The notes under the pieces: generated by a model | The model's database searches: none | The model's input: only the letters and a program-made list of their open reading frames with translations | Told to the model about the DNA's origin: nothing | Shown: positions 1-21,603 of the stretch, piece after piece | Layout of the letters: each line of letters starts with the position of its first letter | How positions within the stretch are numbered: position 1 is the first letter of the stretch | Virus record (IMG/VR): IMGVR_UViG_2778261535_000006 | Span: 1 to 21,603 of that record | DNA: 21,603 nucleotides | Direction: 5' to 3' (one strand) | Source of the DNA: a virus | Taxonomy: Duplodnaviria > Heunggongvirae > Uroviricota > Caudoviricetes | Translations under genes and position numbers: made by a program

Positions 1-1511
1 ACATACTGATAGCCAGCAATTTTTTCCTGTAAGGATTTAATCTTACTTTTCTGCTCGTCAATTAACCTGTTCTGCTCCTCCAGAGCCTGCCGCGTCTTTT
101 CTTCATTATCTGCCGCTTCAGGAAGTGACATTGCAGACGTTTTCTGGCGAATTTCGTCGATTGTTGCGGCATACTGACGAGCTGATTCTCTGGCCTGCTC
201 CTGGTTCTGATACATTGTGTACCAGGCCGCCGCCCCCAGCATGACAAGTCCAGGCACACCACCAACCAGCCCCAGAGCACCACTTAACAACCGACTACTA
301 ACTGACGTAACGTTATTCAGCGTTGCCTGTGCCGCTGTTCTGGCAGCAATATTACGGGTAAGTGAAGCCTGTGCGGTTGCCAGTTTCGCTTCTGCTGCAG
401 CCTGTTTTTCTGTACCACGGGCAGCCACAACCGCCTGCTGCGCACGATACAATGCCGCCCGCGCTCTGGCTGTAGCTATCTGTGTCCCTCTGAGCTGTGC
501 CTCAGCAAGAGCCACTTCGTTTCTGGCAGCAGTGATTAACCCGGCAGTTGCAGAGCCCGCAGAGGACGCCATATTGCCAAAATATCGGGCTACACCAATT
601 GCAACCAGAGCTCCCGCCGCCGTGGCAACCGTATCAATATTATTCGCAACACCATTCATTATTCCGGTAAGCGTTTTCGTTGCACCGCTGGCATCATTCG
701 CACCACCAACCCAGGCCATAAAGGCGTTTTCAACTTTGGTTGCAGAGGATGATACGGTATCAGGCATGGCTGCATATTCATCCCGCAGCGTACCAAGCTG
801 GCTAATCAGTGCAGGAACAACCTTATCGGCGGTCAGCTTTCCATCATCCGCCATTGCCTTCAGATCTTTACGGGCAACCCCCATTCCTGCAGCCAGAGCA
901 CGAATAACACGATCACCGCTTTCATTTACTGAATTAAACTCTTCACCGCGCAGAACCCCTTGCGCCAGTGCCTGGCTGAACTGAGTGATCACCGAGCTGG
1001 CTTCCGCAGAACTGGCTCCGGACAATTTCAATCCTGTAGAAATGGCCTCGGTAACTTTCAGTACTTCCTCAGACCTGTAACCATATTCCCGCATAGAAGA
1101 AGCCGAACGTGCAAAAAGACTGGCGTTATCAGCAAAAGCAGTACCCGTTCTCTGGCTGATCGCCATCAATTCGCGCTGTGATGCCTGGAAATCATCGCTG
1201 GACTGCGTGGCCTGCTTCAGACGGGCATTTACTGAACTCCATTCATCCGCAAGAGATATAAGATGTCCAGTGGCAAAAGCACCGGCAAATGCGCCAGCCA
1301 TATTCAGTGCCGAAGACTTCGCCGTATTTATCTGCTCGGTCACTTCTGCCAGTGCTCGCCGCATATCACGGGATGCAGCTGCAGACTGTCGACCTCCGTT
1401 CTGCATGGTACGGTAGTACTCCTGTCCCATACGTGAAGCTCGCGCAATTTCTGACTGGAATGACTGCGAATTTGCCGAGATTTTTATAATCAGTTCGCGT
1501 AGTGACGCCAT
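1..1511 (-). CDS. Tail tape measure protein, N-terminal ~500 codons (gene continues past the window start)
   Basis: Minus-strand frame opens with ATG at 1511..1509 (MASLRELIIKISANSQSFQ...) preceded by GGAG 8 nt upstream, and runs without a stop to position 1. Ala/Gln-rich with a Gly-rich hydrophobic segment (GALGLVGGVPGLVMLGAAAW), directly downstream of the G/GT chaperone pair. Not in the ORF track because it is truncated by the window edge. Confidence 0.7.
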   Translation of the reverse strand, partial: MASLRELIIKISANSQSFQSEIARASRMGQEYYRTMQNGGRQSAAASRDMRRALAEVTEQINTAKSSALNMAGAFAGAFATGHLISLADEWSSVNARLKQATQSSDDFQASQRELMAISQRTGTAFADNASLFARSASSMREYGYRSEEVLKVTEAISTGLKLSGASSAEASSVITQFSQALAQGVLRGEEFNSVNESGDRVIRALAAGMGVARKDLKAMADDGKLTADKVVPALISQLGTLRDEYAAMPDTVSSSATKVENAFMAWVGGANDASGATKTLTGIMNGVANNIDTVATAAGALVAIGVARYFGNMASSAGSATAGLITAARNEVALAEAQLRGTQIATARARAALYRAQQAVVAARGTEKQAAAEAKLATAQASLTRNIAARTAAQATLNNVTSVSSRLLSGALGLVGGVPGLVMLGAAAWYTMYQNQEQARESARQYAATIDEIRQKTSAMSLPEAADNEEKTRQALEEQNRLIDEQKSKIKSLQEKIAGYQY

Positions 1512-1525
1512 TCTCGTTCTCCAGG

Positions 1526-1556
1526 CAAAAAAAAACCGCCGAAGCGGTTTTTGCTT
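1526..1556 (-). terminator. Intrinsic terminator after the moron gene, before the tape measure gene
   Basis: Stem AACCGC / GCGGTT with loop CGAA (1534..1549), flanked by an A-run (1526..1535) and a T-run (1548..1557); on the minus strand the hairpin is followed by nine U. Confidence 0.6.
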
Positions 1557-1898
1557 TTAAAGAAGCCCAGCCTTACGCCTTGCTTCTTCAAGATATTCAT
1601 CATCCGTTTTTTGCGAAACGGTACTATCAGGGTTATGTGTTAAATCACTACCGCAATGCTTACACTTAATGGCTTCTTCTTTGATCAACTCCGCACAGTA
1701 AGGGCATTTTTTCATGCCATTGCTCACCATTTGTTGCTCATGCGTTTTTTCATCTTTTTGGATTACAAGTGAATGAACCAGGGCAACGATAAAGAGTAAG
1801 GCTCCGTATATCCACCATCCCCAAAATGAACGCCCTTTACTTTGCGCGATAATAGCCGGAATTAACCCCAAGACTAGCGCAATAAGAATAACTTCCAT
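1557..1898 (-). CDS. Small membrane protein with C-terminal zinc-ribbon (CPYC...CKHC); moron-like accessory gene
   Basis: ATG at 1898 with AAGGAG 6 nt upstream; two N-terminal hydrophobic helices (VILIALVLGLIPAIIA, WIYGALLFIVALVHSLVI), then Cys-x2-Cys...Cys-x2-Cys. Inserted between the GT chaperone and tape measure genes and followed by its own terminator. Confidence 0.6.
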   Translation of the reverse strand: MEVILIALVLGLIPAIIAQSKGRSFWGWWIYGALLFIVALVHSLVIQKDEKTHEQQMVSNGMKKCPYCAELIKEEAIKCKHCGSDLTHNPDSTVSQKTDDEYLEEARRKAGLL

Positions 1899-1956
1899 CA
1901 ATATCTCCTTATTTACTTAATAAAAATCGGAATCATAATCCAGTAAAGTAAGAAGA

Positions 1957-2639
1957 TCATTGTGTCGCTGCAAATAATGCATTTTCAAACGCAGTGAACG
2001 GATCTTTAATATTATTTGCAGGAACGACCTCCCACTGAAGAATCGCTTCATTCAGTGGAACTTTGACACCCTGCGCCCCGTAAACTGCAGAAACTATCTG
2101 GGCAGCCCGGATATCAGCCCGCTCGTCACCCAGCGGGCTGATCCTGTCAAATTCTGCCCACATCATGATTTCCGATGCAGACATTTCCCGGCGTAACTCT
2201 GACAATGTGCGCCCCATCCTGAGCGCCAGCATCATCAGAAAACGAATACCCGGAAGTGCTACTTTTTTTTAATAACTTCAGCATCAGTGATCAGTTCCAG
2301 TGACTGACGAAGCAGTCGTGCATGTACCGGACCATATACTGTAAGTACCTGCTCCCGATCATCCGCTGAAAACACGGGTTGCATCCCGGTATCACACAGA
2401 ACATCGATGAACAGTTCAACATCCGCTTCAAGATTTCGGCGGGCACGCTCCGCAACTGATAACGGTGTATCATCATCTCCGGTTTTAACGATCTCCTGCC
2501 AACGTAACCAGGCTTCTGCAGAGGGTTCCCGTAATACAACCGTTGTACCTTCCCACTCAGGAACATCAACTGTTTTGTGGCGAAAACCAGACATCGTCGC
2601 CAGTGCCAGATTGCGGATATTTTTAGACATAGATTTCAT
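1957..2639 (-). CDS. Tail assembly chaperone G-T fusion product made by -1 programmed frameshift
   Basis: Heptamer A AAA AAG at minus 2268..2262, directly before the G stop codon (2261..2259). The -1 frame continues open (KKVALPGIRFLMMLALRMGR...) to the stop at 1957, the same frame as track ORF 1957..2235. Confidence 0.6.
2259..2639 (-). CDS. Tail assembly chaperone (lambda gpG-like)
   Basis: 126-aa ORF immediately downstream of the major tail gene, AAGGAGG RBS before ATG 2639, ends ...EVIKKK* on a slippery A-AAA-AAG run; position and size match G-type chaperones. Confidence 0.7.
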   Translation of the reverse strand: MKSMSKNIRNLALATMSGFRHKTVDVPEWEGTTVVLREPSAEAWLRWQEIVKTGDDDTPLSVAERARRNLEADVELFIDVLCDTGMQPVFSADDREQVLTVYGPVHARLLRQSLELITDAEVIKKK

Positions 2640-2644
2640 CCTCC

Positions 2645-3349
2645 TTAACTGACAGTTACGGTGCAGGAAGTGGAGGTCACCTTATTAACCGGGCTTGCTG
2701 AATCAGAAACCTCACAGGTATACGCACCGGCATCTCCGGATGTCACGGAGGCCTTGTTGAAAGTTGCCGATGTCTGCCCGGAAACTGGAGAGCTGCCTTT
2801 CTTCCAGACATATGAATAAGGAGGCACACCACCTGATGCCTCAACAGACATATTCAGCGTTTCACTGGCAGAAACCTGTAGTGTACTTTTCAAATCAGAG
2901 AGGAGTTTCAAAGGTTCAGTGGTCAGAGAGGGCTTTCCTTTCAGGCGCAGGGAAAATGTGGCAGCAACAACACCGTTGGTTCCCACAGACCAGGTATGCT
3001 GGCGAACTTCTGCCATAAAGGTAAATCCATTTCCTGACGGGAAAATAACTTTGAAACCGTATGTGGTGTCGTTGTCATAAGCACTACGCAACGCGTTCTG
3101 GGCAGCGTTGAGATAAAAGTTTCCTGACATGGAAATCTCTGAAGCAGCCCCAAGACCGTTGATATTCTCCTGCTCGGTAGAACACAGCGTAGTGACATCA
3201 ATATCCTGTTTCTGCCCGGCGGTAAACTGAACCTCTTTAATCGTACAGCTCAGTTCAAGAAAACTGGCAGAACTCAGCGTTTCTGCCGTTACCGGTGCAG
3301 ACGAGATCATGACTTTGGTCTGCTGAGAACGTTCAAAATTAGAGGACAT
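2645..3349 (-). CDS. Major tail protein with C-terminal Ig-like (Big_2-type) domain
   Basis: Start taken at ATG 3349 (MSSNFERS...) with GGAG 7 nt upstream rather than the track start at 3400. C-terminal ~80 aa Ser/Thr-rich with the Ig-like pattern PPYSYVWKKG...GAYTCEVSD...CTVTV. Sits between tail completion genes and the G/GT pair. Confidence 0.7.
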   Translation of the reverse strand: MSSNFERSQQTKVMISSAPVTAETLSSASFLELSCTIKEVQFTAGQKQDIDVTTLCSTEQENINGLGAASEISMSGNFYLNAAQNALRSAYDNDTTYGFKVIFPSGNGFTFMAEVRQHTWSVGTNGVVAATFSLRLKGKPSLTTEPLKLLSDLKSTLQVSASETLNMSVEASGGVPPYSYVWKKGSSPVSGQTSATFNKASVTSGDAGAYTCEVSDSASPVNKVTSTSCTVTVS

Positions 3350-3361
3350 ACTCGTCTCCTG

Positions 3362-3387
3362 AAAATAAAAAACCCGCCAGCGGCGGG
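3362..3387 (-). terminator. Terminator-like hairpin plus U-run immediately upstream of the major tail gene RBS
   Basis: Minus strand: CCCGCC-GCT-GGCGGG (3373..3387) followed by TTTTTTATTTT, then CAGGAG and ATG 3349. Confidence 0.45.
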
Positions 3388-3408
3388 TGGGTAAAATCAT
3401 TAACGACC

Positions 3409-3753
3409 TCAGGCAATTACCTGAAATTCAAGCGTAGCTCTGCTCAGACGGGAATCAGGATCATAACCCTGAGTTTTAGAAATAACGGATGGTGCCAGTT
3501 CCCTTACCGCATCAAGCGCCTGCTCACGGATATCATCTGCGTCATCAGGAGCCGTTGCCCAGATATCAATCTGCACTGTGATTCTGGATTCAGCCTGACC
3601 ATCAAGCACATCAGACGCGATGTCAGACACCACTGAAAACACCAGCCATGGTGGAAATACCGCAGGCTTTCCCTCCGTCAGCGGGACCACATAAGGATAA
3701 ACCTGCCCTCCGGCCAGTTTGGACAGAAGAGCATACAGCGTGGCTTCTCTCAT
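3409..3753 (-). CDS. Tail component, probable tail terminator / tail completion protein
   Basis: 114-aa ORF between the HK97 gp10-like gene and the major tail gene; call is by position in the head-tail joining block only. Confidence 0.45.
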   Translation of the reverse strand: MREATLYALLSKLAGGQVYPYVVPLTEGKPAVFPPWLVFSVVSDIASDVLDGQAESRITVQIDIWATAPDDADDIREQALDAVRELAPSVISKTQGYDPDSRLSRATLEFQVIA

Positions 3754-4220
3754 TTACTCAGCACCCCATCAATAGCCTGATTCATATGCTTCATGGCAAC
3801 CTGTGCTGCCAGCTCCTCTGTCATATCAAAGGCCGGGCGAATGAACGGATGGGCAGGCATATTGATAGTCCCCAGCTCCACGAAACGCCAGTAAAACGCG
3901 TTTCGCGGATCGCTGGCTTTCATGCTGTTATCACTGTTTCCGGTTCGCAGATTCCGCCCACGAATGTGGACACCAGAGATAATTTCACCACGACGCCGTG
4001 AACGCTGAGTCAGAATAACCACGTTTTTCTTCAGTTTTCCGGTTCGCTCTGGCGCATGGTCAATAACCGCCTCCCGGATAACCTCTGCTCCGGCACGGGA
4101 GGCATCGCGAAGCACCTTATTACTCTCTGCTCTGCTGAGAAGTTCCAGATCTCTTGCAATATCCGCCAGGCCAGAAAAATCCAGACTAAAATCCGTCACA
4201 TTCCACCTCTCTGGCTGCAA
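3750..4220 (-). CDS. Head-tail joining protein (HK97 gp10-like family)
   Basis: 156-aa ORF overlapping its neighbours by 4 and 25 nt; size and position fit this family. Confidence 0.5.
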   Translation of the reverse strand: MQPERWNVTDFSLDFSGLADIARDLELLSRAESNKVLRDASRAGAEVIREAVIDHAPERTGKLKKNVVILTQRSRRRGEIISGVHIRGRNLRTGNSDNSMKASDPRNAFYWRFVELGTINMPAHPFIRPAFDMTEELAAQVAMKHMNQAIDGVLSK

Positions 4221-4534
4221 AGTATTTCAAGCCTGGAGGATCGTGCGTCCGGGATCGGCGGCCCGTCGATATTCAGAATGGCTCCCTTGAATGCCCCTGT
4301 CAGCACTTTCAGACGTGAGGCGGCCGTCACATCGCGCCGAAATCGCATCCAGACTCTTACTGTTGTCTGCGCGGTTTCCGCACCGCCCGATATACGTTCC
4401 CGCCCACTGATCCCCTTAACCTCTGCCCATACCGTAGCCCCCTCTTTCAGGGTTTCCTCCGGGTGACCGGAAGGGGTACGGGAGGTCGTAATATTCAGAA
4501 TAACCACGCGATCACGTAATCTTCCTGCCTGCAT
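4196..4534 (-). CDS. Head closure / head-tail adaptor protein
   Basis: 112-aa ORF between the gp6-like connector and the gp10-like gene; positional call. Confidence 0.5.
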   Translation of the reverse strand: MQAGRLRDRVVILNITTSRTPSGHPEETLKEGATVWAEVKGISGRERISGGAETAQTTVRVWMRFRRDVTAASRLKVLTGAFKGAILNIDGPPIPDARSSRLEILCSQRGGM

Positions 4535-4543
4535 GAAATCCTC

Positions 4544-4849
4544 CTATGTTCCGGGATGAAACCGATACATTCGGAGTCCGGTATAGAAAAAATCAGGTAC
4601 AGCATCCTGCATTTCCCTGTTCTCGTACCAGTAGCCAACCAGTTGCATAAGACGCAGCTTTATCAGCGGTGTTATTACAAGCCCGGTCGTATCCTGATCA
4701 GGAACAGTTTCATCGTGAAGTGTCCGGTTTAAAAACTTTTCAGCCTCTTCTCTGGCTGCTGCCAGATACATCATAAGAAGTGCATTCTCCTGTTCATTGT
4801 CATCATCAATCCGGCACTGAACACGAAGCTCTTCCAGAGTAGGCATCAT
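4544..4849 (-). CDS. gp6-like head-tail connector protein
   Basis: N-terminus MMPTLEELRVQCRIDDDNEQENALLMMYLAAAREEAE matches the characteristic start of gp6-type connectors (LEE..K.HLRID...E..LI...AAAR.Y.E). Confidence 0.6.
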   Translation of the reverse strand: MMPTLEELRVQCRIDDDNEQENALLMMYLAAAREEAEKFLNRTLHDETVPDQDTTGLVITPLIKLRLMQLVGYWYENREMQDAVPDFFYTGLRMYRFHPGT

Positions 4850-4860
4850 TTGGGCTACCT

Positions 4861-5112
4861 CTAAGAATGCTGTTTTTTAGCCTTATCAGATACCCGTGCA
4901 ACAGGTGTTCTCTTATCAGAAACAATCCCTGCTGCAGTGGCAATTTCACGTACCCGTTCGGGTAATTCTTTATCTTCATACTCACCAGCACGAATGATCT
5001 CAACGCGCATACCGTCCGGTGACCATTTCAGATCTTGTTTCAGGATCATGATTCTTTCACCTGTCAGAACAGGGGCGCAATTCAGCGCCCCTGAGTGATT
5101 ACGCCGCTGCAA
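4861..5112 (-). CDS. Hypothetical small protein downstream of the capsid remnant (start uncertain; an internal ATG near 5049 is possible)
   Basis: ORF only, weak RBS; kept because it fills the gap between the capsid remnant and the connector gene. Confidence 0.3.
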   Translation of the reverse strand: MQRRNHSGALNCAPVLTGERIMILKQDLKWSPDGMRVEIIRAGEYEDKELPERVREIATAAGIVSDKRTPVARVSDKAKKQHS

Positions 5113-5710
5113 TCTTCAGCAGTTTGATGGCCTGCGAATCGACCAGCATGCCGCCGGTGCGCTTGGTGGTATAAAAACCGACAAACGGTTTATTGGTGTA
5201 CGGGTCGCGCAGAATGCGGGTGCCGATACGGTCAACGATGGTGTAACCCCGTTTGAAGTTACCAAATGCAATAGCTTTCGCATCCGCAGCGATATCCGGC
5301 ATCTGCTCGTTTTCAGCGATACCGTAACCCGCCAGAGAGGACGGTTGCCCCAGTTCCAGCCCCGGACGCCACAGATAATTACCCTCGGTGTCTTTCAGCA
5401 GACGGATGGCAAACAGGCTGTTGTTGTTCATCATGAACTTCGCACCAGTGCGGTGTGCCTTACGCAGCGTGTAAATCAGTTTGATAACGGCGTCTGCGGT
5501 CACCGTCGTCGCTTCGCCGGATACAATATGCTGAAGTTTGCCGAACGCACGAACATTATCGGTTTCATCGGTGGATTCATACGCCAGGAACCCTTTCGGC
5601 TTCTTGGTACCATCGCCGGTGGTAAAGGCAATTTCTTCCTGTTCGGCAAATTCGGTTGCCAGCTCGCTGTTGATCCAGGCTTCCACGTTGAAAAAGGCAT
5701 CATCCAGCAT
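5099..5710 (-). pseudogene. Major capsid protein (HK97 fold), C-terminal ~200 codons only
   Basis: Begins mid-protein at the HK97-family motif E.EE.AF..GDG..KP.GFL ([21 protein letters not shown]) and ends ...FVGFYTTKRTGGMLVDSQAIKLLKIAAA. Upstream in this frame is terminase DNA read out of frame, so the N-terminal half of the capsid protein is absent. Confidence 0.6.
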
Positions 5711-7416
5711 TTTCTGGGTGGCCTGCGGTCTTCTTTCTCGTACAGCATGGCTCTGCCAACCGCCATAATCAGCGCAACTGCACCATCGATTTTGTTTTCC
5801 GCCTGCTCTTTGACGGGCTTCACCACATCATCGTTACCCGGAATGGTTTTGCCGACCACGTTGCCGATACACCAGGTCATGATGGGATTGCCATCATGAT
5901 GAAAGCGCCCCGATTCAATTGCCGCTTCCAGCTCTTTCATCGGGTCGGACATGTTGGTGTAGTTCTGAATGATAGTGATGGGGTTCAGGTCTTCATCAGC
6001 AAGGTCATGTGACAACCCGGTCGCCCCGAAGGGGTCGATGGGTGACTCACTGACCGGGCTGATTTTGTTCGCCGCTTTGGCCTCCTCGAGGATGTAGCGA
6101 TAATCCACCTCCGCACCATCGGTAACGGTCAGAACGCCCATTTCCACCCATTTCTGAAAGCGTTCGGCTGTCCGTCGATCTTCATTTTTCTCGACGCTGT
6201 ACACCGTGTCATACGGTACCCAGAAACGCGGGGCCACACTGTAGTAATGCGTTTTACCGTCAATCTCGCGGGTATAAAGTCGCGCCATGCTGTTCATATC
6301 CAGCTTACGCGCCAGGTCAAAGGCCAGAATGCACGGCTGCCCCTCGAACTGCTCAAGGGTCAGTGATTTATCCTCGCAGCTCTGCCAGCTCACCAGGTTG
6401 AAATACGCCGAACGCGCCGACACCCAGATATTGAGGTGTTTTGTTTTAAAGACGTTTGCCAGACGGGCGTTATTTTTCGCACGCTGCTGCTGACTTAACA
6501 AAAATTCGCGATAAACCGACACGCCAATATTCGGGTTAGCTTTTTCCAGCACCTGCGGGTCGGTCCAGTCATCGCCTTCGTCAACGGTATAGATGATCCC
6601 GAACAGTTCATCGTTGGGTACCGACCCGTTGAGCATCTCGATAACTTCCCGTCGCTTGTCGTAGCACGGCCCCTCAATGTTGTACCCGGCAGTAGTAATG
6701 GCCCACATCAGTGGCTGACGTCGCGCCCCCATCCCGGTAAGCATCGTGGTGTAAAGCGCATCGGTGGCGTGCTCGTGATATTCATCCACCACCGCACAGT
6801 GGGGTGATGAACCATCACCGGGGTTACCGATCAGCGGTTCAAACCGCGCGCCATCCTCCGGACGATTCATGTTTGAGGCGTTAACCTCAATCCCGAACGC
6901 TTCCGTCAGCATGGGTGTGCGTTTACACATCAGTCTTGCCGGACGAAAGACTTCCCATGCCTGTTTCTCCGTCGTGGCACCGGAATACACTTCCGCGCCG
7001 AACTCGTTATCACAGGCAAAACAATACAGGGCGACACCGGCAGAGATTGCTGATTTGCCGTTCTTACGGGGGATTTCGGTATACACCTCCCGGAAGCGGC
7101 GCAGCCGGGAGCCTTTATTGACCCAGCCAAACGCGCAGCAGATCACAAAGAGCTGCCACGGCTCCAGCGTGATGGGCATCCTCTTGAATGCCCACTCACC
7201 CTTGGTGTGCGGCAACAGCTGAATAAATTTGGCGGCCCGTTCAGCCAGGTCCTTGTCGAAGCGGTAACGAAACGACTTACTTTTTTCCGCCATCAGGTCA
7301 TCAAGATGGCGCTGGCAGGCCTGAATCACAAACTGGCAGGCCACAATCTTTCCGCGCACAACATCACGGGCATACTGATTGGCAGCATTTACGTTGGGGT
7401 AAGATTTCCGGCTCAT
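5500..7416 (-). CDS. Terminase large subunit; 3' end is abnormal and reads out of frame ~70 codons into the capsid remnant
   Basis: 638-aa ORF, ATGA overlap with the small terminase stop. Terminase-like through ...[22 protein letters not shown], then low-complexity Pro/Arg/Trp-rich text ([19 protein letters not shown]...) that is capsid DNA in the wrong frame. Confidence 0.8.
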
Positions 7417-7907
7417 GATTCGATAATTTTCAGAAACGGGTTAGTGGCTTTCTTCTGCCCCGCCAGGCCAATCAGACGCTGGCGGCTGCTGGGGTCGAGT
7501 CCGAGCATTGCCCCCGTACTGCTCATCTCGGACTCCTGTTCTTTTTTGGCGGTCAGCTCCGGATTTTTGACCATGCCGCCCATTGCACCGGTGATGGTGT
7601 TGCCCTGTCTGGCAATATTTTTCACAGCACGTCGCCAGAACTCATAGGCTACGCACCACCGCTCAAGCACTGCGAGGTCAGTCACGCACAGCAGGCCCTG
7701 ACCGCAGAGTTCTTTGGTTGTCAGTTGCCACATGATCGTGGCGAGAGGGAGCTCTTCTTCAGCGAACCACTCCGGTGGCTCAACACCTTTGATGGGCGTA
7801 AAAACGGGTTCATCTTTGTTCAGGGCTCGCTTGCCGGGGTTTCCGGCCAGCGCCTTGCGCGCCGTTGGCTTGGGGCGACGCCCGGAACGCCCCGCCGTTC
7901 CAGCCAT
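7413..7907 (-). CDS. Terminase small subunit (P27-like family)
   Basis: Start taken at ATG 7907 ([18 protein letters not shown]...) with AGGAG 9 nt upstream; stop overlaps the large terminase start; downstream of HNH. Confidence 0.65.
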
Positions 7908-7957
7908 ATGCGGCACTCCTGGTTAAATTTCATTTTTCGCGGGTATATAAAAACGAT

Positions 7958-8006
7958 GGGGCGGGCAGTCCTGAAGGCGTCAGGTCACAGAGATTTGACC
8001 CGCCCC
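7958..8006. repeat. GC-rich nested palindrome between HNH and small terminase genes; candidate cos site or terminator
   Basis: GGGGCGGG (7958..7965) and CCCGCCCC (7999..8006) are perfect inverted repeats enclosing the inner palindrome CCTGA-aggcg-TCAGG (7970..7984). On the minus strand it is followed by a U-rich tract. Confidence 0.35.
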
Positions 8007-8032
8007 TCCCCTCTGGCAGTGGGAACTGGTTC

Positions 8033-8383
8033 TTACTTCAGCCGTTCACGAGCCGTTTTCGCCTTATGACACGGCCAGCACAGGCTCTGCAGATTGCTGT
8101 CTGAATCTGTGCCGCCATGCGCTTTAGGAATGATGTGGTCAACGGTTTTCGCCTCACGCACCACACCAGCACGCAGACATAACTGACATAAACCTTTGTC
8201 ACGCTTCAGGACGCGCACGCGGATACCATCCCACTTCGAACCATAACCGCGCTGATGACGGGATTGTCCTGGCTTGTATTGCTTCCAGCCTTCACTTTTG
8301 TGGCTTTCGCAATAGCCTGACGGGTCAGTTGTGGTATGGCGGCAGCCGCGAACACGGCAGGCTTTTGGGGTTCGTGGTGGCAT
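8033..8383 (-). CDS. HNH endonuclease (terminase-associated)
   Basis: Start taken at ATG 8383 (MPPRTPKACRVRGC...) with GGAG 7 nt upstream. Cys-rich with HNH motif ...VDHIIPKAHGGTDSDSNLQSLCWPCH; located just upstream of the terminase genes. Confidence 0.8.
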   Translation of the reverse strand: MPPRTPKACRVRGCRHTTTDPSGYCESHKSEGWKQYKPGQSRHQRGYGSKWDGIRVRVLKRDKGLCQLCLRAGVVREAKTVDHIIPKAHGGTDSDSNLQSLCWPCHKAKTARERLK

Positions 8384-8392
8384 GCTGGCTCC

Positions 8393-8418
8393 AATAAAAA
8401 GCCCCGCGACGCGAGGCT
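8393..8418 (-). terminator. Intrinsic terminator-like hairpin after the small membrane protein gene
   Basis: Minus strand: GCCUCGC-guc-GCGGGGC stem followed by UUUUUAUU, immediately before the HNH RBS. Confidence 0.4.
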
Positions 8419-8448
8419 TAGACAGAAAAAACACCGGATAAGATCTGG

Positions 8449-8652
8449 TCATTCTTCCTTTTTAATAATGACTTCTCGAGGGCGCAATTGTTGGATAGCA
8501 CGACAAATACAATATGGAATAACTGCCCATGCTACTCCCATTGCTGCACCTGCAGCCTGTTGTGGAGCACTCTGAGCACCGAAAACCCCGAGGATTCCTT
8601 CAATAAATCCAATAGCACTACACAAAAGACTGATGACCCAGAGAATTTTCAT
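8449..8652 (-). CDS. Small hydrophobic membrane protein, function unknown
   Basis: ATG 8652 with AGGAG ~9 nt upstream; 67 aa with two hydrophobic segments (ILWVISLLCSAIGFIEGILGVFGA, AAMGVAWAVIPYCICRAI). Confidence 0.5.
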   Translation of the reverse strand: MKILWVISLLCSAIGFIEGILGVFGAQSAPQQAAGAAMGVAWAVIPYCICRAIQQLRPREVIIKKEE

Positions 8653-8769
8653 AAACCCAAACTCCTTTTAAATAAACACATTACTAGGATAATTCTCATA
8701 AAATGTTAGTAAAGTATTTTCAGGAAAATAGCGTATCACTGCCTATTTTTGACACTGATGCTGGGATAA

Positions 8770-9195
8770 TTATTCCGGTCGCTGGAGTTGCTCATGATGA
8801 TACAGAGCGAGAATCAGGTCATAAGACCCTTGCCTGTCTTTGTAACCAGTTTTATCAACCAATTCAGCTTTACTGATTCCGGGTAAATCAAGAATCAGAT
8901 TCGCAACTTCAATTGCCCTTTGGTACAACTTACCGCCCTTTTTCTCCCCATGCACTGGTTTTACATTCTTGAGGTAACCGCTATCCGCCAGGGCGAGAAA
9001 TGTTGCCCTTGGGCATATCTTCTTTCTTGACGATTCGCTTTCTGTAACCTCTGCGACAGCTGCATCCCATGCATCACGAGGAGTCATTGAGCTATCAGCC
9101 ACCAAATGATAAGCGATTAAAGCAGCGTGAGCGTATTGAGACATAATGCATCCATATACAAAAATCTTATGATAAGACTTTTCTAATATGAACAC
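8770..9195 (-). CDS. Hypothetical protein (start ambiguous: track start 9195 or internal ATG 9144)
   Basis: ORF directly downstream of Rz/Rz1 in the lambda bor position; no motif I can name. Confidence 0.45.
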
Positions 9196-9626
9196 TGTGA
9201 TCTCACATACTCTTGCAGGCCATTCAATTGGTTAGTTATGGTTTCGATGCGCTCTCTGAGAACGAAATAATCCCGTTGAGCGGTGTCAGTAAGTCTGGGG
9301 CTGGAAGCATCATCCACGCCGGAGGCGGCGGTGGTTTTATGCATGTCGGGACAGACTGCTTTGACGTGCAGCCACTTACGACCAGCAGAAACATCAGCAC
9401 GAAGACTTTCGATAGTCGCGTTAGCATCAGCAAGCTCCTTTGTATATCTGGCATCGAGTTCAGCTACATTACGTTGACGTTTCTGCATGTCAGCGATAAT
9501 GGATGCGGCCTTATCGCGCTGTTCTTTGTAGGCGATGGCGTTATCACGGTAATGATTAACAGCCCATGACAGGCAGGCGATGATACAAATAACCAGAGCG
9601 GAGATAATCGCAGTTACTCTGCTCAT
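9183..9626 (-). CDS. Rz: Rz i-spanin
   Basis: [39 protein letters not shown]...[19 protein letters not shown] closely matches lambda Rz as I recall it; N-terminal TM helix plus coiled coil; follows the endolysin gene. Confidence 0.9.
9236..9427 (-). CDS. Rz1: Rz1 o-spanin lipoprotein, embedded in the +1 frame of Rz
   Basis: Signal peptide and lipobox ([13 protein letters not shown]), proline-rich [10 protein letters not shown] and ...TPLNGIIS, matching lambda Rz1; start taken at internal Met (MLTRLSK...) rather than the track start. Confidence 0.8.
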
Positions 9627-10099
9627 ACCTCAATCTCACTGACCGTTCCGCCAGCTTCTTTGAATTTTGCAATCAGGCTGTCAGCCTTATGCTCGAACTG
9701 ACCATAACCAGCGCCCGGCAGTGAAGCCCAGATATTGCTGCAACGGTCGATAGCCTGACGAATATCACCGCGATCAATCATCGGTAAAGCGCCACGCTCT
9801 TTAATCTGCTGCAGTGCAACAGCGTCCTGGCTTTTCGGAGAGAAGTCTTTCAGCCCTAGCTGCTTGCGGTAGGCATCCCACCAACGGGAAAGAAGCTGGT
9901 AACGTCCAGCTGCAGTTGATTTAAGTTGCGGGTTTAGCGTGACAAGTTTGCGAGGGTGATCGGAGTAATCAGTGAAGAGTTCGCCACCGACAATAACGTC
10001 ATAACCGTGATTGCGGGTTGGCTGCCGTCCGTTATCCGTTCCTTCTGACCACGCCAACATATCGAGGAAAGCTTTACGCTGAGGATTAAGATTTTGCAT
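9623..10099 (-). CDS. R: Endolysin, lambda R-type lytic transglycosylase
   Basis: ...[50 protein letters not shown]... is nearly identical to lambda R as I recall it. Confidence 0.9.
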
Positions 10100-10403
10100 T
10101 TTTCACCCCTGTCAGTCGTTCCCAGAAGTACGTCAGTGCAACCGAACCCATCGCACCACTAATCCCCGCCGTCGCGAGAATCATGTAAATGCTGAATCCA
10201 CTTTCGATACTGATCAGGCCACCAATAACACCGGTGAATCCCGATACCACTATCTGAGCCAGAGCATTTATCCAGCTCCACGTTGCTTTACTCTGCTTCA
10301 CATCTATCAGGTAGCGGACCAGACCGCCCCAACCTGCGATGATCAGCAAAACGAGCCAGAACGCTCCGGCAAGGCTCTCTTTTTCGTGCATATGAATAGC
10401 CAA
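10086..10403 (-). CDS. Holin (three predicted TM segments, not lambda S-type)
   Basis: 105 aa, three hydrophobic segments, charged C-terminus, immediately upstream of and overlapping the endolysin gene; Met1 and Met5 (MAIHMHEKE) could form a holin/antiholin dual start. Confidence 0.65.
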   Translation of the reverse strand: MAIHMHEKESLAGAFWLVLLIIAGWGGLVRYLIDVKQSKATWSWINALAQIVVSGFTGVIGGLISIESGFSIYMILATAGISGAMGSVALTYFWERLTGVKNAKS

Positions 10404-10505
10404 TGTTTCGCCGCCGACAAAAGGCCGGGACGTTAAATGTCAGAAATCAGGCTCACGGGGTAATTTAACGACAAAGCACGGAGTTGATGCTCCCCACAAG
10501 CCTGG

Positions 10506-10531
10506 AATAAAAAAGCCAGCATGTAACTGGC
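10506..10531 (-). terminator. Intrinsic terminator in the Q-holin intergenic region (tR'-like)
   Basis: Minus strand: GCCAG-uuacau-GCUGGC followed by UUUUUUAUU. Confidence 0.55.
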
Positions 10532-10608
10532 AACAGAGGGTTAAGCAATATCAACTCAACAGCTGAAGACACCCTGGCTGGGGTAGGTTGGAAGGCTACT
10601 AACCGTCC

Positions 10609-10644
10609 AGAAACAGAAAAGCCCAAAGTTTTAAACCTCGGGCT
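10609..10644 (-). terminator. Second hairpin plus U-rich tract in the Q-holin intergenic region
   Basis: Minus strand: AGCCCGAGG-uuuaaaa-CUUUGGGCU (two G-U pairs) followed by UUUCUGUUUCU; pairing is better on the minus than the plus strand. Confidence 0.35.
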
Positions 10645-10712
10645 TGAATTTGGATTACTGCCAGTGCGTACAACATTGGCAAAATATCAGATTTACACGA
10701 AATATATGCTTT

Positions 10713-11402
10713 TTAATCCAGTTTTGCAATACTTTGCTGTGAAAATGTGGTCTTTTGTTTTGAACGTGTTTTCGTTAAAAGCAATAAAGCTTGGCTATCA
10801 AGCTGTAGAAAAATGTGCTTCATTGCAACCCAGCGTTCAGTAAATGTCTCAGACCAGTTTTTTGATGTCACTCCCACCAGTAATGCCAGCTCCTGGTATT
10901 CATAGGTCTTACGCCCTGCCAGCTCGTTCTTCACATCCTGTGCCGCCAACCAGATCAACTTCTTTAAGCGCTCCAGTGTCTTACTGGCAATTTTTCTTGT
11001 ACCTAACAGCGCCTTAAACTCGCTCCATGCCCACTGCGTTATGGCAACCTGATGCTCCCAGCGAATATTTTCACTGTAACTCCACAGCAACCACGCTTTC
11101 TGATGTTCATCGAGAGACAAAATCGCACGCCGCCACGAAGAGGTTGAAAACTCGACCGAACTGACCAGGGTGACAGATGAACCTTTTGCGTAGGACTGTT
11201 TACCGGAAATCGGCGGATTATCCAGCGTAATCATCTTGCCAGTTACCACATCCAGAATGCGCGGCTTCTTTCGTTTGTATGTACCAGTATCAAATTGTGC
11301 ATGCTCCAGCCAGGCTTCAAGCTGGCCTTTCATTGCTCCGCTCAAATCAGCGGTAGCCACCATGAGTTGCTCGCGGACATACTGTAAATATTGGGTATTC
11401 AT
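10713..11402 (-). CDS. Putative late-gene antiterminator (Q-like, not lambda Q-type)
   Basis: 229-aa ORF between rusA and the lysis cassette, followed by a ~310-bp non-coding region carrying terminator hairpins, as in the lambda Q-pR'-tR'-S arrangement. Call is positional; the sequence does not resemble lambda Q. Confidence 0.45.
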   Translation of the reverse strand: MNTQYLQYVREQLMVATADLSGAMKGQLEAWLEHAQFDTGTYKRKKPRILDVVTGKMITLDNPPISGKQSYAKGSSVTLVSSVEFSTSSWRRAILSLDEHQKAWLLWSYSENIRWEHQVAITQWAWSEFKALLGTRKIASKTLERLKKLIWLAAQDVKNELAGRKTYEYQELALLVGVTSKNWSETFTERWVAMKHIFLQLDSQALLLLTKTRSKQKTTFSQQSIAKLD

Positions 11403-11535
11403 GCGGCAGCTCCTTTCAGTGTTTTGGCGTAATTCCTCAGTATTCGGTAATCGGTCAAAACAGAACCGGGGAAACGATATAAGCGCAGGCGCATCCAGCA
11501 GTGGCGAAGAAGCTCTGCCATATAAAACTCAAACA

Positions 11536-11898
11536 TCATTCATCTCCCAGTTCAGTGATGGTCAGCTCCAGCTTTCCACCTTTGGTAACGGGCATCTTCA
11601 CAACGCGATAATCAACGACCTGAGCATCATCCAGCCAAAAACCTGCCTTAGTTAGTGCGTCAAAAGCGGCTTTTTGCAGATTATCCAGGTCACGGCGACG
11701 GCGATCCGGCATGTGGCACTCAATACGGATTTTCACAGGCATAGCCAGGCCGATATCCAGCATTGAGCCTTTAATGATTCGGGCGACGTTATCGCGGTAT
11801 GCCTGCCCTTCTGCGCTGATGTGCGTGCGCCCTCGATTATGGCGGTAGTAGCGGTTATTGCTCGGCGGCCAGGGTAGTGTGATGTGGTAAGTATTCAC
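11536..11898 (-). CDS. rusA: Holliday junction resolvase RusA
   Basis: [38 protein letters not shown]...[28 protein letters not shown] matches E. coli DLP12 RusA as I recall it; GTG start overlapping the upstream stop. Confidence 0.9.
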
Positions 11899-12185
11899 GC
11901 CTTAATTACCCCCTCTTTCAGCCAGATAACCTGCGTTCTCGCCATACCTTCCAGCGCGCATTCTTTTGCATATCCAGCGTCAACAAAATGCGTGCGACGG
12001 TCGATCTCGTCGTGACAGTCAGAACATGCAATGGTGGCAATAAGGTCTGGCGGTTTAATACCGGTGCCGCACAATCCAGCCAGCCGGATATGTGCCAGTA
12101 CAGACGTTTCAGGATTGCCATTACATACGCCAGGGATTCTTACCTGGCATTCCCGACCACGCGCTGCTTTTCTCAAATCAGCCAT
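11895..12185 (-). CDS. YbcO-like Cys-rich putative nuclease (DUF1364-type)
   Basis: Start taken at ATG 12185 ([32 protein letters not shown]...) with AGGAGG RBS; resembles DLP12 YbcO; Cys/His-rich. Confidence 0.75.
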
Positions 12186-12348
12186 GATTCCTCCTTGCTG
12201 CCAGTCGCAACCATTTTTTATCAACCAGGCTGGCGGTATATCCGAGCAGTGTTGGTATTTCGGATGGCTTCAGCTCAGGTTTACGCTTACGACGATTTGG
12301 TACTCTGTAGATGTGTCCGTTCATGACACGAATAAGCGGTGTAGCCAT
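12178..12348 (-). CDS. ninE: NinE-family protein (56 aa); absent from the ORF track
   Basis: Minus-strand frame ATG 12348 to stop at 12180..12178: [56 protein letters not shown]. Basic, with the W-L-R-L motif of NinE proteins; GGAGG RBS; overlaps the ybcO-like start. Confidence 0.7.
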   Translation of the reverse strand: MATPLIRVMNGHIYRVPNRRKRKPELKPSEIPTLLGYTASLVDKKWLRLAARRNHG

Positions 12349-12803
12349 TACGCCTCCTGCTTGTCGCGCAGCAGCTGGAACTCGCAGCTCTGCGGAATAG
12401 TCAGGTGGCAGCCAATATTCATCGCCCAGGCTTCAACCTTACACAGGAAGACATACATCTCTCCGGTATCAAGATTGGAGGTATGGCGTAACGACTGGAT
12501 AGTAGTAATTTCGCCGGTTACGACATCAACCAGGTCCTTGGTTTCATAACCGAGGTATGTGTGTTTGAGAGCATCTTTAACCCATGCTGCAGTAGCGAAC
12601 GATTTCCCCCTGCTTATGAGGTATTCACTGATTTCGCTGTACCACATGTGGCTAAGTGCATTCTGGGAAAGACTGCGTCTCTCGCGCCACGGTTTAAGCA
12701 CCATGCGAAAGCATTTGCCGTCCTCCAGATAAGGCTGGATCTGCTGACCGATAGCGGTGAAGTTACCGCGATGCAATTTGATACCGTCTTGTGGGAGGTT
12801 CAC
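12348..12803 (-). CDS. ninB: NinB (Orf-family recombination mediator)
   Basis: GTG start with GGAGGTGAAG RBS; [15 protein letters not shown] parallels the lambda NinB RNRSLDQNRKLWA region; nin-region synteny. Confidence 0.75.
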
Positions 12804-12986
12804 GCTTCACCTCCGCAGAGGTCAAACGCAAGATGCAAAGAATCACAGGTGCATTTTTGCATCTGTGAGGGGAGAAGAGAGTTTAGATTGTATGTGCGCA
12901 TAAACGTCCCCGTTTAGCGCAGAAGTCACCGGAGTTGTTCAGGCTCCGATGACATGATTATGGCGAGTTGATTATGGAAAATCAAA

Positions 12987-13190
12987 TTAGTACAAATCAC
13001 CACTGAAGCGTAAATTTTCCAGTTTGTTACGGTGAAAATTGATTTGCTGTGCGATAAAACTTAATCTTTCATGCCCGCTTTCTCCTTGCGAAATCTCAGT
13101 CTCTCTCCGTACTAGATCATCTAGTTGACGCTCATGATCTTCAATTTTTTTTCCTTCCCAATACTTCACGTAAGATTCAAAATCATCCAT
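12987..13190 (-). CDS. Hypothetical small acidic protein (67 aa)
   Basis: ATG 13190 preceded by a strong SD (AGAGGGGGTGA); not lambda-like; lies in a non-lambda insert between ren and ninB. Confidence 0.5.
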   Translation of the reverse strand: MDDFESYVKYWEGKKIEDHERQLDDLVRRETEISQGESGHERLSFIAQQINFHRNKLENLRFSGDLY

Positions 13191-13348
13191 TACTTCACCC
13201 CCTCTTATTTTTAGATATTTTCAAACCCAACAAACCACCTGCAGTGCGTTTGTCAGGCGAGTAAGTGGGGCAGCTTTAAAGTACTAGAATGTTTCATAAA
13301 GACATCCGACTTAACAATGTTCATGGCGCTACTAACTCTCGCACCAGT

Positions 13349-13657
13349 TTAGTAGGTAGTACAACTCATTCCGCCATTTATCGTGGGATTACAATTAGTT
13401 GTAATCGGTCTGTTAGCCGCATCGATAGCTGCCTGCTGAGCTTGCTGCTGTTGAATGGTCTGATTTGCTTGATTAAGGCCAACCTGCATTGCCCCCATAT
13501 CGCGAGCTGCATAGCAAGCGTCACGATCGCCATCATCACACATTGCAGAGACCTGACCGACAGTCTTGAATGCATAACGGCTATGCCACATCGAGCGGGT
13601 GTCACTTGTGCAGCCAGCCAATACTGAAACTGCCACGATCATCATTAAAATTTTCAT
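13349..13657 (-). CDS. Lipoprotein of unknown function (signal peptide + lipobox LAGC; Cys- and Gln-rich)
   Basis: MKILMMIVAVSVLAGCTSD...; flanked by AT-rich non-coding DNA on both sides; occupies the ren-nin junction. Confidence 0.6.
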   Translation of the reverse strand: MKILMMIVAVSVLAGCTSDTRSMWHSRYAFKTVGQVSAMCDDGDRDACYAARDMGAMQVGLNQANQTIQQQQAQQAAIDAANRPITTNCNPTINGGMSCTTY

Positions 13658-13762
13658 TATTGAATACTCTTTATTTTGTAAAAGATACTACTGATTAAAA
13701 TACGCTCAACCCAGATATGGAATTATGATGCTGCTCATCATCTTTGCATATTGAGATTTCCA

Positions 13763-14056
13763 TCACAGTAAATTTTTTCCCCAAACCATCAACACCCGTT
13801 TCATCGCGGCACTCTGGCGACACTCCTTAAAAATCAGGTTAGTGCTCACCTTTCCTTCCCGTTCTTCCCTGGTAGCGAACCTGTAATACACCGTTCGCCA
13901 GACCTTACCATCAATGACCAAGATTCCTGCCCGCGCCATTTTAGCCGCAGCCTGATTTATGCTGGTTACTGTTGCGCCTGTTACCGCAGCAACGTCGTGC
14001 GCACAGAAGCTCTTATGCGTCCCCAGGTAATAAATAATTGCCTCTTTGCCCGTCAT
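13763..14056 (-). CDS. ren: Ren
   Basis: MTGKEAIIYYLGTHKSFCAHDVAAVTGATVTSINQAAAKMARAG...WRTVYYRFATREEREGK is near-identical to lambda Ren as I recall it. Confidence 0.9.
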   Translation of the reverse strand: MTGKEAIIYYLGTHKSFCAHDVAAVTGATVTSINQAAAKMARAGILVIDGKVWRTVYYRFATREEREGKVSTNLIFKECRQSAAMKRVLMVWGKNLL

Positions 14057-14754
14057 ACACTTGCCCCTTTCAGTCCGAACTTAGCTTTGATTTCTGCGAT
14101 CTTCGCCAAAGCCTGTGCACGATTTAGAGGTCTACCGCCCATGACAGGAAGTTGTTTTACTGGTTCAGGTATCGACTCACCACGGTTAATTCGCGCGGTC
14201 ATACAGGCCAGTTCATCGGCAGCCTTGCGCCGTAATTCCGCATCAGTAAGCGCATTGGCCCGCATGTTCTGGTACAGATTGGTAACCAGCCAGTAGTGCG
14301 CGTTTGATTTCCACGGATAAGACTCTGCATCCGGATACAGTCCACGCTTCCGGCAATACTCATAAACCATATCAACAAGCTCGCTGGCGTTTGGCAGCCC
14401 GGCGATAATGGATGCTTCTTCCCGGCACCAGGCGACAAACTGCCCGGGTGATGGCAGGAATGGTCGATTCTGCCGACGGGCTACGCGCATTCCAGCGTTA
14501 ACCTGTTCCATCGTGGTGATCCCATTTTCCCGGAAAGCCAGAACCCACTGGCGGCGGATTTCGTTCAGTTCATTCTGGTCCCGGTTAGCCAGGCTCGCCG
14601 GGAAAGTTGCCAGTAACTGGCTGAACACACCATTGATAATCTGCGCTACCTGCTGTACCTGCGGCTTTTCGTCGTACTGTTCCGGCATGTTATTGGCGAT
14701 CCGGCGCATCTGCTCACGGTCAAAATTAACCATCTGTGCGGCGATGTTTTTCAT
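14053..14754 (-). CDS. P: Replication protein P (DnaB helicase loader)
   Basis: MKNIAAQMVNFDREQMRRIANNMPEQYDEKPQVQQVAQIINGVFSQL... is essentially lambda P over its full 233 aa. Confidence 0.95.
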   Translation of the reverse strand: MKNIAAQMVNFDREQMRRIANNMPEQYDEKPQVQQVAQIINGVFSQLLATFPASLANRDQNELNEIRRQWVLAFRENGITTMEQVNAGMRVARRQNRPFLPSPGQFVAWCREEASIIAGLPNASELVDMVYEYCRKRGLYPDAESYPWKSNAHYWLVTNLYQNMRANALTDAELRRKAADELACMTARINRGESIPEPVKQLPVMGGRPLNRAQALAKIAEIKAKFGLKGASV

Positions 14755-15680
14755 AGCTCCACCCCGTAAATCCAGTCAGTGTTCGTCAGGTCGAGTTTTG
14801 GTTTTCCGGCTGTCACGCCAGCCTGTTGCTTGTTACGGTTGATTTCGAGCTGGGTCCACTTGTCGCGTAGTTTGGCCGGACTCAGCACGTTACCGGACCA
14901 GAAGTTGTCCTGGCAGGCCCAGCGGAACAGCACGCACATGTCGCGGTGGTTACGTCCGTCACGTTCACGCATCAGGCGGATATCGTTAGCCCACCCTGCA
15001 AAATTCGGTTTTCTGGCTGAAGGCGCGATGGTCTTCACCATGTCAAACATCCACTCTGCGGCGGTCAGGTCTTCTGCTGTCCCCCACTTGCTGCCGCTCT
15101 GAATCGCAGCATCCGGTTTCACCACAGGAAGAGCATTTTCTGGCTGGTCAGAGGATTCGTCAGAATTCTCGGACGAAAAAGGTTTTATATTGTCTTTTGT
15201 TAGTTTGTCTTTTGTATTTACCTGATTCGGGTAAGTGCGTTTACCTGATTTGGGTAAACTTTTTTTACCTGATTCAGGTAAATTTACCTCTTTCAGGTAA
15301 ACTTTATTTTTCTTACCTGATTCGGGTAATGTTGACCATTCACTGACCACATTATTAATGCCGATATTCCGCCCGCTCTGAATAAAAATCCCACGCTTTA
15401 CCAGAACACTTTTTGCAGCAGAACACTTGTGCGGCAATATCCCGGTCAACTCGGAAAGTTGCTCGTTGCTCACCCAATCCAGTTTTTTATTAAAGCCATA
15501 TGTTTTGCGCATGACAGCCAGGAAGACCAGAAGCTGGTGCTGTGTTAATCCGGCCAGCATTACAGCTTCCAGCAACTCATTTGCAATGCGCGTATAACCA
15601 TCATCGAGATCTGCCACGCGCGGCTCCTTTTGTGCCGCATCCGGCACTGGAAAATTGAATATCTCAGCAGTGTTTGCCAT
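14751..15680 (-). CDS. O: Replication initiator O
   Basis: Start taken at ATG 15680 (MANTAEIFNF...RVADLDDGY...) with GGGAGG RBS, not the track start at 15770. N-terminal region and C-terminal ...DWIYGVEL match lambda O; iterons lie inside the gene. Confidence 0.85.
   Translation of the reverse strand: MANTAEIFNFPVPDAAQKEPRVADLDDGYTRIANELLEAVMLAGLTQHQLLVFLAVMRKTYGFNKKLDWVSNEQLSELTGILPHKCSAAKSVLVKRGIFIQSGRNIGINNVVSEWSTLPESGKKNKVYLKEVNLPESGKKSLPKSGKRTYPNQVNTKDKLTKDNIKPFSSENSDESSDQPENALPVVKPDAAIQSGSKWGTAEDLTAAEWMFDMVKTIAPSARKPNFAGWANDIRLMRERDGRNHRDMCVLFRWACQDNFWSGNVLSPAKLRDKWTQLEINRNKQQAGVTAGKPKLDLTNTDWIYGVEL
15218..15329. repeat. Origin iterons (ori-lambda-like) inside O
   Basis: Five ~17-bp repeats TTACCTGATTCGGGTAA (15218), TTACCTGATTTGGGTAA (15241), TTACCTGATTCAGGTAA (15265), TTACCTCTTTCAGGTAA (15284), TTACCTGATTCGGGTAA (15313), each with TTACC/GGTAA symmetry, next to an AT-rich tract at 15181..15217. 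Confidence 0.75.
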
Positions 15681-15766
15681 AATTCCTCCCGCAATGAGTG
15701 TGTTACGATTTGCACCTGAAAGTCGGTTCTGTTCCCGCAGACCGACTTTCGCCATTTTTGAACCTG

Positions 15767-16306
15767 TCATATTGCCCCCAGCATGGTGGTGACCATCGCC
15801 ATCAATGGACCAGCCAGATCCGGGTCCACTCGAAACATCGACACAATGCCTTCACTCATCTCCTTCAGTTTCTGGTGGCGTGGTGCGTTGAGAATGACCG
15901 CCTGCTTTGCCTCACTGAGTTCCTTTTCCATTTCAGCCAGCCGAGCCATGAAGCTATCCTGCTCAACCAGGTGGCCGCGATATTCCAGCGGTAGTACCGC
16001 CAGAATTGCCGGGGTCAGTTCACGCACGTTATTTCGGTATTTTTCAGAATCGAATTTGTTATCGAGGAAGCGGAACAGCTTCTGGCGTGCACGACTGACA
16101 TCATCAGGAAAATCGATGGTGCCGCCGCCCTGTGCTCGATACTCATTCACAATGAGTGCGGCAACTACATCCTGATTATCTTCAGCAGACCAGGCGCGGA
16201 CGGCATCACGAATTTTTTCGTGGCCTGGCACCTGTTTTATTTGAGAACGATTTATCACCGCAGTCGGGCTAAATCCGCTAGTCTGTTGGTATGTAAGTGG
16301 TTGCAT
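15767..16306 (-). CDS. YdaT-like protein in the cII position
   Basis: Lies between the cro-like gene and O. Motifs EYRAQGGG and LTPAILAVLPLEYRGHL resemble what I recall of Rac prophage YdaT; unverified. Start taken at the second ATG (16306). Confidence 0.45.
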   Translation of the reverse strand: MQPLTYQQTSGFSPTAVINRSQIKQVPGHEKIRDAVRAWSAEDNQDVVAALIVNEYRAQGGGTIDFPDDVSRARQKLFRFLDNKFDSEKYRNNVRELTPAILAVLPLEYRGHLVEQDSFMARLAEMEKELSEAKQAVILNAPRHQKLKEMSEGIVSMFRVDPDLAGPLMAMVTTMLGAI

Positions 16307-16336
16307 AATCATCGCCTTATCAGTTAACGCCGCAGA

Positions 16337-16564
16337 TTAGGCGGCAGAATTACTCGCGTTAAACAATGGTGCGAGGTCGGGACGAATATCTGCTGGCTTA
16401 ATCTTTCCACCAGTGGCTGAGACAATTTTCATTACATAGCGGGCATCAATTCCGCCACCGTGTAGCCAACGCCAAACAGTGGGCTGGGCTACACCGCATA
16501 GATCTGCCAGTCGTTTTTGACTACCTGTAATACTGATTGCGAGTTGAATGGTTTGATTTGTCAT
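16337..16564 (-). CDS. Cro-like / YdaS-like small HTH regulator
   Basis: ~75 aa, helix-turn-helix-like LADLCGVAQPTVWRW, divergent from the repressor gene across an operator-bearing region; start taken at ATG 16564 with AGGA RBS. Confidence 0.6.
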   Translation of the reverse strand: MTNQTIQLAISITGSQKRLADLCGVAQPTVWRWLHGGGIDARYVMKIVSATGGKIKPADIRPDLAPLFNASNSAA

Positions 16565-16595
16565 TATCAATTCCTATTGGTATTACAATGAATGA

Positions 16596-16624
16596 ATAAT
16601 AGCAATGCGTATTAACCATGGCAA
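16596..16624 (-). promoter_or_regulatory. Putative pR (early rightward-equivalent promoter driving the cro-like operon)
   Basis: Minus strand: -35 TTGCCA (16624..16619), 17-nt spacer, -10 TATTAT (16601..16596), ~30 nt upstream of the cro-like start; overlapped by a palindromic operator candidate. Confidence 0.5.
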
Positions 16625-16662
16625 TAGCAAAACGTGTTTTGACCATCAATACGCAAGCGTAT
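16598..16662. promoter_or_regulatory. OR-like operator cluster between the cro-like and repressor genes
   Basis: Imperfect palindromes TAATAGCAATGCGTATTA (16598..16615) and ATACGCAAGCGTAT (16649..16662) plus AATAGCAA at 16623..16630; the same AATAGCAAT motif recurs at the OL-like site. Confidence 0.4.
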
Positions 16663-16674
16663 AAATTAAAACTT

Positions 16675-17367
16675 ATGAAAAAAGAAACTCTTGCTGATCG
16701 CTTAAACCTAGCGATGGAACAATCTGGGATGTCTCAAGGCGCTCTTGCAAAGGCGTCTGGCGTAGCTCAACCCACAATCTGGAGACTGACAAGCGGCAAC
16801 GCGCGCGGCTCAACAAAAATTGTTGAAATAGCTAATGCATTGGGTGTTCGAACAGAGTGGCTCTCATCAGGCATAGGCCCGATGAGAAATGACGGTCAAC
16901 AATCAGGGAAGCCTACTGTCAACCATTCCAAATACTTCAAGATTGACGTTCTTGATATAGAAGTGAGTGCCGGGCCGGGAGTCATCAACCGTGAGTTTGT
17001 AGAAGTCCTACGCTCGGTTGAGTACTCGTTTGACGATGCTCGTCACATGTTCGATGGCAGGAAGGCGGAAAATATCCGCATCATTAACGTGCGTGGTGAC
17101 AGCATGTCAGGAACGATCGAACCAGGTGATCTGCTGTTCGTTGATATCACGGTTAAATCTTTCGACGGTGATGGCATCTATGCGTTTCTGTACGACGACA
17201 CCGCCCATGTAAAGCGCCTGCAAATGATGAAGGATAAGCTGCTGGTTATCTCTGATAACAAGAGCTACTCACCGTGGGACCCGATCGAGAAAGACGAGAT
17301 GAACCGGGTGTTCATCTTCGGTAAGGTTATTGGGAGCATGCCCCAGACGTACAGGAAACATGGATAA
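16675..17367 (+). CDS. CI-like prophage repressor (N-terminal HTH, C-terminal S24 LexA-like autopeptidase)
   Basis: HTH MSQGALAKASGVAQPTIWRL; peptidase motifs GDSM (Ser) and HVKRLQ (Lys). Start uncertain: ATG 16675 (MKKETLADRL...) has no SD and may be leaderless, whereas the track start 16618 lies inside the putative pR -35. Confidence 0.8.
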   Translation: MKKETLADRLNLAMEQSGMSQGALAKASGVAQPTIWRLTSGNARGSTKIVEIANALGVRTEWLSSGIGPMRNDGQQSGKPTVNHSKYFKIDVLDIEVSAGPGVINREFVEVLRSVEYSFDDARHMFDGRKAENIRIINVRGDSMSGTIEPGDLLFVDITVKSFDGDGIYAFLYDDTAHVKRLQMMKDKLLVISDNKSYSPWDPIEKDEMNRVFIFGKVIGSMPQTYRKHG

Positions 17368-17433
17368 TCAGTACTGTGCTGATGAGTCGTTTAGGGGATA
17401 GTAAATTTAATTAGAATTAGACGAGAGCGATTT

Positions 17434-18297
17434 ATGGATTGTGACGCTTTACAGGATATAAAAATCTCTCTTAGGTATGACGGAAAAGATGCTTTAAATC
17501 ATGAAATAGATTTGAACTGCCTAGGAGAATCCCTAAAGGGTTTTTCTAAAGTTCTCTCAACAGCAGCTTCTTTCTCTGTTACACAAAAATATAGTAAATA
17601 CATTAATTATCAGGAAGTTAAGGTTTACGCACGCGAAGCAAAAGCTAACTGCTTTACTCTTGAAGCAGTTCTTAACTTCGCCACTCAGAACCAGTTGTTC
17701 TCGGGGATCGCCGCAACTATACTTGGCGCAATACTACAATATATTTTTGCGAGAAATTCTAACAAGAAAGATGAAATGAAAGCTTTGCAGCAGTCACTTG
17801 AAAAGGCCATAGAGGCACTAGGAAACAAGGATGCTGGAACCATTGATAAGTTGATCTCTTTGATTGACCGAATGGCTGTAGAGCTTCGCCCCTCTGTAAG
17901 GCAGGCAGTATCACCTATTGGTAATACTTGCGATCAGATAAGTGTTGCAACAAATGTTGACGGCTGCCTTCTAAAAGTTAACGAGAGAGATAAAGCTGAA
18001 ATTGATAGGCTTGATGATGATGAAGTTCTCGGTCTTCGTGAGTATCGTGCTTTTCTTACAGAATTTGATGCACAAAATATGACAGCTAAAATAATTTTAG
18101 ATGGTGATGACTCAAAAAAGAGAATCACTGCTGAAATTAGCGATCCAGCTGCAGGAAAGAAGAATAACCCGTATATTAGAGCTCTTAGTGCATATATATC
18201 AACCAAAGGTGATCCATCTGCAGTATTCACTATAACCGCAAAGGCTACTGTTAAAAAAGGCCAGATAAACAGGTTATTTATTGTAGATGCGAAATGA
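17434..18297 (+). CDS. Hypothetical 287-aa protein, AT-rich, in the rexAB position downstream of the repressor
   Basis: Clean ORF with its own terminator; one central hydrophobic segment ([19 protein letters not shown]) followed by a predicted helical Lys/Glu-rich region; no motif I recognise. Spot counts on three 60-nt lines give 40%, 42% and 28% GC. Confidence 0.7.
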
Positions 18298-18301
18298 TTT
18301 C

Positions 18302-18328
18302 CCCGGCCGTCGTGCCGGGTTTTCTTTT
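18302..18328 (+). terminator. Intrinsic terminator ending the repressor operon
   Basis: CCCGGC-cgtcgt-GCCGGG followed by TTTTCTTTT, 5 nt after the stop codon of the 287-aa gene. Confidence 0.65.
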
Positions 18329-18450
18329 GCCTCCCCTCATCACACACCGTTCAAAAAACCACCATAACCCCCGCTTCAGTTATCGCTATGCGATGCAAGT
18401 CACAAAATTAATTCCTTTTGCTATCAAACAGTTAATATCAAAATGCATCA

Positions 18451-18496
18451 ATCAATAGCAATAAGTATTGATATCACTAATAGCAATAGCTATTAT
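18451..18496 (+). promoter_or_regulatory. Putative pL with OL-like operators
   Basis: -35 TTGATA (18468..18473), 17-nt spacer, -10 TATTAT (18491..18496). Palindromes TAATAGC-aata-GCTATTA (18478..18495) and ATCAATA-gcaataag-TATTGAT (18451..18472) overlap the promoter. Confidence 0.5.
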
Positions 18497-18773
18497 CACC
18501 ATGTCGCAACAACACAACGATACGGCAACCACCTGATTCGCCGTTGCGATGACCGCTTAGATCCGCAGCTTGAATTTCAGCAGGCTCCGGGGAGTGCGAG
18601 GGGTGAAGCGGACGCGTGAACGTCGGTGTGACCAGCTGAAATCAACTCAACACTTCATACCTCAGTCGCTTCAACGAGGCGGCTTAGTTATGACAACCGG
18701 CGGCCATCCACCGCCTGAATACGCGCAGAAGTCTCTATATGTTCAGCAGCCCAGCTTACGGGCAGGAGTTTTT

Positions 18774-18980
18774 ATGGTTCATCAACATTACGGAACTCAG
18801 ACCGTTAATCGCGGTGCCGTCCGGCCAGGTATGCTGGTTAAACACAAAGATGGTACCTGGACGGCATCAGCTAATTTGCGCGGTCGGCTTTACTTGCATC
18901 GCGGCATCGAACGAACGTACACAAAAGATTTGCTCGTGGAGGTTTACCTGAATGGTACTGGCGGTGGTCTGAGCCACTAA
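18774..18980 (+). CDS. Hypothetical 68-aa protein; the frame is open back to a TTG at 18570 with an Arg-rich N-terminus
   Basis: ATG 18774 has a strong RBS (GCAGGAG, 6 nt). The upstream in-frame extension encodes RLRGVRGVKRTRERR, reminiscent of an N-type arginine-rich motif, but the start codon is unproven. Confidence 0.35.
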   Translation: MVHQHYGTQTVNRGAVRPGMLVKHKDGTWTASANLRGRLYLHRGIERTYTKDLLVEVYLNGTGGGLSH

Positions 18981-18984
18981 CTAC

Positions 18985-19291
18985 TCACTTGTTTGGGCCG
19001 TGTGGAGCCAAAGCAAATTCAAGGTTGTAGATACTCCCATCAGGGGCTTTGAAATCAACCTCAAACCGAGATGGCGGATTGAATGGATCGAGTACATTTT
19101 CTGCTACGCATGTAGATCTCCAATTGATATGGCCTTTGCCAAGCGAGCGAGATTCCCACCAAGCTCTCCAGGTCTGGTCTTGCGGTTGATCACTCCCCTT
19201 TTCCCTTACATACCAATGATTCTTTTTCGACTGCTTACCCATTTCTGCGGTTGGGTACATCGGAGAAGACTTTAACTTATCAATCAGCATT
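18985..19291 (-). CDS. Hypothetical Trp-rich protein (~101 aa) antisense to the pL operon
   Basis: ATG 19291 with AAGGTG 7 nt upstream; reads more like a protein than the overlapping plus-strand ORF 19000..19275; no family recognised. Confidence 0.4.
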
Positions 19292-19428
19292 CTAGACACC
19301 TTATTTATCAGATTTTGAGCAAGACATAGTGTGATCCAACATTTTGATTAATCAAGCGAGTTCATTCAAACAACTATGCAGTTAACGCACTGTCTGGATC
19401 CGCACATCAAAATTTCAGGAGTTTATCC

Positions 19429-19725
19429 ATGAACGCTTATTACATTCAGGATCGTCTTGAGGCTCAGAGCTGGGCGCGTCACTACCAGCAGATCGCCCGT
19501 GAAGAGAAAGAGGCAGAACTGGCAGACGACATGGAAAAAGGCCTGCCCCAGCACCTGTTTGAATCGCTATGCATCGATCATTTGCAACGCCACGGGGCCA
19601 GCAAAAAAGCCATTACCCGTGCGTTTGATGACGATGTTGAGTTTCAGGAGCGCATGGCAGAACACATCCAGTACATGGTTGAAACCATTGCTCACCACCA
19701 GGTTGATATTGATTCAGAGGTATAA
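19429..19725 (+). CDS. gam: Gam (RecBCD inhibitor), short form
   Basis: [60 protein letters not shown]... matches the lambda Gam C-terminal 98 aa; CAGGAG RBS. Confidence 0.95.
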
Positions 19726-19730
19726 AACGG

Positions 19731-20516
19731 ATGAGTACAGCACTCGCAACGCTGGCAGGGAAGCTGGCTGAACGTGTCGGCATGGATTCTGTCGACCCAC
19801 AGGAACTGATCACCACTCTTCGCCAGACGGCATTTAAAGGTGATGCCAGCGATGCGCAGTTCATCGCATTGTTGATCGTCGCCAACCAGTACGGCCTTAA
19901 TCCGTGGACGAAAGAAATTTACGCCTTCCCTGATAAGCAGAACGGCATCGTTCCGGTGGTGGGCGTTGATGGCTGGTCCCGCATCATCAATGAAAACCAG
20001 CAGTTTGATGGCATGGACTTTGAGCAGGACAATGAATCCTGTACATGCCGGATTTACCGCAAGGACCGTAATCATCCGATCTGCGTTACCGAATGGATGG
20101 ATGAATGCCGCCGCGAACCATTCAAAACTCGCGAAGGCAGAGAAATCACGGGGCCGTGGCAGTCGCATCCCAAACGGATGTTACGGCATAAAGCCATGAT
20201 TCAGTGTGCCCGTCTGGCCTTCGGATTTGCTGGTATCTATGACAAGGATGAAGCCGAGCGCATTGTCGAAAATACTGCATACACTGCAGAACGTCAGCCA
20301 GAACGCGACATCACTCCGGTTAACGATGAAACCATGCAGGAGATTAACACTCTGCTGATCGCCCTGGATAAAACATGGGATGACGACTTATTGCCGCTCT
20401 GTTCCCAGATATTTCGCCGCGACATTCGCGCATCGTCAGAACTGACACAGGCCGAAGCAGTGAAAGCTCTTGGATTCCTGAAACAGAAAGCCACTGAGCA
20501 GAAGGTGGCAGCATGA
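19731..20516 (+). CDS. bet: Bet (Red-beta single-strand annealing protein)
   Basis: [66 protein letters not shown]... matches lambda Bet, 261 aa. Confidence 0.95.
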
Positions 20517-21193
20517 CACCGGACATTATCCTGCAGCGTACCGGGATCGACGTGAGAGCTGTCGAACAGGGGGATGATGCATGGCACAAATTACGGCTCG
20601 GCGTCATCACCGCTTCAGAAGTTCACAACGTGATAGCAAAGCCCCGCTCAGGAAAGAAGTGGCCTGACATGAAAATGTCCTACTTCCACACCCTGCTGGC
20701 TGAGGTTTGCACCGGTGTGGCTCCGGAAGTTAATGCTAAGGCGCTGGCCTGGGGAAAACAGTACGAGAACGACGCCAGAACCCTGTTTGAATTCACTTCC
20801 GGCGTGAATGTTACTGAATCCCCGATCATCTATCGCGACGAAAGTATGCGCACCGCCTGCTCTCCCGATGGTTTATGCAGTGACGGCAACGGCCTTGAAC
20901 TGAAATGCCCGTTTACCTCCCGGGATTTCATGAAGTTCCGGCTCGGTGGTTTCGAGGCCATAAAATCGGCTTACATGGCCCAGGTGCAGTACAGCATGTG
21001 GGTGACGCGAAAAGATGCCTGGTACTTTGCCAACTATGACCCGCGTATGAAGCGTGAAGGCCTGCATTATGTCGTGATTGAGCGGAATGAAAAGTACATG
21101 GCGAATTTTGACGAGATGGTGCCGGAGTTCATCGAAAAAATGGACGTGGCACTGGCTGAAATTGGTTTTGTATTTGGGGAGCAATGGCGATGA
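20513..21193 (+). CDS. exo: Exo (Red-alpha 5'-3' exonuclease)
   Basis: [65 protein letters not shown]... matches lambda Exo, 226 aa; ATGA overlap with bet. Confidence 0.95.
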
Positions 21194-21372
21194 AGCATCC
21201 TCACGATAATATCCGGGTAGGCGCGATCACTTTCATCTACTCCGTTACAAAGCGAGGCTGGGTATTTCCCGGCCTTTCTGTTATCAGAAATCCACTGAAA
21301 GCACAGCGGCTGGCTGAGGCGATAAATAATAAACGGGAGGCGGTATGCACAAAGCATCTCCTGTTGAGTTAA
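21190..21372 (+). CDS. lambda orf60a-like protein
   Basis: [59 protein letters not shown] matches lambda orf60a as I recall it. Confidence 0.8.
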
Positions 21373-21536
21373 GAACGAGTATTGAGATGGCACATAGCCT
21401 TGCTCAAATTGGAGTCAGGTTTGTGCCAATACCAGTAGAAACAGACGAAGAATTTCATACGTTAGCCACATCCCTTTCACAAAAGCTGGAAATGATGGTG
21501 GCGAAAGCAGAAGCAGATGAGAGAGACCAGGTATGA
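21345..21536 (+). CDS. lambda orf63-like protein
   Basis: [61 protein letters not shown] matches lambda orf63 as I recall it. Confidence 0.8.
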   Translation: MHKASPVELRTSIEMAHSLAQIGVRFVPIPVETDEEFHTLATSLSQKLEMMVAKAEADERDQV

Positions 21537-21603
21537 CAACCACTGAATGCATTTTTCTGGCAGCGGGCTTCATATTCTGTGTGCTTATGCTTGCCGACAT
21601 GGG
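21533..21603 (+). CDS. lambda orf61-like protein, N-terminal fragment (continues beyond window)
   Basis: ATG 21533 overlaps the orf63 stop (ATGA); MTTTECIFLAAGFIFCVLMLADMG is hydrophobic and in the expected position after orf63. Confidence 0.5.
   Translation, partial: MTTTECIFLAAGFIFCVLMLADM

Follow-up and report, generated by a model that had tools for sequence, protein, structure and literature searches.

The window, a stretch of 21,603 nucleotides from a Caudoviricetes record in IMG/VR, carries part of a tail operon on its minus strand (Table 1). Between the G/GT pair, whose T part is reached by a -1 frameshift, and the tape measure gene (TMP) lies a small gene that we refer to as ZR. An earlier interpretation of this DNA, made from its letters without database searches (the sequence-only reading), had described here a protein of 113 residues with two N-terminal transmembrane (TM) helices, a CPYC...CKHC zinc ribbon and a strong ribosome binding site. 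This description was borne out, with the gene on the minus strand and an AAGGAG sequence 6 nt ahead of the start codon. The ATG matches the ME... N-termini of homologues; the list of open reading frames also offers an alternative TTG one codon further 5'. On the other side of G, the major tail gene (2645-3400, minus strand) encodes a protein with a C-terminal Ig-like domain (Ig_2/Ig_3; phrog_158), and its longest open reading frame begins 5' of the start annotated in relatives.

Table 1. Coordinates of the features discussed in the text, in window numbering.
Feature	Position	Strand	Description	Basis
TMP, 5' part	1..1511	-	Tape measure gene; runs off the window	TMP_3 + Phage_HK97_TLTM
Intrinsic terminator hairpin	1527..1552	-	AAAAACCGCTTCGGCGGTTTTT + T-run; between ZR stop and TMP start	
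Exchangeable cassette	1553..2029	-	~480 bp, low GC; last ~24 T codons + promoter + ZR	
ZR gene	1557..1898	-	113 aa; ATG 1898..1896, TAA 1559..1557	ORF list, Pfam, PHROG, AlphaFold2, dN/dS
Shine-Dalgarno AAGGAG	1905..1910	-	6 nt 5' of the ZR ATG	Read from sequence
Promoter-like element	1932..1960	-	-35 ATGATC 1960..1955, 17-nt spacer, -10 TATGAT 1937..1932	
T part of G/GT	1957..2235	-	-1 frame relative to G	Phage_tail_T, 2e-17
G, tail assembly chaperone	2259..2639	-		Phage_TAC_1, 8.6e-57
Slippery site A AAA AAG	~2268..2262	-	3' end of G; -1 frameshift	
Second terminator-like hairpin	3372..3388	-	ACCCGCCGCTGGCGGGT + T-run; just 5' of major tail gene, as in HK97	
Lambda-type Q antiterminator	10713..11402	-		PF06323, 5e-92

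ZR encodes a conserved, predicted membrane protein with a zinc ribbon

The predicted ZR protein has an N-terminal TM hairpin (residues ~2-21 and 25-45), which a linker connects to a Cys4 zinc ribbon; a charged helix lies at the C-terminal end. The ribbon cysteines are C65 and C68 (CPYC) and C79 and C82 (CKHC), and Pfam recognizes residues 62-86 as Zn_ribbon_3 (PF13248) with 34.6 bits against a cut-off of 27. The AlphaFold2 model (mean pLDDT 75.5) follows the same layout. Two long helices (2-21 and 25-45) are followed by a short one and then by a beta ribbon (62-73), and residues 99-109 form the C-terminal helix; the small beta ribbon with its four cysteines is of the beta-hairpin type. Nearly the entire protein (residues 1-111 of 113) aligns with positions 1-108 of 110 of the PHROG profile phrog_8436 (3.2e-51). 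This profile is labelled "unknown function", so membership gives ZR no mechanism.

Other comparisons returned little beyond the ribbon. NCBIfam gave sub-threshold ribbon matches only (e.g., TcaA, 19.7 bits against a 550-bit cut-off), and PADLOC gave only zinc-ribbon noise (HEase, 5e-5; LmuB, 3e-3). The family profile had 0 matches among PDB sequences. Foldseek with the ZR model found nothing in the PDB at E <= 1e-3, the best matches being 25-residue ribbons of the RanBP2/NZF type at E ~0.2, and its only matches in BFVD were two unannotated "zinc-ribbon containing" phage proteins. Our literature search found no functional study of any family member. The sequence-only reading had proposed a superinfection-exclusion gene and had named homology to a virion structural protein as grounds for giving that up; the Pfam, PHROG, PDB and BFVD comparisons revealed no such homology.

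The family is large. A word-indexed search identified 1,761 homologues at E <= 1e-3, and an exhaustive profile search yielded 297 clusters (at 50% identity) at E <= 1e-30 and 3,939 at E <= 1e-10. Members are common in prophages of Escherichia, Salmonella, Cronobacter, Enterobacter, Klebsiella, Serratia and Pseudomonas, and some copies lie outside recognizable prophages. Relatives carry C-terminal additions that include extra ribbons and TPR, HEAT, HIRAN, SHOCT and YARHG domains. Across IMG/VR loci, the median pairwise dN/dS is 0.065 for ZR, compared to 0.158 for T and 0.215 for G. Together with the size of the family, these ratios rule out a spurious open reading frame; by the substitution pattern, ZR is a genuine gene that purifying selection strongly constrains. 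Across 85 sequences, 17 columns do not vary, among them G11, P14, W28, W29, H42 and the four cysteines. Such high conservation in the membrane helices suggests that they pack in a specific way or bind a partner and are not a passive anchor.

ZR lies in an exchangeable cassette between T and TMP

Morons, in the Juhala/Hendrix definition restated in PMC3594210, are extra DNA that is present in some and absent from other closely related phage genomes. Deviant base composition, a promoter and terminator of their own and expression from the repressed prophage are further criteria (PMC3594210). We inspected the T-TMP interval in the 80 IMG/VR tail modules closest to the window, in which G is at least 87% identical. 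The slot is empty in 66 of the 80, with T and TMP separated by just 45-47 nt, hairpin included. A ZR gene is present in 12, with three alleles whose identity to that of the window is 100, 86 and 71%, and the other two contain an unrelated lipoprotein, also of 113 residues. These two modules (L116, 3742-4083, and L133) have near-identical backbones; their lipoprotein, MRKSVVTLACLFFISAC..., is followed by its own hairpin and has no match in Pfam. The phage phi467 has the empty form of the slot, and Evi, likewise deposited as a phage, is without ZR. Among 5,426 complete E. coli genomes, 901 contain the G/T flank and only 44 the full segment.

These comparisons also define the borders of the cassette, which stands in for ~43 nt of the empty-slot relatives. 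Homology to phi467-type sequences ends at window position 2030. The right-hand junction is the start of the hairpin and is common to all variants, while the left-hand junction falls inside the last 11-24 codons of T. GC content is 0.385-0.43 across positions 1500-2100, against ~0.51-0.54 on either side. Presence and absence in near-identical backbones, the dip in GC and a conserved promoter-like element (see below) uphold the earlier claim that the ZR cassette is a moron, which we consider highly probable. The slot itself is exchangeable: it can be empty or hold other ZR alleles, a lipoprotein or, in HK97, gp15. Because close relatives do without the gene, ZR is dispensable for the virion, and the empty-slot relatives rule out a structural or assembly role.

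The prophage in the window is defective. Compared with an intact relative in E. coli FDAARGOS_497, it is missing 2,694 bp (window 5500-7416, junction at ~5725-5728). The deletion takes the capsid N-terminus, the prohead protease, the portal and ymfR, trims ~13 codons off the end of the large terminase and leaves a chimeric terminase-capsid open reading frame of 638 aa; the ZR gene is still intact. In a Cronobacter remnant (L190; GCA_050602645.1), a truncated TMP is joined to IMS/UmuC-like sequence, and the ZR gene just 5' of it is intact.

The terminator belongs to the T-TMP junction

The 45-nt spacer between ZR and TMP folds at -12.7 kcal/mol, and TMP starts 16 nt past the hairpin. The sequence-only reading credited ZR with a strong terminator of its own. 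A strong hairpin with a U-run is indeed present, but it is not specific to the cassette, since it is also found in empty-slot relatives and in HK97. In phi467 and the 66 IMG/VR loci with an empty slot, the hairpin AACCGCTTCGGCGG plus T-run sits at the T-TMP junction. Downstream of ZR, all 35 unique spacers contain a GC hairpin with a U-run, and the stem sequences vary on both arms (CCGC/GCGG, CCCCGC/GCGGGG and CCUCAC/GUGAGG, for example). The hairpin belongs to the T-TMP junction and forms the shared right-hand edge of every cargo variant.

A terminator directly ahead of TMP had also been called unusual, and this part of the earlier reading did not hold. HK97 is arranged alike, with one annotated terminator after gp15 directly ahead of TMP and another ahead of the major tail gene. 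The window likewise has a second hairpin, just 5' of its major tail gene, and it encodes Q (Table 1). In HK022, the T-TMP gap is only 19 nt. The hairpins that punctuate the tail operon look like a feature of the lineage. Textbook lambdoid late operons are read through by antitermination, and given the lambda-type Q in the window, read-through of the tail-operon hairpins is expected and ordinary.

A conserved promoter-like element precedes ZR

We aligned the regions upstream of ZR from loci whose flanking genes have diverged to ~50-60% identity. An element with the family-wide arrangement GTGACW-17-TARGAT emerged, of which ATGATC-17-TATGAT in the window is the lineage version. Of 47 distinct upstream regions, 46 contain its loose form (NTGAYN-17-TANKAT), compared to 0.18% (0.0018) of shuffles, and 38 contain the strict form. 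The element ends 27-34 nt 5' of the ZR ATG, and its spacer keeps a constant length across 27 distinct sequences. In the window, the -35 box contains the stop codon of T (TGA); across the family, this box is kept irrespective of whether it overlaps the T stop codon or is located 9 nt 3' of it. A generic consensus scan picked TTGAAA-18-CACAAT (1988..1959), which we set aside for the comparatively conserved element.

By its conservation, the element is the signature of a putative sigma-70 promoter of ZR's own. A promoter of this kind would allow ZR transcription to be uncoupled from the Q-dependent late operon, and we infer that ZR is expressed from the repressed prophage. Longer relatives of ZR, described in the next section, are preceded by extended -10 motifs (TGnTATGAT, TGnTAGTAT and TGnTACTAT) and have their own terminators.

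Relatives of ZR recur at two junctions of tail operons

In 76 of the 80 closest IMG/VR homologues of the short form (63-100% identical), the gene lies exactly between T and TMP. It holds this position even where the flanking genes are only ~50-60% identical, and a very common Cronobacter allele is likewise located there. In nearly all loci, the orientation of ZR is that of the late operon. Among distant phages, the same architecture occupies the slot between chaperone and TMP in Salmonella FSL SP-016 and, beside a BamE-like lipoprotein, in Pseudomonas D14C. It is also found in this slot in the Microcystis cyanophage Mae-JY04, on the opposite strand, and would therefore require its own promoter. 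In Pseudomonas phage YMC11/02/R656, the TAC-TMP slot encodes gp065, in which the same ribbon is fused to an Imm_superinfect domain (1.6e-18), and this combination of PF14373 and PF13248 is common.

Klebsiella ST846/ST11 prophage-phages also have the hairpin-plus-ribbon architecture in the chaperone-TMP slot. The ZR-like gene is a single one of 143 aa in ST846-OXA48phi9.2 and appears to be split into two adjacent open reading frames of 122 aa and 60 aa in ST11-VIM1phi8.2 (L010, 3483-4039), which suggests that one of these genes has suffered a frameshift or become a pseudogene.

A long form of the protein, 178-191 aa with an extra helical tail of ~80 aa, is found in prophages of Serratia, Atlantibacter and others, where its gene consistently lies between K and I in lambda-like tail-tip modules (loci L089-L091, L092, L094-L097 and L101-L104). 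A small lipoprotein gene sometimes adjoins the long-form gene there. In lambdoid tail operons, the T-TMP and K-I junctions serve as cargo docks with resident terminators at their borders, and viewing them in this way is useful for finding further accessory genes.

ZR resembles known exclusion proteins in position and architecture

HK97 carries gp15 at exactly the slot that ZR occupies, as the sequence-only reading had noted, followed by an annotated terminator right before TMP (PMC3594210). Gp15 inserts in the inner membrane and excludes superinfecting phage by a tail-dependent block to DNA entry (PMC3594210). Like gp15, ZR is a small predicted membrane protein encoded between G/GT and an HK97-type TMP with a terminator ahead of it, in the setting of a lambdoid late operon under Q control. 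The proteins themselves differ. Gp15 has 62 residues and matches YebO (PF13974, 1.2e-8), whereas the 113 residues of ZR form the hairpin, the Cys4 ribbon and a C-terminal helix. BLASTP found no homology between the two (E = 5 over 4 residues), and a Pfam search did not find PF13974 in ZR. With no shared sequence, the analogy is therefore one of position and architecture only.

T4 Imm binds TMP directly and blocks DNA entry (bioRxiv 10.64898/2026.03.06.709160). Imm and the Imm_superinfect family (PF14373) resemble ZR as small helical inner-membrane proteins. Imm_superinfect domains are often fused to the ribbon CPxCAExIxxxAxxCxxCG, the same as in the ZR family, and the end of TM1 in ZR resembles them in having a (L/I)PAIIA motif with a basic loop after it. 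T4 Imm itself, unlike ZR, is without a zinc ribbon. The idea that ZR is a divergent Imm_superinfect domain is not supported: Pfam gave no PF14373 match in ZR at E <= 1, and hhalign of the two TM-region profiles returned a probability of 11% (E = 0.0026).

Zn_ribbon_3/DZR membrane proteins (zinc ribbon-TM-YARHG, TcaA) share with ZR the PF13248 knuckle pattern beside a TM helix. However, their ribbon is N-terminal to a single TM helix and a large extracellular domain, whereas that of ZR follows the conserved hairpin in a protein without a large sensor domain. Prophage morons that target the TMP of invading phages are known: Tab recognizes its C-terminus (PMC10884400), and Tai systems block tail assembly (PMC11364771). 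ZR is not a Tab, Tai or Gifsy defence protein; these are unrelated, are not membrane proteins and are encoded elsewhere, Tab and Tai in between the genes for terminase or 5' of the packaging module.

The location of the ribbon relative to the membrane bears on its chemistry, because zinc binding by the predicted ribbon depends on which side it faces. Here, charge bias and fusion partners give conflicting evidence. The basic SKGRS loop and the signal-peptide or lipobox extensions of a few distant members favour a periplasmic ribbon. A cytoplasmic one is favoured by the zinc chemistry of Cys4 sites, by the abundance of K/R in the tail and by a relative in which the order is hairpin-ribbon-TM-YARHG. 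YARHG is an extracellular domain, and the ribbon of Zn_ribbon_3/DZR membrane proteins has been placed inside the cell by inference (PMC3355149). On these features, the cytoplasmic face is weakly favoured.

ZR may exclude superinfecting phages at genome entry

The best-supported reading, to which we assign a probability of about 0.4 (0.42), is that ZR is a prophage-expressed superinfection-exclusion protein acting at genome entry. This reading draws on a small, predicted membrane protein with a putative promoter of its own that is dispensable for the virion, is found repeatedly beside TMP and shares its ribbon with Imm-type proteins. It is also supported by the retention of an intact ZR gene in two degraded prophages, that of the window and the Cronobacter remnant. 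The moron cassette sets a putative promoter and a gene just 5' of a terminator already belonging to the T-TMP junction. In mechanistic terms, ZR would act in the manner of HK97 gp15 or T4 Imm. The hairpin, lodged in the inner membrane, might interfere with the channel of the incoming TMP or with the host partner of TMP, while the ribbon, most likely on the cytoplasmic face, would supply a protein- or DNA-binding surface. Because of its place next to TMP, an exclusion gene could stay in genetic linkage with the tail type that it is tuned to. Among close backbones, the ZR alleles of 100, 86 and 71% identity accompany TMPs that are 100, 93 and 93% identical; the alleles thus do not track TMP identity and give no sign of co-evolution between ZR and TMP. 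Against exclusion, the T-TMP slot may be no more than a hotspot where morons are tolerated.

A bolder extension would make hairpin-plus-ribbon proteins a widespread, unrecognised class of prophage exclusion proteins, convergent with the Imm_superinfect-ribbon fusions, in which the CPxCAExIKxEAxKCxxCG ribbon captures the TMP tip or the emerging DNA on the cytoplasmic side. We regard this as unlikely. If true, such capture would be a mechanistically new stop to genome delivery, and the specificity of exclusion would travel with the tail type.

The size of the family also fits a different role. The hairpin-plus-ribbon core defines a broad bacterial family (the 297 clusters above), some of its copies are found outside prophages, and its C-terminal additions are varied. 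ZR might then be a lysogenic-conversion membrane protein unrelated to exclusion, such as a membrane-tethered zinc-ribbon regulator or adaptor, that benefits the lysogen by altering how its genes are expressed, how envelope stress is answered or how a host transporter works. Coggill and Bateman proposed that proteins combining a PF13248-type ribbon with a TM helix are membrane-tethered transcription factors (PMC3355149). Yet the architecture recurs in tail operons of unrelated phages, beside TMP or tail-tip genes, and the same slot accommodates an Imm_superinfect version. The other cargoes of the slot, gp15 and lipoproteins, are moreover envelope proteins typical of exclusion. Conversion without exclusion seems to us rather unlikely.

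Proximity to TMP would suit an activity directed at TMP after entry just as well as one at the membrane. Much like Tab or Tai, ZR could sense or poison the TMP or the tail assembly of an invader, or it could abort infection at the membrane, without blocking DNA entry, and prophage morons that target TMP do exist (Tab, PMC10884400; Tai, PMC11364771). However, Tab and Tai are located elsewhere, are unrelated to ZR and are not membrane proteins, whereas the conserved hairpin of ZR points to action at the membrane, the site of entry. No partner gene for counter-defence is evident in the slot either, and we consider post-entry defence quite improbable.

Very unlikely is a non-essential helper of the lytic cycle, expressed mainly within the late operon, that would assist at the membrane in handling the tail or TMP or would stop progeny from injecting into lysing or infected cells. 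Late-operon orientation in nearly all loci, residence in the slot long enough for the flanks to diverge to ~50% identity and conservation exceeding that of G or T would agree with it, but ZR is missing from 66 of the 80 closest relatives, including the phage deposits phi467 and Evi, has a conserved putative promoter of its own, lies on the opposite strand in the cyanophage and persists intact in prophages unable to make virions.

Were ZR to exclude phages, a large family (hundreds of clusters at 50% identity) would join gp15, Imm and SieA as proteins acting at entry. Exclusion by ZR would also provide a handle on how TMP crosses the inner membrane and help to explain host-range failures of phage therapy against lysogens. 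If it does not exclude phages, ZR is an ordinary moron.

Elsewhere in the window, a gene for a 287-aa protein with DUF7946 and DUF7947 (17434-18297, plus strand) directly follows that of a CI-like repressor (16618-17367), in the position of rexAB in lambda. Its product could be a second defence protein expressed in the lysogen.

Follow-up and report, generated by a model that had tools for sequence, protein, structure and literature searches.

Evidence that a single illegitimate deletion fused the large terminase and capsid genes of a lambdoid Escherichia coli prophage

Introduction

The locus considered here raises the question of how the large terminase gene of a lambdoid prophage came to be joined directly to the C-terminal half of a major capsid protein (MCP) gene, and what kind of element is left behind by such a join. 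The DNA that was analysed, referred to here as the window, is the whole 21.6-kb contig NMHT01000076.1 of the draft assembly GCA_002511955.1, and it ends inside the tape measure gene on one side and just past exo on the other, so that the distal tail genes and int/xis lie beyond it. It has a temperate-phage module order with a repressor and has lost essential virion genes, as is found in defective (cryptic) prophages. An initial sequence-only reading proposed that one deletion, lying within 5690-5790, had removed the portal gene, the protease gene and the N-terminal capsid region and had left the remaining modules intact. We have followed this proposal by comparing the locus with intact relatives, with protein families and with sequence collections.

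Results

Position and structure of the deletion junction

The best-matching intact relative is a prophage of E. coli FDAARGOS_497 (L003; NZ_CP033850, 1891761-1903051), which carries across the gap a 577-aa large terminase (TerL), YmfR, the portal protein, an HK97-family prohead protease and a 401-aa MCP. Window 1-5728 aligns by blastn with L003 10502-16229 at 99.2% identity and free of gaps, and window 5725-10087 aligns with L003 18924-23288 at 96.4% identity. The 4-nt overlap between the two alignments contains a gapped end, and the junction was set by ungapped comparison, in which the left parent reads ...CCTGCGG/GTTACC..., the right parent reads ...CAGCGTG/TCTTCT... and the window reads ...CCTGCGG/TCTTCT.... 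This confirms the proposed terminase-capsid fusion and places the break between 5728 and 5729, within late genes on the minus strand, with 2,699 bp missing compared with the intact relatives (blastn and anchor alignment to L003 and to the two SfV-like elements L002 and L006). Both flanks are anchored in L002 and L006, where the gap measures exactly 2,699 bp, and the same length follows for L003 from the coordinates once a one-base blastn end artefact is corrected; a single exact gap against three intact relatives is what one deletion of the portal, protease and N-terminal capsid sequences predicts. In the terminase gene the break lies 2 nt inside codon 563, and in the capsid gene it coincides with the boundary between codons 192 and 193; between these points the intact relatives have the final 14 codons of TerL, ymfR, the genes for the portal and the prohead protease, and capsid codons 1-192. 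The breakpoint was mapped against close relatives that are 96-99% identical, the exact parent being absent from the collections searched. The only other terminase-side indel compared with L003 is a single intergenic nucleotide at 8012. Coordinates are given in Table 1.

Table 1. Features at and around the deletion junction, with their positions in the window and the basis for each assignment.
Feature	Position	Strand	Basis
G/T tail-assembly chaperone pair	2259-2639 and 1957-2235	-	Standard lambdoid feature
Lambda-like tail tube protein, C-terminal Ig-like domain, full length	2645..3349	-	Pfam; 99.6% over 234 aa
Tail completion protein gp17, full length	3409..3753	-	Pfam PF11367; 98.2%
HK97 gp10-like protein, full length	3750..4199	-	Pfam PF04883; 99.3%
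Head closure/completion protein, full length	4196..4534	-	Pfam PF05521; 100% aa identity
gp6-like head-tail connector, full length	4544..4849	-	Pfam PF05135; 100% aa identity
62-aa conserved hypothetical gene downstream of the capsid gene, full length	4861..5049	-	tblastn 98.4%; phrog_1020
Major capsid protein remnant, codons 193-401 + stop	5099..5728	-	Pfam Phage_capsid; tblastn 99.0% to MCP 193-401
Out-of-frame extension of the terminase ORF, 75 codons + stop	5500..5727	-	Translation compared with intact TerL C-terminus
Deletion junction	5728..5729	.	Base 5728 (G) is the sole base common to both parental flanks
Native large terminase part, residues 1-563 of 577	5728..7416	-	Pfam PF03354 + PF20441; tblastn 99.8%; HK97 TerL 6z6d
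Small terminase subunit (TerS, P27 family), full length, 164 aa	7413..7907	-	Pfam Terminase_4; 100% aa identity to L003 TerS
Terminase-associated HNH endonuclease, full length	8033..8383	-	Pfam HNH; 94.8% over 116 aa

In the comparison of the parental flanks no direct repeats were found at the breakpoints beyond the 1 shared nucleotide plus an imperfect GCG(G/TG), and the suggested look for short direct repeats at the junction thus turns up one base only. Repeat-mediated homologous deletion was ruled out on these grounds, and the single shared base at the ends identifies the deletion as illegitimate rather than homologous. Deletion mediated by an insertion sequence was also ruled out, as there is no IS sequence at or near the junction, though some relatives do carry IS2/IS3. 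These relatives (H69-H72, e.g. NZ_CP145646 and NZ_AP041117) have IS2/IS3-family insertions in the stretch that aligns to window 1500-10400, head region included, and if the insertions interrupt head genes they would represent an independent route to inactivating the same module.

The terminase reading frame

The 638-aa ORF at 5500-7416 (minus strand) contains a TerL_ATPase domain at residues 86-256 and a TerL_nuclease domain at residues 268-558 in Pfam, and both catalytic domains are complete, with the nuclease covering positions 4-284 of the 286 in the profile. The HK97 TerL structure 6z6d aligns to residues 80-556 of a full-length TerL homologue. Alignment to the full-length proteins of the intact relative, which had been suggested as the way to locate the break, shows that residues 1-563 of the 577 in TerL are kept at 99.8% identity (tblastn), together with residues 193-401 of the 401 in MCP. 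The C-terminal 14 residues of TerL (TLSDHIESYGIRSL) have been lost, and 75 unrelated residues stand in their place. The number 2,699 is not divisible by three, and the terminase ORF therefore continues into the capsid DNA one base out of frame, through 75 nonsense codons for which no homology is to be expected, until it stops at 5500; the out-of-frame extension that had been recognized from the sequence is thus real, but it is 75 codons long rather than about 70.

A natural C-terminus of this kind was ruled out, as homologues are 577 aa long and have a different ending. The intact TerL family ends in ...YEKEDTLSDHIESYGIRSL directly before the stop codon, and the window protein lacks this native C-terminus. 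In a 90% cluster of 8,998 terminases the full-length proteins among the 15 members listed are all 577 aa, and among the cluster members listed the 638-aa form is on record only for the window contig and for a contig from the Logan collection. A literature search on the role of the terminase C-terminal tail in HK97 yielded nothing specific. The idea that the 14 lost residues contact the portal goes back to what work on lambda gpA is said to indicate, and it is not used as evidence here.

The capsid remnant and the missing head genes

The 203-aa ORF at 5099-5710 (minus strand) matches the Phage_capsid profile (PF05065) at positions 86-280 of 280 only (E=6e-59). In tblastn with the protein of the intact relative, MCP residues 193-401 of 401 are kept at 99.0% identity, whereas MCP residues 1-192 have no counterpart in the window. 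A full-length homologue of this MCP aligns along its whole length to the RcGTA MCP structure 6tb9 (E=1.4e-73), and by position in the HK97 fold the 192 lost N-terminal residues presumably comprise the delta/scaffold domain, the N-arm and the E-loop. The estimate that about 200 C-terminal residues are covered by the capsid frame holds for the ORF, which has 203 residues counted from its first in-frame ATG (at 5710, corresponding to the internal Met-199), but 209 capsid residues survive, with the homology beginning 6 codons upstream of that methionine and running as far as the breakpoint. The gene call in the source assembly instead uses the ATG at 5503, giving a 134-aa product that overlaps the terminase stop as ATGA. 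The remnant is without a native start or ribosome-binding site.

The possibility that the 203-aa ORF is an independent small capsid-like gene was also considered and ruled out, as it is 99% identical to residues 199-401 of the 401-aa MCP, that is, to the C-terminal half of the protein. The family phrog_15928 ("major head protein", 185 positions) matches the 203-aa fragment from end to end; it covers only the C-terminal half of the MCP, and it therefore provides no argument for a separate gene. The 134-aa remnant as called falls in a 90% cluster of 423 members that carry the annotation of partial MCP, come from E. coli and Salmonella and in some cases lie on long contigs of 218-298 kb; truncated copies of this capsid gene may therefore recur.

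A complete HK97/SfV-type head module is absent from the window, which has no portal gene, no protease gene and a shortened MCP. Tblastn with the portal, prohead protease and YmfR proteins of L003 gave no match at E<=1e-3 anywhere in the window, and neither a portal gene, a protease gene nor a full-length capsid gene is found elsewhere within the 21.6 kb. In agreement with the earlier statement that no ORF is large enough for a portal, the largest ORF besides the terminase encodes a 339-aa Rep O-like protein.

The other late genes and the early region

The late genes of the left half all lie on the minus strand, and eleven of them apart from TerL and MCP (TerS, HNH, the 62-aa ORF, connector, closure, gp10, gp17, tube, chaperone, T and zinc-ribbon) are full length, with 94.8-100% amino acid identity to L003 in tblastn. 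That these genes remain full length and 95-100% identical to the relative indicates that the deletion is recent and single. G/T chaperone pairs of the kind found here are normally joined by programmed -1 frameshifting. Between the tail-assembly gene T and the tape measure gene there is a gene for a 114-aa protein (1557-1901, minus strand) that has hydrophobic segments towards its N-terminus and a zinc ribbon at its C-terminus, belongs to phrog_8436 (function unknown) and is 100% conserved in the intact relative; it is probably a moron inside the tail operon. An Rz1 lipoprotein ORF with the lipobox LVVSGC is nested out of frame in Rz (9236-9454 and 9183-9626, respectively, minus strand). That all other modules are intact has been verified for those genes that the window contains and, in L005, for the tape measure and a minor tail gene, and no further.

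The right half is a standard lambdoid early region, with an S24/HTH cI-like repressor, a Cro-like YdaS, YdaT and O-/P-like replication genes, and further with NinE, YbcO, RusA, YlcG, Q, holin, lysozyme and Rz/Rz1; on the opposite side of cI, a DUF7946/DUF7947 gene in the rex position is followed by Gam, Bet and Exo. Other E. coli genomes are about 97% identical over 84-92% of the length of the early region and differ at the moron positions. The gene in the rex position (17434-18297, plus strand) lies immediately downstream of the cI-like repressor, where lambda has rexAB, and encodes a 287-aa DUF7946+DUF7947 protein of phrog_5147 (function unknown), with a weak PADLOC match to PDC-S42 (E=1.5e-4). 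This gene is a candidate for an exclusion or defence moron expressed in the lysogen. A defence function for the neighbouring morons was rejected, as their PADLOC matches were only weak. Related prophages have DUF3037 or DUF3800 genes somewhere in the early region instead of the DUF7946 gene. Between the DUF7946 gene and gam (18300-19430) no Pfam-recognised gene was found. This interval includes a 136-aa ORF (18570-18980, plus strand) with an arginine-rich N-terminus (RGVKRTRERR), which judged by this composition could be an N-like antiterminator, and on the opposite strand a 104-aa ORF (18985-19299) with no family match.

Discussion

We interpret the element as a lambdoid siphovirus prophage with an HK97/SfV-type head module that has undergone one recent, intramolecular, illegitimate deletion of 2,699 bp and is head-assembly-defective as a result, and we put the probability of this reading at about 0.9. 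In the mechanism that we propose, a single illegitimate recombination event between ends sharing one base would have removed the 2,699 bp within one prophage, by a RecA-independent route such as replication slippage or microhomology end-joining. The deletion itself is shown directly by the alignments, and so is the loss of the C-terminal 14 residues of TerL, of ymfR, of the portal and prohead protease genes and of 192 N-terminal capsid residues.

The assembly of HK97-like heads requires the portal, the protease/scaffold and a full-length capsid protein, and it is from this established requirement that we infer the phenotype. Lacking a portal, a protease/scaffold and an assembly-competent capsid protein, the element would form no procapsids, and the terminase would then have no docking target, whatever its altered C-terminus does. 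By itself the element would thus be unable to assemble procapsids or to package DNA, though on induction it would presumably still derepress, replicate, make tails and lyse the cell. Infectious virions are expected to be absent on condition that no other prophage in the cell provides heads. This type of head module occurs widely, with matches in 1,593 of the 5,426 complete E. coli genomes, and complementation of the defect by a helper prophage whose head module is almost the same is therefore possible.

One important consideration is therefore whether the headless element has been retained for a function, either as a producer of F-type tailocin-like particles or as a helper-dependent, satellite-like element whose cos DNA is packaged in the heads of a co-resident prophage, an alternative that we regard as unlikely. 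All visible genes for tail, lysis, regulation and replication are intact, and the TerS is 100% identical to that of the intact relatives, which makes recognition of its cos by the terminase of a related helper plausible. If this alternative were true, the DNA of the headless element would be packaged in SfV/HK97-type helper heads joined to its own siphovirus tails, and mobilisation by a helper or the release of free tails would provide a snapshot of the first step on the way from phage to satellite or tailocin. Indeed, the end state of the window resembles that of tailocins (F-type pyocins and others) in having a tail module, a lysis cassette and a repressor without a functional head. Tailocins, however, are conserved from strain to strain and no longer have any terminase, connector or replication genes, whereas the window keeps TerS, TerL, the connector, head-closure and O/P genes and its lesion is specific to one lineage. 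Phage satellites (PICI, cf-PICI or P4-like) are small, have no tail or lysis genes and bring hijacking functions of their own, and the comparison likewise sets them apart from the window, in which the tail operon is full as far as it is visible and the lysis cassette is full. That the terminase, connector, head-closure and replication genes are undecayed speaks for a recent accident, not for the streamlining of a tailocin or satellite; signs of selection are absent, and a junction that is as rare as this one, known from one NCBI draft and one Logan contig family and absent from IMG/VR, is not what retention for a function would lead one to expect.

The single-deletion reading instead places the element with the defective prophages of E. 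coli. The cryptic prophages DLP12, Rac, Qin and e14 of K-12 have been disabled in a similar manner, with other modules remaining. The pool of Sp prophages in O157 Sakai is comparable to the window in that deletions and insertions have disabled morphogenesis genes while other modules were kept, though the O157 and K-12 cryptic prophages usually have multiple and older defects, whereas the element in the window has a single clean lesion and its other genes are undecayed. Defective prophages of O157 have been reported to be inducible and to be released as particulate DNA, some of them being transferred, and they can be rescued via interactions between prophages (PMC2669165), which speaks in favour of functional retention.

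The comparison with intact phages bears on a second alternative, in which the fusion would have arisen by illegitimate recombination between two co-resident prophages, for example an SfV-like myovirus and a lambda-like siphovirus. The prophage of E. coli FDAARGOS_497/ECONIH1/ST648 has the same gene order and orientation as the window from the lysis cassette through HNH, TerS, TerL, the connector, the tube, the chaperones and the zinc-ribbon gene to the tape measure, with 96-99% nucleotide identity and with the shared late proteins 95-100% identical, but it has the 2,699 bp, and past window 10087 its early region has a different mosaic composition. The SfV-like phages SfV, SfI, SfII, SfIV, ST64B and vB_EcoM-689R6 share the head organisation (HNH, TerS, TerL, a small W-like gene, portal, protease and MCP), with TerS/TerL 96-98% identical to the window at the nucleotide level (80% in ST64B); they differ from it in being myoviruses with sheath and tube genes, in having complete head modules and in a capsid side that is only 93-96% identical. 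The Stx-converting phage phi467 (LN997803) and phiP27 have, like the window, a siphovirus-type late operon, with a homologous C-terminal half of MCP, connector and tail (about 90-96% nucleotide identity for phi467 and 83% for phiP27), but unlike the window they have a full head module, a different terminase allele without a megablast match to the window terL, and stx genes. Among phage records, the terminase side of the junction (from about 5725 rightwards) matches SfV-like phages at 96-98% and the capsid side (to 5728) matches phi467-type siphoviruses at about 95%. In each of these groups TerL is followed in turn by a small gene, the genes for the portal and the prohead protease, and a 401-aa capsid gene. 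The HNH-TerS-TerL-MCP module of the window (5099-8383) is 93-98% identical at the nucleotide level to that of the sheath-bearing SfV-like myoviruses (L002, L006), and the tail module of the window is that of a lambda-like siphovirus; a head module shared in this way between elements with different tails is clear evidence of module exchange between tail morphotypes.

A join of two prophages would agree with this 93-98% identity of the head module to SfV-like myoviruses, and also with the whole-alignment identities to L003, which are 96.4% on the terminase side and 99.2% on the tail side. In 300-nt bins, however, the shift in identity falls at the boundary between the capsid gene and the genes downstream of it and not at the junction, on either side of which the divergence from L003 is alike, at 96.3-96.7% identity for the capsid remnant and 97-98% for the adjacent terminase. 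This similarity fits one parental head-module allele that has lost an internal piece and not a join of unrelated elements. The genes have precisely the order, orientation and spacing of one module from which 2,699 bp have been taken out, and a join of two prophages would in addition need the chromosome between them to have been deleted or rearranged, which makes this origin very improbable.

An assembly artefact, in which the contig falsely joins the terminase 3' end to the middle of the capsid gene of a prophage that is really intact, might be suspected since the window is a contig of a draft assembly and its junction is absent from the 5,426 complete E. coli genomes, the GTDB species representatives, IMG/VR and the JGI metagenomes, but it is hardly credible, because an independent Logan contig, assembled from another run (SRR25655956) and present in 5 samples, matches 9,432 nt of the window, junction included, at 100% identity, and because flanks that share 1 nt would, by the logic of de Bruijn assemblers, offer a k-mer graph no common path for a false join. 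The two observations together establish the deletion as physical. The exact 638-aa fusion protein is also encoded on the Logan contig of SRR25655956, and the Logan contig extends past the end of the window in the tape measure gene, so that it includes this gene in full (1,080 aa) together with a minor tail gene. The junction was found in one NCBI draft and one Logan contig family, and it was not found in the 5,426 complete E. coli genomes, in one genome per GTDB species, in IMG/VR or in JGI metagenome contigs; with an internal gap permitted, 28 of the complete E. coli genomes match at least 80% of window 1500-10400. The deletion marks one rare E. coli lineage.

The element belongs to the familiar class of defective lambdoid prophages, its nearest intact relatives being the FDAARGOS_497/ECONIH1/ST648 prophage and, as regards the head module, the SfV-like phages. 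What has happened to it is real and ordinary pseudogenisation. For annotation, this means that the 638-aa "terminase" and the 134- or 203-aa "capsid protein" are pseudogene products of one deletion, and that programs that call prophage completeness should score the element as defective. The 40-nt junction provides a specific marker for the lineage that carries it. A new biological question would arise only if helper-dependent mobilisation or tailocin activity were demonstrated. Finally, the locus offers a clean and datable example of a prophage turning defective, through one illegitimate deletion at a 1-nt microhomology, with nothing else decayed.

Follow-up and report, generated by a model that had tools for sequence, protein, structure and literature searches.

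HK97, phiP27 and the serotype-converting phages of Shigella flexneri are among the closest described systems. Bacteriophage HK97 carries 10-nt 3′ overhangs at its genome ends (PMC9410871; PMC11331095). Cleavage by the HK97 large terminase TerL (gp2) is stimulated by the HNH protein gp74 (PMC11331095; PMC9410871). The HK97 small terminase TerS (gp1) has a minimal binding site at positions +15 to +29, CTAACCCGATTTTTT, which is read via one C:G pair and the shape of the adjacent A-tract (PMC11331095). The cos sites of the S. flexneri phages SfI, SfV, SfII and SfIV, with the cohesive end TGCCCGCCCC, are located between the HNH and TerS genes (PMC3636060; Jakhetia et al. 2013, PMC3851460). In SfI, the termini of the virion DNA were sequenced directly by run-off, and a 10-nt gap relative to the prophage, 5′-TGCCCGCCCC-3′, was reported (Sun et al. 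2013, PMC3636060). Edwardsiella phage EPP-1 was also sequenced from virions, and its genome was corrected using PhageTerm (PMC11043334). For phiP27, a Stx2e phage and the name-giver of the P27 small-terminase family, GenBank record AJ298298 contains a misc_feature 'cos-site' on CGCCCGCCCC, and the end position of this phage is taken from that feature only. The SfI/SfV/SfIV/phiP27 group combines an HK97-type TerL with an HNH accessory nuclease and a P27-family TerS.

The cos site of phage lambda (cosQ-cosN-cosB; PMC4669245) is a further comparable system. It shares the tripartite logic of a conserved upstream element, a nick site and a downstream TerS site, as well as a position at the start of the late morphogenesis operon. 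It differs in its 12-nt 5′ overhang, its gpNu1/gpA terminase and the lack of an HNH partner.

The window analysed here is a 21,603-nt stretch of viral DNA. Its positions ∼7923–8011 very probably constitute the cos packaging site of a lambdoid prophage of the SfI/SfV/SfIV/phiP27 group, as judged by homology to relatives with located genome ends. A cos site of this type is already known, since it has been mapped in near-identical phages.

Gene setting of the intergenic element

The element occupies the interval between two packaging genes on the minus strand. The relevant features are as follows.

10713–11402, minus strand: Q-like antiterminator gene
8033–8383, minus strand: HNH endonuclease gene (116 aa; Pfam HNH PF01844, E=8e-17)
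7908–8032, minus strand: HNH-TerS intergenic region (∼125 nt)
7413–7907, minus strand: small terminase gene TerS, P27 family (Pfam Terminase_4 PF05119, E=2e-21)
5728–7416, minus strand: large terminase gene TerL, HK97 type (Pfam TerL_ATPase and TerL_nuclease)

The first-pass annotation had placed a candidate cos site between an HNH gene and a small terminase gene, and the Pfam matches confirm both flanks, each on the minus strand. The HNH protein is near-identical to the SfI HNH protein and is homologous to HK97 gp74 (45% identity over 42 aa, E=9e-11); it is predicted from these similarities to be a gp74-type accessory nuclease for cos cleavage. The TerS protein shares 100% identity with SfIV TerS and 98.8% identity with SfI TerS. 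TerL is homologous to HK97 gp2 (26% identity, E=2e-29), and the Pfam families matched by the HNH protein and TerL are those that match HK97 gp74 and gp2. The minus-strand gene order is Q antiterminator, holin, endolysin, Rz, HNH, cos, TerS and TerL. This order places the cos element in a lambdoid late operon, where the morphogenesis genes of the prophage begin. A pattern scan found no promoter-like site between HNH and TerS, and expression of TerS and TerL therefore depends on read-through of the Q-controlled late transcript.

The window contains a second HNH endonuclease gene (phrog_131; 11895–12224, minus strand), which lies in the nin region between NinB and RusA. Its position is unrelated to that of the packaging HNH gene.

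Anatomy of the cos region

The cos region is numbered from the nick on the phage-sense (minus) strand, such that position +n corresponds to window position 7958-n and position -n to window position 7957+n. It is composed of conserved blocks separated by a variable spacer.

-54 to -42 (8011–7999, minus strand): G-box GGGGAGGGGCGGG, at which the conserved block begins
-41 to -34 (7998–7991, minus strand): TCAAATCT motif, whose sequence and register are kept in HK97
-33 to -14 (7990–7971, minus strand): variable spacer
7970–7984: inner palindrome CCTGA-aggcg-TCAGG, falling within the variable spacer
-13 to -11 (7970–7968, minus strand): GAC trinucleotide, immediately 5′ of the cohesive end
-10 to -1 (7967–7958): cohesive end (cosN core), TGCCCGCCCC on the minus strand and GGGGCGGGCA on the plus strand
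+5 to +9 (7953–7949, minus strand): T-run TTTTT, which is T7 in most relatives
+14 to +26 (7944–7932, minus strand): candidate TerS site ACCCGCGAAAAAT, nearly invariant in relatives

The TerS start codon (ATG) is located at +51 (window position 7907), 50 nt downstream of the nick. By analogy with the relatives, nicks would fall between positions 7958 and 7957 on the minus strand and between positions 7967 and 7968 on the plus strand, generating a 10-nt 3′ overhang. The G-box and the TCAAATCT motif (7991–8011) together form a candidate cosQ-like element. Downstream of the cut, ACCCGCGAAAAAT is a candidate small-terminase binding site of the cosB kind. It is proposed as the TerS site because its ACCCGCG-AAAAA-T composition resembles the HK97 site in kind and distance. 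Because the TerS proteins of the two phages lack detectable similarity (the window TerS and HK97 gp1 show no BLASTP similarity, and gp1 matches no Pfam family), the transfer of this site from HK97 is one of DNA-motif resemblance only.

Genome ends of related phages

The located genome ends of relatives carry the identification. A megablast search of window positions 7400–8460 against phage records retrieved SfIV, SfV, SfI and SfII at 97–99% identity, and the point at which the SfV, SfIV and SfI GenBank records are opened lies within the element. Over the same positions, E. coli matches reach at most 96.4%. The SfI gap decamer is identical to the reverse complement of window positions 7958–7967 at 10 of 10 positions, and the SfI record ends with the same decamer (...GGACTGCCCGCCCC). 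The annotated phiP27 cos-site aligns with the element base for base. The EPP-1 record ends with ...TACTGCCCGCCTC (terminal TGCCCGCCTC) and restarts with CCCCAATTTTTATGACCGCGAAAAATG, in the same register as the SfI cut. The HK97 record ends with ...GACCGCCGCCAAA, and its final 10 nucleotides, CGCCGCCAAA, align to the same column. The first-pass annotation had proposed a comparison with the mapped cos sites of relatives and had named ends lying elsewhere as evidence against its reading. The ends of SfI, phiP27, EPP-1 and HK97 all fall inside the element, and they do so in one register. The cos reading of the HNH-TerS interval is thereby supported through homology and not through symmetry.

The window copy is nearly identical to the copies in its closest relatives. 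Between positions -75 and +48, 4 of 123 bases separate the window from SfI (-20, -15, +1 and +10), and 4 of 123 separate it from SfIV (-34, -20, -15 and +10). The G-box, the GAC trinucleotide, the 10-nt cohesive end and the ACCCGCGAAAAAT box are free of these differences; the one from SfIV at -34 falls on the final base of TCAAATCT, a motif that SfI matches in full. The bases that set the window apart from the S. flexneri phages are C (-20), A (-15) and A (+10), and the prophage of the window differs from them in carrying siphovirus-type tail genes and a head-gene deletion. The phiP27 decamer CGCCCGCCCC is 9/10 identical to that of the window. phiP27 further shares a G-box (GGGGAGGGGCGGGTCAAATC), the 21-nt spacing described below and ACCCGCGAAAT downstream, but differs in the first base of the overhang (C versus T), in the spacer sequence and in the TerS 5′ region.

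Several database records are opened at other points. The SfV (U82619) and SfIV (KC814930) records are linearised 17 nt upstream of the SfI-mapped cut and start with TCCGGACTGCCCGCCCC, equivalent to window position 7974, and the SfII record starts at the HNH stop codon. Thus, not every record end in this group marks a genuine terminus. The record of Pseudomonas phage VW-6S (MF975720) has an identical sequence of ∼64 nt, including the G-box, at both ends; this repeat is probably an assembly overlap of a circularly permuted contig and not a real terminal repeat.

Conservation of the element across relatives

Conservation was analysed using an alignment of 15 phages, including HK97, and an exact-pattern scan of IMG/VR that yielded at least 120 loci with 54 distinct cores. 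In all 15 aligned phages, the distance from TCAAATC to GAC is 21 nt and the GAC trinucleotide is present; GAC is also found in the Burkholderia and Pseudomonas relatives. The 54 IMG/VR cores vary freely between the HNH stop codon and position -55, and the conserved sequence starts with the G-box. It is interrupted by the variable spacer and picks up again at about -19, extending through the TerS ribosome-binding site. A G-run occurs at the same place in HK97, Burkholderia phage vB_E174 and Pseudomonas phage VW-6S. In the latter two phages, whose TerS proteins are ∼50% identical to that of the window, the G-rich box, GAC with a C-rich decamer, and ACNCCCGCGAAATT are kept.

The comparison extends to HK97 despite greater divergence. 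HK97 shares the order HNH-cos-TerS-TerL, homologous TerL and HNH proteins, a G-run and TCAAATCT in identical register from the end, GAC followed by a C-rich decamer, and CCCG with an A/T tract downstream at a similar distance. In a right-anchored ungapped comparison, the HK97 and window cos regions are identical at 33 of 63 positions. Their local alignment score is 27, compared with 16.4±2.25 in shuffles, of which 7 of 2000 reach 27. HK97 differs in its overhang (CGCCGCCAAA), in having no 8-bp inverted repeat and in the position of the HNH stop codon, which lies 319 nt upstream of the end in HK97 and 75 nt upstream in the window. From SfI/P27-type phages to HK97, the G-box and TCAAATCT are fixed at -54 to -34, although the TerS proteins are unrelated in sequence and the overhangs differ.

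The IMG/VR scan also returned cores in unusual settings. Six contigs (L078, L065, L091, L127, L147 and L050) contain a P27/SfI-type cos core without flanking HNH and TerS genes. In L078, the core is located at 6272–6337 on the minus strand, and the gene order is a D5-like primase/helicase, cos, a ClpP-protease/capsid fusion (637 aa), a Lambda_tail_I-like protein and DUF1441. L078 looks like a capsid-forming satellite (PICI-like) with this type of cos. Another contig, L045, contains two complete cos cores (3498–3563 and 6369–6434) separated by 2.9 kb. A TerS start follows each of them, and the second core is the TCAGG variant. The double cos could reflect tandem or recombinant prophages, or a misassembly.

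State of the prophage

The prophage has lost part of its morphogenesis region. Compared with phage vB_EcoM-689R6, the window contains a 2,698-bp deletion with its junction at position 5728 (affected span 4973–7416). The deletion eliminates the portal and protease genes, a gpW-like gene and the first ∼190 residues of the major capsid protein. It also takes the last ∼14–15 TerL codons, and the open reading frame continues out of frame to position 5500. The junction fuses the shortened TerL to the C-terminal part of the major capsid gene. With these losses, the prophage is defective for head assembly. The cos site could therefore be used only in trans, by a helper phage of the same specificity, and it may go entirely unused in this genome. 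Window positions 1–5728, which encode the tail and head-tail connector, are 86–89% identical to the siphovirus-type phages phi467 and Evi (89% for phi467). The morphogenesis region is therefore mosaic, in that a siphovirus-type tail module is joined to an SfV-type myovirus terminase-cos module.

Such a prophage raises the question of whether the element is an inert remnant, that is, a genuine cos homologue that has ceased to be a substrate and is decaying with the defective prophage. The loss of the TerL C-terminus and of the gpW-like, portal, protease and N-terminal capsid sequences is consistent with decay, as are the three substitutions relative to SfI and SfIV in the spacer and T-run (-20, -15 and +10). 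The deletion junction is spanned by none of 5,426 complete E. coli genomes. However, the conserved blocks and their spacing are intact, the substitutions lie at positions that vary among functional phages, and the HNH and TerS open reading frames are undamaged. Moreover, a cos site needs only a helper terminase acting in trans. Decay to an inert remnant is thus unlikely.

The inverted repeat and its significance

The first-pass annotation had drawn attention to this interval through an 8-bp perfect inverted repeat enclosing CCTGA-aggcg-TCAGG, and every part of this structure was found. On the plus strand, the arms GGGGCGGG (7958–7965) and CCCGCCCC (7999–8006) are 100% complementary and 33 nt apart; CCTGA (7970–7974), aggcg (7975–7979) and TCAGG (7980–7984) lie inside them. 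The upstream arm in the phage sense is formed by the last 8 nt of the G-box, and the cohesive end consists of the downstream arm plus 2 nt.

The repeat is statistically unexceptional. Perfect inverted repeats whose arms measure 8 bp or more and lie no further than 60 nt apart occur in 7.4% of 5000 dinucleotide-preserving shuffles of the 122-nt intergenic region. The whole 21.6-kb window contains 56 pairs of this kind, and 6 of these have 7 or more G/C. The folding z-scores of the intergenic element are modest (-1.65 for RNA and -2.32 for DNA), and 12 of 200 shuffles fold equally well as RNA. The 8-bp repeat alone is within chance expectation, and the inner 5-bp repeat is trivial. The inner palindrome is perfect through a single base, A at -15 (window position 7972). 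This position is C in SfI, SfV, SfIV, SfII and ST64B and is C, A, T or G among the 54 IMG/VR variants. The inner palindrome is a one-base polymorphism private to a few variants.

The outer repeat could nevertheless be functional in itself, with a cruciform, a hairpin or the binding of a symmetric dimer being needed for cos recognition. All relatives, HK97 among them, have an upstream G-rich box and a C-rich overhang, and the repeat arms are ∼41 bp apart centre to centre, roughly four helical turns. In the IMG/VR set, ...CCCC ends are mostly found together with the GGGGCGGG box and ...CCTC ends with the GGGGGAGG box. Across the 54 variants, the best inverted repeat has a mean length of 6.56, compared with 6.10±0.10 upon permutation of partners, and 0 of 500 permutations reach it. 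However, this box/end association is weak and clade-confounded, corresponding to two clades and roughly one evolutionary event. The perfect 8-bp repeat is present in only 25 of the 54 distinct variants, and the others have 4–7 bp. The second clade pairs in a shifted register, and complementarity is lost in the GGTGG variants.

The pattern among named phages likewise argues against selection for pairing. Phages of the SfI/P27 core group retain the outer repeat, but it has degraded without compensation in several relatives. The arm is broken in Salmonella phage 118970_sal3 (CCCGCCTC), in Klebsiella phages (CCGCCGCCTC) and in HK97 (CGCCGCCAAA). IMG/VR variants with the overhangs CGCCACCTTG, CGCCGCCTTG or CGCCTGCTCC retain the G-box, such that HK97, the Klebsiella phages, sal3 and the CGCCACCTTG/CGCCGCCTTG variants all have a G-box without matching complementarity. 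An RNAalifold analysis of 12 relatives gave a covariation term of -0.14, with the pairs broken in sal3, the Klebsiella phages and HK97. The cut sites are also asymmetric about the repeat centre. They bracket one repeat arm and not the centre of the palindrome, in contrast to lambda cosN, whose internal two-fold symmetry is centred on the cut. Given these features and a repeat frequency within the expectation from shuffles, a function of the inverted repeat as such is highly doubtful. The symmetry argument of the first-pass annotation is not supported, and the repeat is concluded to be a by-product of two independently conserved G/C-rich elements.

Weakest among the alternatives is an intrinsic, rho-independent terminator of the HNH transcript, in which the GGGGCGGG/CCCGCCCC hairpin would cause termination at the U-run. 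In its favour, RNAfold pairs the two arms around the inner hairpin, a UUUUU tract begins 4 nt beyond the stem and the T-run is conserved in the P27 group. This reading is nevertheless scarcely credible given a 33-nt loop in the stem, AUCG separating the U-run from the stem, an RNA fold matched by 12 of 200 shuffles, stem pairing that is not maintained in relatives, and terminase genes directly downstream that have to be expressed from the same Q-dependent transcript. The U-rich tract to which the first-pass annotation had pointed does exist on the minus strand, as a T5 run (7953–7949) after the 4-nt spacer ATCG, but the terminator that it had offered as an alternative fails on loop length, U-run spacing and conservation alike. 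A better account of the T-run is that it belongs to the conserved left end of the genome. A terminator scan (loop of 3–8 nt, T-run within 2 nt) returned no match at the element and one upstream of HNH (8419–8399). This hairpin, AAGCCTCGCGTCGCGGGGCTT followed by TTTATT (8399–8419, minus strand), lies directly upstream of the HNH ribosome-binding site and start codon and fits the terminator criteria much better than the cos palindrome does.

A lambda-type cos was also considered and rejected: the terminase consists of Terminase_4 and TerL_ATPase/TerL_nuclease proteins, and the SfI end is a 10-nt gap.

Proposed packaging mechanism

The cos packaging site between HNH and TerS can be placed in a mechanism assembled from its relatives. 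The end position is provided by SfI, the phiP27 annotation, EPP-1 and HK97, and the 3′ polarity, TerS site and HNH stimulation by HK97; the window copy itself is linked to them by homology and register, and its cleavage, polarity, TerS site and G-box role are predicted from them. TerS would bind the concatemer just downstream of the cut, at the putative site ACCCGCGAAAAAT (7944–7932), and recruit TerL. TerL, stimulated by the HNH protein, would then nick both sides of TGCCCGCCCC (7967–7958), 10 nt apart, to leave 10-nt 3′ overhangs. The SfI report is silent on polarity. A 3′ overhang in the SfI group is suggested by HK97 and by the SfI gap, because run-off reads from the two termini that leave a gap between them imply that the 5′ ends are recessed.

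Packaging would proceed toward the terminase and head genes, that is, toward lower window coordinates in the minus-strand direction, as does late transcription. It would stop at the next cos, and the G-box and TCAAATCT (8011–7991) would be the last conserved DNA to enter the head. These two blocks may act as a termination element like lambda cosQ. In this scheme, the 8-bp repeat is a coincidence of sequence, in that the C-rich cohesive end can pair with part of the G-rich box.

A more specific proposal, advanced tentatively, is that the G-box and TCAAATCT might be an undescribed subsite of HK97-type cos sites, serving as a cosQ-like signal or as a docking site for TerL or HNH. The partial complementarity between the G-box and the overhang could then reflect recognition of one G-rich strand motif that occurs twice, in opposite orientations and about four helical turns apart.

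Implications

The palindromy that first marked this interval is a poor criterion for cos sites of this kind, and synteny and homology are good ones. The G-box and TCAAATCT provide a testable candidate for the missing termination subsite of HK97, a proposal that builds on the lambda analogy (PMC4669245) and may go beyond the accessible literature. The occurrence of the cos core on satellite-like contigs hints at hijacking of P27-type terminases. For the prophage itself, the cos assignment, at the strength given above, fixes the origin and direction of packaging.

Follow-up and report, generated by a model that had tools for sequence, protein, structure and literature searches.

Two accessory genes, for a predicted membrane hairpin and a DUF6979 protein, between the spanin and HNH genes of a defective SfI-like prophage

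The slot that runs from the Rz/Rz1 spanin genes to the packaging genes and cos holds bor in lambda and borD in DLP12, and Bor is the classical conversion gene there. Prophages are also known to carry defence genes upstream of their packaging module, and the TaiEcA/AtiEcA system of phi80, a pair of one prophage-expressed and one late-expressed gene, lies in the same hot spot between lysis cassette and terminase (PMC11364771). Another comparison is provided by HK97 gp15, a moron located between the tail chaperone and tape-measure genes, whose product is a small inner-membrane protein that blocks superinfection (PMC3594210; Cumby et al.). Class II (two-TMD) holins and pinholins, finally, are small proteins with a pair of transmembrane helices and a charged C-terminal tail, and their genes adjoin lysis genes. 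Here we describe two genes in a slot of this kind. We conclude that they are probably independent, horizontally acquired accessory genes of an SfI-like prophage, one of them a moron cassette for a 67-aa membrane protein and the other a DUF6979 gene that would be read with the late genes.

The window, a stretch of 21,603 nt of tailed-phage DNA, belongs to a defective SfI-like lambdoid prophage; positions 7958-9626, Rz included, are 96.8% identical to SfI. A first-pass annotation had placed two genes between the spanin genes and an HNH gene, and this arrangement holds: the Rz/Rz1-HNH interval contains two real ORFs, both on the minus strand. Upstream, the slot is bounded by the Rz i-spanin gene (9183..9626, minus strand; Pfam Phage_lysis 7e-40, phrog_13 2e-70), in which Rz1 is embedded (9454-9236, minus strand). 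Its downstream boundary is the HNH endonuclease gene (8033..8383, minus strand; PF01844 1.3e-16), which is part of the packaging module. The corrected start of this gene gives a protein of 117 aa; a 139-aa version of the ORF is over-called, SfI and SfIV both being annotated with a start equivalent to window position 8383. To call the slot equivalent to that of bor, as had been done, is fair, given that the end of the SfI genome (cos) comes after HNH. In lambda-like prophages, likewise, DUF6979 lies between Rz and the gene for the small terminase subunit, which is the DLP12 borD slot.

The position is what the locus shares with these systems, and with phi80 perhaps also the pairing of a prophage-expressed with a late-expressed gene. 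A comparison with DLP12, proposed as the place to begin, gave nothing: BorD, YbcV, YbcW and YlcI are all without similarity to the two proteins (BLASTP E >= 0.25, with trivial alignments), and YbcV is a DUF1398 protein that neither of them resembles. Bor, moreover, differs in being an outer-membrane lipoprotein whose gene is on the opposite strand. None of five proteins from the phi80 slot, Tai/Ati (orf63/orf64) included, produced a BLASTP match at E <= 10.

Over both genes the GC content drops into a trough, with values of 0.345-0.45 at 8500-9200 where the flanks have 0.52-0.60 (~55%). The Rz-HNH interval of SfIV contains neither gene but 292 bp of unrelated DNA, and homology picks up again at the HNH ribosome-binding site. 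They are also missing from most relatives, even from those that share HNH, as SfIV does, or Rz. Over the two genes dN/dS is 0.07-0.25, and both ORFs are thus real genes under purifying selection. An Rfam scan of 8300-9300 returned no match at gathering score. The locus is, in short, an ordinary hot spot for accessory genes.

The gene nearer to HNH (8449..8652, minus strand) encodes a two-helix inner-membrane protein, as judged from phrog_12304, AlphaFold and hydropathy. A 67-aa membrane protein with two helices had been read from the translation, and the AlphaFold model agrees, predicting a helical hairpin (H2-25 and H29-56) with a pLDDT of 88. The protein is a full-length member of PHROG 12304 (E 2.1e-44, 67/67 positions). 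In the family alignment the turn, SAPQQAAGAA, is invariant and AWAVIPYC forms a motif; dN/dS for the gene is 0.07-0.09. There are 45 homologous protein clusters across Enterobacterales, and distant homologues occur in non-enteric bacteria, some of them fused to an N-terminal zinc-ribbon. Searches for a relative of known function gave little. Foldseek with the model found no match at E < 1 in the PDB, only generic transmembrane hairpins (e.g. HtrII), and a profile search against PDB sequences returned chance matches. The one hit in PADLOC-DB 2.0 was PycC, which at E 0.026 is not significant. A Pfam hit to T4SS_pilin (E 0.059, 13.9 bits against a cut-off of 26.6) was treated as compositional. 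NCBIfam contained nothing significant for either of the two proteins, and direct reading of the sequences revealed a signal peptide or lipobox in neither.

As far as can be read from the DNA, this gene forms a separate cassette of ~340 bp, in which a promoter-like region and a ribosome-binding site precede the ORF and an intrinsic terminator follows it. The strong ribosome-binding site that had been reported is present (AAGGAG at 8667-8662, 9 nt before the ATG). Upstream of the gene is a conserved region with putative regulatory function (8653..8727, minus strand), delimited by conservation and a hexamer search. It contains GAAAAT (8721-8716), a candidate -35 element TTTACT (8713-8708), a 16-nt spacer and a candidate -10 element TATCCT (8691-8686); TTTACT-N16-TATCCT agrees with the sigma-70 consensus at 8/12 positions, which is below the threshold of the promoter scan. 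Among 61 distinct cassettes, the mean pairwise identity of the upstream 75 nt is 0.70 and exceeds that of third codon positions (0.55) and of the flanks (0.37-0.46).

The terminator-like hairpin noticed earlier is also borne out, and it has the form of an intrinsic terminator (8392..8419, minus strand): a 9-bp GC-rich stem (8419-8399), AAGCCTCGC-GUC-GCGGGGCUU in the transcript, is followed by a U-run, the T-run extending to 8392. Because HNH starts at 8383, the hairpin lies between the 67-aa gene and HNH and not inside HNH. A homologous hairpin, AGCCTCGC-N4-GCGGGGCT with a T-run, follows the 67-aa gene in 82/89 loci, and among the 61 cassettes the mean pairwise identity of the terminator is 0.79, against 0.45 on either side. 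Terminator and conserved promoter-like region together accompany the gene through ~60 different flanks. An envelope theme shows in the copies that have no terminator: there the 67-aa gene directly adjoins or overlaps the next gene downstream, whose product is exported or a lipoprotein and comes from one of three unrelated families. In GC content the 67-aa gene (44%) and the region upstream of it (36%) both lie below the flanks (52%).

The cassette was found in more than 100 phage contigs. In the 80 that we examined, endolysin or spanin genes mostly lie upstream of the 67-aa gene and terminase or HNH genes downstream; the matched neighbours are co-oriented with it, and the types of lysis and terminase genes vary. 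Other copies adjoin tape-measure genes (in Edno5, Morganella, Pantoea, Yersinia and Buttiauxella). A reading of the Morganella site as a P4-like satellite hot spot was dropped, its 800-aa upstream gene encoding a tape-measure protein. Further copies are chromosomal, in Ewingella near icd and in Rouxiella between the genes for a lipid-A acyltransferase and a pyruvate kinase, and none of the neighbouring genes that we examined there is recognisably of phage type. Of 5426 complete E. coli genomes, 52 have the cassette.

The second gene (8770..9144, minus strand; PF22399 1.8e-28, phrog_5039 9e-70) runs from an ATG at 9144 to a stop at 8770 and encodes 124 aa. A soluble protein of about 125 to 141 aa had been proposed for it. 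The shorter form stands, beginning at ATG 9144; the 141-aa GTG start is unsupported, since both HMM matches, to Pfam and to PHROG, leave out the stretch before residue 18 of that version and all homologues begin MSQYA. It had also been said that the protein shows no motif that can be named. This proved wrong, although the name carries no function: the protein is a full-length member of Pfam DUF6979 (PF22399; 99.7 bits against a cut-off of 27, residues 1-120 of 124) and of PHROG 5039, and RefSeq labels it "DUF6979 family protein". The AlphaFold model has seven helices (pLDDT 89.7), and by this model the protein is cytoplasmic, soluble and all-helical. For its gene, dN/dS is 0.12-0.25.

The DUF6979 family has 248 representatives at E <= 0.001 and spans bacteria and archaea; outside phages it is widespread as a lone gene in archaea, Firmicutes and cyanobacteria. 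In E. coli the gene is carried by 248/5426 complete genomes. Foldseek of the model against the PDB and BFVD gave no match at E < 1, a profile search against PDB sequences gave chance matches only, and PADLOC-DB 2.0 gave none. A survey of 82 metagenomic neighbours assigned them to 81 Pfam families, none seen more than two times, so that there is no conserved neighbour. A literature search found no paper that mentions DUF6979, and neither ORF is taken up in the SfI genome paper.

Each gene occurs without the other, and the two are therefore separable. Most phage contigs with the 67-aa gene have no DUF6979 beside it; conversely, the 67-aa gene is missing from most of the E. coli prophages with DUF6979, and from the lambda-like phages 4A7, 4C10, 1W, 3W, D2 and mEp460_4F5, which have DUF6979 as well. 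They also differ in their signals. A scan of the DUF6979 strand found no promoter-like or terminator-like site next to the gene. From the stop of Rz to the ATG of DUF6979 there are 38 nt (9145..9182, minus strand), and the one signal read in this spacer is a weak ribosome-binding site, GGA. Other E. coli prophages show the same constant distance of 38 nt from one Rz allele to DUF6979, which is co-oriented with the late genes. Because it has no signals of its own, follows Rz by 38 nt and points in the late-gene direction, the DUF6979 gene looks like a passenger of the late operon rather than an autonomous moron. It would most likely be read in the Q-antiterminated late transcript.

The Juhala/Hendrix definition of a moron, as summarised in PMC3594210, separates the two genes in the same way. 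The 67-aa cassette is absent from relatives, has its own terminator and deviates in composition. On these sequence features it is structurally a moron, which is an ordinary kind of feature. The earlier view was of morons that would serve lysogenic conversion, with expression in the lysogen and a host phenotype. As to moron anatomy it is upheld for the 67-aa gene, by presence and absence, GC, terminator and mobile contexts, and only in part for the DUF6979 gene, an accessory gene of low GC for which no promoter or terminator of its own was found. We suppose that the 67-aa gene would be transcribed from its candidate promoter in the lysogen, with the terminator insulating the packaging genes, and that during lytic growth Q-modified polymerase would pass through this terminator.

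What might the 67-aa protein do? In the predicted topology, both ends of the protein would stay in the cytoplasm while its hairpin crosses the inner membrane and exposes the uncharged, conserved SAPQQ turn to the periplasm. A face of small residues (AAGAAMG) may allow it to pack with copies of itself or with another membrane protein as partner. By analogy with HK97 gp15, it would most likely act at the envelope, excluding superinfecting phages at the step of DNA entry. Envelope-level superinfection exclusion is our best guess, and a tentative one. Like the 67-aa cassette, gp15 is a terminator-flanked gene of deviant composition that is absent from relatives, and it encodes an inner-membrane protein of similar size (62 aa). 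Homologues of the 67-aa protein in Pantoea phages even share its position between chaperone and tape-measure genes. However, the cassette of the window sits at the lysis-packaging junction, and gp15 is without the conserved hairpin motifs, the 67-aa protein being a two-helix hairpin with a conserved turn predicted to be periplasmic; exclusion, established for gp15, is here a matter of analogy. BLASTP detected no similarity between the two proteins (E 0.91 over 27 residues), a result that lowers the chance that the 67-aa protein is a gp15 homologue, not that it works like gp15. Characterised exclusion proteins other than gp15 show no sequence similarity to it either.

Co-oriented neighbours and adjacent lysis genes are also what one would see with a late accessory gene of lysis. 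Both genes might be late-expressed accessories working with the adjacent holin-endolysin-spanin cassette, the hairpin as an antiholin, holin-like protein or timing modulator and DUF6979 as a cytoplasmic regulator of lysis. The 67-aa protein does resemble class II holins in its size, its two transmembrane helices and its charged C-terminus, and its gene is downstream of endolysin or spanin in most of the 80 contigs; DUF6979 is 38 nt past Rz in E. coli, and in unrelated IMG/VR phages it adjoins muramidase, lysozyme and holin genes. Yet SfIV and most relatives do without both genes even when they have the same HNH or Rz, and the lysis set of the phage is already complete; its own LydA-type holin gene is at 10403-10086 (Pfam). 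Unlike holins, the 67-aa protein matches no Pfam holin family and has no dual-start motif but a single Met-Lys start, and its gene, unlike holin genes, is downstream of the spanin genes and not upstream of the endolysin. The cassette has its own terminator and conserved upstream region. Homologues are also present in tail modules and at chromosomal sites with no recognised phage genes nearby, where a lethal holin would be hard to tolerate, and DUF6979 is common as a lone non-phage gene. We consider a lysis role for the pair quite improbable. Much the same weight falls on the suggestion that the 67-aa protein is a lysogenic-conversion factor that alters host physiology and not phage entry, for instance by modulating, as other small membrane proteins do, an inner-membrane transporter, a sensor or a stress response of the host. 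This would suit an autonomous cassette that is kept in a defective prophage and at chromosomal sites apart from recognised phage genes, the very strong purifying selection on its turn and second helix, and the distant non-enteric homologues with their zinc-ribbon fusions. The strong bias of the family to phage genomes, and its positions adjacent to tape-measure genes, are a better fit for a phage-directed role.

DUF6979, for its part, may belong to phage-host or phage-phage conflict, as a nucleic-acid- or nuclease-associated defence or counter-defence factor that protects the phage or the lysogen. One representative is fused to the C-terminal half of an HpaII-type restriction endonuclease, and another homologue heads a small integrase-flanked island with two GmrSD/DUF262 type IV restriction genes; others are near ScoMcrA-like HNH and Mrr genes, near Abi_C or near VapBC. 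The phage slots that DUF6979 uses are elsewhere filled by a pyocin DNase with its immunity gene, by Tai/Ati (PMC11364771) or by a glycosyltransferase moron. These fusions are single representatives, however, and could be artefacts of gene calling. With no conserved neighbour, no PADLOC match, no fold or sequence relative of known function found and a protein that is not basic, we regard the idea as unlikely. A more far-reaching version joins the two genes: the 67-aa hairpin would be a widespread, unrecognised superinfection-exclusion family, carried on a mobile 340-bp cassette and aimed at tape-measure-mediated entry, and DUF6979 a stand-alone conflict module linked to restriction nucleases. 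We find this rather doubtful as a whole.

Two independent accessory genes are thus the reading that we consider probable. For now the result is mainly a correction of annotation: DUF6979 and HNH receive new start codons, and one gene is added that the SfI records lack. The DUF6979 family is pan-prokaryotic, with a confident model and no fold match, so a phenotype for this one protein would help to annotate hundreds of others. Should lysogens express the 67-aa cassette and thereby exclude phages, it would be a compact and very mobile exclusion determinant, with a bearing on the host range of therapeutic phages and on competition between prophages. Clinical E. coli lineages, for example an ST648 strain, are among the carriers of the cassette.

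Every gene in the lysis-packaging part of the window lies on the minus strand. In transcription order, a Q-like gene (11402-10713) is followed by the genes for a LydA-type holin (10403-10086) and a lysozyme (10099-9623), by Rz with Rz1 embedded (9626-9183), the DUF6979 gene (ATG at 9144), a 117-nt AT-rich spacer, the 67-aa ORF (8652-8449), a hairpin with a U-run (8419-8392), HNH (start at 8383) and the small terminase subunit gene (7916-7413), with the large subunit gene next. The two genes that a first-pass annotation had placed between the spanin genes and HNH are confirmed, with corrected DUF6979 and HNH starts. The soluble protein, put there at about 125 to 141 aa, has 124 aa from ATG 9144; the 141-aa version is not supported, since the Pfam and PHROG matches start at its residue 18 and all homologues have MSQYA as their N terminus. 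Likewise, the 139-aa HNH ORF (8383-8452 extension) was called too long: SfI and SfIV annotation places the start at ATG 8383, giving 117 aa, and therefore the terminator-like hairpin, which the longer reading would cross, is intergenic. GC content is 0.345-0.45 over 8500-9200, versus 0.52-0.60 on each side.

Both ORFs are real genes, and both proteins belong to catalogued families, under the RefSeq names "DUF6979 family protein" and "hypothetical protein" (PGAP, E. coli genomes). Homologues of the 67-aa gene form 45 protein clusters across Enterobacterales; members of 66-67 aa align without internal gaps around an invariant core, SAPQQAAGAA...AWAVIPYC, and against diverged copies pN is ~0.12 with synonymous sites near saturation (dN/dS at most 0.09). 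Between DUF6979 alleles, dN/dS is 0.12-0.25.

At ~97% identity, the region matches Shigella phage SfI and prophages of 52 complete E. coli genomes. The linear SfI genome ends just past HNH, and both genes sit at its right end, with the lysis genes on one side and cos on the other. SfIV shares HNH with the window, yet its Rz-HNH gap holds only 292 bp of unrelated DNA, and homology picks up again right at the ribosome-binding site of HNH. Hence the two genes are dispensable additions.

The 67-aa protein is modeled as a helical hairpin (H2-25 and H29-56, pLDDT 88). From hydropathy and the positive-inside rule, its MK N terminus and R/K-rich C terminus would lie in the cytoplasm and its uncharged SAPQQ turn in the periplasm. 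Among 61 distinct copies of its cassette, taken from genomes and phage contigs, mean pairwise identity is 0.88, 0.95 and 0.55 at codon positions 1, 2 and 3, 0.70 over the 75 nt upstream of the ATG and 0.79 in the terminator; it is 0.45 between stop codon and terminator, 0.37-0.43 further upstream and 0.46 further downstream. A binned identity profile gave the same boundaries. Upstream, the consensus reads gATaAtGCTTTACTAAa-N11-GaaTTATCCTaaTAgCtCtTT..AAAnGGAGTTagGtT-ATG, represented in the window by TTTACT (8713-8708), a 16-nt spacer, TATCCT (8691-8686) and AAGGAG (8667-8662). The terminator consensus, AGCCTCGC-N4-GCGGGGCT followed by a T-run, is present at 82 of 89 loci. Because the two hexamers agree with the sigma-70 consensus at just 8 of 12 positions, promoter activity is no more than plausible. 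A non-coding block conserved above synonymous sites and a conserved terminator, both travelling with the ORF through unrelated flanks, would mark the cassette as an autonomous transcription unit. In many cassettes a perfect palindrome with 9-bp arms, AGGCATTCA-C-TGAATGCCT, adjoins the upstream side of a conserved GATAAT box, ~90-110 nt upstream of the hairpin gene (loci L020 and L021 and many IMG/VR loci); it is absent from the window and may serve as an operator or terminate transcription of the gene upstream.

The cassette was found in 111 IMG/VR stretches. Most of the 80 examined have an endolysin or spanin gene upstream and terminase or HNH downstream, with matched neighbors co-oriented; the lysis enzymes (GH19, GH24, CHAP), the terminase types and the spacing (70 nt to ~3 kb) vary. 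The same slot also holds other cargo, such as a glycosyltransferase classed as a moron in PHROGs. A second recurrent site is the tail module near the tape-measure gene: the cassette follows that gene immediately in Edwardsiella phage Edno5 and a Morganella element, just precedes it in Pantoea, and is a few genes away in Yersinia and Buttiauxella; in Pseudomonas the gene has a lambda tail I-like gene nearby. Several tail-module copies lack the terminator, and there the hairpin gene abuts or overlaps a downstream gene for an exported protein or lipoprotein. These partners carry a Sec signal peptide or an LSGC lipobox and fall into three unrelated families (loci L017, 6252-6779; L039, 4210-4731; L010, 6216-6560; L043, 4210-4545). 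Chromosomal cassettes occur in Ewingella near icd and in Rouxiella between lipid-A acyltransferase and pyruvate kinase genes, with no recognized phage genes among the neighbors examined. Distant relatives of the protein reach Xanthomonadales, Pseudomonas, Bacteroidota and Acidobacteria; in the Xanthomonadales homologues (L041, L050 and L051) an N-terminal CxxC...CxxC zinc-ribbon domain is fused to the two-helix core. In E. coli the gene is rare (52 of 5426 genomes), nearly invariant (at least 99% identity) and always accompanied by the SfI-type DUF6979 allele.

The soluble protein, in which no nameable motif had been seen, is a full-length member of the uncharacterized Pfam family DUF6979 (PF22399) and of PHROG 5039, neither with an assigned function. 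An exhaustive search yielded 248 representatives at 50% identity, and a profile search 714 clusters, among them Methanoculleus, Paenibacillus, Nostoc and Dickeya; almost without exception the members are 120-140 aa long and stand alone. The AlphaFold model, a confident one (pLDDT 89.7, pTM 0.86), is all-helical, with seven helices. Fold searches of PDB and BFVD gave no match at E < 1, and profile searches against PDB sequences only chance matches. Conserved positions include W26, G56 and a K-x-C-P motif at a helix N-cap; AFLGLCE and NGQMDVV motifs occur in most members. The C-terminal 16 residues of the SfI/window allele (8770-8818) are divergent, and 8818 is also the limit of nucleotide homology to the lambda-like 4A7 group, indicating a possible recombination joint within the gene's 3' end, beside the inserted cassette.

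In cellular genomes DUF6979 is a lone gene in variable regions; in phages it accompanies lysis genes. It is present in 248 of 5426 complete E. coli genomes, always 38 nt past one Rz allele, and is followed by lambda-type small and large terminase genes or, as in the window, by the 67-aa cassette and HNH. Elsewhere, on unrelated IMG/VR contigs, it is flanked by a muramidase or holin gene and by the gene for a zinc-finger protein, possibly a late regulator; the upstream neighbor is co-oriented in 22 of 22 cases. Two near-identical Enterobacter-type prophages (L004 and L005, ~1300-4035) differ in their Q-holin slot: in one it is occupied by genes for a pyocin-S/colicin DNase and the cognate immunity protein, in the other by DUF6979 and an orphan immunity gene. 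The window shows neither a promoter-like nor a terminator-like site belonging to DUF6979. Given this lysis-gene company, the co-orientation and the absence of own signals, we read it as a probable late-operon passenger rather than an autonomous moron.

What might the two genes do? Their position and orientation would suit a lysis-accessory role, but close relatives lack them, the cassette carries autonomous signals and has copies in tail modules and chromosomes, and DUF6979 extends outside phages. A conflict-system role has been considered for DUF6979, a minority of whose cellular contexts are conflict-related: it lies upstream of two GmrSD-type restriction genes in a small integrase-flanked island, together with ScoMcrA-like HNH and Mrr genes in a Paenibacillus island, and near Abi_C and VapBC elsewhere, and one representative is fused to the C-terminal half of an HpaII-type restriction enzyme. 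These few neighborhoods and one fusion are suggestive, but there is no conserved partner: 82 immediate neighbors on metagenomic contigs match 81 Pfam families, none more than twice.

The hairpin protein may serve host physiology. Its location, its exported partners and its persistence in a defective prophage and at chromosomal sites without recognized phage genes nearby together point to an envelope-level, phage-directed role. By sequence the cassette fits the definition of a moron (PMC3594210): it is added DNA of deviant composition, with a terminator and a candidate promoter of its own. The earlier reading of the slot as a site for lysogenic-conversion morons is largely correct for the membrane gene and only partly supported for the soluble one. 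[quoted passage not shown] The cassette's positions match that of gene 15. Prophage defense genes such as Tai/Ati are documented upstream of the packaging module (PMC11364771). Superinfection exclusion would be the likeliest single role of the 67-aa protein, and a tentative one. No sequence similarity was found to gp15, Bor, YlcI or the YbcV and YbcW proteins of DLP12, the comparison initially proposed, nor to phi80 proteins of the Tai/Ati slot or any PADLOC model. The cassette is well delimited and an element of a known kind, and the main value of the locus is that it lends itself to a simple assay for exclusion.

SfI carries the 67-aa gene with 100% conservation (L001; NC_027339, 37695-37895), although the gene is unannotated in GenBank and RefSeq records alike. 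Over 9623-11402 the lysis and Q modules are mosaic relative to SfI: the lysozyme, LydA-type holin and Q-like genes gave no nucleotide match to it, while Rz, DUF6979, the 67-aa gene, HNH and the terminase genes resemble those of SfI. The window prophage is defective relative to SfI. At 5728 (within 5500-7416), SfI position 2230 is joined straight to SfI 4929; this 2.7-kb deletion takes the 3' end of the large terminase gene, gp03, the portal and protease genes and the 5' half of the major capsid gene, and the 638-aa "terminase" ORF, a fusion, continues into out-of-frame capsid DNA.

Follow-up and report, generated by a model that had tools for sequence, protein, structure and literature searches.

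In the 21,603-nt stretch of viral DNA analyzed here (positions 1 to 21,603 of IMG/VR record IMGVR_UViG_2778261535_000006, hereafter the window), a gap between a Q-like antiterminator gene and the holin gene carries two hairpins followed by U-tracts, and the question it raises is whether the entire gap operates as a single pR'-qut-tR' switch, as the initial annotation had proposed, or whether it is assembled from separate parts. Our analysis indicates that this interval in all likelihood controls the late genes of a prophage resembling phage 82, and that it comprises two modules that appear to be inherited independently, one with Q and the other with the holin. Reading such a gap as a Q antitermination switch of the phage 82 type is textbook and already known; the added value lies in the division of the gap into two modules, a link to the small RNA IsrJ, and an uncatalogued module made of a terminator and a stem-loop. 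The genes, promoter elements, hairpins, and stem-loop described below all lie on the minus strand.

The Q gene, the gap, and the predicted late promoter

The protein encoded by the Q gene (10713..11402) had been described as not of the lambda type, and this proved right: it matched PF06323 as its sole Pfam family (E 5e-92), and it was identical to phage 82 Q (X92588) at 210 of 229 residues (92%). The genes 5' of Q follow the nin-region order of phage 82, i.e., orf151, ninE, ybcO, rus, ylcG, and Q, and no solved structures related to Q were found by sequence. The Q reading frame ends with a TAA stop codon at 10715..10713. On the other side of the gap, the holin gene (10086..10403) is of the LydA type (PF16083, E 8e-22), with possible dual starts at TTG 10403 and ATG 10391, the latter being the start used in the RefSeq annotation of the identical holin gene in O157:H7. 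Counted from the TTG start, the gap is 309 nt, in agreement with the roughly 310 bp of non-coding DNA first reported for it; counted from the ATG start, it is 321 nt. A 53-aa open reading frame that spans both terminators (10465..10626) was rejected as coding, as it had no Pfam match and the frame was not kept in relatives. The closest phage by sequence is PhiR47_2 (97% identity), and a similar region was present in 894 of 5426 complete E. coli genomes (approximately 1 in 6), nearly all of them at least 95% identical.

A promoter prediction, one of the checks suggested along with the initial annotation, returned by sequence match a single sigma-70-like site within 9900..11500. This site (10729..10701) consists of a -35 hexamer, TTGCAA (10724..10729), and a -10 hexamer, TATATT (10701..10706), with a 17-bp spacer and 9/12 matches, and it overlaps the Q stop codon. 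The spacer, AACTGGATTAAAAAGCA (10707..10723), is a candidate Q-binding element (QBE), where Q would be expected to bind given its conservation and the published location of the 82 QBE, which was placed within -31..+30 and between the two promoter hexamers (Wells et al., PMC4914094). For 82 pR', Bird et al. described a near-consensus -10-like pause element with an extended -10 motif and a GCC at +15-17, the major pauses falling at +25/+26, where +25 is a U (PMC5001585). In the window, the corresponding sequences are TGaTATTTT at 10689..10681, GCC at 10680..10678, and a T at 10670, and one register fits all four features. The inferred transcription start was set at 10694 because no other +1 places the GCC at +15-17 and the U at +25. 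With this register, a putative sigma-70-dependent pause-inducing element would occupy 10678..10689 (TG at +6/+7, TATTTT at +9..+14, and GCC at +15..+17), and the predicted promoter-proximal pause, at +25 (U) and +26, would fall at 10669..10670. Start, pause, and Q action were assigned by register with the textual description of 82 pR' and by comparison with relatives, not base by base. Transcription would begin within an AAA triplet (10692..10694), which would fit the slippage at initiation reportedly seen at the 82 late promoter.

The promoter and pause sequences were compared in an alignment of seven members of the Q82 family, i.e., the window, 434, PPompW, Klebsiella RCIP0114, Enterobacter ENT1, Cronobacter phiES15, and the region upstream of Gifsy-1 isrJ, among which Q identity ranges from 47 to 92%. 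Cronobacter phiES15 has TTGAAA as its -35 hexamer and the other six members have TTGCAA; the spacer motif AAAA(C/G)T(G/A)GATT is nearly invariant and is followed by the -10 hexamer, and T.TG.TAT of the pause element is invariant in all seven. The spacer sequence AAAACTGGATT, nearly invariant across the family, also encodes the C terminus of Q in the window copy, and Gifsy-1 retains it as non-coding DNA. When the gap was compared with PPompW phages by blastn, its first 54 nt were the sole part kept, together with Q.

Set beside coliphage 82 itself, the window is alike in Q (92% identical), in the promoter hexamers and their 17-bp spacing, and in the features that fit the published description, namely the AAA start, the extended -10-like element, the GCC at +15-17, and the U at +25, with an intrinsic terminator following; it differs by 19 amino acids in Q, and identity of the leader and terminator sequences with those of phage 82 itself is presumptive. 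The lambda pR'-6S RNA-tR' region works by the logic inferred for the window: a late promoter that fires constitutively contains a QBE, polymerase pauses near the promoter in a sigma-70-dependent manner, and lysogens make a short RNA that ends at a terminator. It differs in a pause at +16/17 rather than +25, a leader of approximately 194 nt, the absence of the 63-nt element described below, and a different Q family, which we take to be PF06530. For a lambda-type pR'/qut, the window offered no match, with its Q hitting PF06323 only and its pause register fitting +25.

Hairpin 1 and the predicted leader RNA

A consensus scan detected 7 terminator-like sites in 1.6 kb, compared to 1.8 ± 1.3 in shuffled sequences, and the two hairpin and U-tract sites originally placed at 10609..10644 and 10506..10531 were both recovered once their tails were counted. 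Hairpin 1 (10610..10645) has a stem at 10645..10619 (+50..+76) with 12 pairs and a loop of 3, followed by a U-rich tail, TTCTGTTTCT in the consensus scan and also given as UUCUGUUUC. Folded alone, it reached -15.7 kcal/mol (z -3.5), and 1 of 200 shuffles was as good. Six of the seven aligned phages have a GC hairpin with a T-run at a distance of approximately 50-80 nt from the start, and none was found within the aligned stretch of RCIP0114; terminators occupy the same place as hairpin 1 in 434, Gifsy-1 isrJ, PPompW, ENT1, and phiES15. Because the pR' block and the terminator are conserved with Q in relatives, hairpin 1 is, judged from its sequence and context, the tR' of the 82-type module, and its read-through by Q-modified polymerase is predicted. 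Of the pR'-qut-tR' arrangement that the initial annotation had built from both hairpins, the sequence-level predictions stand for hairpin 1, while hairpin 2 falls in a separate, holin-linked module. Altogether, the results suggest that the Q-holin gap is very probably a late control region of the phage 82 type, with promoter, Q-loading pause site, and terminator, a system that is already known.

The predicted leader RNA is approximately 84 nt long (10694 to ~10611) and contains two hairpins. The first of these (10658..10682; +13..+37) appears in both the minimum-energy and the centroid folds of +1..+85 and is the counterpart of helix 1 in the isrJ model of Rfam. An Rfam scan of the region, which had also been suggested at the outset, gave no family at its gathering score. 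In a relaxed scan, isrJ (RF01393) matched 10697..10618 (-3..+77) over its full length and with both helices (28.5 bits, E 0.0022); this lies below the gathering score of 37 bits, and by the Rfam criterion the window leader is not a member. The trpB motif, SNORA81, and other matches at relaxed E-values were dismissed as noise, leaving isrJ as the sole credible match. For comparison, the true isrJ of Gifsy-1 scored 100.3 bits against RF01393.

The Gifsy-1 isrJ gene lies directly behind ATTGCAAAACTGGATTAAAA..TATATT, i.e., the promoter block of the window (20 nt), which in Gifsy-1 is not the end of a Q gene. In addition to this block, IsrJ and the window leader have in common the two-hairpin layout, the 5' sequence UGUAAAUCUGAUAU, and the terminator flanks CAAAUUCAAGCC..GGCUUU; they differ in the sequence of the first hairpin, and in Gifsy-1, unlike the window, an isrK-orf45-anrP insertion separates the promoter from antQ. 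These similarities suggest that the window leader is related to IsrJ, below the Rfam threshold. A tRNA, whose absence from the gap had been noted from the beginning, was found nowhere in the whole window by ARAGORN or by the Rfam tRNA model, whereas PPompW and Gifsy-1 have tRNAs at the position downstream of Q. In RefSeq, pR', tR', and the IsrJ-like leader RNA are all three without annotation.

Lambda, 21, phi80, 82, and P22 are known to make short pR' RNAs, and StxS, the terminated PR' RNA of Stx phages, is an Hfq-dependent functional sRNA (PMC7547250). Like the window leader, StxS is a short RNA from an antiterminated late promoter in lysogens, and by analogy it sets a precedent for a possible trans-acting function of the ~84-nt leader, although it belongs with a different Q family and no sequence relation between the two was detected.

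Hairpin 2 and the stem-loop preceding the lysis genes

Hairpin 2 (10509..10531) is a terminator-like site with a GC stem at 10531..10515 (6 pairs, 4 of them G-C, loop of 5) and a T6 run, the tail in the consensus scan being TTTTTTATTC; folded alone, it reached -9.8 kcal/mol (z -3.7), and none of 200 shuffles was as good. We compared the extent of homology to the window among 80 viral contigs encoding an identical holin. In most of these contigs the homology extends through Q; one group, which encodes a 250-aa PF03589 Q, shares only approximately 175 nt next to the holin, hairpin 2 included, and other contigs have just approximately 45 nt in common with the window. At loci with a PF03589 Q, homology to the window breaks at approximately 10566, and hairpin 2 and the holin are kept behind this Q in loci L005 and L037. 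When the gap was compared with phages by blastn, PhiR47_2 and mEp237 were the sole matches for the holin-proximal part. The latter phage has a different hairpin with a T-run at the place of hairpin 2, followed by an 80%-identical stretch, and its 92-aa holin has no blastn similarity to the window holin. Phage HK225 shows the layout of the window, with tR', a second terminator, and then the 63-nt element.

Because hairpin 2 is kept with the holin behind an unrelated Q (PF03589), we assign it on this sequence evidence to a holin-linked module, separate from the Q/pR'/tR' module. It is highly improbable that hairpin 2 is instead the functional tR' and hairpin 1 merely a leader or pause structure: hairpin 2 does have the cleaner, uninterrupted T6 run, but it is hairpin 1 that has a 12-bp stem, aligns with the IsrJ terminator helix, and matches the terminators that directly follow pR' in 434, PPompW, ENT1, and phiES15, and hairpin 2 goes with the holin also where the Q proteins are unrelated. 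Hairpin 2 would most likely serve as a fail-safe terminator, stopping polymerase that escaped tR' without Q; its short stem, of only 6 bp, counts against this reading.

Beyond hairpin 2 lies a conserved 63-nt stem-loop element in the leader (10446..10506), recognized by a covariance model (R1), by its fold, and by compensatory changes. In the window, the stem lies 10 nt beyond the end of hairpin 2, and the holin start is 43-55 nt downstream. The outer stem is formed by pairing of CAGGCTTGTGGGG (10504..10492) with CCCCGTGAGCCTG (10460..10448), the loop carries GTGCTTTGTCGTTAAAT, and the fold reaches -22.8 kcal/mol (z -3.2). The window copy (10506..10446) scored 57.8 bits with R1 (E 2.5e-12), a score that is partly circular as this copy is in the seed alignment of the model. 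In general form, the element is a 12-13-bp stem closing a loop of approximately 33 nt.

Two pattern scans of IMG/VR for the composite of terminator and element matched at least 119 and at least 120 contigs, and the composite is present in more than 240 viral contigs and in Enterobacteriaceae prophages. Its order is a variable GC hairpin with a T-run, then the conserved element, most commonly in the form CAGGCTCACGGGAATCATCCGCTACGTGCTTTGTTGATAAATCCAGCCCGTGAAGCCTG, and 3' of the element a CA-rich stretch, a hairpin that holds the Shine-Dalgarno sequence, and the first gene of the lysis region. At the place of this last hairpin, the window has a small hairpin just 5' of the holin starts (10409..10432), which is weak at -11.8 kcal/mol and a z of only -0.9. 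The matches listed comprise 124 distinct upstream segments; 114 of these have a terminator-like hairpin whose end precedes the element by 7-12 nt, and these 114 hairpins, again among the matches listed, have 51 different stem arms. The element accompanies both PF06323 and PF03589 Q proteins and at least 6 holin N-terminal types, and the following gene starts approximately 45-70 nt after it in most copies. Its orientation is that of the late strand in every copy seen, and occasionally two copies flank a moron (L336 and L250).

Substitutions in the stem retain pairing, as in the variants GGCTCA/TGA(A)GCC, GACCCT/(C)AGGGTC, and GGCCCC/(A)GGGCC, and in CAGG/CCTG compared to CGGG/CCCG, with G-U intermediates. 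In an unbiased MAFFT alignment, the upper helix was 97.5% paired, compared to 27-52% with the partner slid; pair 13-53 was GC in 93 sequences, AU in 6, and GU in 7, and pair 9-58 was UA in 39, CG in 38, and UG in 33. In an alignment-free test, cognate arms had a mean of -21.0 kcal/mol and swapped arms -18.6 ± 0.3 kcal/mol, with 0 of 2000 permutations as low, noting that the shuffle and permutation controls leave the phylogenetic relatedness of the sequences in place. Independent copies (L349, L350, and L333-L347) scored 58-88 bits with R1, the range given also for copies in Citrobacter, Klebsiella, Enterobacter, and Pseudocitrobacter genomes, Gifsy-2, HK225, and the Q82-family phages RCIP0114 and ENT1. 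By the same model, no copy was found in lambda (with filters off), 434, Gifsy-1, or YYZ-2008. Rfam 15 has no family for the element, the Gifsy-2 and HK225 copies included, and among 43 phage records with the element, an occasional "hypothetical protein" is all that is annotated over it. In the literature searched, the element and pause-element sequences gave no relevant text match, and no description of a terminator and stem-loop module upstream of lysis genes was found.

Several other explanations of the conserved element were examined and rejected. A promoter scan found no sigma-70-like promoter inside or just before the element in the window or in HK225. By eye, key bases of sigma-E, sigma-32, sigma-28, and extended -10 promoters are missing at the element, and for an ops site, an IHF consensus, or an integron attC core, the matching bases are at variable positions of the alignment or are missing from the most frequent variant. 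An in-frame upstream extension of the holin from a GTG codon through the element is open in only some relatives. A conserved inner hairpin within the loop (columns 25-27 with 34-36) is not supported, its middle pair being broken in 49 of 111 sequences and double changes being absent.

From its context, a role of the element at the RNA level, on the late strand, is favored. It is quite possible, if somewhat short of probable, that hairpin 2 and the stem-loop form an uncatalogued, structured, cis-acting RNA module that marks where the lysis and late genes are entered in many Enterobacteriaceae lambdoid phages, whatever the family of their Q (PF06323 or PF03589) or holin, in which the terminator would exclude unmodified polymerase and the stem-loop would act on the late transcript. 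The stem-loop could be a processing site or 5' stabilizer, could control translation of holin and antiholin, or could act on the elongation complex in the manner of HK022 put, an RNA that does so.

Two other readings of this composite were weighed against the cis-acting RNA module. Hairpin 2 might chiefly be the 3' end of a prophage sRNA, or the relic of a moron terminator, with a stable RNA ending at 10508 that acts in trans and would come from polymerase reading through tR' or from processing of the late transcript, rather than a safety terminator. This is unlikely, though it draws on a parallel: PasA and PasC of Stx-type prophages adjoin the holin/lysozyme operon and are released by cleavage of a longer transcript, with an intrinsic terminator at their 3' end (bioRxiv 10.64898/2026.05.13.724894), and phage YYZ-2008, named in the same report as PasA-containing, has such a terminator approximately 45 nt before its holin. 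The Pas region and the window both have an intrinsic terminator right before the lysis cassette and 3' of a zone of moron insertion; in many members of the family described here the hairpin follows a moron open reading frame, and a subset has a common ACCCTC..TTGCC motif just before it. Compared by way of the YYZ-2008 intergenic region, however, the two show no sequence similarity: that region was found to have no resemblance to the window gap, blastn of the gap gave no Stx-phage match for the holin-proximal part, and R1 detected no 63-nt stem-loop after the terminator. Moreover, across the family the sequence 5' of the hairpin is not conserved whereas the part 3' of the T-run is, HK225 has no same-strand gene before the hairpin, and PasA/C were reported only in Escherichia and Shigella (bioRxiv 10.64898/2026.05.13.724894). 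An sRNA 3' end at this site could also coexist with the terminator role.

Quite improbable is the second reading, that the 63-nt element, with hairpin 2, acts as DNA, either as an inverted-repeat site for a dimeric protein or as a recombination junction at which Q/moron and lysis modules are swapped, the covariation then reflecting concerted change of half-sites. Mosaic breakpoints do cluster on either side of the element, its two copies around a moron in L336 and L250 would suit such a junction, and the fold energies of sense and antisense are nearly equal, the sense strand of the arm pairs being the stabler in 46 and the less stable in 37. These points have to be set against the constant orientation to late transcription in all copies seen, and against the approximately 7% of predicted stem pairs that are G-U, including three consecutive wobbles in the window copy that pair only on the late strand. 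In addition, the bulge shifts its position with pairing kept, approximately 35 nt separate the two arms, conservation is highest at bases of the loop, and R1 scored L350 at 58.4 bits in sense but 16 in antisense.

A proposed mechanism of late gene control and its implications

In the mechanism that we propose, the first module, inherited with Q, would provide pR', a sigma-70 promoter that is constitutively active and overlaps the end of the Q gene. Polymerase would start at approximately 10694, sigma-70 would re-bind the extended -10-like element at +6..+14, and the complex would pause at +25/+26. Without Q, transcription would terminate at hairpin 1 (tR'), releasing the two-hairpin, IsrJ-related leader RNA of approximately 84 nt. 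With Q on the QBE spacer, the paused polymerase would be modified and go on to transcribe the lysis and morphogenesis genes, passing every terminator on the way. The second module, inherited with the holin, would begin with hairpin 2, approximately 187 nt from the start, which would halt polymerase leaking past tR' and in this way may keep the lysis genes silent in the lysogen against leak from pR' and, in relatives, against moron promoters. The 63-nt stem-loop, located in the leader that precedes the first lysis gene, would be made by terminator-resistant polymerase only and may condition the lysis mRNA through processing, stability, or translation.

For the last step, lambda offers an analogy. 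Its leader between tR' and S is highly structured (z -4.1), as is the window leader, whose fold over its entire length has a z of -4.5, with no similarity of sequence or model (R1) between them. The lambda late leader has the sdi stem-loop at S, and a 1988 study by Daniels et al. is said to deal with RNase III processing sites in this leader. Because the lambda late leader is also highly structured, a role of the 63-nt element in processing or translation control is plausible.

The main use of this reading of the region is correct annotation of pR', tR', and the IsrJ-like leader RNA. For Salmonella, the comparison indicates that the virulence-associated sRNA IsrJ may be the terminated leader of an 82-type late promoter, one that appears to have been displaced from antQ by an inserted antirepressor module, and it yields a concrete prediction of the place where AntQ would load. 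The module of terminator and stem-loop is widespread before lysis cassettes, has covariation support, and is without an Rfam entry. If functional, it would give a new handle on how the lysis genes are silenced in lysogens despite constitutive late and moron promoters, and on how the late mRNA is conditioned.

The isrJ region of Gifsy-1

In Gifsy-1 (NC_010392), we examined the late-promoter/isrJ region (3178-4125) and found that isrJ is preceded by an 82-type promoter block, i.e., the pR' arrangement of the phage 82 family, consisting here of ATTGCAAAACTGGATTAAAA, a -10 element, and a TGATAT pause element. The block follows antQ at a distance of approximately 850 nt, an interval filled by the isrK-orf45-anrP unit, which resembles a P1-type antirepressor module because its Rfam matches are isrK, C4 antisense RNA, and c4-a1b1. 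According to published papers, the antiterminated promoter in Gifsy-1 is the isrK promoter. With this block upstream of isrJ and an antirepressor-like unit separating it from antQ, the sequence suggests that the late promoter truly responsive to AntQ is the one before isrJ and that IsrJ is its terminated leader.

Sequences surrounding hairpin 2 and the holin start

Directly 5' of the variable hairpin, which in the window is the holin-linked, terminator-like hairpin 2, a motif (A)CCCTC(N2-8)TTG(C/T)C was found in the window (10566-10532; CTTAACCCTCTGTTGCCAG) and, among the matches listed, in a subset of family members (for example, TTACCCTCATGCTTATTGCCCGC). An RNA ending at hairpin 2 could carry this motif as a seed-like region.

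The 5' end of the holin open reading frame (10391-10403, minus strand) reads TTG-GCT-ATT-CAT-ATG, encoding M-A-I-H-M, and the holins located downstream of the 63-nt leader element in relatives begin with MTRM, MKM, MRM, or MSRM; these N termini are reminiscent of lambda S, with its dual-start holin/antiholin motif. The window holin start is preceded by a small hairpin, which folded no better than shuffled sequences (z = -0.9).

Immunity and packaging-proximal genes

The CI-like S24 repressor gene (16618-17367, plus strand) is directly followed by a plus-strand gene for a 287-aa DUF7946 and DUF7947 protein (17434-18297), at the position occupied by rexAB in lambda. PADLOC gave only a weak match for this protein, PDC-S42 (E = 1.5e-4), and the gene is a candidate for an exclusion or defence function expressed in the lysogen. 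At the cro/cII positions, genes encoding YdaS-like (77 aa) and YdaT-like (181 aa) proteins lie on the minus strand (15767-16570); both families are named toxins by Pfam, but their location is that of the early regulators in Rac-type prophages. Between the Rz and terminase genes, an HNH endonuclease gene (8033-8452) and a DUF6979 gene (8770-9195) are present on the minus strand; cos-type packaging modules commonly have an HNH gene adjoining the terminase genes.

Possible exchange of leader and lysis-proximal modules

When the tR' hairpin of HK225 (1885-1912) was compared with that of the window (10645-10610), the flanks, TTCAAGCCC...GGGCTTTT.(C/G).TTTCTGG, were similar, as were those of Gifsy-1 isrJ. 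Despite these window-like flanks, the Q of HK225 belongs to PF03589; the leader's terminator portion may be swapped between phages separately from Q and the QBE.

Two loci carry paired copies of the 63-nt element, both on the same strand with a moron in between: L336 from Citrobacter murliniae (6463-7044, minus strand), whose moron is a lipoprotein-like open reading frame of 69 aa, and L250 (125-1638), whose moron comprises a truncated holin start and a 177-aa open reading frame. Such flanking of a moron by same-strand elements suggests that recombination within the 63-nt element swaps modules.

Follow-up and report, generated by a model that had tools for sequence, protein, structure and literature searches.

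Gene order and boundaries of the insert

The window analyzed here (21,603 nucleotides; positions 1 to 21,603 of IMG/VR record IMGVR_UViG_2778261535_000006) represents a lambdoid prophage that resembles DLP12 and phage 82; its early-right operon is encoded on the minus strand, as are all of the following genes and features. Downstream along this operon, O (14751-15770), P (14053-14754), and ren (13763-14056; 97 aa; PHROG 142, Ren-like, E = 1.4e-40) are followed by a spacer of 105 nt (13658-13762; 30.5% GC), a lipoprotein gene (13349-13657; 102 aa; lipobox LAGC), a second spacer of 158 nt (13191-13348; 42.4% GC), and orf67 (12987-13190; 37.3% GC), which specifies a 67-aa acidic ORFan. Relative to the window as a whole (49.3% GC), both spacers are AT-rich, as an earlier note on this DNA had described them. 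The conserved leader of the orf33/ybcN (nin) module comes next (12902-12986) and lies outside the insert; it is followed by orf33 (12800-12901), a ylcH homologue that overlaps the start of ybcN by 4 nt, and by ybcN/orf151 itself (12348-12803; 151 aa). Further downstream, the order is ninE, ybcO, rusA, ylcG, and Q. RefSeq annotates an identical order on a near-identical E. coli prophage and lists both island genes as 'hypothetical protein.'

The gene that the earlier note called ninB does belong to the NinB/Orf family, but it is the ybcN/orf151 gene of the DLP12/phage 82 type. Indeed, its product matches NCBIfam PRK09741 (E = 4.6e-83) and PHROG 72 (E = 1.3e-51), while its score against Pfam NinB (22.5 bits) falls below the cut-off of 23.8; RefSeq names it 'DNA base-flipping protein YbcN.' In addition, the earlier account of the interval between ren and this gene overlooked orf33/ylcH.

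In lambda, ren adjoins the nin genes at a distance of 73 bp (ren to ninB), whereas ren and ybcN are 959 bp apart in the window, so the earlier observation of interposed DNA holds. The insertion is nevertheless smaller than the ~950 bp that had been read from this gap, as 183 bp of it (12804-12986) are orf33/ylcH and the ybcN leader. We compared the region with 50,697 phage records (blastn, megablast, and tblastn) and with 5426 complete E. coli genomes. Megablast against the phage records returned matches to the island edges alone: those on the ren side end at 13790, and those on the ybcN side, phage 82 among them, reach 12986. Within the latter edge, the phage 82 record annotates a putative -35/-10, a 'possible regulator-binding site,' and orf33. 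The island itself had no match in the 50,697 phage records, either by blastn or by tblastn with either protein. Among the 5426 E. coli genomes, the 12804-12986 stretch is present in 2822 and the island segment in 24. From the edge-only phage matches and these two genome counts, we place the insert at ~12987-13789, that is, 803 bp with a GC content of 41.2%, as opposed to 49.3% for the window.

The right edge of the insert falls within the 3' end of ren, which from ~13790 is a variable segment, and local blastn alignments to diverged modules that carry the lipoprotein gene (L023 and L024) begin at ~13827-13834. A repeat search gave no hint of transposition, as neither direct nor inverted repeats flank the insert. 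A 14-nt near-repeat (12978-12991 and 13830-13843) misses one or the other boundary, and we judged it to be a chance occurrence. Both boundaries, including the one within the 3' end of ren, resemble joints left by ordinary mosaic recombination. Rfam returned no RNA family in 12600-14000.

A known cargo slot of lambdoid prophages

The interval from ren to the nin leader is a known hypervariable cargo slot of lambdoid prophages, and the island is a rare allele of it. In K-12, the DLP12 prophage carries emrE-ylcJ-ybcK-ybcL-ybcM between ren and ylcH; an alpha/beta hydrolase occupies the slot in another strain, and other small ORFs fill it in phages Turner and PhiR5_1. The DLP12 slot has the same borders as that of the window (ren at one end; the conserved leader, orf33/ylcH, and ybcN at the other), and in both cases the cargo consists of accessory genes that are unrelated to replication and oriented with the early-right operon. 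The two differ in that the DLP12 cargo spans ~4 kb, in which a transporter, a recombinase, and a regulator are encoded, whereas the window holds 0.8 kb with a lipoprotein gene and an ORFan. Their gene contents are wholly unlike, and the cargo of the window is far rarer (24 genomes, as opposed to thousands with the junction).

Neither island protein matched a family in Pfam, PHROG, NCBIfam, or PADLOC, and in particular neither showed homology to a conserved nin-region family in Pfam, PHROG, or NCBIfam; the same scans recovered NinB/YbcN, NinE, YbcO, and Ren among the neighbors. A literature search with the two RefSeq accessions of the island proteins found no papers. The earlier proposal of an accessory island is thus borne out by the lack of a match in the phage records, the small number of carrier genomes, the variable slot, the lower GC content, and the lack of a family match, and our data support the view that the island is accessory cargo rather than a set of core nin or replication genes. 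The two island ORFs are real, uncharacterized, and ordinary as accessory cargo.

Sequence features and model of the lipoprotein

The sequence confirms the earlier identification of a lipoprotein with a signal peptide, an LAGC lipobox, a Cys-rich mature region, and the tract QQQQAQQAA. More specifically, the signal peptide comprises residues 1-15 and has its predicted cut at MKILMMIVAVSVLAG|C, with Cys16 encoded at 13610-13612, which leaves a mature protein of 87 aa. Four cysteines besides Cys16 are paired as C40/C48 (C-x7-C) and C89/C99 (C-x9-C), and all of them are invariant in the family; from this pairing, they may form disulfides, and the structural model is of low confidence (pLDDT 63). 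The Gln-rich tract spans residues 69-77 (13427-13453). The protein conforms to the [LVI][ASTVI][GAS]C pattern of Lgt/LspA/Lnt substrates, and the lipobox is kept in all 11 aligned members as well as in P0013, P0015, and the paralogue in L008, the last of which also matches Pfam LPAM_1.

In E. coli, a lipoprotein that does not have Asp at position +2 is sorted by the Lol system to the outer membrane. The +2 residue of the window protein is Thr, and sorting to the outer membrane is therefore predicted. The surface exposure suggested earlier is not indicated by this prediction, and the phage exclusion lipoproteins with solved structures face the periplasm (PMC9586334, PMC12685063).

An AlphaFold model built from an alignment of 11 sequences (the one with pLDDT 63) lays out a helix, the C-x7-C pair, a long helix, and a beta-hairpin. 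Foldseek found no match for this model in the PDB, and the best hit of a PDB sequence search, the pilotin PulS (E = 3.1), is at chance level. We also considered an o-spanin or other lysis role and rejected it, because the lysis cassette is distant from the gene and already contains Rz/Rz1.

A rare lipoprotein family under strong purifying selection

The lipoprotein family is very rare and mostly phage-borne, with some twelve clusters in 15 billion proteins. Ten relatives were recovered among 5.8 billion protein clusters, and an exhaustive profile (HMM) search of 1.84 billion representatives found 4, with a gain limited to P0013, P0015, and a dubious repeat protein (P0014). The GTDB species genomes contained no relative, and the most useful yield was the handful obtained from IMG/VR and the JGI metagenomes. 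Members share a lipobox, C-x7-C (CDDGDRDAC), a Gln-rich linker, and C-x9-C near the C-terminus, and they end in Tyr, Phe, or Met. A short form without the TSDTRSMWHSRYAFK segment is found in P0015 and in the tandem paralogue of L008. When the relatives were scanned against Pfam, PHROGs, NCBIfam, and PADLOC, the matches were driven by the signal peptide alone.

Three diverged copies (L023, L024, and L036) share ~86% DNA identity with the window over the gene and its flanks, and 98% identity at the protein level. A Nei-Gojobori count for the window gene and L023 gave 18 synonymous and 2 non-synonymous changes (dS = 0.34, dN = 0.008, omega = 0.025). The signal peptide accounts for both replacements, and the mature part has 16 synonymous changes and no replacement. 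Under neutrality, the binomial probability of 2 or fewer replacements in 20 changes is ~1e-10. These data show that the lipoprotein gene is a genuine coding gene under very strong purifying selection. The flanking spacers diverge far more than the gene between the window and L023/L024, and what is kept in them is only the segment that adjoins the ribosome-binding site and a short stem right after the ren stop.

Genomic contexts of the lipoprotein gene

In L023, a ren-like gene is followed by the lipoprotein gene on a backbone with a gp18-like O and a DnaB-type helicase, and in L024/L036 the same pair is found with another O/P pair and with a true NinB downstream. At least three lambdoid backbones that differ in their replication modules thus have the gene immediately behind ren, and orf67 accompanies it in one alone; L023, L024, and L036 have three or four unrelated small ORFs in its place. 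Given these backbones, the lipoprotein gene can be separated from orf67. We also considered a functional link between the two and rejected it, as the lipoprotein occurs without orf67 in these three copies and in all distant relatives.

The distant relatives occupy varied positions. In L005 and L008, two virulent-looking phages without visible lysogeny genes, the gene is part of a tight array of early genes that lies upstream of an HNH gene, a terminase gene, and an SU10-type portal gene. It lies between an SLT-domain virion protein gene and an integrase gene in L007, adjoins resolvase genes in L003 and L030, and has a chromosomal-looking context in a single case (L041). In L007, L031, and L041, it stands alone amid long spacers, either next to an integrase gene or in surroundings that do not look phage-like. 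Collectively, the lipoprotein gene is accessory and mobile and is carried mostly by phages, with orf67 as an unrelated neighbor.

Expression signals and the moron question

A moron (sensu Juhala/Hendrix) is an extra gene with its own promoter and terminator. The earlier note saw each island gene as an autonomous cassette of this type, with its own expression signals. Patchy presence among related phages and a deviating base composition (41.2% GC in the insert and 49.3% in the window) are both found here; a sigma-70 promoter and a factor-independent terminator belonging to the island genes are not. We scanned 12300-14200 for consensus promoters and terminators and compared the counts with shuffled controls. 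The scan returned 2 promoter-like sites, as compared with 3.4 +/- 1.9 from the shuffles, and no terminator-like site on the coding strand. The sole consensus-grade promoter-like site on that strand (TTGATT-17-CATAAT, 12985 to 12957) is downstream of both island genes; it belongs to the orf33/ybcN leader and corresponds to the 'putative -35/-10' of phage 82. The same leader contains a conserved 10-bp hairpin (12925-12953; z = -2.6) that matches the 'possible regulator-binding site' of that phage, and with this exception the spacers fold no better than their shuffled counterparts.

In a relaxed scan, the best promoter-like matches upstream of the lipoprotein gene reached 8 of 12, and upstream of orf67 no site reached that score. 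L023/L024 do not retain the candidate -35/-10 hexamers that precede the lipoprotein gene. The ribosome-binding site of this gene is weak (AAAGAG, 9 nt before the ATG), and the adjoining AATAA(A/T)GAG(T/A)ATTCAATAATG is kept in diverged copies. After the gene, an imperfect hairpin (13225-13258) is followed by UUUGAAAAU; nothing else here resembles a terminator, and this structure is weak and does not match the consensus. Of the expression signals claimed earlier, then, the ribosome-binding sites stand, but promoters and terminators do not rise above chance, and the sequence supports ribosome-binding sites alone rather than self-contained expression cassettes.

If each gene were nevertheless an autonomous moron that is active in the repressed prophage, one would expect the lipoprotein to be a surface-exposed, Bor/Lom-like fitness or virulence factor. 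The presence/absence polymorphism, the lower GC content, the AT-rich spacers, the 8-of-12 matches (with which prophage expression would be possible), and the imperfect hairpin with its UUUG after the lipoprotein gene fit such a reading. So do the isolated relatives (L007, L031, and L041), of which L007 is situated between tail genes and integrase, a classic position for conversion genes. Against it are the lack of a consensus-grade promoter or terminator serving these genes on the coding strand, where counts do not exceed the shuffled expectation, the absence of any site at 8 of 12 before orf67, the unconserved hexamers, and the operon-packed gene of L005 and L008 in phages without lysogeny genes in view. 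We therefore consider autonomous moron expression unlikely.

The comparison with lambda bor and lom that had accompanied the moron proposal is no more than an analogy. Like Bor, the serum-resistance lipoprotein of lambda, the window protein is a small, prophage-borne lipoprotein encoded by an accessory gene with deviating base composition and patchy distribution. Unlike Bor, it has no Pfam match to PF06291 (Lambda_Bor), and there is no Lom homology either; bor lies in the late region on the opposite strand, whereas the lipoprotein gene is inside the early-right operon and has no promoter-terminator pair. Furthermore, a closely related carrier prophage (AP019856, of E. coli 16F5M1D1) already has bor as a separate gene, with lom further downstream. 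With promoters and terminators not beyond chance, read-through from pR is likelier than autonomous moron expression, and we infer that it is the simpler reading for both genes.

Comparison with phage exclusion lipoproteins

Genes for known exclusion lipoproteins adjoin the gene for the receptor-binding protein. Precedents for early, periplasm-facing, disulfide-bearing phage lipoproteins are Llp (PMC9586334) and Rtp45 (PMC12685063). Llp is made early, and both Llp and Cor have an intramolecular disulfide (PMC9586334); the target of Llp is FhuA (PMC9586334) and that of Rtp45 is LptD/LptDE (PMC12685063). The window protein resembles Cor (HK022, phi80, N15, and T1), Llp (T5), and Rtp45 in being a phage lipoprotein of small size in which a lipobox and conserved cysteines are present. 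It differs from them in that its mature part is longer (87 aa, as opposed to ~60 aa) and has a Gln-rich linker and two Cys pairs, and in that its gene lies away from the receptor-binding protein gene and in carriers with different tail types.

An exclusion protein of the Cor/Llp/Rtp45 type would block the outer-membrane receptor of the phage's own tail. Such a role would agree with a small phage lipoprotein for which outer-membrane sorting is predicted, with its conserved cysteine pairs, with a position in the early-right operon and the delayed-early timing that this position suggests, and with the extreme conservation of the mature sequence, as expected of a precise protein-protein interface. 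However, hhalign with HK022 Cor and T5 Llp aligned 16-18 columns of the signal peptide and nothing in the mature protein, and a match of P0015 to PHROG 1119 (Cor; E = 9e-5) vanished once the signal peptide was removed. The gene adjoins ren rather than the receptor-binding protein gene. In addition, its carriers include one with a lambda-type siphovirus tail with gpJ/Lom/Stf (AP019856) and one with a contractile sheath and a baseplate, together with gtrABC (OY754371). These unrelated adsorption machines indicate that the lipoprotein gene is not co-inherited with one receptor specificity, and the different tail types argue against a blocker of the phage's own receptor in the manner of Cor or Llp. 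We regard such a function as quite unlikely for the window protein.

A proposed role in the cell envelope

The reading that we find somewhat probable is that the slot has been filled by ~800 bp with two independent accessory genes in the early-right orientation, and that the lipoprotein is expressed from pR and acts on the envelope from the periplasm. The delayed-early pR transcript (O-P-ren) would read through both genes, and both products would be made mainly during lytic growth or induction and not as autonomous morons. The lipoprotein would be stabilized by two DsbA-made disulfides (C40-C48 and C89-C99), face the periplasm from the outer membrane, and bind a host envelope component from the periplasmic side. 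We postulate that it would confer protection or exclusion at the level of the envelope, with a target independent of the phage's own receptor; of the whole proposal, this step is the weakest.

Several observations count against this proposal. No homology ties the lipoprotein to any target, its AlphaFold model is poor (pLDDT 63), and the fold search was empty. Moreover, the weak 8-of-12 promoter-like matches precede its gene, the stand-alone relatives in L007, L031, and L041 look moron-like, and the window gene, unlike those of known exclusion lipoproteins, has no receptor-binding protein gene beside it. An exclusion or host-fitness function, as the earlier note put forward, is possible for the lipoprotein, and we assign it heterotypic exclusion or envelope protection with low confidence; a prophage-expressed fitness factor and a self-receptor blocker are live rivals.

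Small phage lipoproteins are among the few well-understood routes by which phages rewire the outer membrane, and the present family is unrelated in sequence to Llp and Rtp45. It is conceivable, though doubtful, that the window protein founds a new class of phage envelope effectors that dock on a host outer-membrane machine or on a porin other than the phage's own receptor. Such a protein would face the periplasm from the outer membrane, and its disulfide-stapled modules would be a helical hairpin with the C-x7-C pair and, at the C-terminus, a beta-hairpin with the C-x9-C pair and a final aromatic residue. The Gln-rich spacer would join the two, and docking would give heterotypic exclusion or envelope protection in lytic growth. 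A class of this kind would account for the perfect conservation of the mature protein across a dS of ~0.37, as well as for the spread of the gene in lambdoid, contractile-tailed, and virulent-looking phages.

The most interesting feature of the locus is a very rare and very strongly constrained lipoprotein family; otherwise, the locus is one more rare allele at a known lambdoid cargo hotspot. Strong constraint, combined with movement between very different phages, makes the protein a well-defined and cheap candidate for phage-panel and binding-partner experiments.

The acidic ORFan encoded by orf67

The earlier description of a highly charged 67-aa protein with a very strong Shine-Dalgarno sequence agrees with our analysis of orf67 (12987-13190). 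The protein has a pI of 5.1 and a net charge of -5, and GAGGGGGTGA (13195-13204), four bases before the ATG, has 8 positions that can pair with the anti-Shine-Dalgarno sequence. Homologues beyond near-identical copies were not found, and neither was a family, PDB, or phage match. In all ten contexts examined, orf67 was confined to the module of the window, which consists of O-P-ren, the lipoprotein gene (intact or interrupted by IS3), orf67, and ybcN, with orf33 called in most; the Q and lysis modules further downstream vary among the ten.

The copies of orf67 have 3 variable sites (2 synonymous and 1 non-synonymous), too few for substitution patterns to measure selection, and no diverged homologue is available; judged by its ORF length, its strand, and its strong Shine-Dalgarno sequence, orf67 is likely to be a coding gene. 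That 12987-13190 is instead non-coding filler or a remnant with a chance open frame would fit the restriction of its homologues to near-identical copies, the missing family match, the mere 3 variable sites, and a frameshifted variant of 50 aa (P0012), but it is very unlikely in view of a near-perfect Shine-Dalgarno sequence at optimal spacing, a position on the operon strand as the sole long ORF in 360 bp of 37-42% GC DNA, a frame that is unbroken in every intact (non-IS-deleted) carrier copy fetched, and a confident structural prediction. The latter, a single-sequence AlphaFold model (pLDDT 80), is a two-helix hairpin. Most likely, the product of orf67 would be a small alpha-hairpin that resides in the cytoplasm and has a protein of the host or of the phage as its binding partner. 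Foldseek searches of the model against the PDB and BFVD gave no match at E <= 0.001, and an alpha-hairpin is so generic a fold that such searches are uninformative for it.

Carriers of the early module

In one prophage that carries the lipoprotein-orf67 island (L044; OY754371, positions 5090000-5114000), an O-P-ren early region of the lambda type occurs together with genes for a contractile tail (sheath, tube, and baseplate J/gp47), and a gtrABC O-antigen glucosylation cassette lies at the end. The early module therefore moves among prophages of different morphology. The same O-P-ren/lipoprotein/orf67/ybcN region is found in pMTY18781-3 (NZ_AP023208.1), a 70,209-bp record deposited as a circular 'plasmid'. 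This molecule may represent a prophage that has excised or is replicating, or else a phage-plasmid.

Decayed copies of the island occur in AP045064 (L002/L010), CP024147 (L029), and CP182139 (L028). In one type of decay, the lipoprotein gene is interrupted by IS3; in the other, IS1-mediated deletions have removed kil to ren while the lipoprotein gene and orf67 are retained, and in one strain the deletion reaches into orf67.

The conserved nin leader and ybcN

The conserved nin leader (12800-12986) contains a promoter-like site (12985..12957) and, at 12925-12953, a hairpin of 10 bp (z = -2.6). Another hairpin, long and imperfect, lies within orf33/ylcH (12831-12864). Since non-synonymous changes predominate in orf33/ylcH and its frame is broken by a frameshift in two loci with a diverged copy of the lipoprotein gene (L023/L024), the DNA of the leader and orf33 may be conserved for a role in regulation or termination (tR2-like) and not for an encoded peptide.

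The next gene (12348-12803), called ninB in the earlier note, is of the YbcN/orf151 type. Its product scores 22.5 bits against Pfam NinB, slightly under the gathering score of 23.8, strongly matches NCBIfam PRK09741 and PHROG 72, and is named 'DNA base-flipping protein YbcN' in RefSeq.

Relatives of the lipoprotein

A virulent-looking phage contig (L008, 7001-7596) hosts a tandem pair of lipoprotein-family paralogues, namely the long form and a shorter one of 90 aa, from which the N-terminal segment TSDTRSMWHSRYAFK is missing. This short form is also found without a long partner (P0015, in loci L032-L034).

A distant relative in L041 (1430-1747) lies in surroundings that do not look like phage and include an Ada-like methyltransferase and a PEP-mutase-like enzyme. 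Next to this relative, on the minus strand, is another small lipoprotein ORF (888-1199; TGCDAGAKSLNWYKAHDAERKAKYKEC), whose sequence may resemble EexN-type entry-exclusion lipoproteins.

Finally, a 262-aa protein (P0014) matches the lipoprotein-family profile weakly and consists of ~5 tandem repeats, each with C-G-S-G-Y-R-D-R-D-A-C-V-A-A, a unit that recalls the C-x7-C motif of the family. These repeats may belong to a genuine protein, or they may reflect the translation of repetitive DNA.

Follow-up and report, generated by a model that had tools for sequence, protein, structure and literature searches.

The window, by which we mean the whole 21,603-nt stretch of viral DNA analysed here, encodes a CI-type repressor and, divergently from it, a Cro-like regulator, a YdaT-like protein, the replication proteins O and P, and Ren. 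The YdaT-like gene is positioned after the cro analogue and before the replication genes, an order that is also found in phi80 and HK639 (ORF map and domain matches). None of the CI, Cro-like and YdaT-like genes has nucleotide similarity to lambda (blastn), as the initial annotation had proposed for this immunity region.

Repressor, operators and Cro-like gene

The repressor (16675..17367, + strand) combines an HTH domain with an S24 autopeptidase (Pfam Peptidase_S24, 1.6e-18; HTH_3, 1.5e-6) and matches PHROG 4, 'transcriptional repressor' (3.8e-69), in agreement with the LexA-type CI expected from the initial annotation. Its ORF is open from 16618, with the ATG at 16675 as the probable start, and the protein is 23% identical to phi80 CI and 24% identical to lambda CI. 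Back-to-back promoter-like sites lie upstream, in a putative OR region spanning both strands at 16596..16667: the promoter scan returned a pR-like site on the − strand (TTGCCA/17/TATTAT, 16624->16596) and a pRM-like site on the + strand (TTGACC/17/TAAATT, 16639-16667). These are consensus matches to which we assign a putative promoter function, and the putative pRM would yield a nearly leaderless cI mRNA. An operator-like palindrome, TAATAGCAATGCGTATTA, is located at 16597-16614, and the operator pattern search detected a perfect second copy of it at a pL-like site (18478-18495).

The Cro-like regulator (16337..16564, − strand) is a 75-aa protein of the YdaS family (Pfam YdaS_toxin, PF15943, 1e-14, 54.5 bits against a cut-off of 30) that also matches PHROG 35, 'transcriptional repressor' (9.4e-24), and it is annotated as Cro in phages that are 96-97% identical. 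The gene is the first of the rightward operon, adjoining the operators and with the pR-like site directly upstream. As listed, its ORF begins at a TTG at 16570; the ATG at 16564 is preceded 7 nt upstream by an AGGA Shine-Dalgarno sequence. The cro stop codon sits in the loop of a hairpin visible in the sequence, GCCGC-N7-GCGGC (16329..16345, − strand), which is not followed by a T-run and which recurs, with N6 or N7, at the cro/cII junction of ~16/61 related loci and of phi80. An assignment of this hairpin as nutR boxB was unsupported, as the annotated phi80 nutL core is CACGTAAACGTG and no second copy was detected after pL in the window. A repeat pairing 16283-16309 with 16574-16600 (70% identical) was dropped as a probable chance match. 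[quoted passage not shown]

Antisense RNA and replication genes

Between the stop codon of the YdaT-like gene and the start of O, we identified a candidate oop/M3-like antisense RNA of ~70 nt (15655..15759, + strand), comprising a promoter-like site (15655-15683), a hairpin (15718-15750) and a T-run (15755-15759). The element folds at -31 kcal/mol (z -2.9), and its position aligns with that of phi80 M3, an RNA annotated as 'homolog of lambda oop RNA', and with that of the HK639 M3-like RNA. An Rfam scan of 12000-21603 at E<=1 returned a spurious miRNA match only, leaving the oop-like element and the hairpins without a known family.

The replication genes were described initially as near-identical to those of lambda. 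This holds for P (14053..14754, − strand; 97% identical at the amino acid level; Pfam Phage_lambda_P, 9.8e-62), for Ren (13763..14056, − strand; 89% identical) and for the C-terminal ~145 residues of O (~97%), but not for the N-terminal ~155 residues of O, which are ~40% identical to lambda O in the global alignment. The O gene (14751..15680, − strand; Pfam Phage_rep_O, 8.6e-34) probably starts at 15680 (MANTAEIF, with GGAGG upstream). Its origin contains five non-lambda iterons, TTACCYRAATCAGGTAA, at 15218-15329 (5 sites against 0.19 expected; iteron search), and neither the lambda iteron-binding N-terminal domain nor the lambda iterons are present in O of the window. The only blastn match to lambda extends over 13790..15215 (lambda 39121..40546, 93.3% nucleotide identity), which places the mosaic junction at ~15215, inside O and adjoining the last iteron, rather than between the cII-position gene and O (15680..15770) as first suggested. 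The junction with lambda is the classical one, inside O at the origin. O is a mosaic with a non-lambda origin-binding half and a P-binding half that, together with P and ren, is lambda-like, so that the prophage combines an origin specificity unlike that of lambda with the P-interaction domain of lambda.

A YdaT-family protein in the position of cII

The gene in the cII position (15767..16306, − strand) encodes a phi80-type CII of 179 aa that belongs to the YdaT family, an assignment based on Pfam, PHROG, identity to phi80 and predicted fold. Position 15767 is the low coordinate of its TGA stop codon (15767-15769). The 179-aa start was chosen because homologues begin at the second ATG. Both a ~75-aa HTH protein and a ~180-aa protein with QGGG and PAILAVLP motifs had been noticed initially, with a resemblance to YdaS and YdaT of the Rac prophage that both HMM searches and the predicted fold bear out. 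Pfam assigns the larger protein to YdaT_toxin (PF06254; 8.4e-30, 103.5 bits, cut-off 21), and its PHROG match is PHROG 163, 'CII-like transcriptional activator', at 1e-66. YdaT_toxin was the only family returned by the Pfam scan, with no lambda-type CII; NCBIfam had no model matching the protein; and a blastp comparison with lambda CII gave no match at E<=10, as anticipated. In contrast, phi80 cII is 66% identical over its full length, and in ~16 sequenced lambdoid phage genomes of the phage database, genes annotated as cII are 95-98% identical. The gene is also already named in RefSeq.

An AlphaFold2 (AF2) model of the protein (pLDDT 77) has helices at residues 31-45, 47-60, 72-84, 90-106 and 109-115 and a long helix at 121-140, while residues 1-26 (1-28 in the 181-aa numbering of the model) are predicted to be disordered. 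According to the model, the protein is a POU-like five-helix HTH followed by a long oligomerisation helix, with two extra C-terminal helices. Foldseek returned PDB entries 3c4r and 8bt1 as the top matches (probability 1.0, TM 0.65-0.68), and these were the only PDB matches below E 0.4. Members of the ~180-aa subfamily all share an unchanged recognition helix, SRARQKLFRFLDN, and its Arg is retained in at least 90% of 34 aligned members. Within it, QKLFRFLD aligns with QKIFRWLD of 8bt1, spanning the conserved Arg (Arg60 in CP-933P, R57 in Rac).

Proteins of the YdaT type form tetramers with 222 symmetry and recognise inverted repeats (PMC9986795), and those of CP-933P and Rac have been shown experimentally to be transcription factors activating leftward transcription of the repressor (PMC8630535, PMC9986795, PMC11879457). 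By analogy, we infer that the YdaT-type CII of the window acts as a tetramer that binds its box and activates leftward repressor transcription. The question raised initially, whether such proteins are toxins or CII analogues, is largely settled for the YdaT family in favour of the CII analogue by the identity to phi80 cII, by the presence of the gene in sequenced lambdoid phage genomes and by the published work on CP-933P and Rac.

A predicted leftward promoter inside the YdaT-like gene

Conservation among related loci points to a CII-dependent leftward promoter, analogous to lambda pRE, within codons 1-22 of the YdaT-like gene (16241..16291, + strand). Here, a candidate YdaT box, TTGAGAACGATTTATCAC, is positioned at 16241-16258 on the antisense strand (codons 17-22) and is separated by a 20-nt spacer from a -10-like hexamer, TAGTCT (16279-16284). 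Transcription initiating near 16291, as the geometry predicts, would centre the box at -41.5.

The position of this box is conserved in 62/62 unique related sequences, in all of which its cores GA and ATCA are invariant, as are the T, A and T of a TAYTnT hexamer 20 nt away. The cores are kept as TGA...ATCA on the + strand and TGAT...TCA on the coding strand, and TGA, TCA and TAnnnT do not change although the encoded amino acids vary. Codon 9, for example, encodes eight different amino acids, every time with a codon ending in T. Only five third-codon positions are invariant in the whole gene, and the three non-trivial ones fall within the box and -10 elements. In 60 related loci, which are homologous and hence not independent samples, 10/16 box matches with <=1 mismatch occur at codons 17-22, against ~4 in total in shuffled sequence. 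Site conservation and geometry were computed directly, as were homology, fold and gene order; the promoter activity predicted from them is putative.

The same geometry is seen in Rac, where the box is followed after 20 nt by TATGAT, and with a spacing of 21 nt in Tritos (TAGTTT) and Kp4882-1 (TATCAT). In the window itself, the internal box is degenerate, with two mismatches to TTGATW-N6-WATCAA and four to the CP-933P box, and the -10 TAGTCT is weak. The generic promoter scan did not call the internal leftward promoter, and the literature search returned no older phi80 work on cII-dependent promoters.

The PHROG 163 profile begins at residue 17 of the protein, suggesting that translation could start at codon 17 in some members. 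If so, the internal box would overlap the start codon as in Rac and would not be intragenic.

Further candidate boxes at cro and upstream of ninB

Two exact matches to TTGATW-N6-WATCAA are present in the 21.6 kb, against ~0.005-0.05 expected, while the equivalent 9 kb of lambda has no box with <=1 mismatch. The first, TTGATAATGACAAATCAA (16553..16570, read on the − strand), is a predicted YdaT/CII box over the start of cro, with the cro ATG in its 6-nt spacer, and lies at about +20..+37 from the predicted pR start. It has one mismatch to the CP-933P box TTGATT-N6-AATCAA and none to TTGATW-N6-WATCAA, an occurrence expected ~0.05 times in the window. This box is shared with PhiR30_1 and is absent from phi80, HK639, CobraSix and mEp237; it could be a feature restricted to this immunity type or a chance occurrence.

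The second, TTGATTTTCCATAATCAA, is a perfect candidate box at 12968-12985 (− strand; element 12957..12985), with no mismatch to TTGATT-N6-AATCAA (~0.001 expected). A rightward promoter-like site (TTGATT/17/CATAAT) lies ~165 bp upstream of a ninB-like gene, and the box overlaps its -35 and spacer. The box followed by 4 nt and CCATAAT is kept upstream of ninB in phi80, HK639 and CobraSix, with the variant CCACAAT in L014, whereas PhiR30_1 has a perfect box at the equivalent place but no CCATAAT after it. The phage 82 record (X92588) lists the -35 and -10 of this promoter as putative. All of the complete phage genomes that share the ninB-upstream segment (18/18) also carry a phi80-type cII. The comparative result points to a second CII target upstream of ninB, although the direction of regulation there is a guess. 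Single-mismatch boxes at 19709-19726 (gam stop/bet Shine-Dalgarno) and in the Q gene of Tritos were rejected as within chance expectation.

Relationship to known lysogeny switches

Among the closest known systems is phi80, whose cII (PHI80_49, JX871397) encodes the same ~180-aa type of protein and whose gene order is shared: cI, a gene 40A/DUF7946 homologue, a cro-like gene, cII, M3 (oop-like) RNA, an O-like gene and a P-like gene. The position of the internal box and the box with CCATAAT upstream of the ninB-like gene are also shared. However, CI and Cro are only 23% and 34% identical, respectively, indicating that immunity specificity and operators differ; O and P of the window, mosaics of lambda and other sequence, share 43-48% identity with phi80 genes 15 and 14; and phi80 has no box over the cro start.

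YdaT of CP-933P (PDB 8bt1; homologue 3c4r) belongs to the same Pfam family, is likewise encoded between a cro analogue and the replication genes (PMC8630535) and binds the same type of box, TTGATT-N6-AATCAA (PMC9986795), and the predicted fold of the window protein superposes on it. The identity is nevertheless only 27%. The window CII has ~28 extra N-terminal residues, predicted to be disordered and translated across the box/promoter region, and ~40 extra C-terminal residues predicted to form two helices. Phages of the CP-933P type, unlike the window, have the box over the start codon. For CP-933P itself, published work puts the box downstream of PRE (PMC9986795), a layout that differs from the promoter predicted here.

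Rac YdaT (E. coli K-12 b1358) has the QGGG and PAILA(V/I)LP motifs in common with the window CII, and its box, ATGATT-N6-AATCAA, stands in identical geometry to the -10-like hexamer. It differs in its length of 141 aa and in that its box spans the start codon; moreover, the Rac prophage is defective, its repressor is not an S24 protein and a host target, rcsA, is described for Rac only (PMC11879457). Rac YdaT also binds the repressor-cro intergenic region (PMC11879457).

Lambda CII has the same operon position and the same putative job, followed likewise by an oop-type antisense RNA. Like pRE, the predicted promoter is leftward, lies within the 5′ end of the gene for its own activator and has a -35 region that overlaps the activator's binding site. 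In contrast, lambda CII has no sequence similarity to the window CII and binds direct repeats, TTGC-N6-TTGC.

Proposed switch and alternative explanations

We consider it probable (about 0.75) that the immunity and early-right region of this lambdoid prophage is a phi80-type regulatory set with a CII-activated, leftward, pRE-like switch. The set would consist of an S24 CI repressor, a YdaS-family Cro and a YdaT-family CII in place of lambda CII, along with the oop/M3-like antisense RNA and the mosaic O gene. After infection, pR would transcribe cro, ydaT, O and P. The YdaT-type CII, which from its CP-933P and Rac homologues we infer to be a tetramer with POU-like HTH domains, would bind inverted repeats of the type TTGATW-N6-WATCAA. 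Bound at 16241-16258, centred -41.5 from the start set by TAnnnT (16279-16284) on the opposite strand, it would activate leftward transcription through cro into cI and so establish repression, as lambda pRE does. The 16553-16570 box at the cro start might impede expression of cro, or the tetramer might use its second DNA-binding face to bring this box together with the first. The 12968-12985 box, placed over the -35 and spacer upstream of ninB, probably lowers rightward transcription toward Q, an effect that would be functionally comparable to that of lambda paQ. Binding, activation and repression at the boxes are all predicted from homologues and site placement.

A different arrangement is conceivable, in which the protein is a CII analogue but TAnnnT is not a promoter, and CII either activates, from afar, a reverse promoter within the cro-like gene or is mainly a repressor or roadblock. 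In Rac, the YdaT-dependent promoter has been placed at PracR4, ~190 bp from the box, with 29-fold activation assigned to it (PMC11879457); the tetramer from CP-933P engages two DNA duplexes and might loop the DNA (PMC9986795); and the two perfect boxes, at the cro start and over a -35, occupy positions typical of repression. We nonetheless regard this arrangement as unlikely, since it offers no easy account of why all 62 sequences keep T, A and T 20 nt from the box while the amino acids encoded there vary, and the promoter scan found no + strand promoter-like site within 16337-16564. In the accessible sections of the Rac study, PracR4 is a predicted promoter, the reporter also held the box-adjacent TATGAT, and a mutated PracR4 -35 is not reported for the YdaT-induction assay (PMC11879457).

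It is very improbable that the module is left over from a decayed prophage, its switch no longer working and its sequence features relics. Many of the E. coli copies reside in prophages of uncertain viability, and the internal box and -10 of the window are weaker than the family consensus; however, the ORFs are all intact, complete sequenced phage genomes match the region at 96-97.5% identity, and PhiR30_1 shares the cro-start box and has a perfect box upstream of ninB.

Finally, we give almost no credence to the idea, suggested by the 2017 Rac papers and by the Pfam names YdaS_toxin and YdaT_toxin, that the two genes are a toxin-antitoxin pair or two toxins, with the repressor serving to silence them: overexpression of Rac YdaS and YdaT is toxic (PMC5700377, PMC5700373, PMC11879457), but so is overproduction of lambda CII (PMC5917428), in CP-933P YdaT lacks toxicity and does not form a TA pair with YdaS (PMC8630535), the YdaT-like protein has a predicted DNA-binding HTH fold and fills the slot of cII in sequenced lambdoid phages, and neither protein has a significant PADLOC match (weak mad1 only, for the Cro-like HTH; 4.6e-4, 25 residues).

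Implications

It is a useful correction that the Cro-like and YdaT-like genes encode not a toxin pair but lysogeny regulators of the phi80 Cro/CII type, which were known before. The literature and existing annotation already cover the gene family, its CII-like function and its occurrence in lambdoid phages, and the identification mostly alters nothing in current knowledge. Most of the module is present in 717/5426 complete E. coli genomes.

For the broader proposal, we see even odds: that YdaT-family CII proteins use a conserved class-II-type promoter, with the box at ~-41.5 relative to an antisense TAnnnT, across which the phi80-type reading frame has been extended by ~28 codons upstream, with activation in Rac coming from the adjacent promoter and with a second target at ninB. 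The comparative result on the box/-10 geometry offers phage geneticists a precise promoter prediction, testable by a single base change, and suggests re-reading the Rac data: if the proposal is true, the box-adjacent promoter would be the source of the activation that has been attributed in print to PracR4, 190 bp away. The DNA encoding the predicted disordered N-terminal peptide would then owe its fixed sequence to promoter function, and phi80-type CII would have a small regulon, analogous to lambda pRE and paQ.

Organization of the early region

The ORF map places the early-right operon of this lambdoid prophage on the minus strand of the window. It encodes a 75-aa cro-like HTH protein (16337..16564, −; Pfam YdaS_toxin, 54.5 bits, cut-off 30), a 179-aa YdaT-like protein (15767..16306, −; Pfam YdaT_toxin, 103.5 bits, cut-off 21, E value 8.4e-30) and, beyond an 86-bp gap, O (14751..15680, −), P (14053..14754, −) and Ren (13763..14056, −). 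The divergent repressor (16675..17367, +; ORF open from 16618) carries HTH_3 and Peptidase_S24 domains (Pfam), and the promoter scan and operator pattern search located the operator/promoter region at ~16596-16667. A pRM-like site (TTGACC/17/TAAATT, 16639..16677, +) has a predicted start at ~16674, one base ahead of the cI ATG (16675); cI mRNA from this site would be leaderless, as in λ.

The position of rexAB, between the repressor gene and pL/OL, is taken by a gene for a 287-aa DUF7946 + DUF7947 protein (17434..18297, +; PHROG 5147, function unknown; only a weak PADLOC match, PDC-S42, 1.5e-4), followed by a terminator-like hairpin (18302-18319). φ80 gene 40A shares 68 % nucleotide identity with this gene, which may be expressed from the prophage for exclusion or defence. 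A pL-like promoter (TTGATA/17/TATTAT, 18468-18496, +; region 18400..19000) contains a perfect operator palindrome, TAATAGCAATAGCTATTA (18478-18495). No recognizable N gene was found downstream of it (18400..19000); since the related phage HK639 uses a put-type antiterminator RNA in place of N, this prophage may do likewise.

Identity of the YdaT-like gene

The initial annotation, which likened a protein with QGGG and PAILAVLP motifs to Rac YdaS/YdaT, was right to recognize non-λ YdaS-like and YdaT-like genes: both motifs are present in the 179-aa protein, both Pfam families were matched and BLASTp returned no match to λ CII. tBLASTn against phage genomes revealed 95–98 % identical genes in ~16 sequenced lambdoid phages (including PhiR30_1, 4A7, Lambda_4C10, D2, 1W, 3W and Perceval), nearly all annotated cII. 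The protein is 66 % identical to φ80 cII and 53–73 % identical to cII of HK639, HK225, mEp237 and CobraSix, and PHROGs assigns it to phrog_163, 'CII-like transcriptional activator' (1e-66). Gene order agrees with the annotated φ80 map (cI, gene 40A, cro-like, cII, M3 RNA, O-like and P-like). The PHROG profile starts at residue 17, and for this reason some family members may begin translation there.

An AlphaFold2 model (34 homologues, pLDDT 77) has a disordered N terminus (residues 1–28) and five helices, followed by a long helix (121–140) and two extra C-terminal helices. Only two PDB entries, both of them YdaT structures, scored below E 0.4 in Foldseek (3c4r and 8bt1; probability 1.0, TM 0.65–0.68, 27 % identity). 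In a library of 50 %-identity cluster representatives, only 111 clusters matched at E ≤ 0.001; Enterobacteriaceae commonly carry the ~180-aa form. Among 5426 complete E. coli genomes, 2304 carry some part of the module and 717 most of it, several copies being 100 % identical.

In RefSeq it is called 'toxin YdaT domain-containing protein', and for the gene the initial annotation had left its role between toxin and CII analogue. The φ80 cII identity and phrog_163 favour the latter; a toxin reading of the YdaS/YdaT-like genes is very unlikely, and CP-933P YdaT is not a member of a toxin–antitoxin pair (PMC8630535). That protein is a stated homologue of φ80 CII and turns on leftward transcription from a PRE-like promoter (PMC8630535); in the crystal it forms a tetramer with POU-like HTH domains, which binds TTGATT-N6-AATCAA (PMC9986795). 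Both Casjens and Jobling had put forward YdaS and YdaT as Cro and CII analogues (PMC5917428). The observation is therefore real and the family assignment correct, identifying a feature of a known kind that is already annotated.

The λ junction lies within O

The initial annotation described O, P and ren as near-identical to λ, with a junction at 15680..15770. This description holds for P (97 % protein identity), Ren (89 %) and the last ~145 residues of O (~97 %), but not for the first ~155 residues of O (~40 %). The proposed limits correspond to the probable O start codon (15680) and the YdaT-like stop codon (15767-15769, low coordinate 15767), whereas the BLASTn match to λ is confined to 13790..15215 (λ 39121..40546, 93.3 %). 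Five palindromic iterons, TTACCYRAATCAGGTAA, unlike those of λ, lie within O at 15218-15329 (0.19 expected by chance). λ homology starts three bases past the last of these; in λ it likewise begins directly after iteron 4. Together, the BLASTn limit, the chimeric O and the iteron position place the breakpoint inside O, at the origin. By sequence, the prophage pairs a predicted non-λ origin specificity with a λ-type O C-terminal domain, P and ren.

Between the YdaT-like stop and the O start are the elements of a putative oop/M3-like RNA on the plus strand: a promoter-like site (15655-15683, promoter scan), a strong predicted hairpin (15718-15750) and a T-run (15755-15759). Their position aligns with that of φ80 M3 RNA ('homolog of lambda oop RNA') and of an M3-like RNA in HK639. 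A further hairpin, GCCGC-CTAATCT-GCGGC (16329..16345, −), lacks a T-run and encloses the stop codon of cro within its loop; φ80 and ~16 other loci share it at their cro/cII junctions, with loops of 6 or 7 nt.

Two small ORFs lie between ren and ninB (12987..13190, −, 67 aa; 13349..13657, −, 102 aa), neither with a Pfam or PHROG match. The 102-aa product has a hydrophobic start followed by Cys (VLAGC) and is lipoprotein-like by eye. The equivalent segment of PhiR30_1 differs.

Candidate CII-binding sites

The window was searched with the CP-933P box (TTGATT-N6-AATCAA) because the recognition helix, SRARQKLFRFLDN, invariant within the ~180-aa subfamily, is close to QKIFRWLD of CP-933P YdaT. A perfect box lies upstream of the ninB-like gene (12968-12985) and a one-mismatch box at the cro start (16553-16570), with the ATG within its spacer. 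Both are exact under TTGATW-N6-WATCAA (~0.005–0.05 expected by chance); the equivalent 9 kb of λ has none with ≤1 mismatch. The cro-start box was not found in φ80, HK639, CobraSix or mEp237. Another one-mismatch box, TTGATTCAGAGGTATAAA (19709..19726), at the gam stop/bet ribosome-binding site and shared with PhiR30_1, is probably due to chance.

A rightward promoter-like site (TTGATT/17/CATAAT) lies ~165 bp ahead of the ninB-like gene, and the perfect box there overlaps both its −35 and its spacer. In φ80 (TTGATAAAACACTATCAA), HK639 and CobraSix, the box is followed by CCATAAT at the same place, and in L014, a Citrobacter prophage, by a variant of it, CCACAAT; in PhiR30_1 the box at this position is perfect, with no CCATAAT behind it. 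These hexamers are annotated as putative −35 and −10 elements in an old record of phage 82. The 187-bp segment is shared by 18 complete phage genomes, each of which also has a φ80-type cII. We infer that CII binding here lowers rightward transcription toward Q, the sign being a guess.

A conserved box and predicted leftward promoter within the gene

Conservation was assessed across 60-odd related loci drawn from other enterobacterial genomes; these loci are homologous and not independent. Of their 16 boxes with at most one mismatch, ten coincide at codons 17–22 of the gene; shuffled sequence gave ~4 boxes in total. Across the alignment of all loci, TGAT and TCA are invariant here while the encoded peptides vary (MINRAQ, MIYQNR, LISQNQ, LIFENQ, VISNYQ and others). 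Only five third-codon positions are invariant in the whole gene (codons 1, 9, 17, 21 and 39); the three not forced by Met/Trp all lie within the first 21 codons, and the box TGA is the sole invariant run of at least three nucleotides.

On the antisense strand, 62 unique sequences have the box, exactly 20 nt and TAYTnT, the T, A and T of which are invariant (62/62). Codon 9, which gives the hexamer A, encodes eight different amino acids with T-ending codons throughout; this conservation carries the apparent signature of a −10 element. With the box centre predicted at −41.5, the arrangement would be that of a class-II activator at a promoter whose −35 is poor. The window's internal box (16241-16258, +) and predicted −10 (TAGTCT, 16279-16284, +) are weaker than the family consensus; transcription from the predicted start near 16291 (+) would read through cro toward cI.

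Similar geometry was seen in three clades of shorter, 141-aa proteins. E. coli K-12 Rac (L076 1030..1095, antisense strand) has the box TTGATTTTCATGAATCAT, exactly 20 nt and TATGAT; Tritos (CP-933P type) has a box, 21 nt and TAGTTT; and Kp4882-1 a box, 21 nt and TATCAT. In the Rac study (PMC11879457), Rac YdaT binds ATGATT-N6-AATCAA spanning its own start codon and also the racR-ydaS intergenic region, and increases racR expression. The study places the activation at PracR4, about 190 bp away and itself a predicted promoter; as described there, the reporter also included the box-adjacent TATGAT, a putative −10 element that the paper does not discuss. Promoter assignments in the window and its relatives are predictions from conservation. 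Together with the box upstream of ninB, the conserved geometry of box and −10 is a modest addition to what is known of this family.

Follow-up and report, generated by a model that had tools for sequence, protein, structure and literature searches.

A putative lambda-like immunity switch with its own predicted DNA specificity in an Escherichia coli lambdoid prophage

The operators of phage lambda are 17 bp long and lie 23-24 bp apart. Those of phage 434 are 14 bp long with the half-site ACAA, and the 434 repressor has the recognition helix QQSIEQL. In African S. Typhimurium ST313, BTP1 is a prophage with a high rate of spontaneous induction. At low levels the repressor of the CP-933P switch activates PRM; it also represses PR, and its mRNA was found to be leaderless by 5' RACE and N-terminal sequencing (PMC8630535). 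In a published comparison ST104 stood as a repressor specificity type of its own, and an unstudied one (PMC2629481), and the immunity region of BTP1 was noted only as resembling that of ST104 (PMC5322425). Neither the operator strings reported here nor operator work on BTP1 or ST104 was found in the searchable literature, which also yielded no binding, footprint or transcription-start data for this repressor type. The architecture described below is textbook; the ST104/BTP1 specificity type appears to be experimentally unstudied.

The DNA analysed here, called the window, is a stretch of 21,603 bp. Many E. coli chromosomes were 99.9% identical to the 2.4-kb stretch around its control regions, and lambdoid coliphages such as 4A7, Perceval and PhiR30_1 were 96-97% identical to it, one inserted gene aside. 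It very probably contains the lysis-lysogeny, or immunity, switch of a lambdoid prophage of E. coli, which is lambda-like in build and has its own DNA specificity.

Gene order and the two control regions

The gene order was lambda-like. The minus strand carried the replication genes P and O, with a CII substitute of YdaT type and a Cro of YdaS type. The plus strand encoded, in order, the cI-like gene, a gene with DUF7946 and DUF7947 domains, a terminator, and then kil, gam, recT and exo, names which were taken from the 4A7 annotation. The features nearest to the control regions were:

15767-16312, minus strand: YdaT-type CII substitute (CII replacement)
16337-16564, minus strand: cro-like gene, 75 aa, YdaS-family helix-turn-helix (Pfam YdaS_toxin, E=1e-14; P22_Cro weak)
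16675-17367, plus strand: cI-like repressor gene, 230 aa (Pfam HTH_3 and Peptidase_S24)
17434-18297, plus strand: cargo gene, 287 aa, DUF7946 and DUF7947 by Pfam, in the slot of lambda rexAB
18302-18329, plus strand: intrinsic terminator at the end of the cI operon before OL, six G-C pairs followed by a T run

The cro-like and cI-like genes were divergent and 110 bp apart, so that the control region between them is short, as in lambdoid CI/Cro switches. The N-terminal domain of the repressor was 434-like (XRE/HTH_3; Pfam HTH_3, E=2e-6), with residues 6-67 matching the 434 repressor N-terminal domain in phmmer searches (E=2e-5 to 7e-5); UmuD' was also matched. The recognition helix was GVAQPTIWRL. 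Self-cleavage motifs were found at Ala99-Gly100, Ser143 (in GDSM) and Lys180 (in VKRL), which predict RecA-stimulated self-cleavage of the repressor. A longer cI gene starting at the ATG at 16618 (a 249-aa open reading frame) was rejected. That ATG lies within the OR1-OR2 spacer and is missing in phage 4A7, and all homologues of the repressor align from MKKETL, so the start was placed at 16675.

The GC content of the cargo gene was 0.37-0.42, against about 0.50 in the flanks. The gene is probably co-transcribed with cI, and a PADLOC scan gave only a weak match, to PDC-S42 (E=1.5e-4). The terminator at 18302-18329 was kept in both 4A7 and phage Turner.

The two control regions contained the following promoters and putative operator sites:

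16596-16624, minus strand: PR, for cro and the early-right operon; TTGCCA (16624..16619), 17-nt spacer, TATTAT (16601..16596)
16598-16613: OR1, AATAGCAATGCGTATT, in the PR spacer and -10; 10/10 half-site positions, matrix score 22.1 (the best)
16623-16638: OR2, AATAGCAAAACGTGTT, overlapping the PR -35 by 2 bp and abutting the PRM -35; matrix score 15.2
16648-16663: OR3, AATACGCAAGCGTATA, between the PRM -35 and -10; matrix score 17.1
16639-16667, plus strand: PRM, for cI; TTGACC (16639-16644), 17-nt spacer, TAAATT (16662-16667), 9/12 matches
18454-18469: OL2, AATAGCAATAAGTATT, overlapping the PL -35 by 2 bp; matrix score 20.6
18479-18494: OL1, AATAGCAATAGCTATT, the most symmetric site, in the PL spacer and -10; matrix score 21.7
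18468-18496, plus strand: PL, for kil, gam, recT and exo; TTGATA (18468-18473), 17-nt spacer, TATTAT (18491-18496), 10/12 matches

In the right control region, the minus-strand promoter named in the original prediction (TTGCCA-17-TATTAT) was present at 16624..16596, and matched the consensus at 10/12 positions with a TG extended -10. The plus-strand promoter, which had been placed close to the repressor ATG, was TTGACC-17-TAAATT, and the cI ATG at 16675 followed 7 nt beyond the end of its -10 hexamer. Transcription is predicted to start near 16589 from PR and at 16674/16675 from PRM. The PR -10 and the TTGC of its -35 were conserved across 21 loci, and both PRM hexamers were invariant across loci. 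The palindromes that had been read as operators were also in place: TAATAGCAATGCGTATTA at 16597-16614, which is imperfect with 12/18 positions self-complementary, and ATACGC-AA-GCGTAT at 16649-16662. The right operator nevertheless consists of three 16-mers, starting at 16598, 16623 and 16648 and phased by exactly 25 bp according to a repeat finder, and the middle one at 16623-16638 had been overlooked. The left half of OR2 was perfect and its right half weak, and that right half was degenerate in all lineages. Occupancy of OR2 would thus depend on cooperativity, because it has only one good half-site.

The left operator lay about 1.85-1.88 kb downstream of OR, with sites starting at 18454 and 18479, again 25 bp apart. 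Here the predicted second promoter (TTGATA-17-TATTAT) and the two palindromes said to overlap it were borne out at 18451-18496. TAATAGC-aata-GCTATTA at 18478-18495 and ATCAATA-gcaataag-TATTGAT at 18451-18472 both had perfect 7-nt arms. The PL hexamers were conserved across loci, and its start is predicted near 18503. Although all of the elements originally listed were in the sequence, the functional unit appears to be a 16-bp core, and the outer bases of the listed palindromes (e.g. ATC...GAT at 18451-18472) were unconserved elsewhere. Judged from the sites themselves, the putative operator unit is a partly symmetric 16-bp AATAS-N6-STATT, the core of which, ATAGC-N4-GCTAT, spans 14 bp in an arrangement like the phage 434 one.

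Among 80 loci that share this repressor, the interval from cI to OL ranged from 1352 to 2675 bp. Counted from the first base of OL1, most relatives had OL sites at four positions (-69, -45, -25 and 0), whereas the strong OL sites in the window numbered two. The -45 site, AATAGCAATTGCTATT in Enterobacter and Klebsiella loci, corresponded by position to a degenerate remnant in the window:

18434-18449: remnant of the -45 site, AATATCAAAATGCATC, recognized by positional comparison and not among the top matrix hits

With two good OL sites against three or four in most relatives, lambda-like 3+3 looping cannot simply be assumed. The PL leader (18497-18773) was also considered as a candidate for an HK022-like put antiterminator RNA, which was not supported. 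Rfam gave no match, the fold was no better than that of shuffled sequences (z=0.03), and there was no similarity between the leader and positions 22000-30000 of HK022, a stretch beyond which HK022 putL may lie.

Analysis of the whole window indicated that the sites are confined to the two control regions. The original prediction called for a motif search with the shared half-site, and the 8-mer AATAGCAA occurred four times in 21,603 bp, each time in OR or OL and on the plus strand (16598, 16623, 18454 and 18479). These copies formed two pairs, each 25 bp apart; the mean in shuffled sequences was 0.84 copies, and 1 of 100 shuffles reached four. A weight matrix was then built from 51 sites of other genera, from which any site identical to one in the window had been removed. 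Its top six hits in the window, in order, started at 16598, 18479, 18454, 16569, 16648 and 16623. Six hits scored at least 12, against 0.43 expected from shuffles. All six were in the two control regions, and nothing comparable was found elsewhere in the 21.6-kb window. Promoter-like matches were not above chance (6 found, 5.1 expected from shuffles), so support for the promoter calls comes from their conservation across loci.

Conservation of the sites and their exchange with the repressor

The sites were compared in 38 genomic loci encoding relatives of the repressor N-terminal domain, in the Klebsiella phage ST11-VIM1phi8.2 and in the Salmonella phage BTP1. About 30 loci from more than ten genera (Kluyvera, Citrobacter, Enterobacter, Klebsiella, Raoultella, Yokenella, Pluralibacter, Salmonella, Proteus, Providencia, Morganella and Serratia) carried the repressor helix QPTIWRL. 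In nearly all of these there were sites at -77, -52 and -27 (+/-1) from the ATG, which agreed with the consensus at 9/10 or more half-site positions; a few loci, L025, L026, L027 and L032 among them, agreed that well at just one or two OR positions. The QPTIWRL loci also had a second cluster of sites 0.9-3.2 kb downstream, over a TTGNTA-17-TATTRT promoter. In a few distant loci with the same helix, among them Xenorhabdus L030, the site pattern had decayed.

In an ungapped alignment of 21 loci, mean information was 1.90-1.95 bits in the three OR sites (1.91 per column in OR1). In the same loci the OR1-OR2 spacer averaged 1.11 bits and the PR leader 0.85 bits. Across 80 IMG/VR prophages whose N-terminal domains were identical, polymorphism was seen in 2 of the 30 half-site columns, against 15 of the 48 other intergenic columns (Fisher p=0.012). 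Because the compared loci are related by descent, part of this conservation is inherited, yet the spacers of the same alignment still diverge. The shared half-sites had been proposed as binding sites of the CI-like repressor, and this pattern, in which positions and sequences of the putative sites are conserved together with the recognition helix while the spacers diverge, argues for that proposal.

The same loci bear on the cI transcript. In the QPTIWRL loci the PRM -10 (TAAATT, TAGATT or TAAGTT) was followed by exactly 7 nt and then the ATG, the only exception being the decayed Xenorhabdus locus. The 7-nt stretch itself varied freely (AAAACTT, TAAACTC, CCGAGAC, CGCATTC, TCAGGGC and others), and no Shine-Dalgarno sequence preceded the cI ATG in any of the roughly 30 loci. 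Relatives in Gilliamella and Gallibacterium had a longer leader with GGGA or AGGAG. The fixed 7-nt gap, the lack of a Shine-Dalgarno sequence and the parallel with CP-933P lend indirect support to the original suggestion that the cI mRNA made from PRM is leaderless.

Phage Turner provided a comparison in which the specificity has changed and the surroundings have not. From residue 47 on, the Turner repressor was the same as that of the window, part of the linker (residues 68-82) aside, while residues 3-46 differed. Helices 1-3 differed throughout, and the recognition helix was GVSQAAIQKI in Turner versus GVAQPTIWRL in the window. Around OL the two sequences were near-identical up to 18407 and again from 18504, with flanks about 95% identical, and the 96 bp between (18408-18503) had been replaced. 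The OR and OL blocks of Turner contained AACAAC-N4-GTTGTT repeats at similar spacing. There was no AATAGC-type site in the control regions of Turner, and no Turner-type site in those of the window. The recognition helix of the Turner Cro also differed, so that Cro had changed together with CI. Such a block replacement is what is predicted if operators define immunity. The exchange of the OR and OL blocks together with the repressor and Cro helices thus favours the earlier suggestion that these putative operators set the immunity specificity.

Further evidence came from the helices themselves. When the window Cro was aligned with those of 4A7, a Klebsiella phage and BTP1, its recognition helix was GVAQPTVWRW, and the segment GVAQPT(I/V)WR was common to Cro and CI (BLASTP against the cI N-terminal domain, E=6e-9). 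A Morganella locus (L034) with the helix ending WKL, and Gilliamella with QKL, had AATAAC where the WRL loci had AATAGC, and kept the 25-bp phasing. By alignment, the Arg/Lys position of the helix corresponds to Gln33 of the 434 repressor. In 434 co-crystal structures, Gln33 contacts the inner bases of the half-site. The change between Arg and Lys may be linked to the G or A of the half-site through the Gln33-equivalent contact, a connection which is suggestive only.

Predicted working of the switch and alternative readings

The comparisons show the anatomy of the sites and its co-variation with the helices. How the switch would work is inferred by analogy, and this applies to repressor binding and its cooperativity, the sequence in which sites fill, the activation of PRM, looping between OL and OR, and the precise points where transcription begins. 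PR and PL are covered alike, with one site across the spacer and -10 and its neighbour reaching 2 bp into the -35. Repressor dimers on OR1 and OR2 would occlude PR, keeping cro and the replication and late genes off, and repressor on OL1 and OL2 would occlude PL, keeping kil and the recombination genes off. At OR2, which adjoins the PRM -35 in the geometry of lambda's activating site, the repressor would probably activate PRM; OR3 lies inside PRM and would allow PRM to be shut at a high repressor level or upon Cro binding. The PRM transcript, predicted to be leaderless, is expected to take in the DUF7946 cargo gene and end at the 18302-18329 terminator, as that of lambda runs through rexAB. 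On induction, activated RecA (RecA*) would stimulate self-cleavage at Ala99-Gly100 by Ser143/Lys180, after which PR and PL would fire, and Cro, with its near-identical recognition helix, would bind the same sites and lock in lytic growth.

Besides the middle OR site, two further features went beyond the original prediction. One was the 25-bp phasing, and the other was a pair of weaker sites flanking the control regions:

16569-16584: candidate auxiliary site, AATTCCTATTGGTATT, the fourth-best matrix hit (17.9), 29 bp from OR1
18410-18425: distal OL site, AATTCCTTTTGCTATC, 8/10 half-site positions, the seventh matrix hit (11.4), not significant alone

The first of these overlaps the cro ribosome-binding site, inside the leader transcribed from PR. 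This AATTCC-type site had a counterpart at -106/-105 in nearly all Enterobacteriaceae loci, a conservation that could be due in part to the AGGAA of the ribosome-binding site. At the same place, over its own cro ribosome-binding site, Turner had a site of its own type, AACAACCTCCGTGGTT. BTP1 and nearly every Enterobacteriaceae locus kept the second, AATTC(N)TTT(N)GCTATCAA at -69 from OL1. It sits at the left boundary of the OL block that is specific to the immunity type, immediately within the part that Turner has replaced. By these comparisons with Turner, both flanking sites would be parts of the specificity module. With 16569-16584 and 18410-18425 as the candidates, each control region could have four sites rather than lambda's three, a reading we regard as possible and rather doubtful. 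If the flanking sites were bound by repressor or Cro, a roadblock just downstream of the PR start would be possible, as would a different OL-OR loop, for example one made of two octamers.

The alternative that survives best accepts the operators as real and gives them a switch logic unlike that of lambda, whether non-cooperative, with a two-site OL, or with four sites per region. In that case the order in which sites are occupied, the activation of PRM and DNA looping would depart from the lambda model. Features of the window that fit this alternative are its two strong OL sites with a degenerate -45 site and the extra AATTCC-type sites that flank both regions. Precedents also exist: CP-933P, which has the same Cro family, was reported to have four equally spaced OR repeats (PMC8630535), and the 933W repressor was reported to be non-cooperative at adjacent sites (PMC3317979). 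We consider such a logic unlikely, given that the geometry is that of lambda, with OR1 and OR2 over PR, OR2 abutting the PRM -35 and OR3 inside PRM, and that the weak right half of OR2 looks like that of a cooperativity-dependent site.

It is much less probable that the repeats are bound not by CI but by another factor, either the YdaT/CII-like protein or a host nucleoid protein. The control-region stretch is AT-rich, and a copy of the published YdaT consensus (TTGATT-N6-AATCAA) with one mismatch is present over the cro start at 16553-16570. That consensus is unlike AATAS-N6-STATT, however, and the copy is largely coding (codons N-Q), so YdaT/CII-type sites were rejected as the explanation. 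Moreover, the Klebsiella phage and BTP1 keep the same sites with a lambda-type CII in place of YdaT, and the sites change with the CI/Cro helix and not with the type of CII. The YdaT-like protein of the window had no solved-structure match at E<=1e-3, in a library that may or may not include the YdaT entry 8bt1. Finally, it is scarcely credible that the shared words are chance or promoter-associated AT-rich (TATTAT-like) sequence with no operator role: the half-sites do resemble -10 hexamers, the PR and PL -10s overlap them and promoter-like matches are not enriched overall, but the 8-mer enrichment with its strict 25-bp phasing, the independent matrix test, the conservation of half-sites outside the promoter hexamers (e.g. 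the OR2 left half and the two OR1 halves) and the block replacement in Turner all speak against it.

Significance and comparison with known switches

The preferred reading, a lambda-like switch with CI and Cro acting at the AATAS-N6-STATT sites, leaves the general picture of lambdoid switches unchanged. What it would add is a concrete operator map for a very common immunity type: the ST104/BTP1-type specificity was found in 723 of 5,426 complete E. coli genomes (13%), and the map is by prediction common to the Salmonella phages ST104 and BTP1. Such a map could be used to predict homo-immune prophages, to design induction reporters and to study the ready induction of BTP1-type prophages. In addition, the window and Turner, which differ mainly in helices 1-3, part of the linker and operator blocks of about 100 bp, form a natural specificity swap for the study of DNA recognition.

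As in lambda, cI and cro point away from a region with three operators in tandem, with OR1 and OR2 over PR and OR3 inside PRM. A second cluster, again as in lambda, covers PL at a distance of about 2 kb, on the far side of cI and of a cargo operon that closes with a terminator. An S24 self-cleaving repressor and a leaderless cI mRNA, the latter predicted here, are also shared. In contrast to lambda, the sites here are 16-bp AATAS-N6-STATT units at an exact 25-bp spacing, the repressor has an N-terminal domain of 434/XRE type, Cro belongs to the YdaS family, and a YdaT-like protein stands in for CII. The window also lacks an N gene after PL and has just two strong sites at OL.

By sequence, the nearest solved structures were of the N-terminal domain of the 434 repressor (E=2e-5). 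As in 434, the repressor and Cro nearly share a recognition helix, and the operator core has a 5+4+5 arrangement with conserved outer bases and a variable centre. The window repressor system differs from 434 in its half-site, ATAGC, and its helix, QPTIWRL.

The CP-933P switch of E. coli O157:H7 (PaaR2/YdaS/YdaT) likewise has a Cro of the YdaS family and YdaT as CII substitute (PMC8630535, PMC9986795). There too, PR and PRM lie in a short stretch between divergent genes, and a copy of OL/PL is present downstream (PMC8630535). Unlike the repressor of the window, PaaR2 is small, with no S24 domain listed. The repeat consensus there is GTTTAGTAA, with four repeats described in OR, and the switch controls a toxin-antitoxin operon.

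The closest resemblance was to ST104, BTP1, ST160 and SE1, which are P22-like phages of Salmonella. Their repressor N-terminal domains were 88% identical to that of the window, and the helix GVAQPTIWRL was identical. In BTP1 the OR sites AATAGCAATTAGTATT, AATAGCAAAACGTGTT and AATACTCAAGCGTATA were at the same offsets as in the window, and there were two OL sites together with the distal AATTC...GCTATC element. A cargo or defence gene occupied the slot after cI in both, which in BTP1 is BstA. The ST104/BTP1 group differs from the window in virion type, host, a lambda-type CII, the presence of an N gene, and the site centres and spacers. By its sequence, the switch of the window is predicted to belong to the ST104/BTP1 immunity specificity type.

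Exchange of the repressor helices

The junction of the two immunity types falls within the N-terminal domain of the repressor, as was seen when window positions 16675-16815 were compared with positions 402-542 of the Turner locus (L002), which represents the other type. Repressor residues 3-46, comprising helices 1-3, differ between the two proteins, which are alike from TKIVEIANALGVR on, except in part of the linker. Only the DNA-reading helices have been exchanged between immunity types, by recombination.

Public annotations place the starts of these repressor genes within the operator region, 12-21 codons before the conserved start, MKKETL/MK.TL:
L002 339-1094: Turner cI, with upstream annotated start
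L042 2465-3190: c1 of the Salmonella phage BTP1, with upstream annotated start
16618: upstream start of the window repressor
These upstream starts are probably mis-called, and they mask the leaderless arrangement predicted for the repressor genes.

Additional operator-like sites

Weak sites of the AATTCC type flank both operator clusters, OR between cro and cI and OL over promoter PL, and could act as a fourth operator in each control region.
16569-16584: weak site flanking OR, over the cro ribosome-binding site
18410-18425: weak site flanking OL
L002 301-316: a site of Turner's own type, at the place equivalent to the window site over the cro ribosome-binding site

In the Klebsiella and Enterobacter relatives, a pair of 16-mers that overlap with a shift of 6 bp (AATATCAATACGTATTGCTATA) was found at the OL2 position (L003 5234-5294 and the OL regions of L008-L014), with the PL -35 element, TTGCTA, lying within the second 16-mer. 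This variant geometry of OL was not observed in the window.

Sequences resembling the published YdaT operator consensus, TTGATT-N6-AATCAA (PMC9986795), were also present.
12968-12985: exact copy in the nin region, with a small ORF on one side and a NinB-like gene on the other
16553-16570: copy with one mismatch, overlapping the cro start codon
About 0.003 exact copies would be expected by chance in the window, which contains one. The relevance of these copies to the window is uncertain, because its YdaT-like protein, a CII substitute, had no match among solved structures at E ≤ 1e-3.

The PL leader and the gene between cI and OL

PL is followed by a leader that lacks a convincing ORF, and no N-like gene was found after this promoter in the window.
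18497-18773: PL leader, about 277 nt, ending at kil
18774-18980: kil, the first gene after the leader
The leader is approximately 95% identical in Turner and in 4A7, a phage of the window's type, and Turner has kept it despite the swapped promoter/operator block immediately upstream. An Rfam search of the leader gave no match, its folding was not better than that of shuffled sequences, and no similarity to it was found in positions 22000-30000 of HK022.

In 80 prophages that share this repressor, cI and OL lie between 1352 and 2675 bp apart, a variation that marks this slot as a cargo hot spot.
17434-18297: gene for a 287-aa protein with DUF7946 and DUF7947, between cI and OL
The GC content of this gene is 0.37-0.42, versus about 0.50 in flanking sequence, and PADLOC returned a single weak match (PDC-S42, E = 1.5e-4). 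The gene occupies the slot of rexAB in lambda and of bstA in BTP1, and the prophage may express it for defence or as cargo.

Follow-up and report, generated by a model that had tools for sequence, protein, structure and literature searches.

A repressor-linked DUF7946/DUF7947 gene in the cI-OL slot of a lambdoid prophage is a candidate defence gene

The immunity region of the prophage sequence analysed here (the window, a stretch of 21,603 nucleotides from IMG/VR) carries between the CI-like repressor gene and OL a single 287-aa gene, which is a candidate, still unproven, prophage defence gene. The explanation that we prefer, and to which we give about an even chance, is that the gene is prophage cargo which moves horizontally, that it is transcribed together with the repressor in lysogens, and that its product alone protects the lysogen against other phages. 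The support for a defence role is circumstantial, and comes from the synteny with repressors, the variable cargo of the slot, a relative located in a restriction-modification (R-M)/Kiwa island, and the exclusion of T4 by lysogens of phage phi80. The first-pass annotation had described the gene as unrecognised. It belongs, however, to the DUF7946/DUF7947 and phrog_5147 families, has a 62%-identity homologue (40A) in phi80, and has been published as a predicted defence gene.

Genomic context and transcription

The features of the immunity region are presented in Table 1. The ORF lies directly 3' of the repressor on the same strand, 66 bp past the repressor stop codon, and its position between cI and OL corresponds, as first proposed, to that of rexAB in the lambda annotation and to the equivalent slot in the phi80 annotation. 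The longest ORF of the repressor begins at 16618; the PGAP start is at 16675, and the product is annotated as an XRE family regulator. The promoter-like sequence upstream of it would have the role of pRM, and as its predicted transcript start is located at about the ATG at 16675, cI would be leaderless, as in lambda. Clusters of the AATAGCAAT motif were confined to 16570..16631 on the OR side and 18454..18494 on the OL side, which places the 287-aa ORF inside the immunity region. The pL-like promoter on the OL side (18468..18496) matched the consensus at 10/12 positions.

Table 1. Features of the immunity region and of the 287-aa protein, in window coordinates
Feature	Position	Strand	Evidence or remark
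OR-side operator cluster (AATAGCAAT-type half-sites)	16570..16631	.	Motif search
pRM-like promoter (TTGACC, 17 nt spacer, TAAATT)	16639..16667	+	Consensus scan, 9/12 matches
CI-like repressor (HTH_3 + Peptidase_S24)	16675..17367	+	Pfam Peptidase_S24 E 1.6e-18, HTH_3 E 1.5e-6
66-bp cI-ORF spacer with GAGAG Shine-Dalgarno-like motif	17368..17433	+	Scan
287-aa gene (DUF7946 + DUF7947)	17434..18297	+	ATG start, 287 aa + stop; = WP_000340376.1; phi80 40A relative, orthologue-like
DUF7946 region (aa 11-191)	17464..18006	+	Alpha/beta strands aa 9-16, 62-66, 75-82, 168-183; long helix aa 27-50; inserted three-helix bundle aa 87-150
Hydrophobic Gly/Ala-rich helix (aa 87-108)	17692..17757	+	Borderline TM; probably bundle core helix
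C-terminal OB-fold beta-barrel (aa 197-287; DUF7947 = aa 201-287)	18022..18294	+	
Intrinsic terminator closing the cI-ORF unit	18302..18329	+	GC stem + T-run; begins 4 bp past ORF end
OL operator cluster + pL-like promoter (TTGATA, 17 nt spacer, TATTAT)	18454..18496	+	Motif search + consensus scan

No promoter or terminator was detected by the scan between cI and the 287-aa ORF. The GAGAG motif is positioned 6 nt 5' of the ATG, the start methionine is common to all homologues, and a 66-bp spacing between cI and the gene, identical to that of the window, was present at 30 IMG/VR loci. The terminator stem (CCCGGC/GCCGGG, 18302..18319) is followed by TTTTCTTTTG, and the extended hairpin has a folding energy of -13.9 kcal/mol (z = -2.4). 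As no such signal separates them, cI and the 287-aa gene most likely form one transcript in lysogens, which would start at the pRM-like promoter and end at the 18302 terminator. The terminator is present ahead of OL and pL as had been claimed, but is better assigned to the slot than to the gene, since the DNA from approximately 18300 rightwards (terminator and OL) is 90-95% identical in lambdoid phages with different slot cargo, including Perceval, PhiR30_1 and Lambda_4C10. The mosaic junctions are located at the 3' end of cI and at the terminator. A 54-aa ORF which overlaps the stop codon of the 287-aa gene (18294..18458) was rejected as a partner gene: it spans the terminator and the operators, and has no relation to those 56-aa ORFs by which distant homologues are overlapped.

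Where lambda carries rexA and rexB in the interval occupied by the 287-aa gene, Lambda_4C10, 4A7, D2, 1W and 3W harbour at the same insertion point the PADLOC candidate PDC-M11A/B, of which PDC-M11B is an ASCH-domain protein and which is unrelated to the 287-aa protein. Perceval carries an unknown two-gene cassette, likewise unrelated, which includes a membrane protein; both this cassette and PDC-M11A/B differ in their two genes from the single gene of the window. The slot is empty in PhiR34_1. The cI-OL cargo of related phages, which it had been suggested at first pass to survey, is rexAB, PDC-M11, the Perceval cassette, 40A or nothing, and the slot is a cargo hotspot among phages with common flanking DNA.

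Composition, constraint and distribution

The AT-richness seen at first pass was borne out over the whole gene. The GC content of the 287-aa ORF is 0.384 and its GC3 0.296, compared to 0.478/0.526 for cI, 0.522/0.575 for bet and 0.525/0.628 for exo, and in 300-bp windows the GC content was 0.37-0.42 over the ORF against approximately 0.50 in the flanks. This composition, together with the mosaic junctions and the presence of upstream repressors from 23 different sequence clusters, supports the horizontal acquisition that had been suggested.

The dN/dS of the gene was approximately 0.05 relative to homologues with 87-91% identity (dS approximately 0.9), and was evenly low along the gene, including the OB domain. 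With this value and with 497 relatives recovered when 1.84 billion representative proteins were searched with a profile, the gene is, on sequence grounds, real and under constraint. A uniformly low dN/dS is atypical of an arms-race sensor. The prophage in the window seems defective, yet the gene is intact; it is present at 99-100% DNA identity in 77 of 5,426 complete E. coli genomes, and the window protein is 100% identical to WP_000340376.1.

The protein matched Pfam DUF7946 (PF25678) with 187.2 bits (cutoff 27; residues 11-191 on model positions 1-183 of 183) and DUF7947 (PF25679) with 67.1 bits (cutoff 27; residues 201-287 on positions 2-79 of 79), and was matched over its full length by phrog_5147 (E 1.5e-178). 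No publication on DUF7946/DUF7947 or on PDC-S42, a defence candidate discussed below, was found in a literature search. The relatives occur in prophages of Klebsiella, Serratia, Morganella, Neisseriales and Helicobacter. At 67 of the 73 viral loci examined in IMG/VR, a CI-type repressor is located directly upstream of the family gene: an S24 repressor on the same strand at 56 loci, and a CI-type HTH repressor of approximately 130 aa at the other 11. When the upstream proteins were clustered at 80% identity, 23 of the 26 clusters were repressors. The linkage extends to Vitreoscilla, Morganella and a relative with 36% identity, and in Vitreoscilla the family member is followed by a PDC-S25/ThsA-like SIR2 protein.

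Family members were also found in settings free of a repressor, namely a type I R-M/Kiwa island, a site beside IS1595, and a group of accessory genes which follows a portal gene. The distant member in the first of these has both DUFs and forms part of a type I R-M operon, with Kiwa as its neighbour, in the order HsdM, PD-Lambda-3_A-like, HsdS, PIN_12, DUF7946/7947, KwaA, KwaB, HsdR; the PIN_12 gene overlaps the start of the DUF7946/7947 gene by 4 bp. Portal or terminase genes are close to the homologue in one Helicobacter prophage and two Neisseria-like loci, where it adjoins anti-repressor/KilA-N proteins, HTH regulators and unannotated ORFs. In distant relatives, small downstream 56-aa ORFs overlap the gene, and the association with IS1595 is found there.

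Protein architecture

The AlphaFold model of the 287-aa protein (pLDDT 91.5, pTM 0.80) is a single globule in which a novel alpha/beta domain is combined with a three-helix bundle and, at the C terminus, an OB fold. The C-terminal domain, to which no motif could be assigned at first pass, is thus modelled as an OB fold, a five-stranded beta-barrel superimposable on known OB folds, in which D237, P238, N245, Y247 and K270 are near-invariant. The helical region of the model matched three-helix miniproteins. The profile and structure searches which had been proposed for this protein recovered Pfam families and an OB fold. Foldseek against the PDB returned no match at E <= 0.001, and the best match of a profile search among PDB sequences (E 0.022, to a coiled segment) was not meaningful. 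No enzyme or effector domain (nuclease, NADase, kinase or channel) was recognised in the protein, and neither a signal peptide nor a match to a virulence family was found. In the predicted structure, an OB fold with no enzyme domain agrees better with a binding or sensing role than with that of a metabolic enzyme.

The hydrophobic segment noted at first pass exists, with a Kyte-Doolittle mean of 1.85 over the 19 residues 88-106, and Lys/Glu-rich helices follow it as described. That it anchors the protein in the membrane is doubtful. On the position-independent Hessa scale its sum is borderline (+1.6 kcal/mol), only 19 of 57 family members reach a Kyte-Doolittle value of 1.6 in the aligned helix, many have Lys, Glu or Arg there, and the AlphaFold model appears to place the segment in the bundle. 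As the aligned helix is charged in distant relatives, the segment is probably the core helix of the modelled three-helix bundle rather than a transmembrane helix. This lack of conserved hydrophobicity also weakens the model of a membrane effector. Two candidate sites in the DUF7946 region were rejected. The Asp/Glu16-His23-Cys/Ser73 combination was unconvincing as a catalytic triad, being present in only approximately 70% of diverse members, and the two positions of a possible Cys73-Cys166 disulfide or metal site did not co-vary.

Comparison with known systems

A close relative is phi80 40A (PHI80_46, AFV29182.1), which is 288 aa long and 62% identical to the window protein over 99% of the length (E 2e-114), with the same Pfam architecture. 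It occupies the same slot, in the order cI, 40A, OL/pL on one strand, and a hairpin with a T-run follows its stop codon directly, as in the window. In contrast, phi80 has another repressor and other operators, a gap of 136 bp rather than 66 bp between cI and 40A, and an interval from the terminator to OL that is longer by approximately 300 bp and includes an unannotated 69-aa ORF on the minus strand. The ORFs 40A and 40B date from the 1988 sequence X13065. The GenBank label of 40A as an 'acetate kinase superfamily domain' protein was not reproduced by Pfam.

The impression that the protein does not resemble RexA, RexB or SieB was upheld by the absence of a Pfam or PADLOC match to any of them. 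In hhalign, the probability was 0.1% each for RexA and RexB, and no SieB-type family was present among the Pfam hits at E up to 1 or the PADLOC hits. Lambda rexAB consists of two genes, one for a multi-pass channel protein, whereas the window has one ORF with at most one borderline hydrophobic helix; what they have in common is the position after cI and before OL and, presumably, expression in the lysogen. HepS, Tab and SNIPE were rejected as relatives, being unrelated proteins.

Two profiles align with the N-terminal part of the protein. Residues 9-127 aligned with positions 4-113 of 302 of PADLOC PDC-S42, a single-gene computational defence candidate, in a weak match (E 1.5e-4, 19.3 bits). 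Of 57 family members, 21 matched this profile (best E 2.4e-6). The similarity is limited to an N-terminal module of approximately 115 residues and leaves the C-terminal part unaligned, so it does not extend over the full length. Residues 11-121 aligned with positions 1-116 of 292 of the NCBIfam model NF053583, LAPAL_fam ('putative phage structural protein'; E 4.7e-6), again with the C-terminal part unmatched. As its score was 26.2 bits against a curated cutoff of 60, the 287-aa protein is not a member of LAPAL_fam.

Evidence for a defence role

DefensePredictor (DeWeirdt, Mahoney, Laub, Science 2026, PMC13092281) gives WP_000340376.1 the label 'Predicted novel defense gene', with mean log-odds (6.28 and 7.45) that exceed its strict cutoff of 4. 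The overall validation rate in that study was 45%, more than half of the tested units giving no protection (PMC13092281), and WP_000340376.1 was absent, by accession, contig and sequence, from the 94 cloned units and the 42 validated DS systems in its tables S6-S8. As the candidates of both DefensePredictor and PADLOC draw in part on genomic context, they are not fully independent of the argument from synteny.

Wild-type T4 is completely excluded by phi80 lysogens and P1 is reduced, while the plating of lambda is normal (PMC2885432). Spontaneous phage titres of phi80 lysogens are reported to be unusually high (PMC2885432). A literature search covering T4 exclusion and phi80 defence found no report that ties the 287-aa gene or 40A to a phenotype; the exclusion of T4 by phi80 lysogens may be linked to 40A. 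An association of the family with defence genes or a cargo hotspot was seen in the R-M/Kiwa island, in the SIR2/PDC-S25 neighbour, and in the slot common to rexAB and PDC-M11. The status of candidate defence gene given at first pass is retained, through the DefensePredictor listing, the weak similarity to PDC-S42, the R-M/Kiwa relative and the T4 exclusion by phi80.

Alternative explanations

The hydrophobic helix might indicate a constitutively membrane-anchored superinfection exclusion protein, in which residues 88-106 would span the inner membrane while the cytoplasmic coiled region and the OB domain, positioned at the membrane, intercept incoming phage DNA or ejection proteins, as for P22 SieA, T4 Imm and SNIPE, and not by abortive infection. 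In addition to the Kyte-Doolittle mean, this would account for the charge bias around the helix (no Lys or Arg in the 10 residues before it and four in the 10 after, with 0-2 before and 2-4 after in most members with a hydrophobic helix), for a stripe of small residues (S90/G91, A94/T95, G98) like that of helix-helix packing motifs, and for weak composition-level matches to holin-type PHROGs; the complete block of T4 and normal plating of lambda on phi80 lysogens also agree with it. By the positive-inside rule, however, the 86-residue N-terminal domain would be periplasmic, although it has 21 charged residues and lacks a signal peptide. This and the borderline Hessa-scale sum, the amphipathic and charged helix of distant homologues (only the 19 of 57 reaching the hydrophobic value) and the confident single globule with its miniprotein-like helices make an exclusion protein of this kind unlikely. 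An accessory role in the lysis-lysogeny switch was also considered, in which the OB-fold protein would tune induction or repressor stability, for example by binding ssDNA, RecA filaments or a host protease. Such a role is compatible with the wide and tight repressor linkage, mostly to RecA-cleavable S24 types, with ssDNA as a common ligand of OB folds, with the high spontaneous titres reported for phi80 lysogens, and with strong purifying selection in which no sign of arms-race diversification was seen. It is nevertheless unlikely, given the non-S24 repressors upstream in 11 loci, the family members located away from repressors (R-M/Kiwa island, IS1595, after a portal gene), the close immunity regions that function with other slot cargo or none, and the foreign composition of the gene.

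The foreign GC content, the place in the predicted lysogenic transcript and the terminator would suit a lysogenic-conversion or host-fitness moron unrelated to phages, with an effect on stress tolerance, the surface or metabolism, as would the preservation of the gene in a defective-looking prophage and its at least 99% identity in the 77 complete E. coli genomes. We regard this as improbable: the protein lacks a signal peptide, an enzyme domain and a virulence-family match, its non-phage neighbours are defence genes and not metabolic or virulence genes, and the high score was obtained from a defence-specific predictor. That the gene is a selfish addiction or toxin-like element which stabilises the prophage, and which the repressor or some host factor keeps under control, appears very improbable, as no toxin domain was found, the window contains no antitoxin-like partner (the 54-aa ORF runs through the terminator and is not related to the 56-aa ORFs), and the gene is missing from many phages of the same type; a single conserved gene in the immunity region, the IS1595 and small overlapping downstream ORF of distant relatives, and the 4-bp overlap with PIN_12 in one island are the observations in its favour. 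Finally, that the early region harbours a misplaced protein of virion structure or morphogenesis is scarcely credible. In its favour are the sub-threshold LAPAL_fam match (26 bits against a cutoff of 60) and the homologues near portal or terminase genes in the Neisseria-like and Helicobacter loci. The match is, however, limited to the N-terminal 115 residues, the genes next to those homologues are not head or tail genes, and the repressor is directly upstream in 67/73 loci; the gene itself precedes pL and ends at the terminator.

Proposed mechanism and implications

Under the preferred explanation of a mobile, single-protein defence gene, the 287-aa protein would guard the lysogen as rexAB does for lambda, by means of an unrelated protein. 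The strongly conserved polar patch of the OB fold (D237, P238, N245, Y247, K270) may bind a ligand associated with infection, which would be a single-stranded nucleic acid or else a protein of the phage, and binding could be relayed to the DUF7946 module. This module might then act as an oligomerising or blocking element, or might expose the unusually hydrophobic helix of the bundle to the membrane, and the infection would abort or the development of the phage would be blocked directly. We infer here the expression from pRM, the anti-phage activity, the ligand and the effector step, and likewise the link to the exclusion of T4 and P1 by phi80. A bolder and rather unlikely proposal is that DUF7946/DUF7947 proteins form a new single-protein, non-enzymatic abortive-infection system, in which the OB pocket would sense a phage-made ligand (ssDNA, RNA or protein) and free the buried helix of an 'inside-out' three-helix bundle, which would oligomerise in the membrane and depolarise it, and that 40A is the reason why phi80 lysogens exclude wild-type T4 completely and P1 in part.

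As the family is compact (approximately 280 aa), strongly constrained and well modelled, mutational and structural follow-up should be straightforward. If a defence role were validated, an unrelated fold with no enzyme domain would join the prophage-borne defences that ride with the repressor; if the role proved to be non-defensive, this would still be a conserved, repressor-linked gene of lambdoid immunity regions.

Identity of the 287-aa gene

The 287-aa gene between the CI-like repressor and OL/pL, described as unrecognised in the first-pass annotation, is a member of the Pfam DUF7946/DUF7947 and phage phi80 40A group. DUF7946 was matched by residues 11-191 (187 bits) and DUF7947 by residues 201-287 (67 bits), phrog_5147 (PHROGs, function unknown) covered the protein over its full length, and phi80 gene 40A (PHI80_46) was 62% identical over 99% of the length (tblastn, phage records). 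RefSeq WP_000340376.1 has exactly this sequence. As the annotation had judged, the protein lies outside the RexA, RexB and SieB families; nor does it belong to PDC-S42 or LAPAL. Of 5,426 complete E. coli genomes, 77 contained the full-length 1,151-bp region at ~99-100% identity, with the label "hypothetical" or "DUF7946 domain-containing protein". Homologues occurred in Klebsiella, Enterobacter, Serratia, Raoultella, Citrobacter, Proteus, Providencia, Morganella, Neisseria, Vitreoscilla and one Helicobacter prophage. When 1.84 billion representatives were searched with a profile, 497 relatives scored E <= 1e-3 and 99 of them E <= 1e-30; almost all had both domains and a length of 270-320 aa. 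Against homologues of 87-91% identity, dN/dS was ~0.05 (dS ~0.9) in all parts of the protein.

Organisation of the immunity region

The early region of the window is lambdoid, with its orientation inverted relative to lambda (see table). The repressor stop is separated from the DUF7946 gene by 66 bp, in which a consensus scan found no promoter or terminator, and a GAGAG Shine-Dalgarno-like motif lies 6 nt 5' of the ATG. The hairpin beyond the gene had a folding energy of -13.9 kcal/mol (z = -2.4). Clusters of the AATAGCAAT motif were found only at the OR and OL sides, and in lambda the equivalent interval is occupied by rexA and rexB. GC and GC3 of the gene were 0.384 and 0.296, compared with 0.478/0.526 for cI, 0.522/0.575 for bet and 0.525/0.628 for exo. 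These data confirmed the descriptive claims made previously for the extent of the gene, its adjacency to the repressor, the terminator, OL/pL, the rexAB-equivalent slot and the low GC content. Given the position of the pRM-like promoter, the cI message would be leaderless, as in lambda; a longer cI reading frame, starting at 16618, would begin 5' of the transcript if this promoter is used.

In phi80, the order on one strand is pRM, cI, 40A, OL/pL and N, and a hairpin with a T-run stands immediately past the 40A stop; the older entry X13065 divides the gene into 40A and 40B. Phi80 also has an unannotated 69-aa ORF, convergent with 40A, in the stretch from the 40A terminator to OL; in the window this stretch is too short to hold a counterpart.

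Features of the window, the encoded protein and the compared loci
Feature	Position	Strand	Remarks
O/P replication genes, cII-like gene, cro-like gene		minus
CI-like repressor, gam, bet, exo		plus
Capsid ORF	5099..5710	minus	matches Pfam Phage_capsid positions 86-280 only
Terminase-large-subunit ORF	5500..7416	minus	638 aa
OR-side motif cluster	16570..16631
pRM-like promoter	16639..16667		transcript start predicted at about ATG 16675, the start used by PGAP
DUF7946 gene	17434..18297	plus	ATG start, 287 aa
Hairpin	18302..18319		six GC pairs, then TTTTCTTTTG; starts four bases past the stop
OL-side motif cluster	18454..18494
pL-like promoter	18468..18496		3' of the terminator
Long ORF	18570..18980	plus	3' of pL; arginine-rich stretch VKRTRERRCDQLK near N terminus, recalling the ARM motifs of N proteins; PGAP annotation covers the final 68 codons only
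104-aa ORF	18985..19299	minus	inside leftward operon; no Pfam match
Strands (confident model)	residues 9-16, 62-66, 75-82
Long helix (confident model)	residues 27-50
Helices (confident model)	residues 87-108, 112-128, 134-150
Hairpin (confident model)	residues 168-183
Helix (confident model)	residues 184-192
Beta-barrel (confident model)	residues 197-287
69-aa ORF, phi80 (L001)	4898..5107	minus	locus orientation
BstA C-terminal-domain protein, E. coli 23CRST032 prophage (L003)	4711..5640
Two-gene cassette, phage Perceval (L087)	1444..2994		340-aa protein and 168-aa transmembrane protein
Type I R-M operon, Ga0620611_005650 (L091)	987..10542		HsdM, PD-Lambda-3_A-like, HsdS, PIN_12, DUF7946/7947, KwaA, KwaB, HsdR
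56-aa ORF, IS1595-associated loci (L092; L094)	5900..6070; 1458..1628

An exchangeable cassette

Among 73 IMG/VR loci encoding relatives, the gene directly upstream on the same strand coded for an S24 repressor (G[DNHQ]SM motif) in 56 and for a ~130-aa Phage_CI_repr/HTH_3 repressor in 11; the other 6 had a different same-strand neighbour or none. The upstream proteins formed 26 clusters at 80% identity, 23 of them repressors, so the gene travels with many immunity specificities. Repressor linkage was also seen in Morganella, in a relative of 36% identity, and in Vitreoscilla, where a PDC-S25/ThsA-like SIR2 protein comes next. Two Neisseria-like loci and the Helicobacter prophage carry the gene in another location, beside anti-repressor/KilA-N proteins, HTH regulators and unannotated ORFs rather than structural genes.

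By megablast, other lambdoid phages share with the window the cI 3' end and a separate block from ~18300 rightwards (terminator and OL, 90-95% identity), and lack the gene. A survey of the cI-OL interval, as had been proposed, found the PADLOC candidate PDC-M11A/B in the Lambda_4C10/4A7 group, a two-gene cassette in Perceval and nothing in PhiR34_1. Because the flanks are shared without the gene and the contents differ, 17368..18301 behaves, in these alignments, like a cassette that can be swapped within a cargo hotspot. The terminator, previously regarded as the gene's own, does directly follow it but by the same comparison is part of the slot, being common to phages with different cargo. Neither Perceval protein had a Pfam or PADLOC match; this unannotated pair, likewise uncharacterised, resembles Rex in its arrangement.

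Collinearity between the window and E. coli UMB200201_11 (NZ_CP049343.1) was limited to the part from ~13.3 kb rightwards. In the left arm (1..13300; lysis and packaging genes) the two differ, so one and the same immunity region, with its cargo, occurs on different prophage backbones. The terminase and capsid ORFs overlap, with no portal or protease gene between them. As 5099..7416 looks internally deleted, the prophage may be defective, yet with cI and the DUF7946 gene intact. The prophage of E. coli 23CRST032 is closely related and shares this immunity region; it also has emrE, ybcK and a protein with the C-terminal domain of BstA, a known prophage abortive-infection family. Defence cargo is thus spread across several slots of these DLP12-like prophages.

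Predicted fold and the hydrophobic helix

With 25 close homologues as input the model was of mediocre quality (pLDDT 75), whereas 57 diverse members gave a confident one (pLDDT 91.5, pTM 0.80). The C-terminal domain, to which no motif had been assigned, was predicted as a beta-barrel (OB domain). The most conserved residues among the 57 members were P161 (57), D237 and Y247 (56 each), G17 and G36 (55 each), S33 (54), P238 (53), G163 and N245 (50 each), and H23 and K270 (49 each); this conservation points to a putative binding site on the OB domain. No active site is proposed, since D/E16-H23-C/S73 occur together in just ~70% of members and C73 does not co-vary with C166.

The hydrophobic segment noted in the first-pass annotation is present (residues 88-106, Kyte-Doolittle mean 1.85), with four Lys/Arg in the ten residues past it and none in the ten preceding. 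Four points argued against a membrane anchor: its position-independent sum on the Hessa scale was borderline (+1.6 kcal/mol); only 19 of the 57 members reached a Kyte-Doolittle value of 1.6, and many distant members carry Lys, Glu or Arg in the aligned helix (e.g. AGREIGKRAIEATVNFILT, LLLKLANKALAKLLEFIFA); a positive-inside topology would need export of the N-terminal domain (86 residues, 21 of them charged), which lacks a signal peptide; and the model is a single confident globule, with the helix apparently inside a three-helix bundle. Considering these points, the segment is probably, although not securely, a core helix of the bundle, and in the enterobacterial clade its hydrophobicity is unusually high. 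As such it could be a latent membrane-active element, whereas a constitutive anchor is the less likely reading.

Proposed function

In DefensePredictor (DeWeirdt, Mahoney, Laub, Science 2026, PMC13092281), WP_000340376.1 is listed in tables S5 and S10 as "Predicted novel defense gene", with mean log-odds of 6.28 and 7.45 (strict cutoff, 4). The protein had already been flagged computationally as a defence candidate. Tables S6-S8, which cover the 94 tested units (42 validated, 45%), contain neither its accession, contig nor sequence. In PADLOC, the N-terminal ~115 residues weakly matched PDC-S42, a single-gene computational candidate (E 1.5e-4), as did 21 of 57 family members (best E 2.4e-6). 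An N-terminal match to NCBIfam LAPAL_fam was sub-threshold (26 bits, cutoff 60). No solved defence protein resembles this uncharacterised family in structure.

Outside phages, on metagenome contig Ga0620611_005650, a distant member with both domains sits in a defence island (PD-Lambda-3_A-like, PIN_12, DUF7946/7947, Kiwa KwaA/KwaB) interrupting a type I R-M operon. A 4-bp overlap between the PIN_12 gene and the start of DUF7946 hints that the two could form a unit in this lineage. Two other distant members adjoin IS1595 transposases; in both, a conserved basic 56-aa ORF (MITLKEAIKNRKLNQFIKERKE...), with no PADLOC match, overlaps the DUF7946/7947 3' end by 4 bp and could be a partner protein or a piece of the IS.

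We consider there to be about an even chance that the gene is prophage cargo expressed with the repressor and defending the lysogen from other phages. It would be transcribed from pRM together with the repressor, the OB domain would bind a ligand, and DUF7946 would be the output module. By analogy of position only, it may act like Rex, as repressor-linked exclusion. A modulator of induction or lysogeny is an unlikely alternative, despite the repressor linkage. A constitutive membrane-anchored block to entry, for which the hydrophobic segment would speak and its charged counterparts would not, is about as unlikely. A conversion gene unrelated to phages, set against the defence-island relative, is slightly less probable again. 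An addiction or toxin element appears improbable, and a structural protein, with no structural genes beside the homologue at the Neisseria-like and Helicobacter loci, very improbable.

Phi80 lysogens plate lambda normally, exclude T4 and reduce P1, an exclusion that was reported without gene assignment (PMC2885432); no later paper naming the gene was found in the literature. The 40A gene may be linked to this exclusion. Exclusion or defence cargo in the lambdoid immunity region is a well-known kind of element, and a defence candidate in the cI-OL slot would not surprise a specialist. The DUF7946/DUF7947 family, which is widespread, enzyme-less and amenable to study, would allow the unexplained phi80 phenotype to be tested directly.

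Follow-up and report, generated by a model that had tools for sequence, protein, structure and literature searches.

A structured leader RNA, a KilR-type kil gene and a convergent orphan gene between pL and gam of a lambdoid Escherichia coli prophage without N

Introduction

The put RNA of phage HK022 is a conserved, structured RNA with which the pL transcript begins; it is found in lambdoid phages which have no N, and it occurs together with many immunity regions. It suppresses transcription terminators by binding to RNA polymerase. In the lambda N/nut system the N protein carries an arginine-rich motif (ARM), and the nut elements are boxA and boxB, the latter with a hairpin loop of 5 nt.

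Two further systems are relevant for the genes of the early-left operon. The Rac prophage carries kilR in this operon, upstream of the recombination genes, and the 5' UTR of kilR is itself an RNA feature, the small RNA KilS (PMC8175672). In E. coli K-12 (locus L376 of our collection, NC_000913.3, 1418405-1418502) KilS is annotated as an sRNA in the kilR 5' UTR, with a terminator at its end. Expression of kilR has consequences for the host: OxyS lowers NusG, this leads to read-through transcription into Rac kilR and the cells stop growing (PMC5793797). The other system is sieB, an exclusion gene expressed by the prophage, which in lambda, P22 and Rac lies on the opposite strand within the pL operon, presumably with a promoter of its own; in Rac, sieB is located opposite kilR.

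In this work we analysed the pL-to-gam interval of a 21,603-nucleotide stretch of viral DNA (IMG/VR record IMGVR_UViG_2778261535_000006, called the window below). An earlier note, written from the letters of the sequence, had pointed to three ORFs in this interval, and all three are where it had placed them: a TTG-initiated frame from 18570, a 68-aa ORF starting with ATG at 18774, and a minus-strand ORF at 18985-19290. As described below, they turned out to be of very different nature.

Results

The window is a lambdoid E. coli prophage without N; a search for an N homologue in the window found none. On its minus strand it encodes cro-like and CII-like proteins, O, P, Ren, RusA, a Q-like antiterminator, endolysin and terminase. 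The plus strand carries a gene for a cI-like repressor (16618-17367), then a 287-aa gene with DUF7946 and DUF7947 domains (17434-18297), which has its own terminator (18302-18329) and is followed by pL. The pL promoter, to which the earlier note had referred, is TTGATA-17-TATTAT at 18468-18496 on the plus strand, with a transcript start at ~18504. It is matched by pR (TTGCCA-17-TATTAT, 16624-16596) on the other strand, and the operator region at 18436-18503 is repeated at OR (16566-16646), i.e. OL and OR are repeats of each other. After the interval studied here the next gene of the early-left operon is gam (19429-19725, plus strand). We could also agree with the description of Gam, Bet and Exo as lambda-type proteins (Pfam Gam, E 2e-64).

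The DUF7946/DUF7947 gene occupies the position between the cI-like repressor gene and pL where rexAB would be. Among the PADLOC models its product matches the candidate PDC-S42, though weakly (E 1.5e-4). The relatives have different cargo at this spot (an ASCH-domain protein, a DUF6932 protein or a transmembrane protein), thus it looks like a swappable slot for genes expressed in the lysogen.

A chromosomal prophage of E. coli UMB200201_11 is 100% identical to the window over the region 18300-19430. The PGAP annotation of this genome has just two genes in the pL-gam interval, namely the ORF of 68 aa on the plus strand and that of 101 aa on the minus strand. The segment 18300-18945 is common to 16 isolated E. 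coli phages (Bievrevirus 4A7, 4C10, Perceval and others), with 87-95% identity. In 4A7 and Perceval, whose annotations we examined, this segment spans the entire interval from pL to kil, the antisense gene is missing, and the distance from the kil stop codon to the gam RBS is 72 bp, compared with 448 bp in the present prophage. Since 4A7 and Perceval share 18300-18945, the part peculiar to this prophage type is confined to the 3' end of kil and 18981-~19410; the earlier view, which took the whole ~900 bp for an insert foreign to lambda, was too wide. The leader/kil part is present in 2,229 of 5,426 complete E. coli genomes, the full arrangement with the antisense gene in only 28. As a separate observation, in the record of phage 4A7 (L375, 24135-27584 of NC_049946) the iron/manganese transporter genes sitABCD are annotated beside the integrase gene, they are either cargo or flanking host DNA.

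The pL transcript begins with a non-coding leader RNA of ~270 nt (18504-18773, plus strand), which extends to the kil RBS and is common to prophages of at least three operator/immunity types. It contains a core module (18546-18648, plus strand), which scores 133.7 bits with our leader-core covariance model (CM R2) and is present in one copy per locus. Copies of the core of the type seen in the window stand behind three operator types. Diverged homologues were found behind at least seven more promoter/operator types, phi80's own pL among them (these are referred to as L336-type, 15 IMG/VR loci), and one in a prophage of Scandinavium hiltneri. In every case the leader is conserved from the first transcribed position as far as GACCAGCUGAAA, beyond which the operons differ. 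A scan of genome contigs for the leader yielded one true new lineage, that of Scandinavium, and one chance match, whereas a scan of metagenomes returned almost only copies of the window type.

Two hairpins can be recognized in the core. Hairpin A (18563-18590, plus strand) consists of the stem CCG-C-AGCUUG / CAGGCU-C-CGG and an invariant 8-nt loop, AAUUUCAG. In the three lineages the stem appears as AGCUUG/CAGGCU, CACUUG/CAGGUG or GACUUG/CAGGUU, with the outer pairs CCG/CGG or CCA/UGG. Hairpin B (18608-18627, plus strand) has the form GACG-CGUGAA-CGUC in the window and CGGGC-AAUGGAGA-GCCCG in the homologues. When the two hairpins are taken together, 94.8% of the alignment cells are paired and four pairs have changed on both sides, compared with 26-48% pairing in slid controls, it must be noted, however, that only three lineages contribute to these values. 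The folding energy of the whole leader was no better than that of shuffled sequences (z = -0.01), thus our statements on the leader structure are based on covariation only.

The earlier note had suggested to look for nut-like elements in the leader. Conserved, covarying hairpins are indeed there, but we saw no clear correspondence with lambda nut and none with HK022 put. There is some likeness to nut in that a boxA-like sequence, CGCUUAGA, is located 8 nt before the invariant-loop hairpin. The boxB loop of lambda has 5 nt, the loop AAUUUCAG of hairpin A has 8, and neither CGCUUAGA nor hairpin A conforms to the lambda boxA or boxB consensus. Rfam gave no match above the gathering thresholds for the whole window and nothing meaningful at E<=10, and CM R2 had no match in phi80, HK022, Rac or the put-type phages. 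In blastn comparisons of the leader with HK022 and with the window the only hit was the OL/OR operator repeat. The leader of phi80 was considered as a homologue of the core and rejected, because the alignment was unconvincing and CM R2 did not match phi80.

Downstream of the core, the leader contains a second element (18656-18715, plus strand), which we call the CAUAC element. It is composed of the sequence CAUAC, a 9-bp hairpin (18664-18684), an AUG at 18690 opening a short ORF (MTTGGHPPP...), and a GGCGG/CCGCC hairpin (18699-18715). In the alignment of the 9-bp hairpin 96.5% of the cells are paired and six of the nine base pairs are compensatory. Its 3' arm always begins with an SD-like GAG(G), which is GAGG in the window, 9-10 nt ahead of the AUG. 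The ORF continues after MTTGGHPPP... with a variable tail of 10-133 codons, in the window it chances to run in frame into kil. The element is far commoner than the leader core: it occurs in E. coli, Klebsiella and Enterobacter phages and in phi80, with more than 250 copies in the pL operons of enterobacterial lambdoid phages (loci L021-L358). Elsewhere it usually follows directly after an intrinsic terminator or after an HK022-type putL. The occlusion of the SD-like GAG(G) by the hairpin and the polyproline motif of the short ORF suggest translational or EF-P-linked control.

Two other arrangements were seen among the pL operons. In one L336-type locus (L363, 8510-9087) two genes of 141 and 50 aa come after the leader, neither of them with an assigned family or an arginine-rich motif, then a strong terminator and the CAUAC element. 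In two IMG/VR loci (L208 and L225) a boxA-like sequence, CGCTCTTTAACAA, takes the place of put stem II after an HK022-type stem I, so that the leader is a put/boxA hybrid.

The 68-aa ORF (18774-18980, plus strand) has the strong RBS attributed to it, with GGAG upstream of ATG 18774. The claim that the region contains no kil did not hold: by homology this ORF is a KilR-type kil gene, and its product is predicted to inhibit cell division through FtsZ. The protein matches PHROG 294 ('Kil protein for bacterial septation inhibition') over residues 1-67 with E 1.6e-35, and NCBIfam NF008465 ('FtsZ inhibitor protein', the Rac KilR family) with E 9e-17. The latter score is under the curated cut-off (60.8 vs 92 bits), which indicates that the protein belongs to a diverged subfamily. 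When compared with K-12 Rac KilR the protein shows 34% identity along its entire length, from the first residue on (BLASTP E 2e-12), and the profiles of the Kil family begin at, or just ahead of, ATG 18774. Among 83 distinct variants of the gene we counted 77 distinct substitutions, 48 synonymous and 29 non-synonymous, distributed as 13/17/47 over the three codon positions; there were no stops and no indels, a pattern typical of a coding sequence.

The similarity with Rac goes further, as kil lies in the early-left operon upstream of the recombination genes and has a 5' UTR which is an RNA feature. The leader RNAs themselves are different, CM R2 finds nothing in Rac and there is no homology between KilS and the leader core of the window. 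From the example of KilS it is nevertheless clear that the leader of a kil gene may constitute an RNA feature by itself. In Perceval (L002, 3260-3679) and other GenBank records Kil is annotated as a 139-aa protein extending across the arginine-rich frame, or the region is called 'membrane carboxypeptidase'; both labels look like annotation errors.

The minus-strand ORF (18985-19290) encodes 101 amino acids, five of which are Trp, so that its description as Trp-rich was right. We refer to it as X101 (PGAP WP_000904075.1). It is convergent with kil, the two stop codons are 4 nt apart. The start codon, ATG 19290, is common to all homologues, a 104-aa version would begin at GTG 19299. The RBS AAGGTG given in the earlier note is located at 19302-19297 on the minus strand, 6 nt before the ATG, and is conserved in the relatives. 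Homologues in E. coli, Cronobacter and Enterobacter form 19 clusters among 5.8 billion proteins, they are 62-99% identical over the full length, and an exhaustive HMM search gave just two strong clusters at 50% identity. The only PHROG match is the unnamed family 16212, which covers residues 1-101 of 101 (E 9e-70). None of the 50,697 phage records in the collection contains X101.

The median dN/dS of X101 is 0.06, with saturated dS. On this pattern of substitutions it is a real gene, and as the earlier note had it, it belongs to no recognisable family: searches for Pfam, NCBIfam, PADLOC and fold matches all gave negative results. (Kil likewise has no PADLOC match.) Reading of the sequence by eye, i.e. 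without a predictor, showed no hydrophobic stretch. Two odd matches deserve mention. A weak match to a 522-aa repeat protein (P0022) was dismissed as beta-hairpin repeats. A predicted 99-aa protein (P0019) consists of the first 27 residues of X101 and a lambda-P-like C-terminus (PF06992), it is probably the result of a deletion or rearrangement in some prophage.

It had been argued that the antisense gene must have a promoter of its own, and the comparison of the homologues supports this. A promoter-like pattern, TTGAT(T/A)-N16-18-CA(G/A)AAT, is found 61-65 nt before the ATG, i.e. at a fixed distance, in 27 of 32 distinct upstream regions, the outer flanks of which differ. In the window the putative promoter is at 19326-19355 on the minus strand, with a -35 sequence TTGATT (19355-19350) and a -10 sequence CACACT/CACTAT (19333-19326). 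This -10 sequence is weak, and a strict promoter scan of the window did not list the promoter. An apparent match between it and the phage operators was judged to be due to chance.

Of the 44 IMG/VR loci with X101, 35 have the gene in tail-to-tail orientation with a Kil homologue (38-100% identity), with the stop codons exactly 4 nt apart. On the side away from kil a Gam-like gene usually starts ~135 nt from X101, and the gene is antisense within the early-left operon at every locus with identifiable neighbours, the classic type of accessory-gene arrangement that the earlier note had recognized. The remaining nine loci have no KilR-type gene within 4 kb. There, X101 is tail-to-tail with a lambda-N-like gene, has another arginine-rich N-like gene in its vicinity, or has a terminator of its own behind it. 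The two genes need not occur together: 9/44 X101 loci lack Kil, and X101 is present in only 28 of the 2,229 kil genomes. In prophages carrying X101 the 3' end of kil is of a separate allelic type (from ~18797, clearly from 18911), suggesting that kil and X101 recombine as one cassette.

The arginine-rich frame (18570-18773, plus strand, upstream of kil) is part of a TTG-initiated frame of 136 codons extending from 18570 to 18980, with an N-terminal region which includes RLRGVRGVKRTRERR. It had been proposed to encode an N-type arginine-rich protein, a proposal which did not survive the comparison of variants. In the 83 variants the segment 18570-18689 has 7 synonymous and 15 non-synonymous substitutions and 2 stops, with codon positions 12/6/6, i.e. 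without third-position bias, and insertions of +1 and +5 nt. The adjacent segment 18690-18773 shows the same kind of picture (5 synonymous, 12 non-synonymous, 1 stop; indels of +37, -2 and +1 nt). The frame is open from 18570 to the kil stop in just 52 of the 83 variants. The stops include G18618T and, in more than 20 loci, a change of CAG to TAG at 18663. The TTG is not preceded by an SD sequence, and residues 1-59 have no Pfam, PHROG or NCBIfam match. A tblastn search with the peptide against 50,697 phage genomes returned the same 16 E. coli phages only, and no N protein.

The origin of the motif is suggested by its position: hairpin B overlaps the KRTRERR codons (18606-18626), and in the L336-type loci and in the Scandinavium hiltneri prophage the same frame reads *RAMESP in place of KRTRERR, with the hairpin kept through compensatory changes. 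The loss of KRTRERR and the retention of the hairpin indicate that the arginine codons (CGN) derive from the arms of the RNA hairpin. Judged from these comparisons, no gene exists in this frame, which is open by chance, as a by-product of a G+C-rich and partly palindromic leader.

Discussion

We think that the region is best explained as the pL operon of a prophage without N, in which a structured non-coding leader is followed by a KilR-type kil, by a convergent X101 with a promoter of its own, and by gam-bet-exo; we would give this reading a probability of about 0.7. The reality of the two genes, their family assignments, the architecture and the conservation of the RNA helices are directly established, the proposed functions are predictions. 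Thus kil, started at ATG 18774, would make a toxic FtsZ inhibitor in lytic growth, as expected from its homology. For X101, the most likely role is that of an accessory gene with expression in the prophage state. It is a small, probably soluble protein under strong purifying selection; it would be transcribed in the lysogen, from a sigma-70 promoter at ~19326-19355 and without the help of pL, and could act as a 'moron'-type accessory or exclusion gene in the manner of sieB or rex. As no domain, defence-model or fold match is available, the role of X101 is a guess from its position. We found no minus-strand terminator between X101 and kil, and with only 4 nt between the stop codons, the X101 transcript must continue antisense into kil. 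Leaky kilR expression is a known hazard (PMC5793797), and we infer that antisense transcription from X101 also damps leaky or read-through Kil output. This effect cannot be essential, because X101 occurs without a KilR-type gene within 4 kb at 9 of 44 loci, and kil without X101 in ~2,200 of the 2,229 E. coli genomes carrying the region. The antisense gene is a real, uncharacterised gene in a familiar type of arrangement, the 68-aa ORF is a gene of known kind; the covarying pair of leader RNA elements was not expected.

It is possible, although we would rather doubt it, that the leader core (18546-18648) acts in cis as an antiterminator RNA, a functional analogue of HK022 put, and allows read-through from pL without an N protein. 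In the window-type and L336-type loci alike the leader begins at about +1 of pL, as the location of put requires, and the core keeps this place at the extreme 5' end of the transcripts behind at least ten operator types. Its two covarying hairpins have invariant loops and linkers, and the window has no N gene. In locus L363 a strong intrinsic terminator stands downstream of the leader, with no gene for an arginine-rich protein in between, and in phage 4A7 a terminator-like site precedes the DksA-like gene, xis and int. The comparison with put itself was negative. Rfam did not detect HK022 putL, i.e. it has no put family, therefore we built a put covariance model of our own (CM R1) from 47 put sequences. 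The positive controls, HK022 putL and putR, scored 89.6 and 28.7 bits with this model, whereas nothing above 7.4 bits was found in the window, 4A7 or Perceval. The leader described here is also longer (~100-150 nt) and has other helices. HK022 has putR in addition to putL; a second copy of the core in the pR operon was not found by nhmmer, and CM R2 gives one match per locus. Between the leader and the end of kil-gam-bet-exo the window contains no strong terminator which such an RNA would have to overcome, the proposed structure is backed by three lineages only, and the leader could instead govern kil translation, mRNA stability or Rho loading.

A bolder version of this idea, which we regard as speculative and somewhat improbable, is that the core represents a new class of protein-independent antiterminator RNA, unrelated in sequence to put, which would explain early-left expression in phages without N (the Bievrevirus-like and some phi80-like phages); separately, it would see in X101 a new safeguard or exclusion protein linked to Kil.

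With regard to X101, the main rival to the accessory-gene view is that it is a dedicated antidote or regulator of Kil, the protein, an antisense RNA or both neutralising leaky Kil in the lysogen. We consider this unlikely. What speaks for it is the junction of the two genes, where the 4-nt spacing is invariant in 35 of the 44 loci even when the Kil proteins are only 38% identical, along with the X101-specific allele of the kil 3' end and the movement of the pair as a cassette. Moreover, no terminator stands between the two genes, and leaky kilR expression arrests the growth of the host (PMC5793797). That each gene also exists without the other, at the loci and in the genomes mentioned above, weakens the antidote role.

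Less probable still is that X101 is expressed during infection, as an anti-defence or host takeover protein, and not in the lysogen. Small orphan proteins encoded in the early-left region are often counter-defence factors, and X101 is located among early genes, beside gam, the gene of a RecBCD inhibitor. Its orientation opposite to pL and its separate, conserved promoter do not fit this role well, convergent transcription from pL would oppose its expression in lytic growth.

The accessory-gene view, which we prefer, is close to the case of sieB, which also lies on the opposite strand within the pL operon. There are differences: X101 is downstream of kil and tail-to-tail with it, whereas sieB is upstream, the profile and fold searches with X101 pointed to no relationship with SieB, and no hydrophobic stretch was seen by eye in this small protein. 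Exclusion would thus be a putative role, by analogy.

The reading that the frame from 18570 (or from GTG 18603, which has GGGGAG upstream) encodes an N-like antiterminator whose ARM binds the leader hairpin is highly improbable, for while KRTRERRCDQ resembles lambda-type ARMs such as MDSQARRRERRAAKQ in locus L043, a covarying hairpin with an invariant loop stands just upstream beside the boxA-like CGCUUAGA, and the window has no other N gene, the frame unlike lambda N is not a conserved coding sequence (non-coding substitutions, stops and frameshifts, a TTG start without SD, no profile match ahead of residue 60 and no tblastn match to any N), and where this RNA has diverged homologues (L336-type, Scandinavium), they have no ARM.

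For annotators, the lesson of this case is that what looks like an ARM in an open frame can be the shadow of a G+C-rich RNA hairpin. For the phages themselves, the pL operon contains a compact two-gene cassette, kil-X101, with a gap of 4 nt and a strongly constrained protein without known relatives, which makes X101 a tractable candidate for a new prophage function, either exclusion or the control of a toxic gene. The leader adds two RNA elements which are supported by covariation and match no Rfam family. One of them, the leader core, sits exactly where phages without N would need an antitermination device. Should it function as put does, antitermination by RNA alone would have been invented twice, independently.
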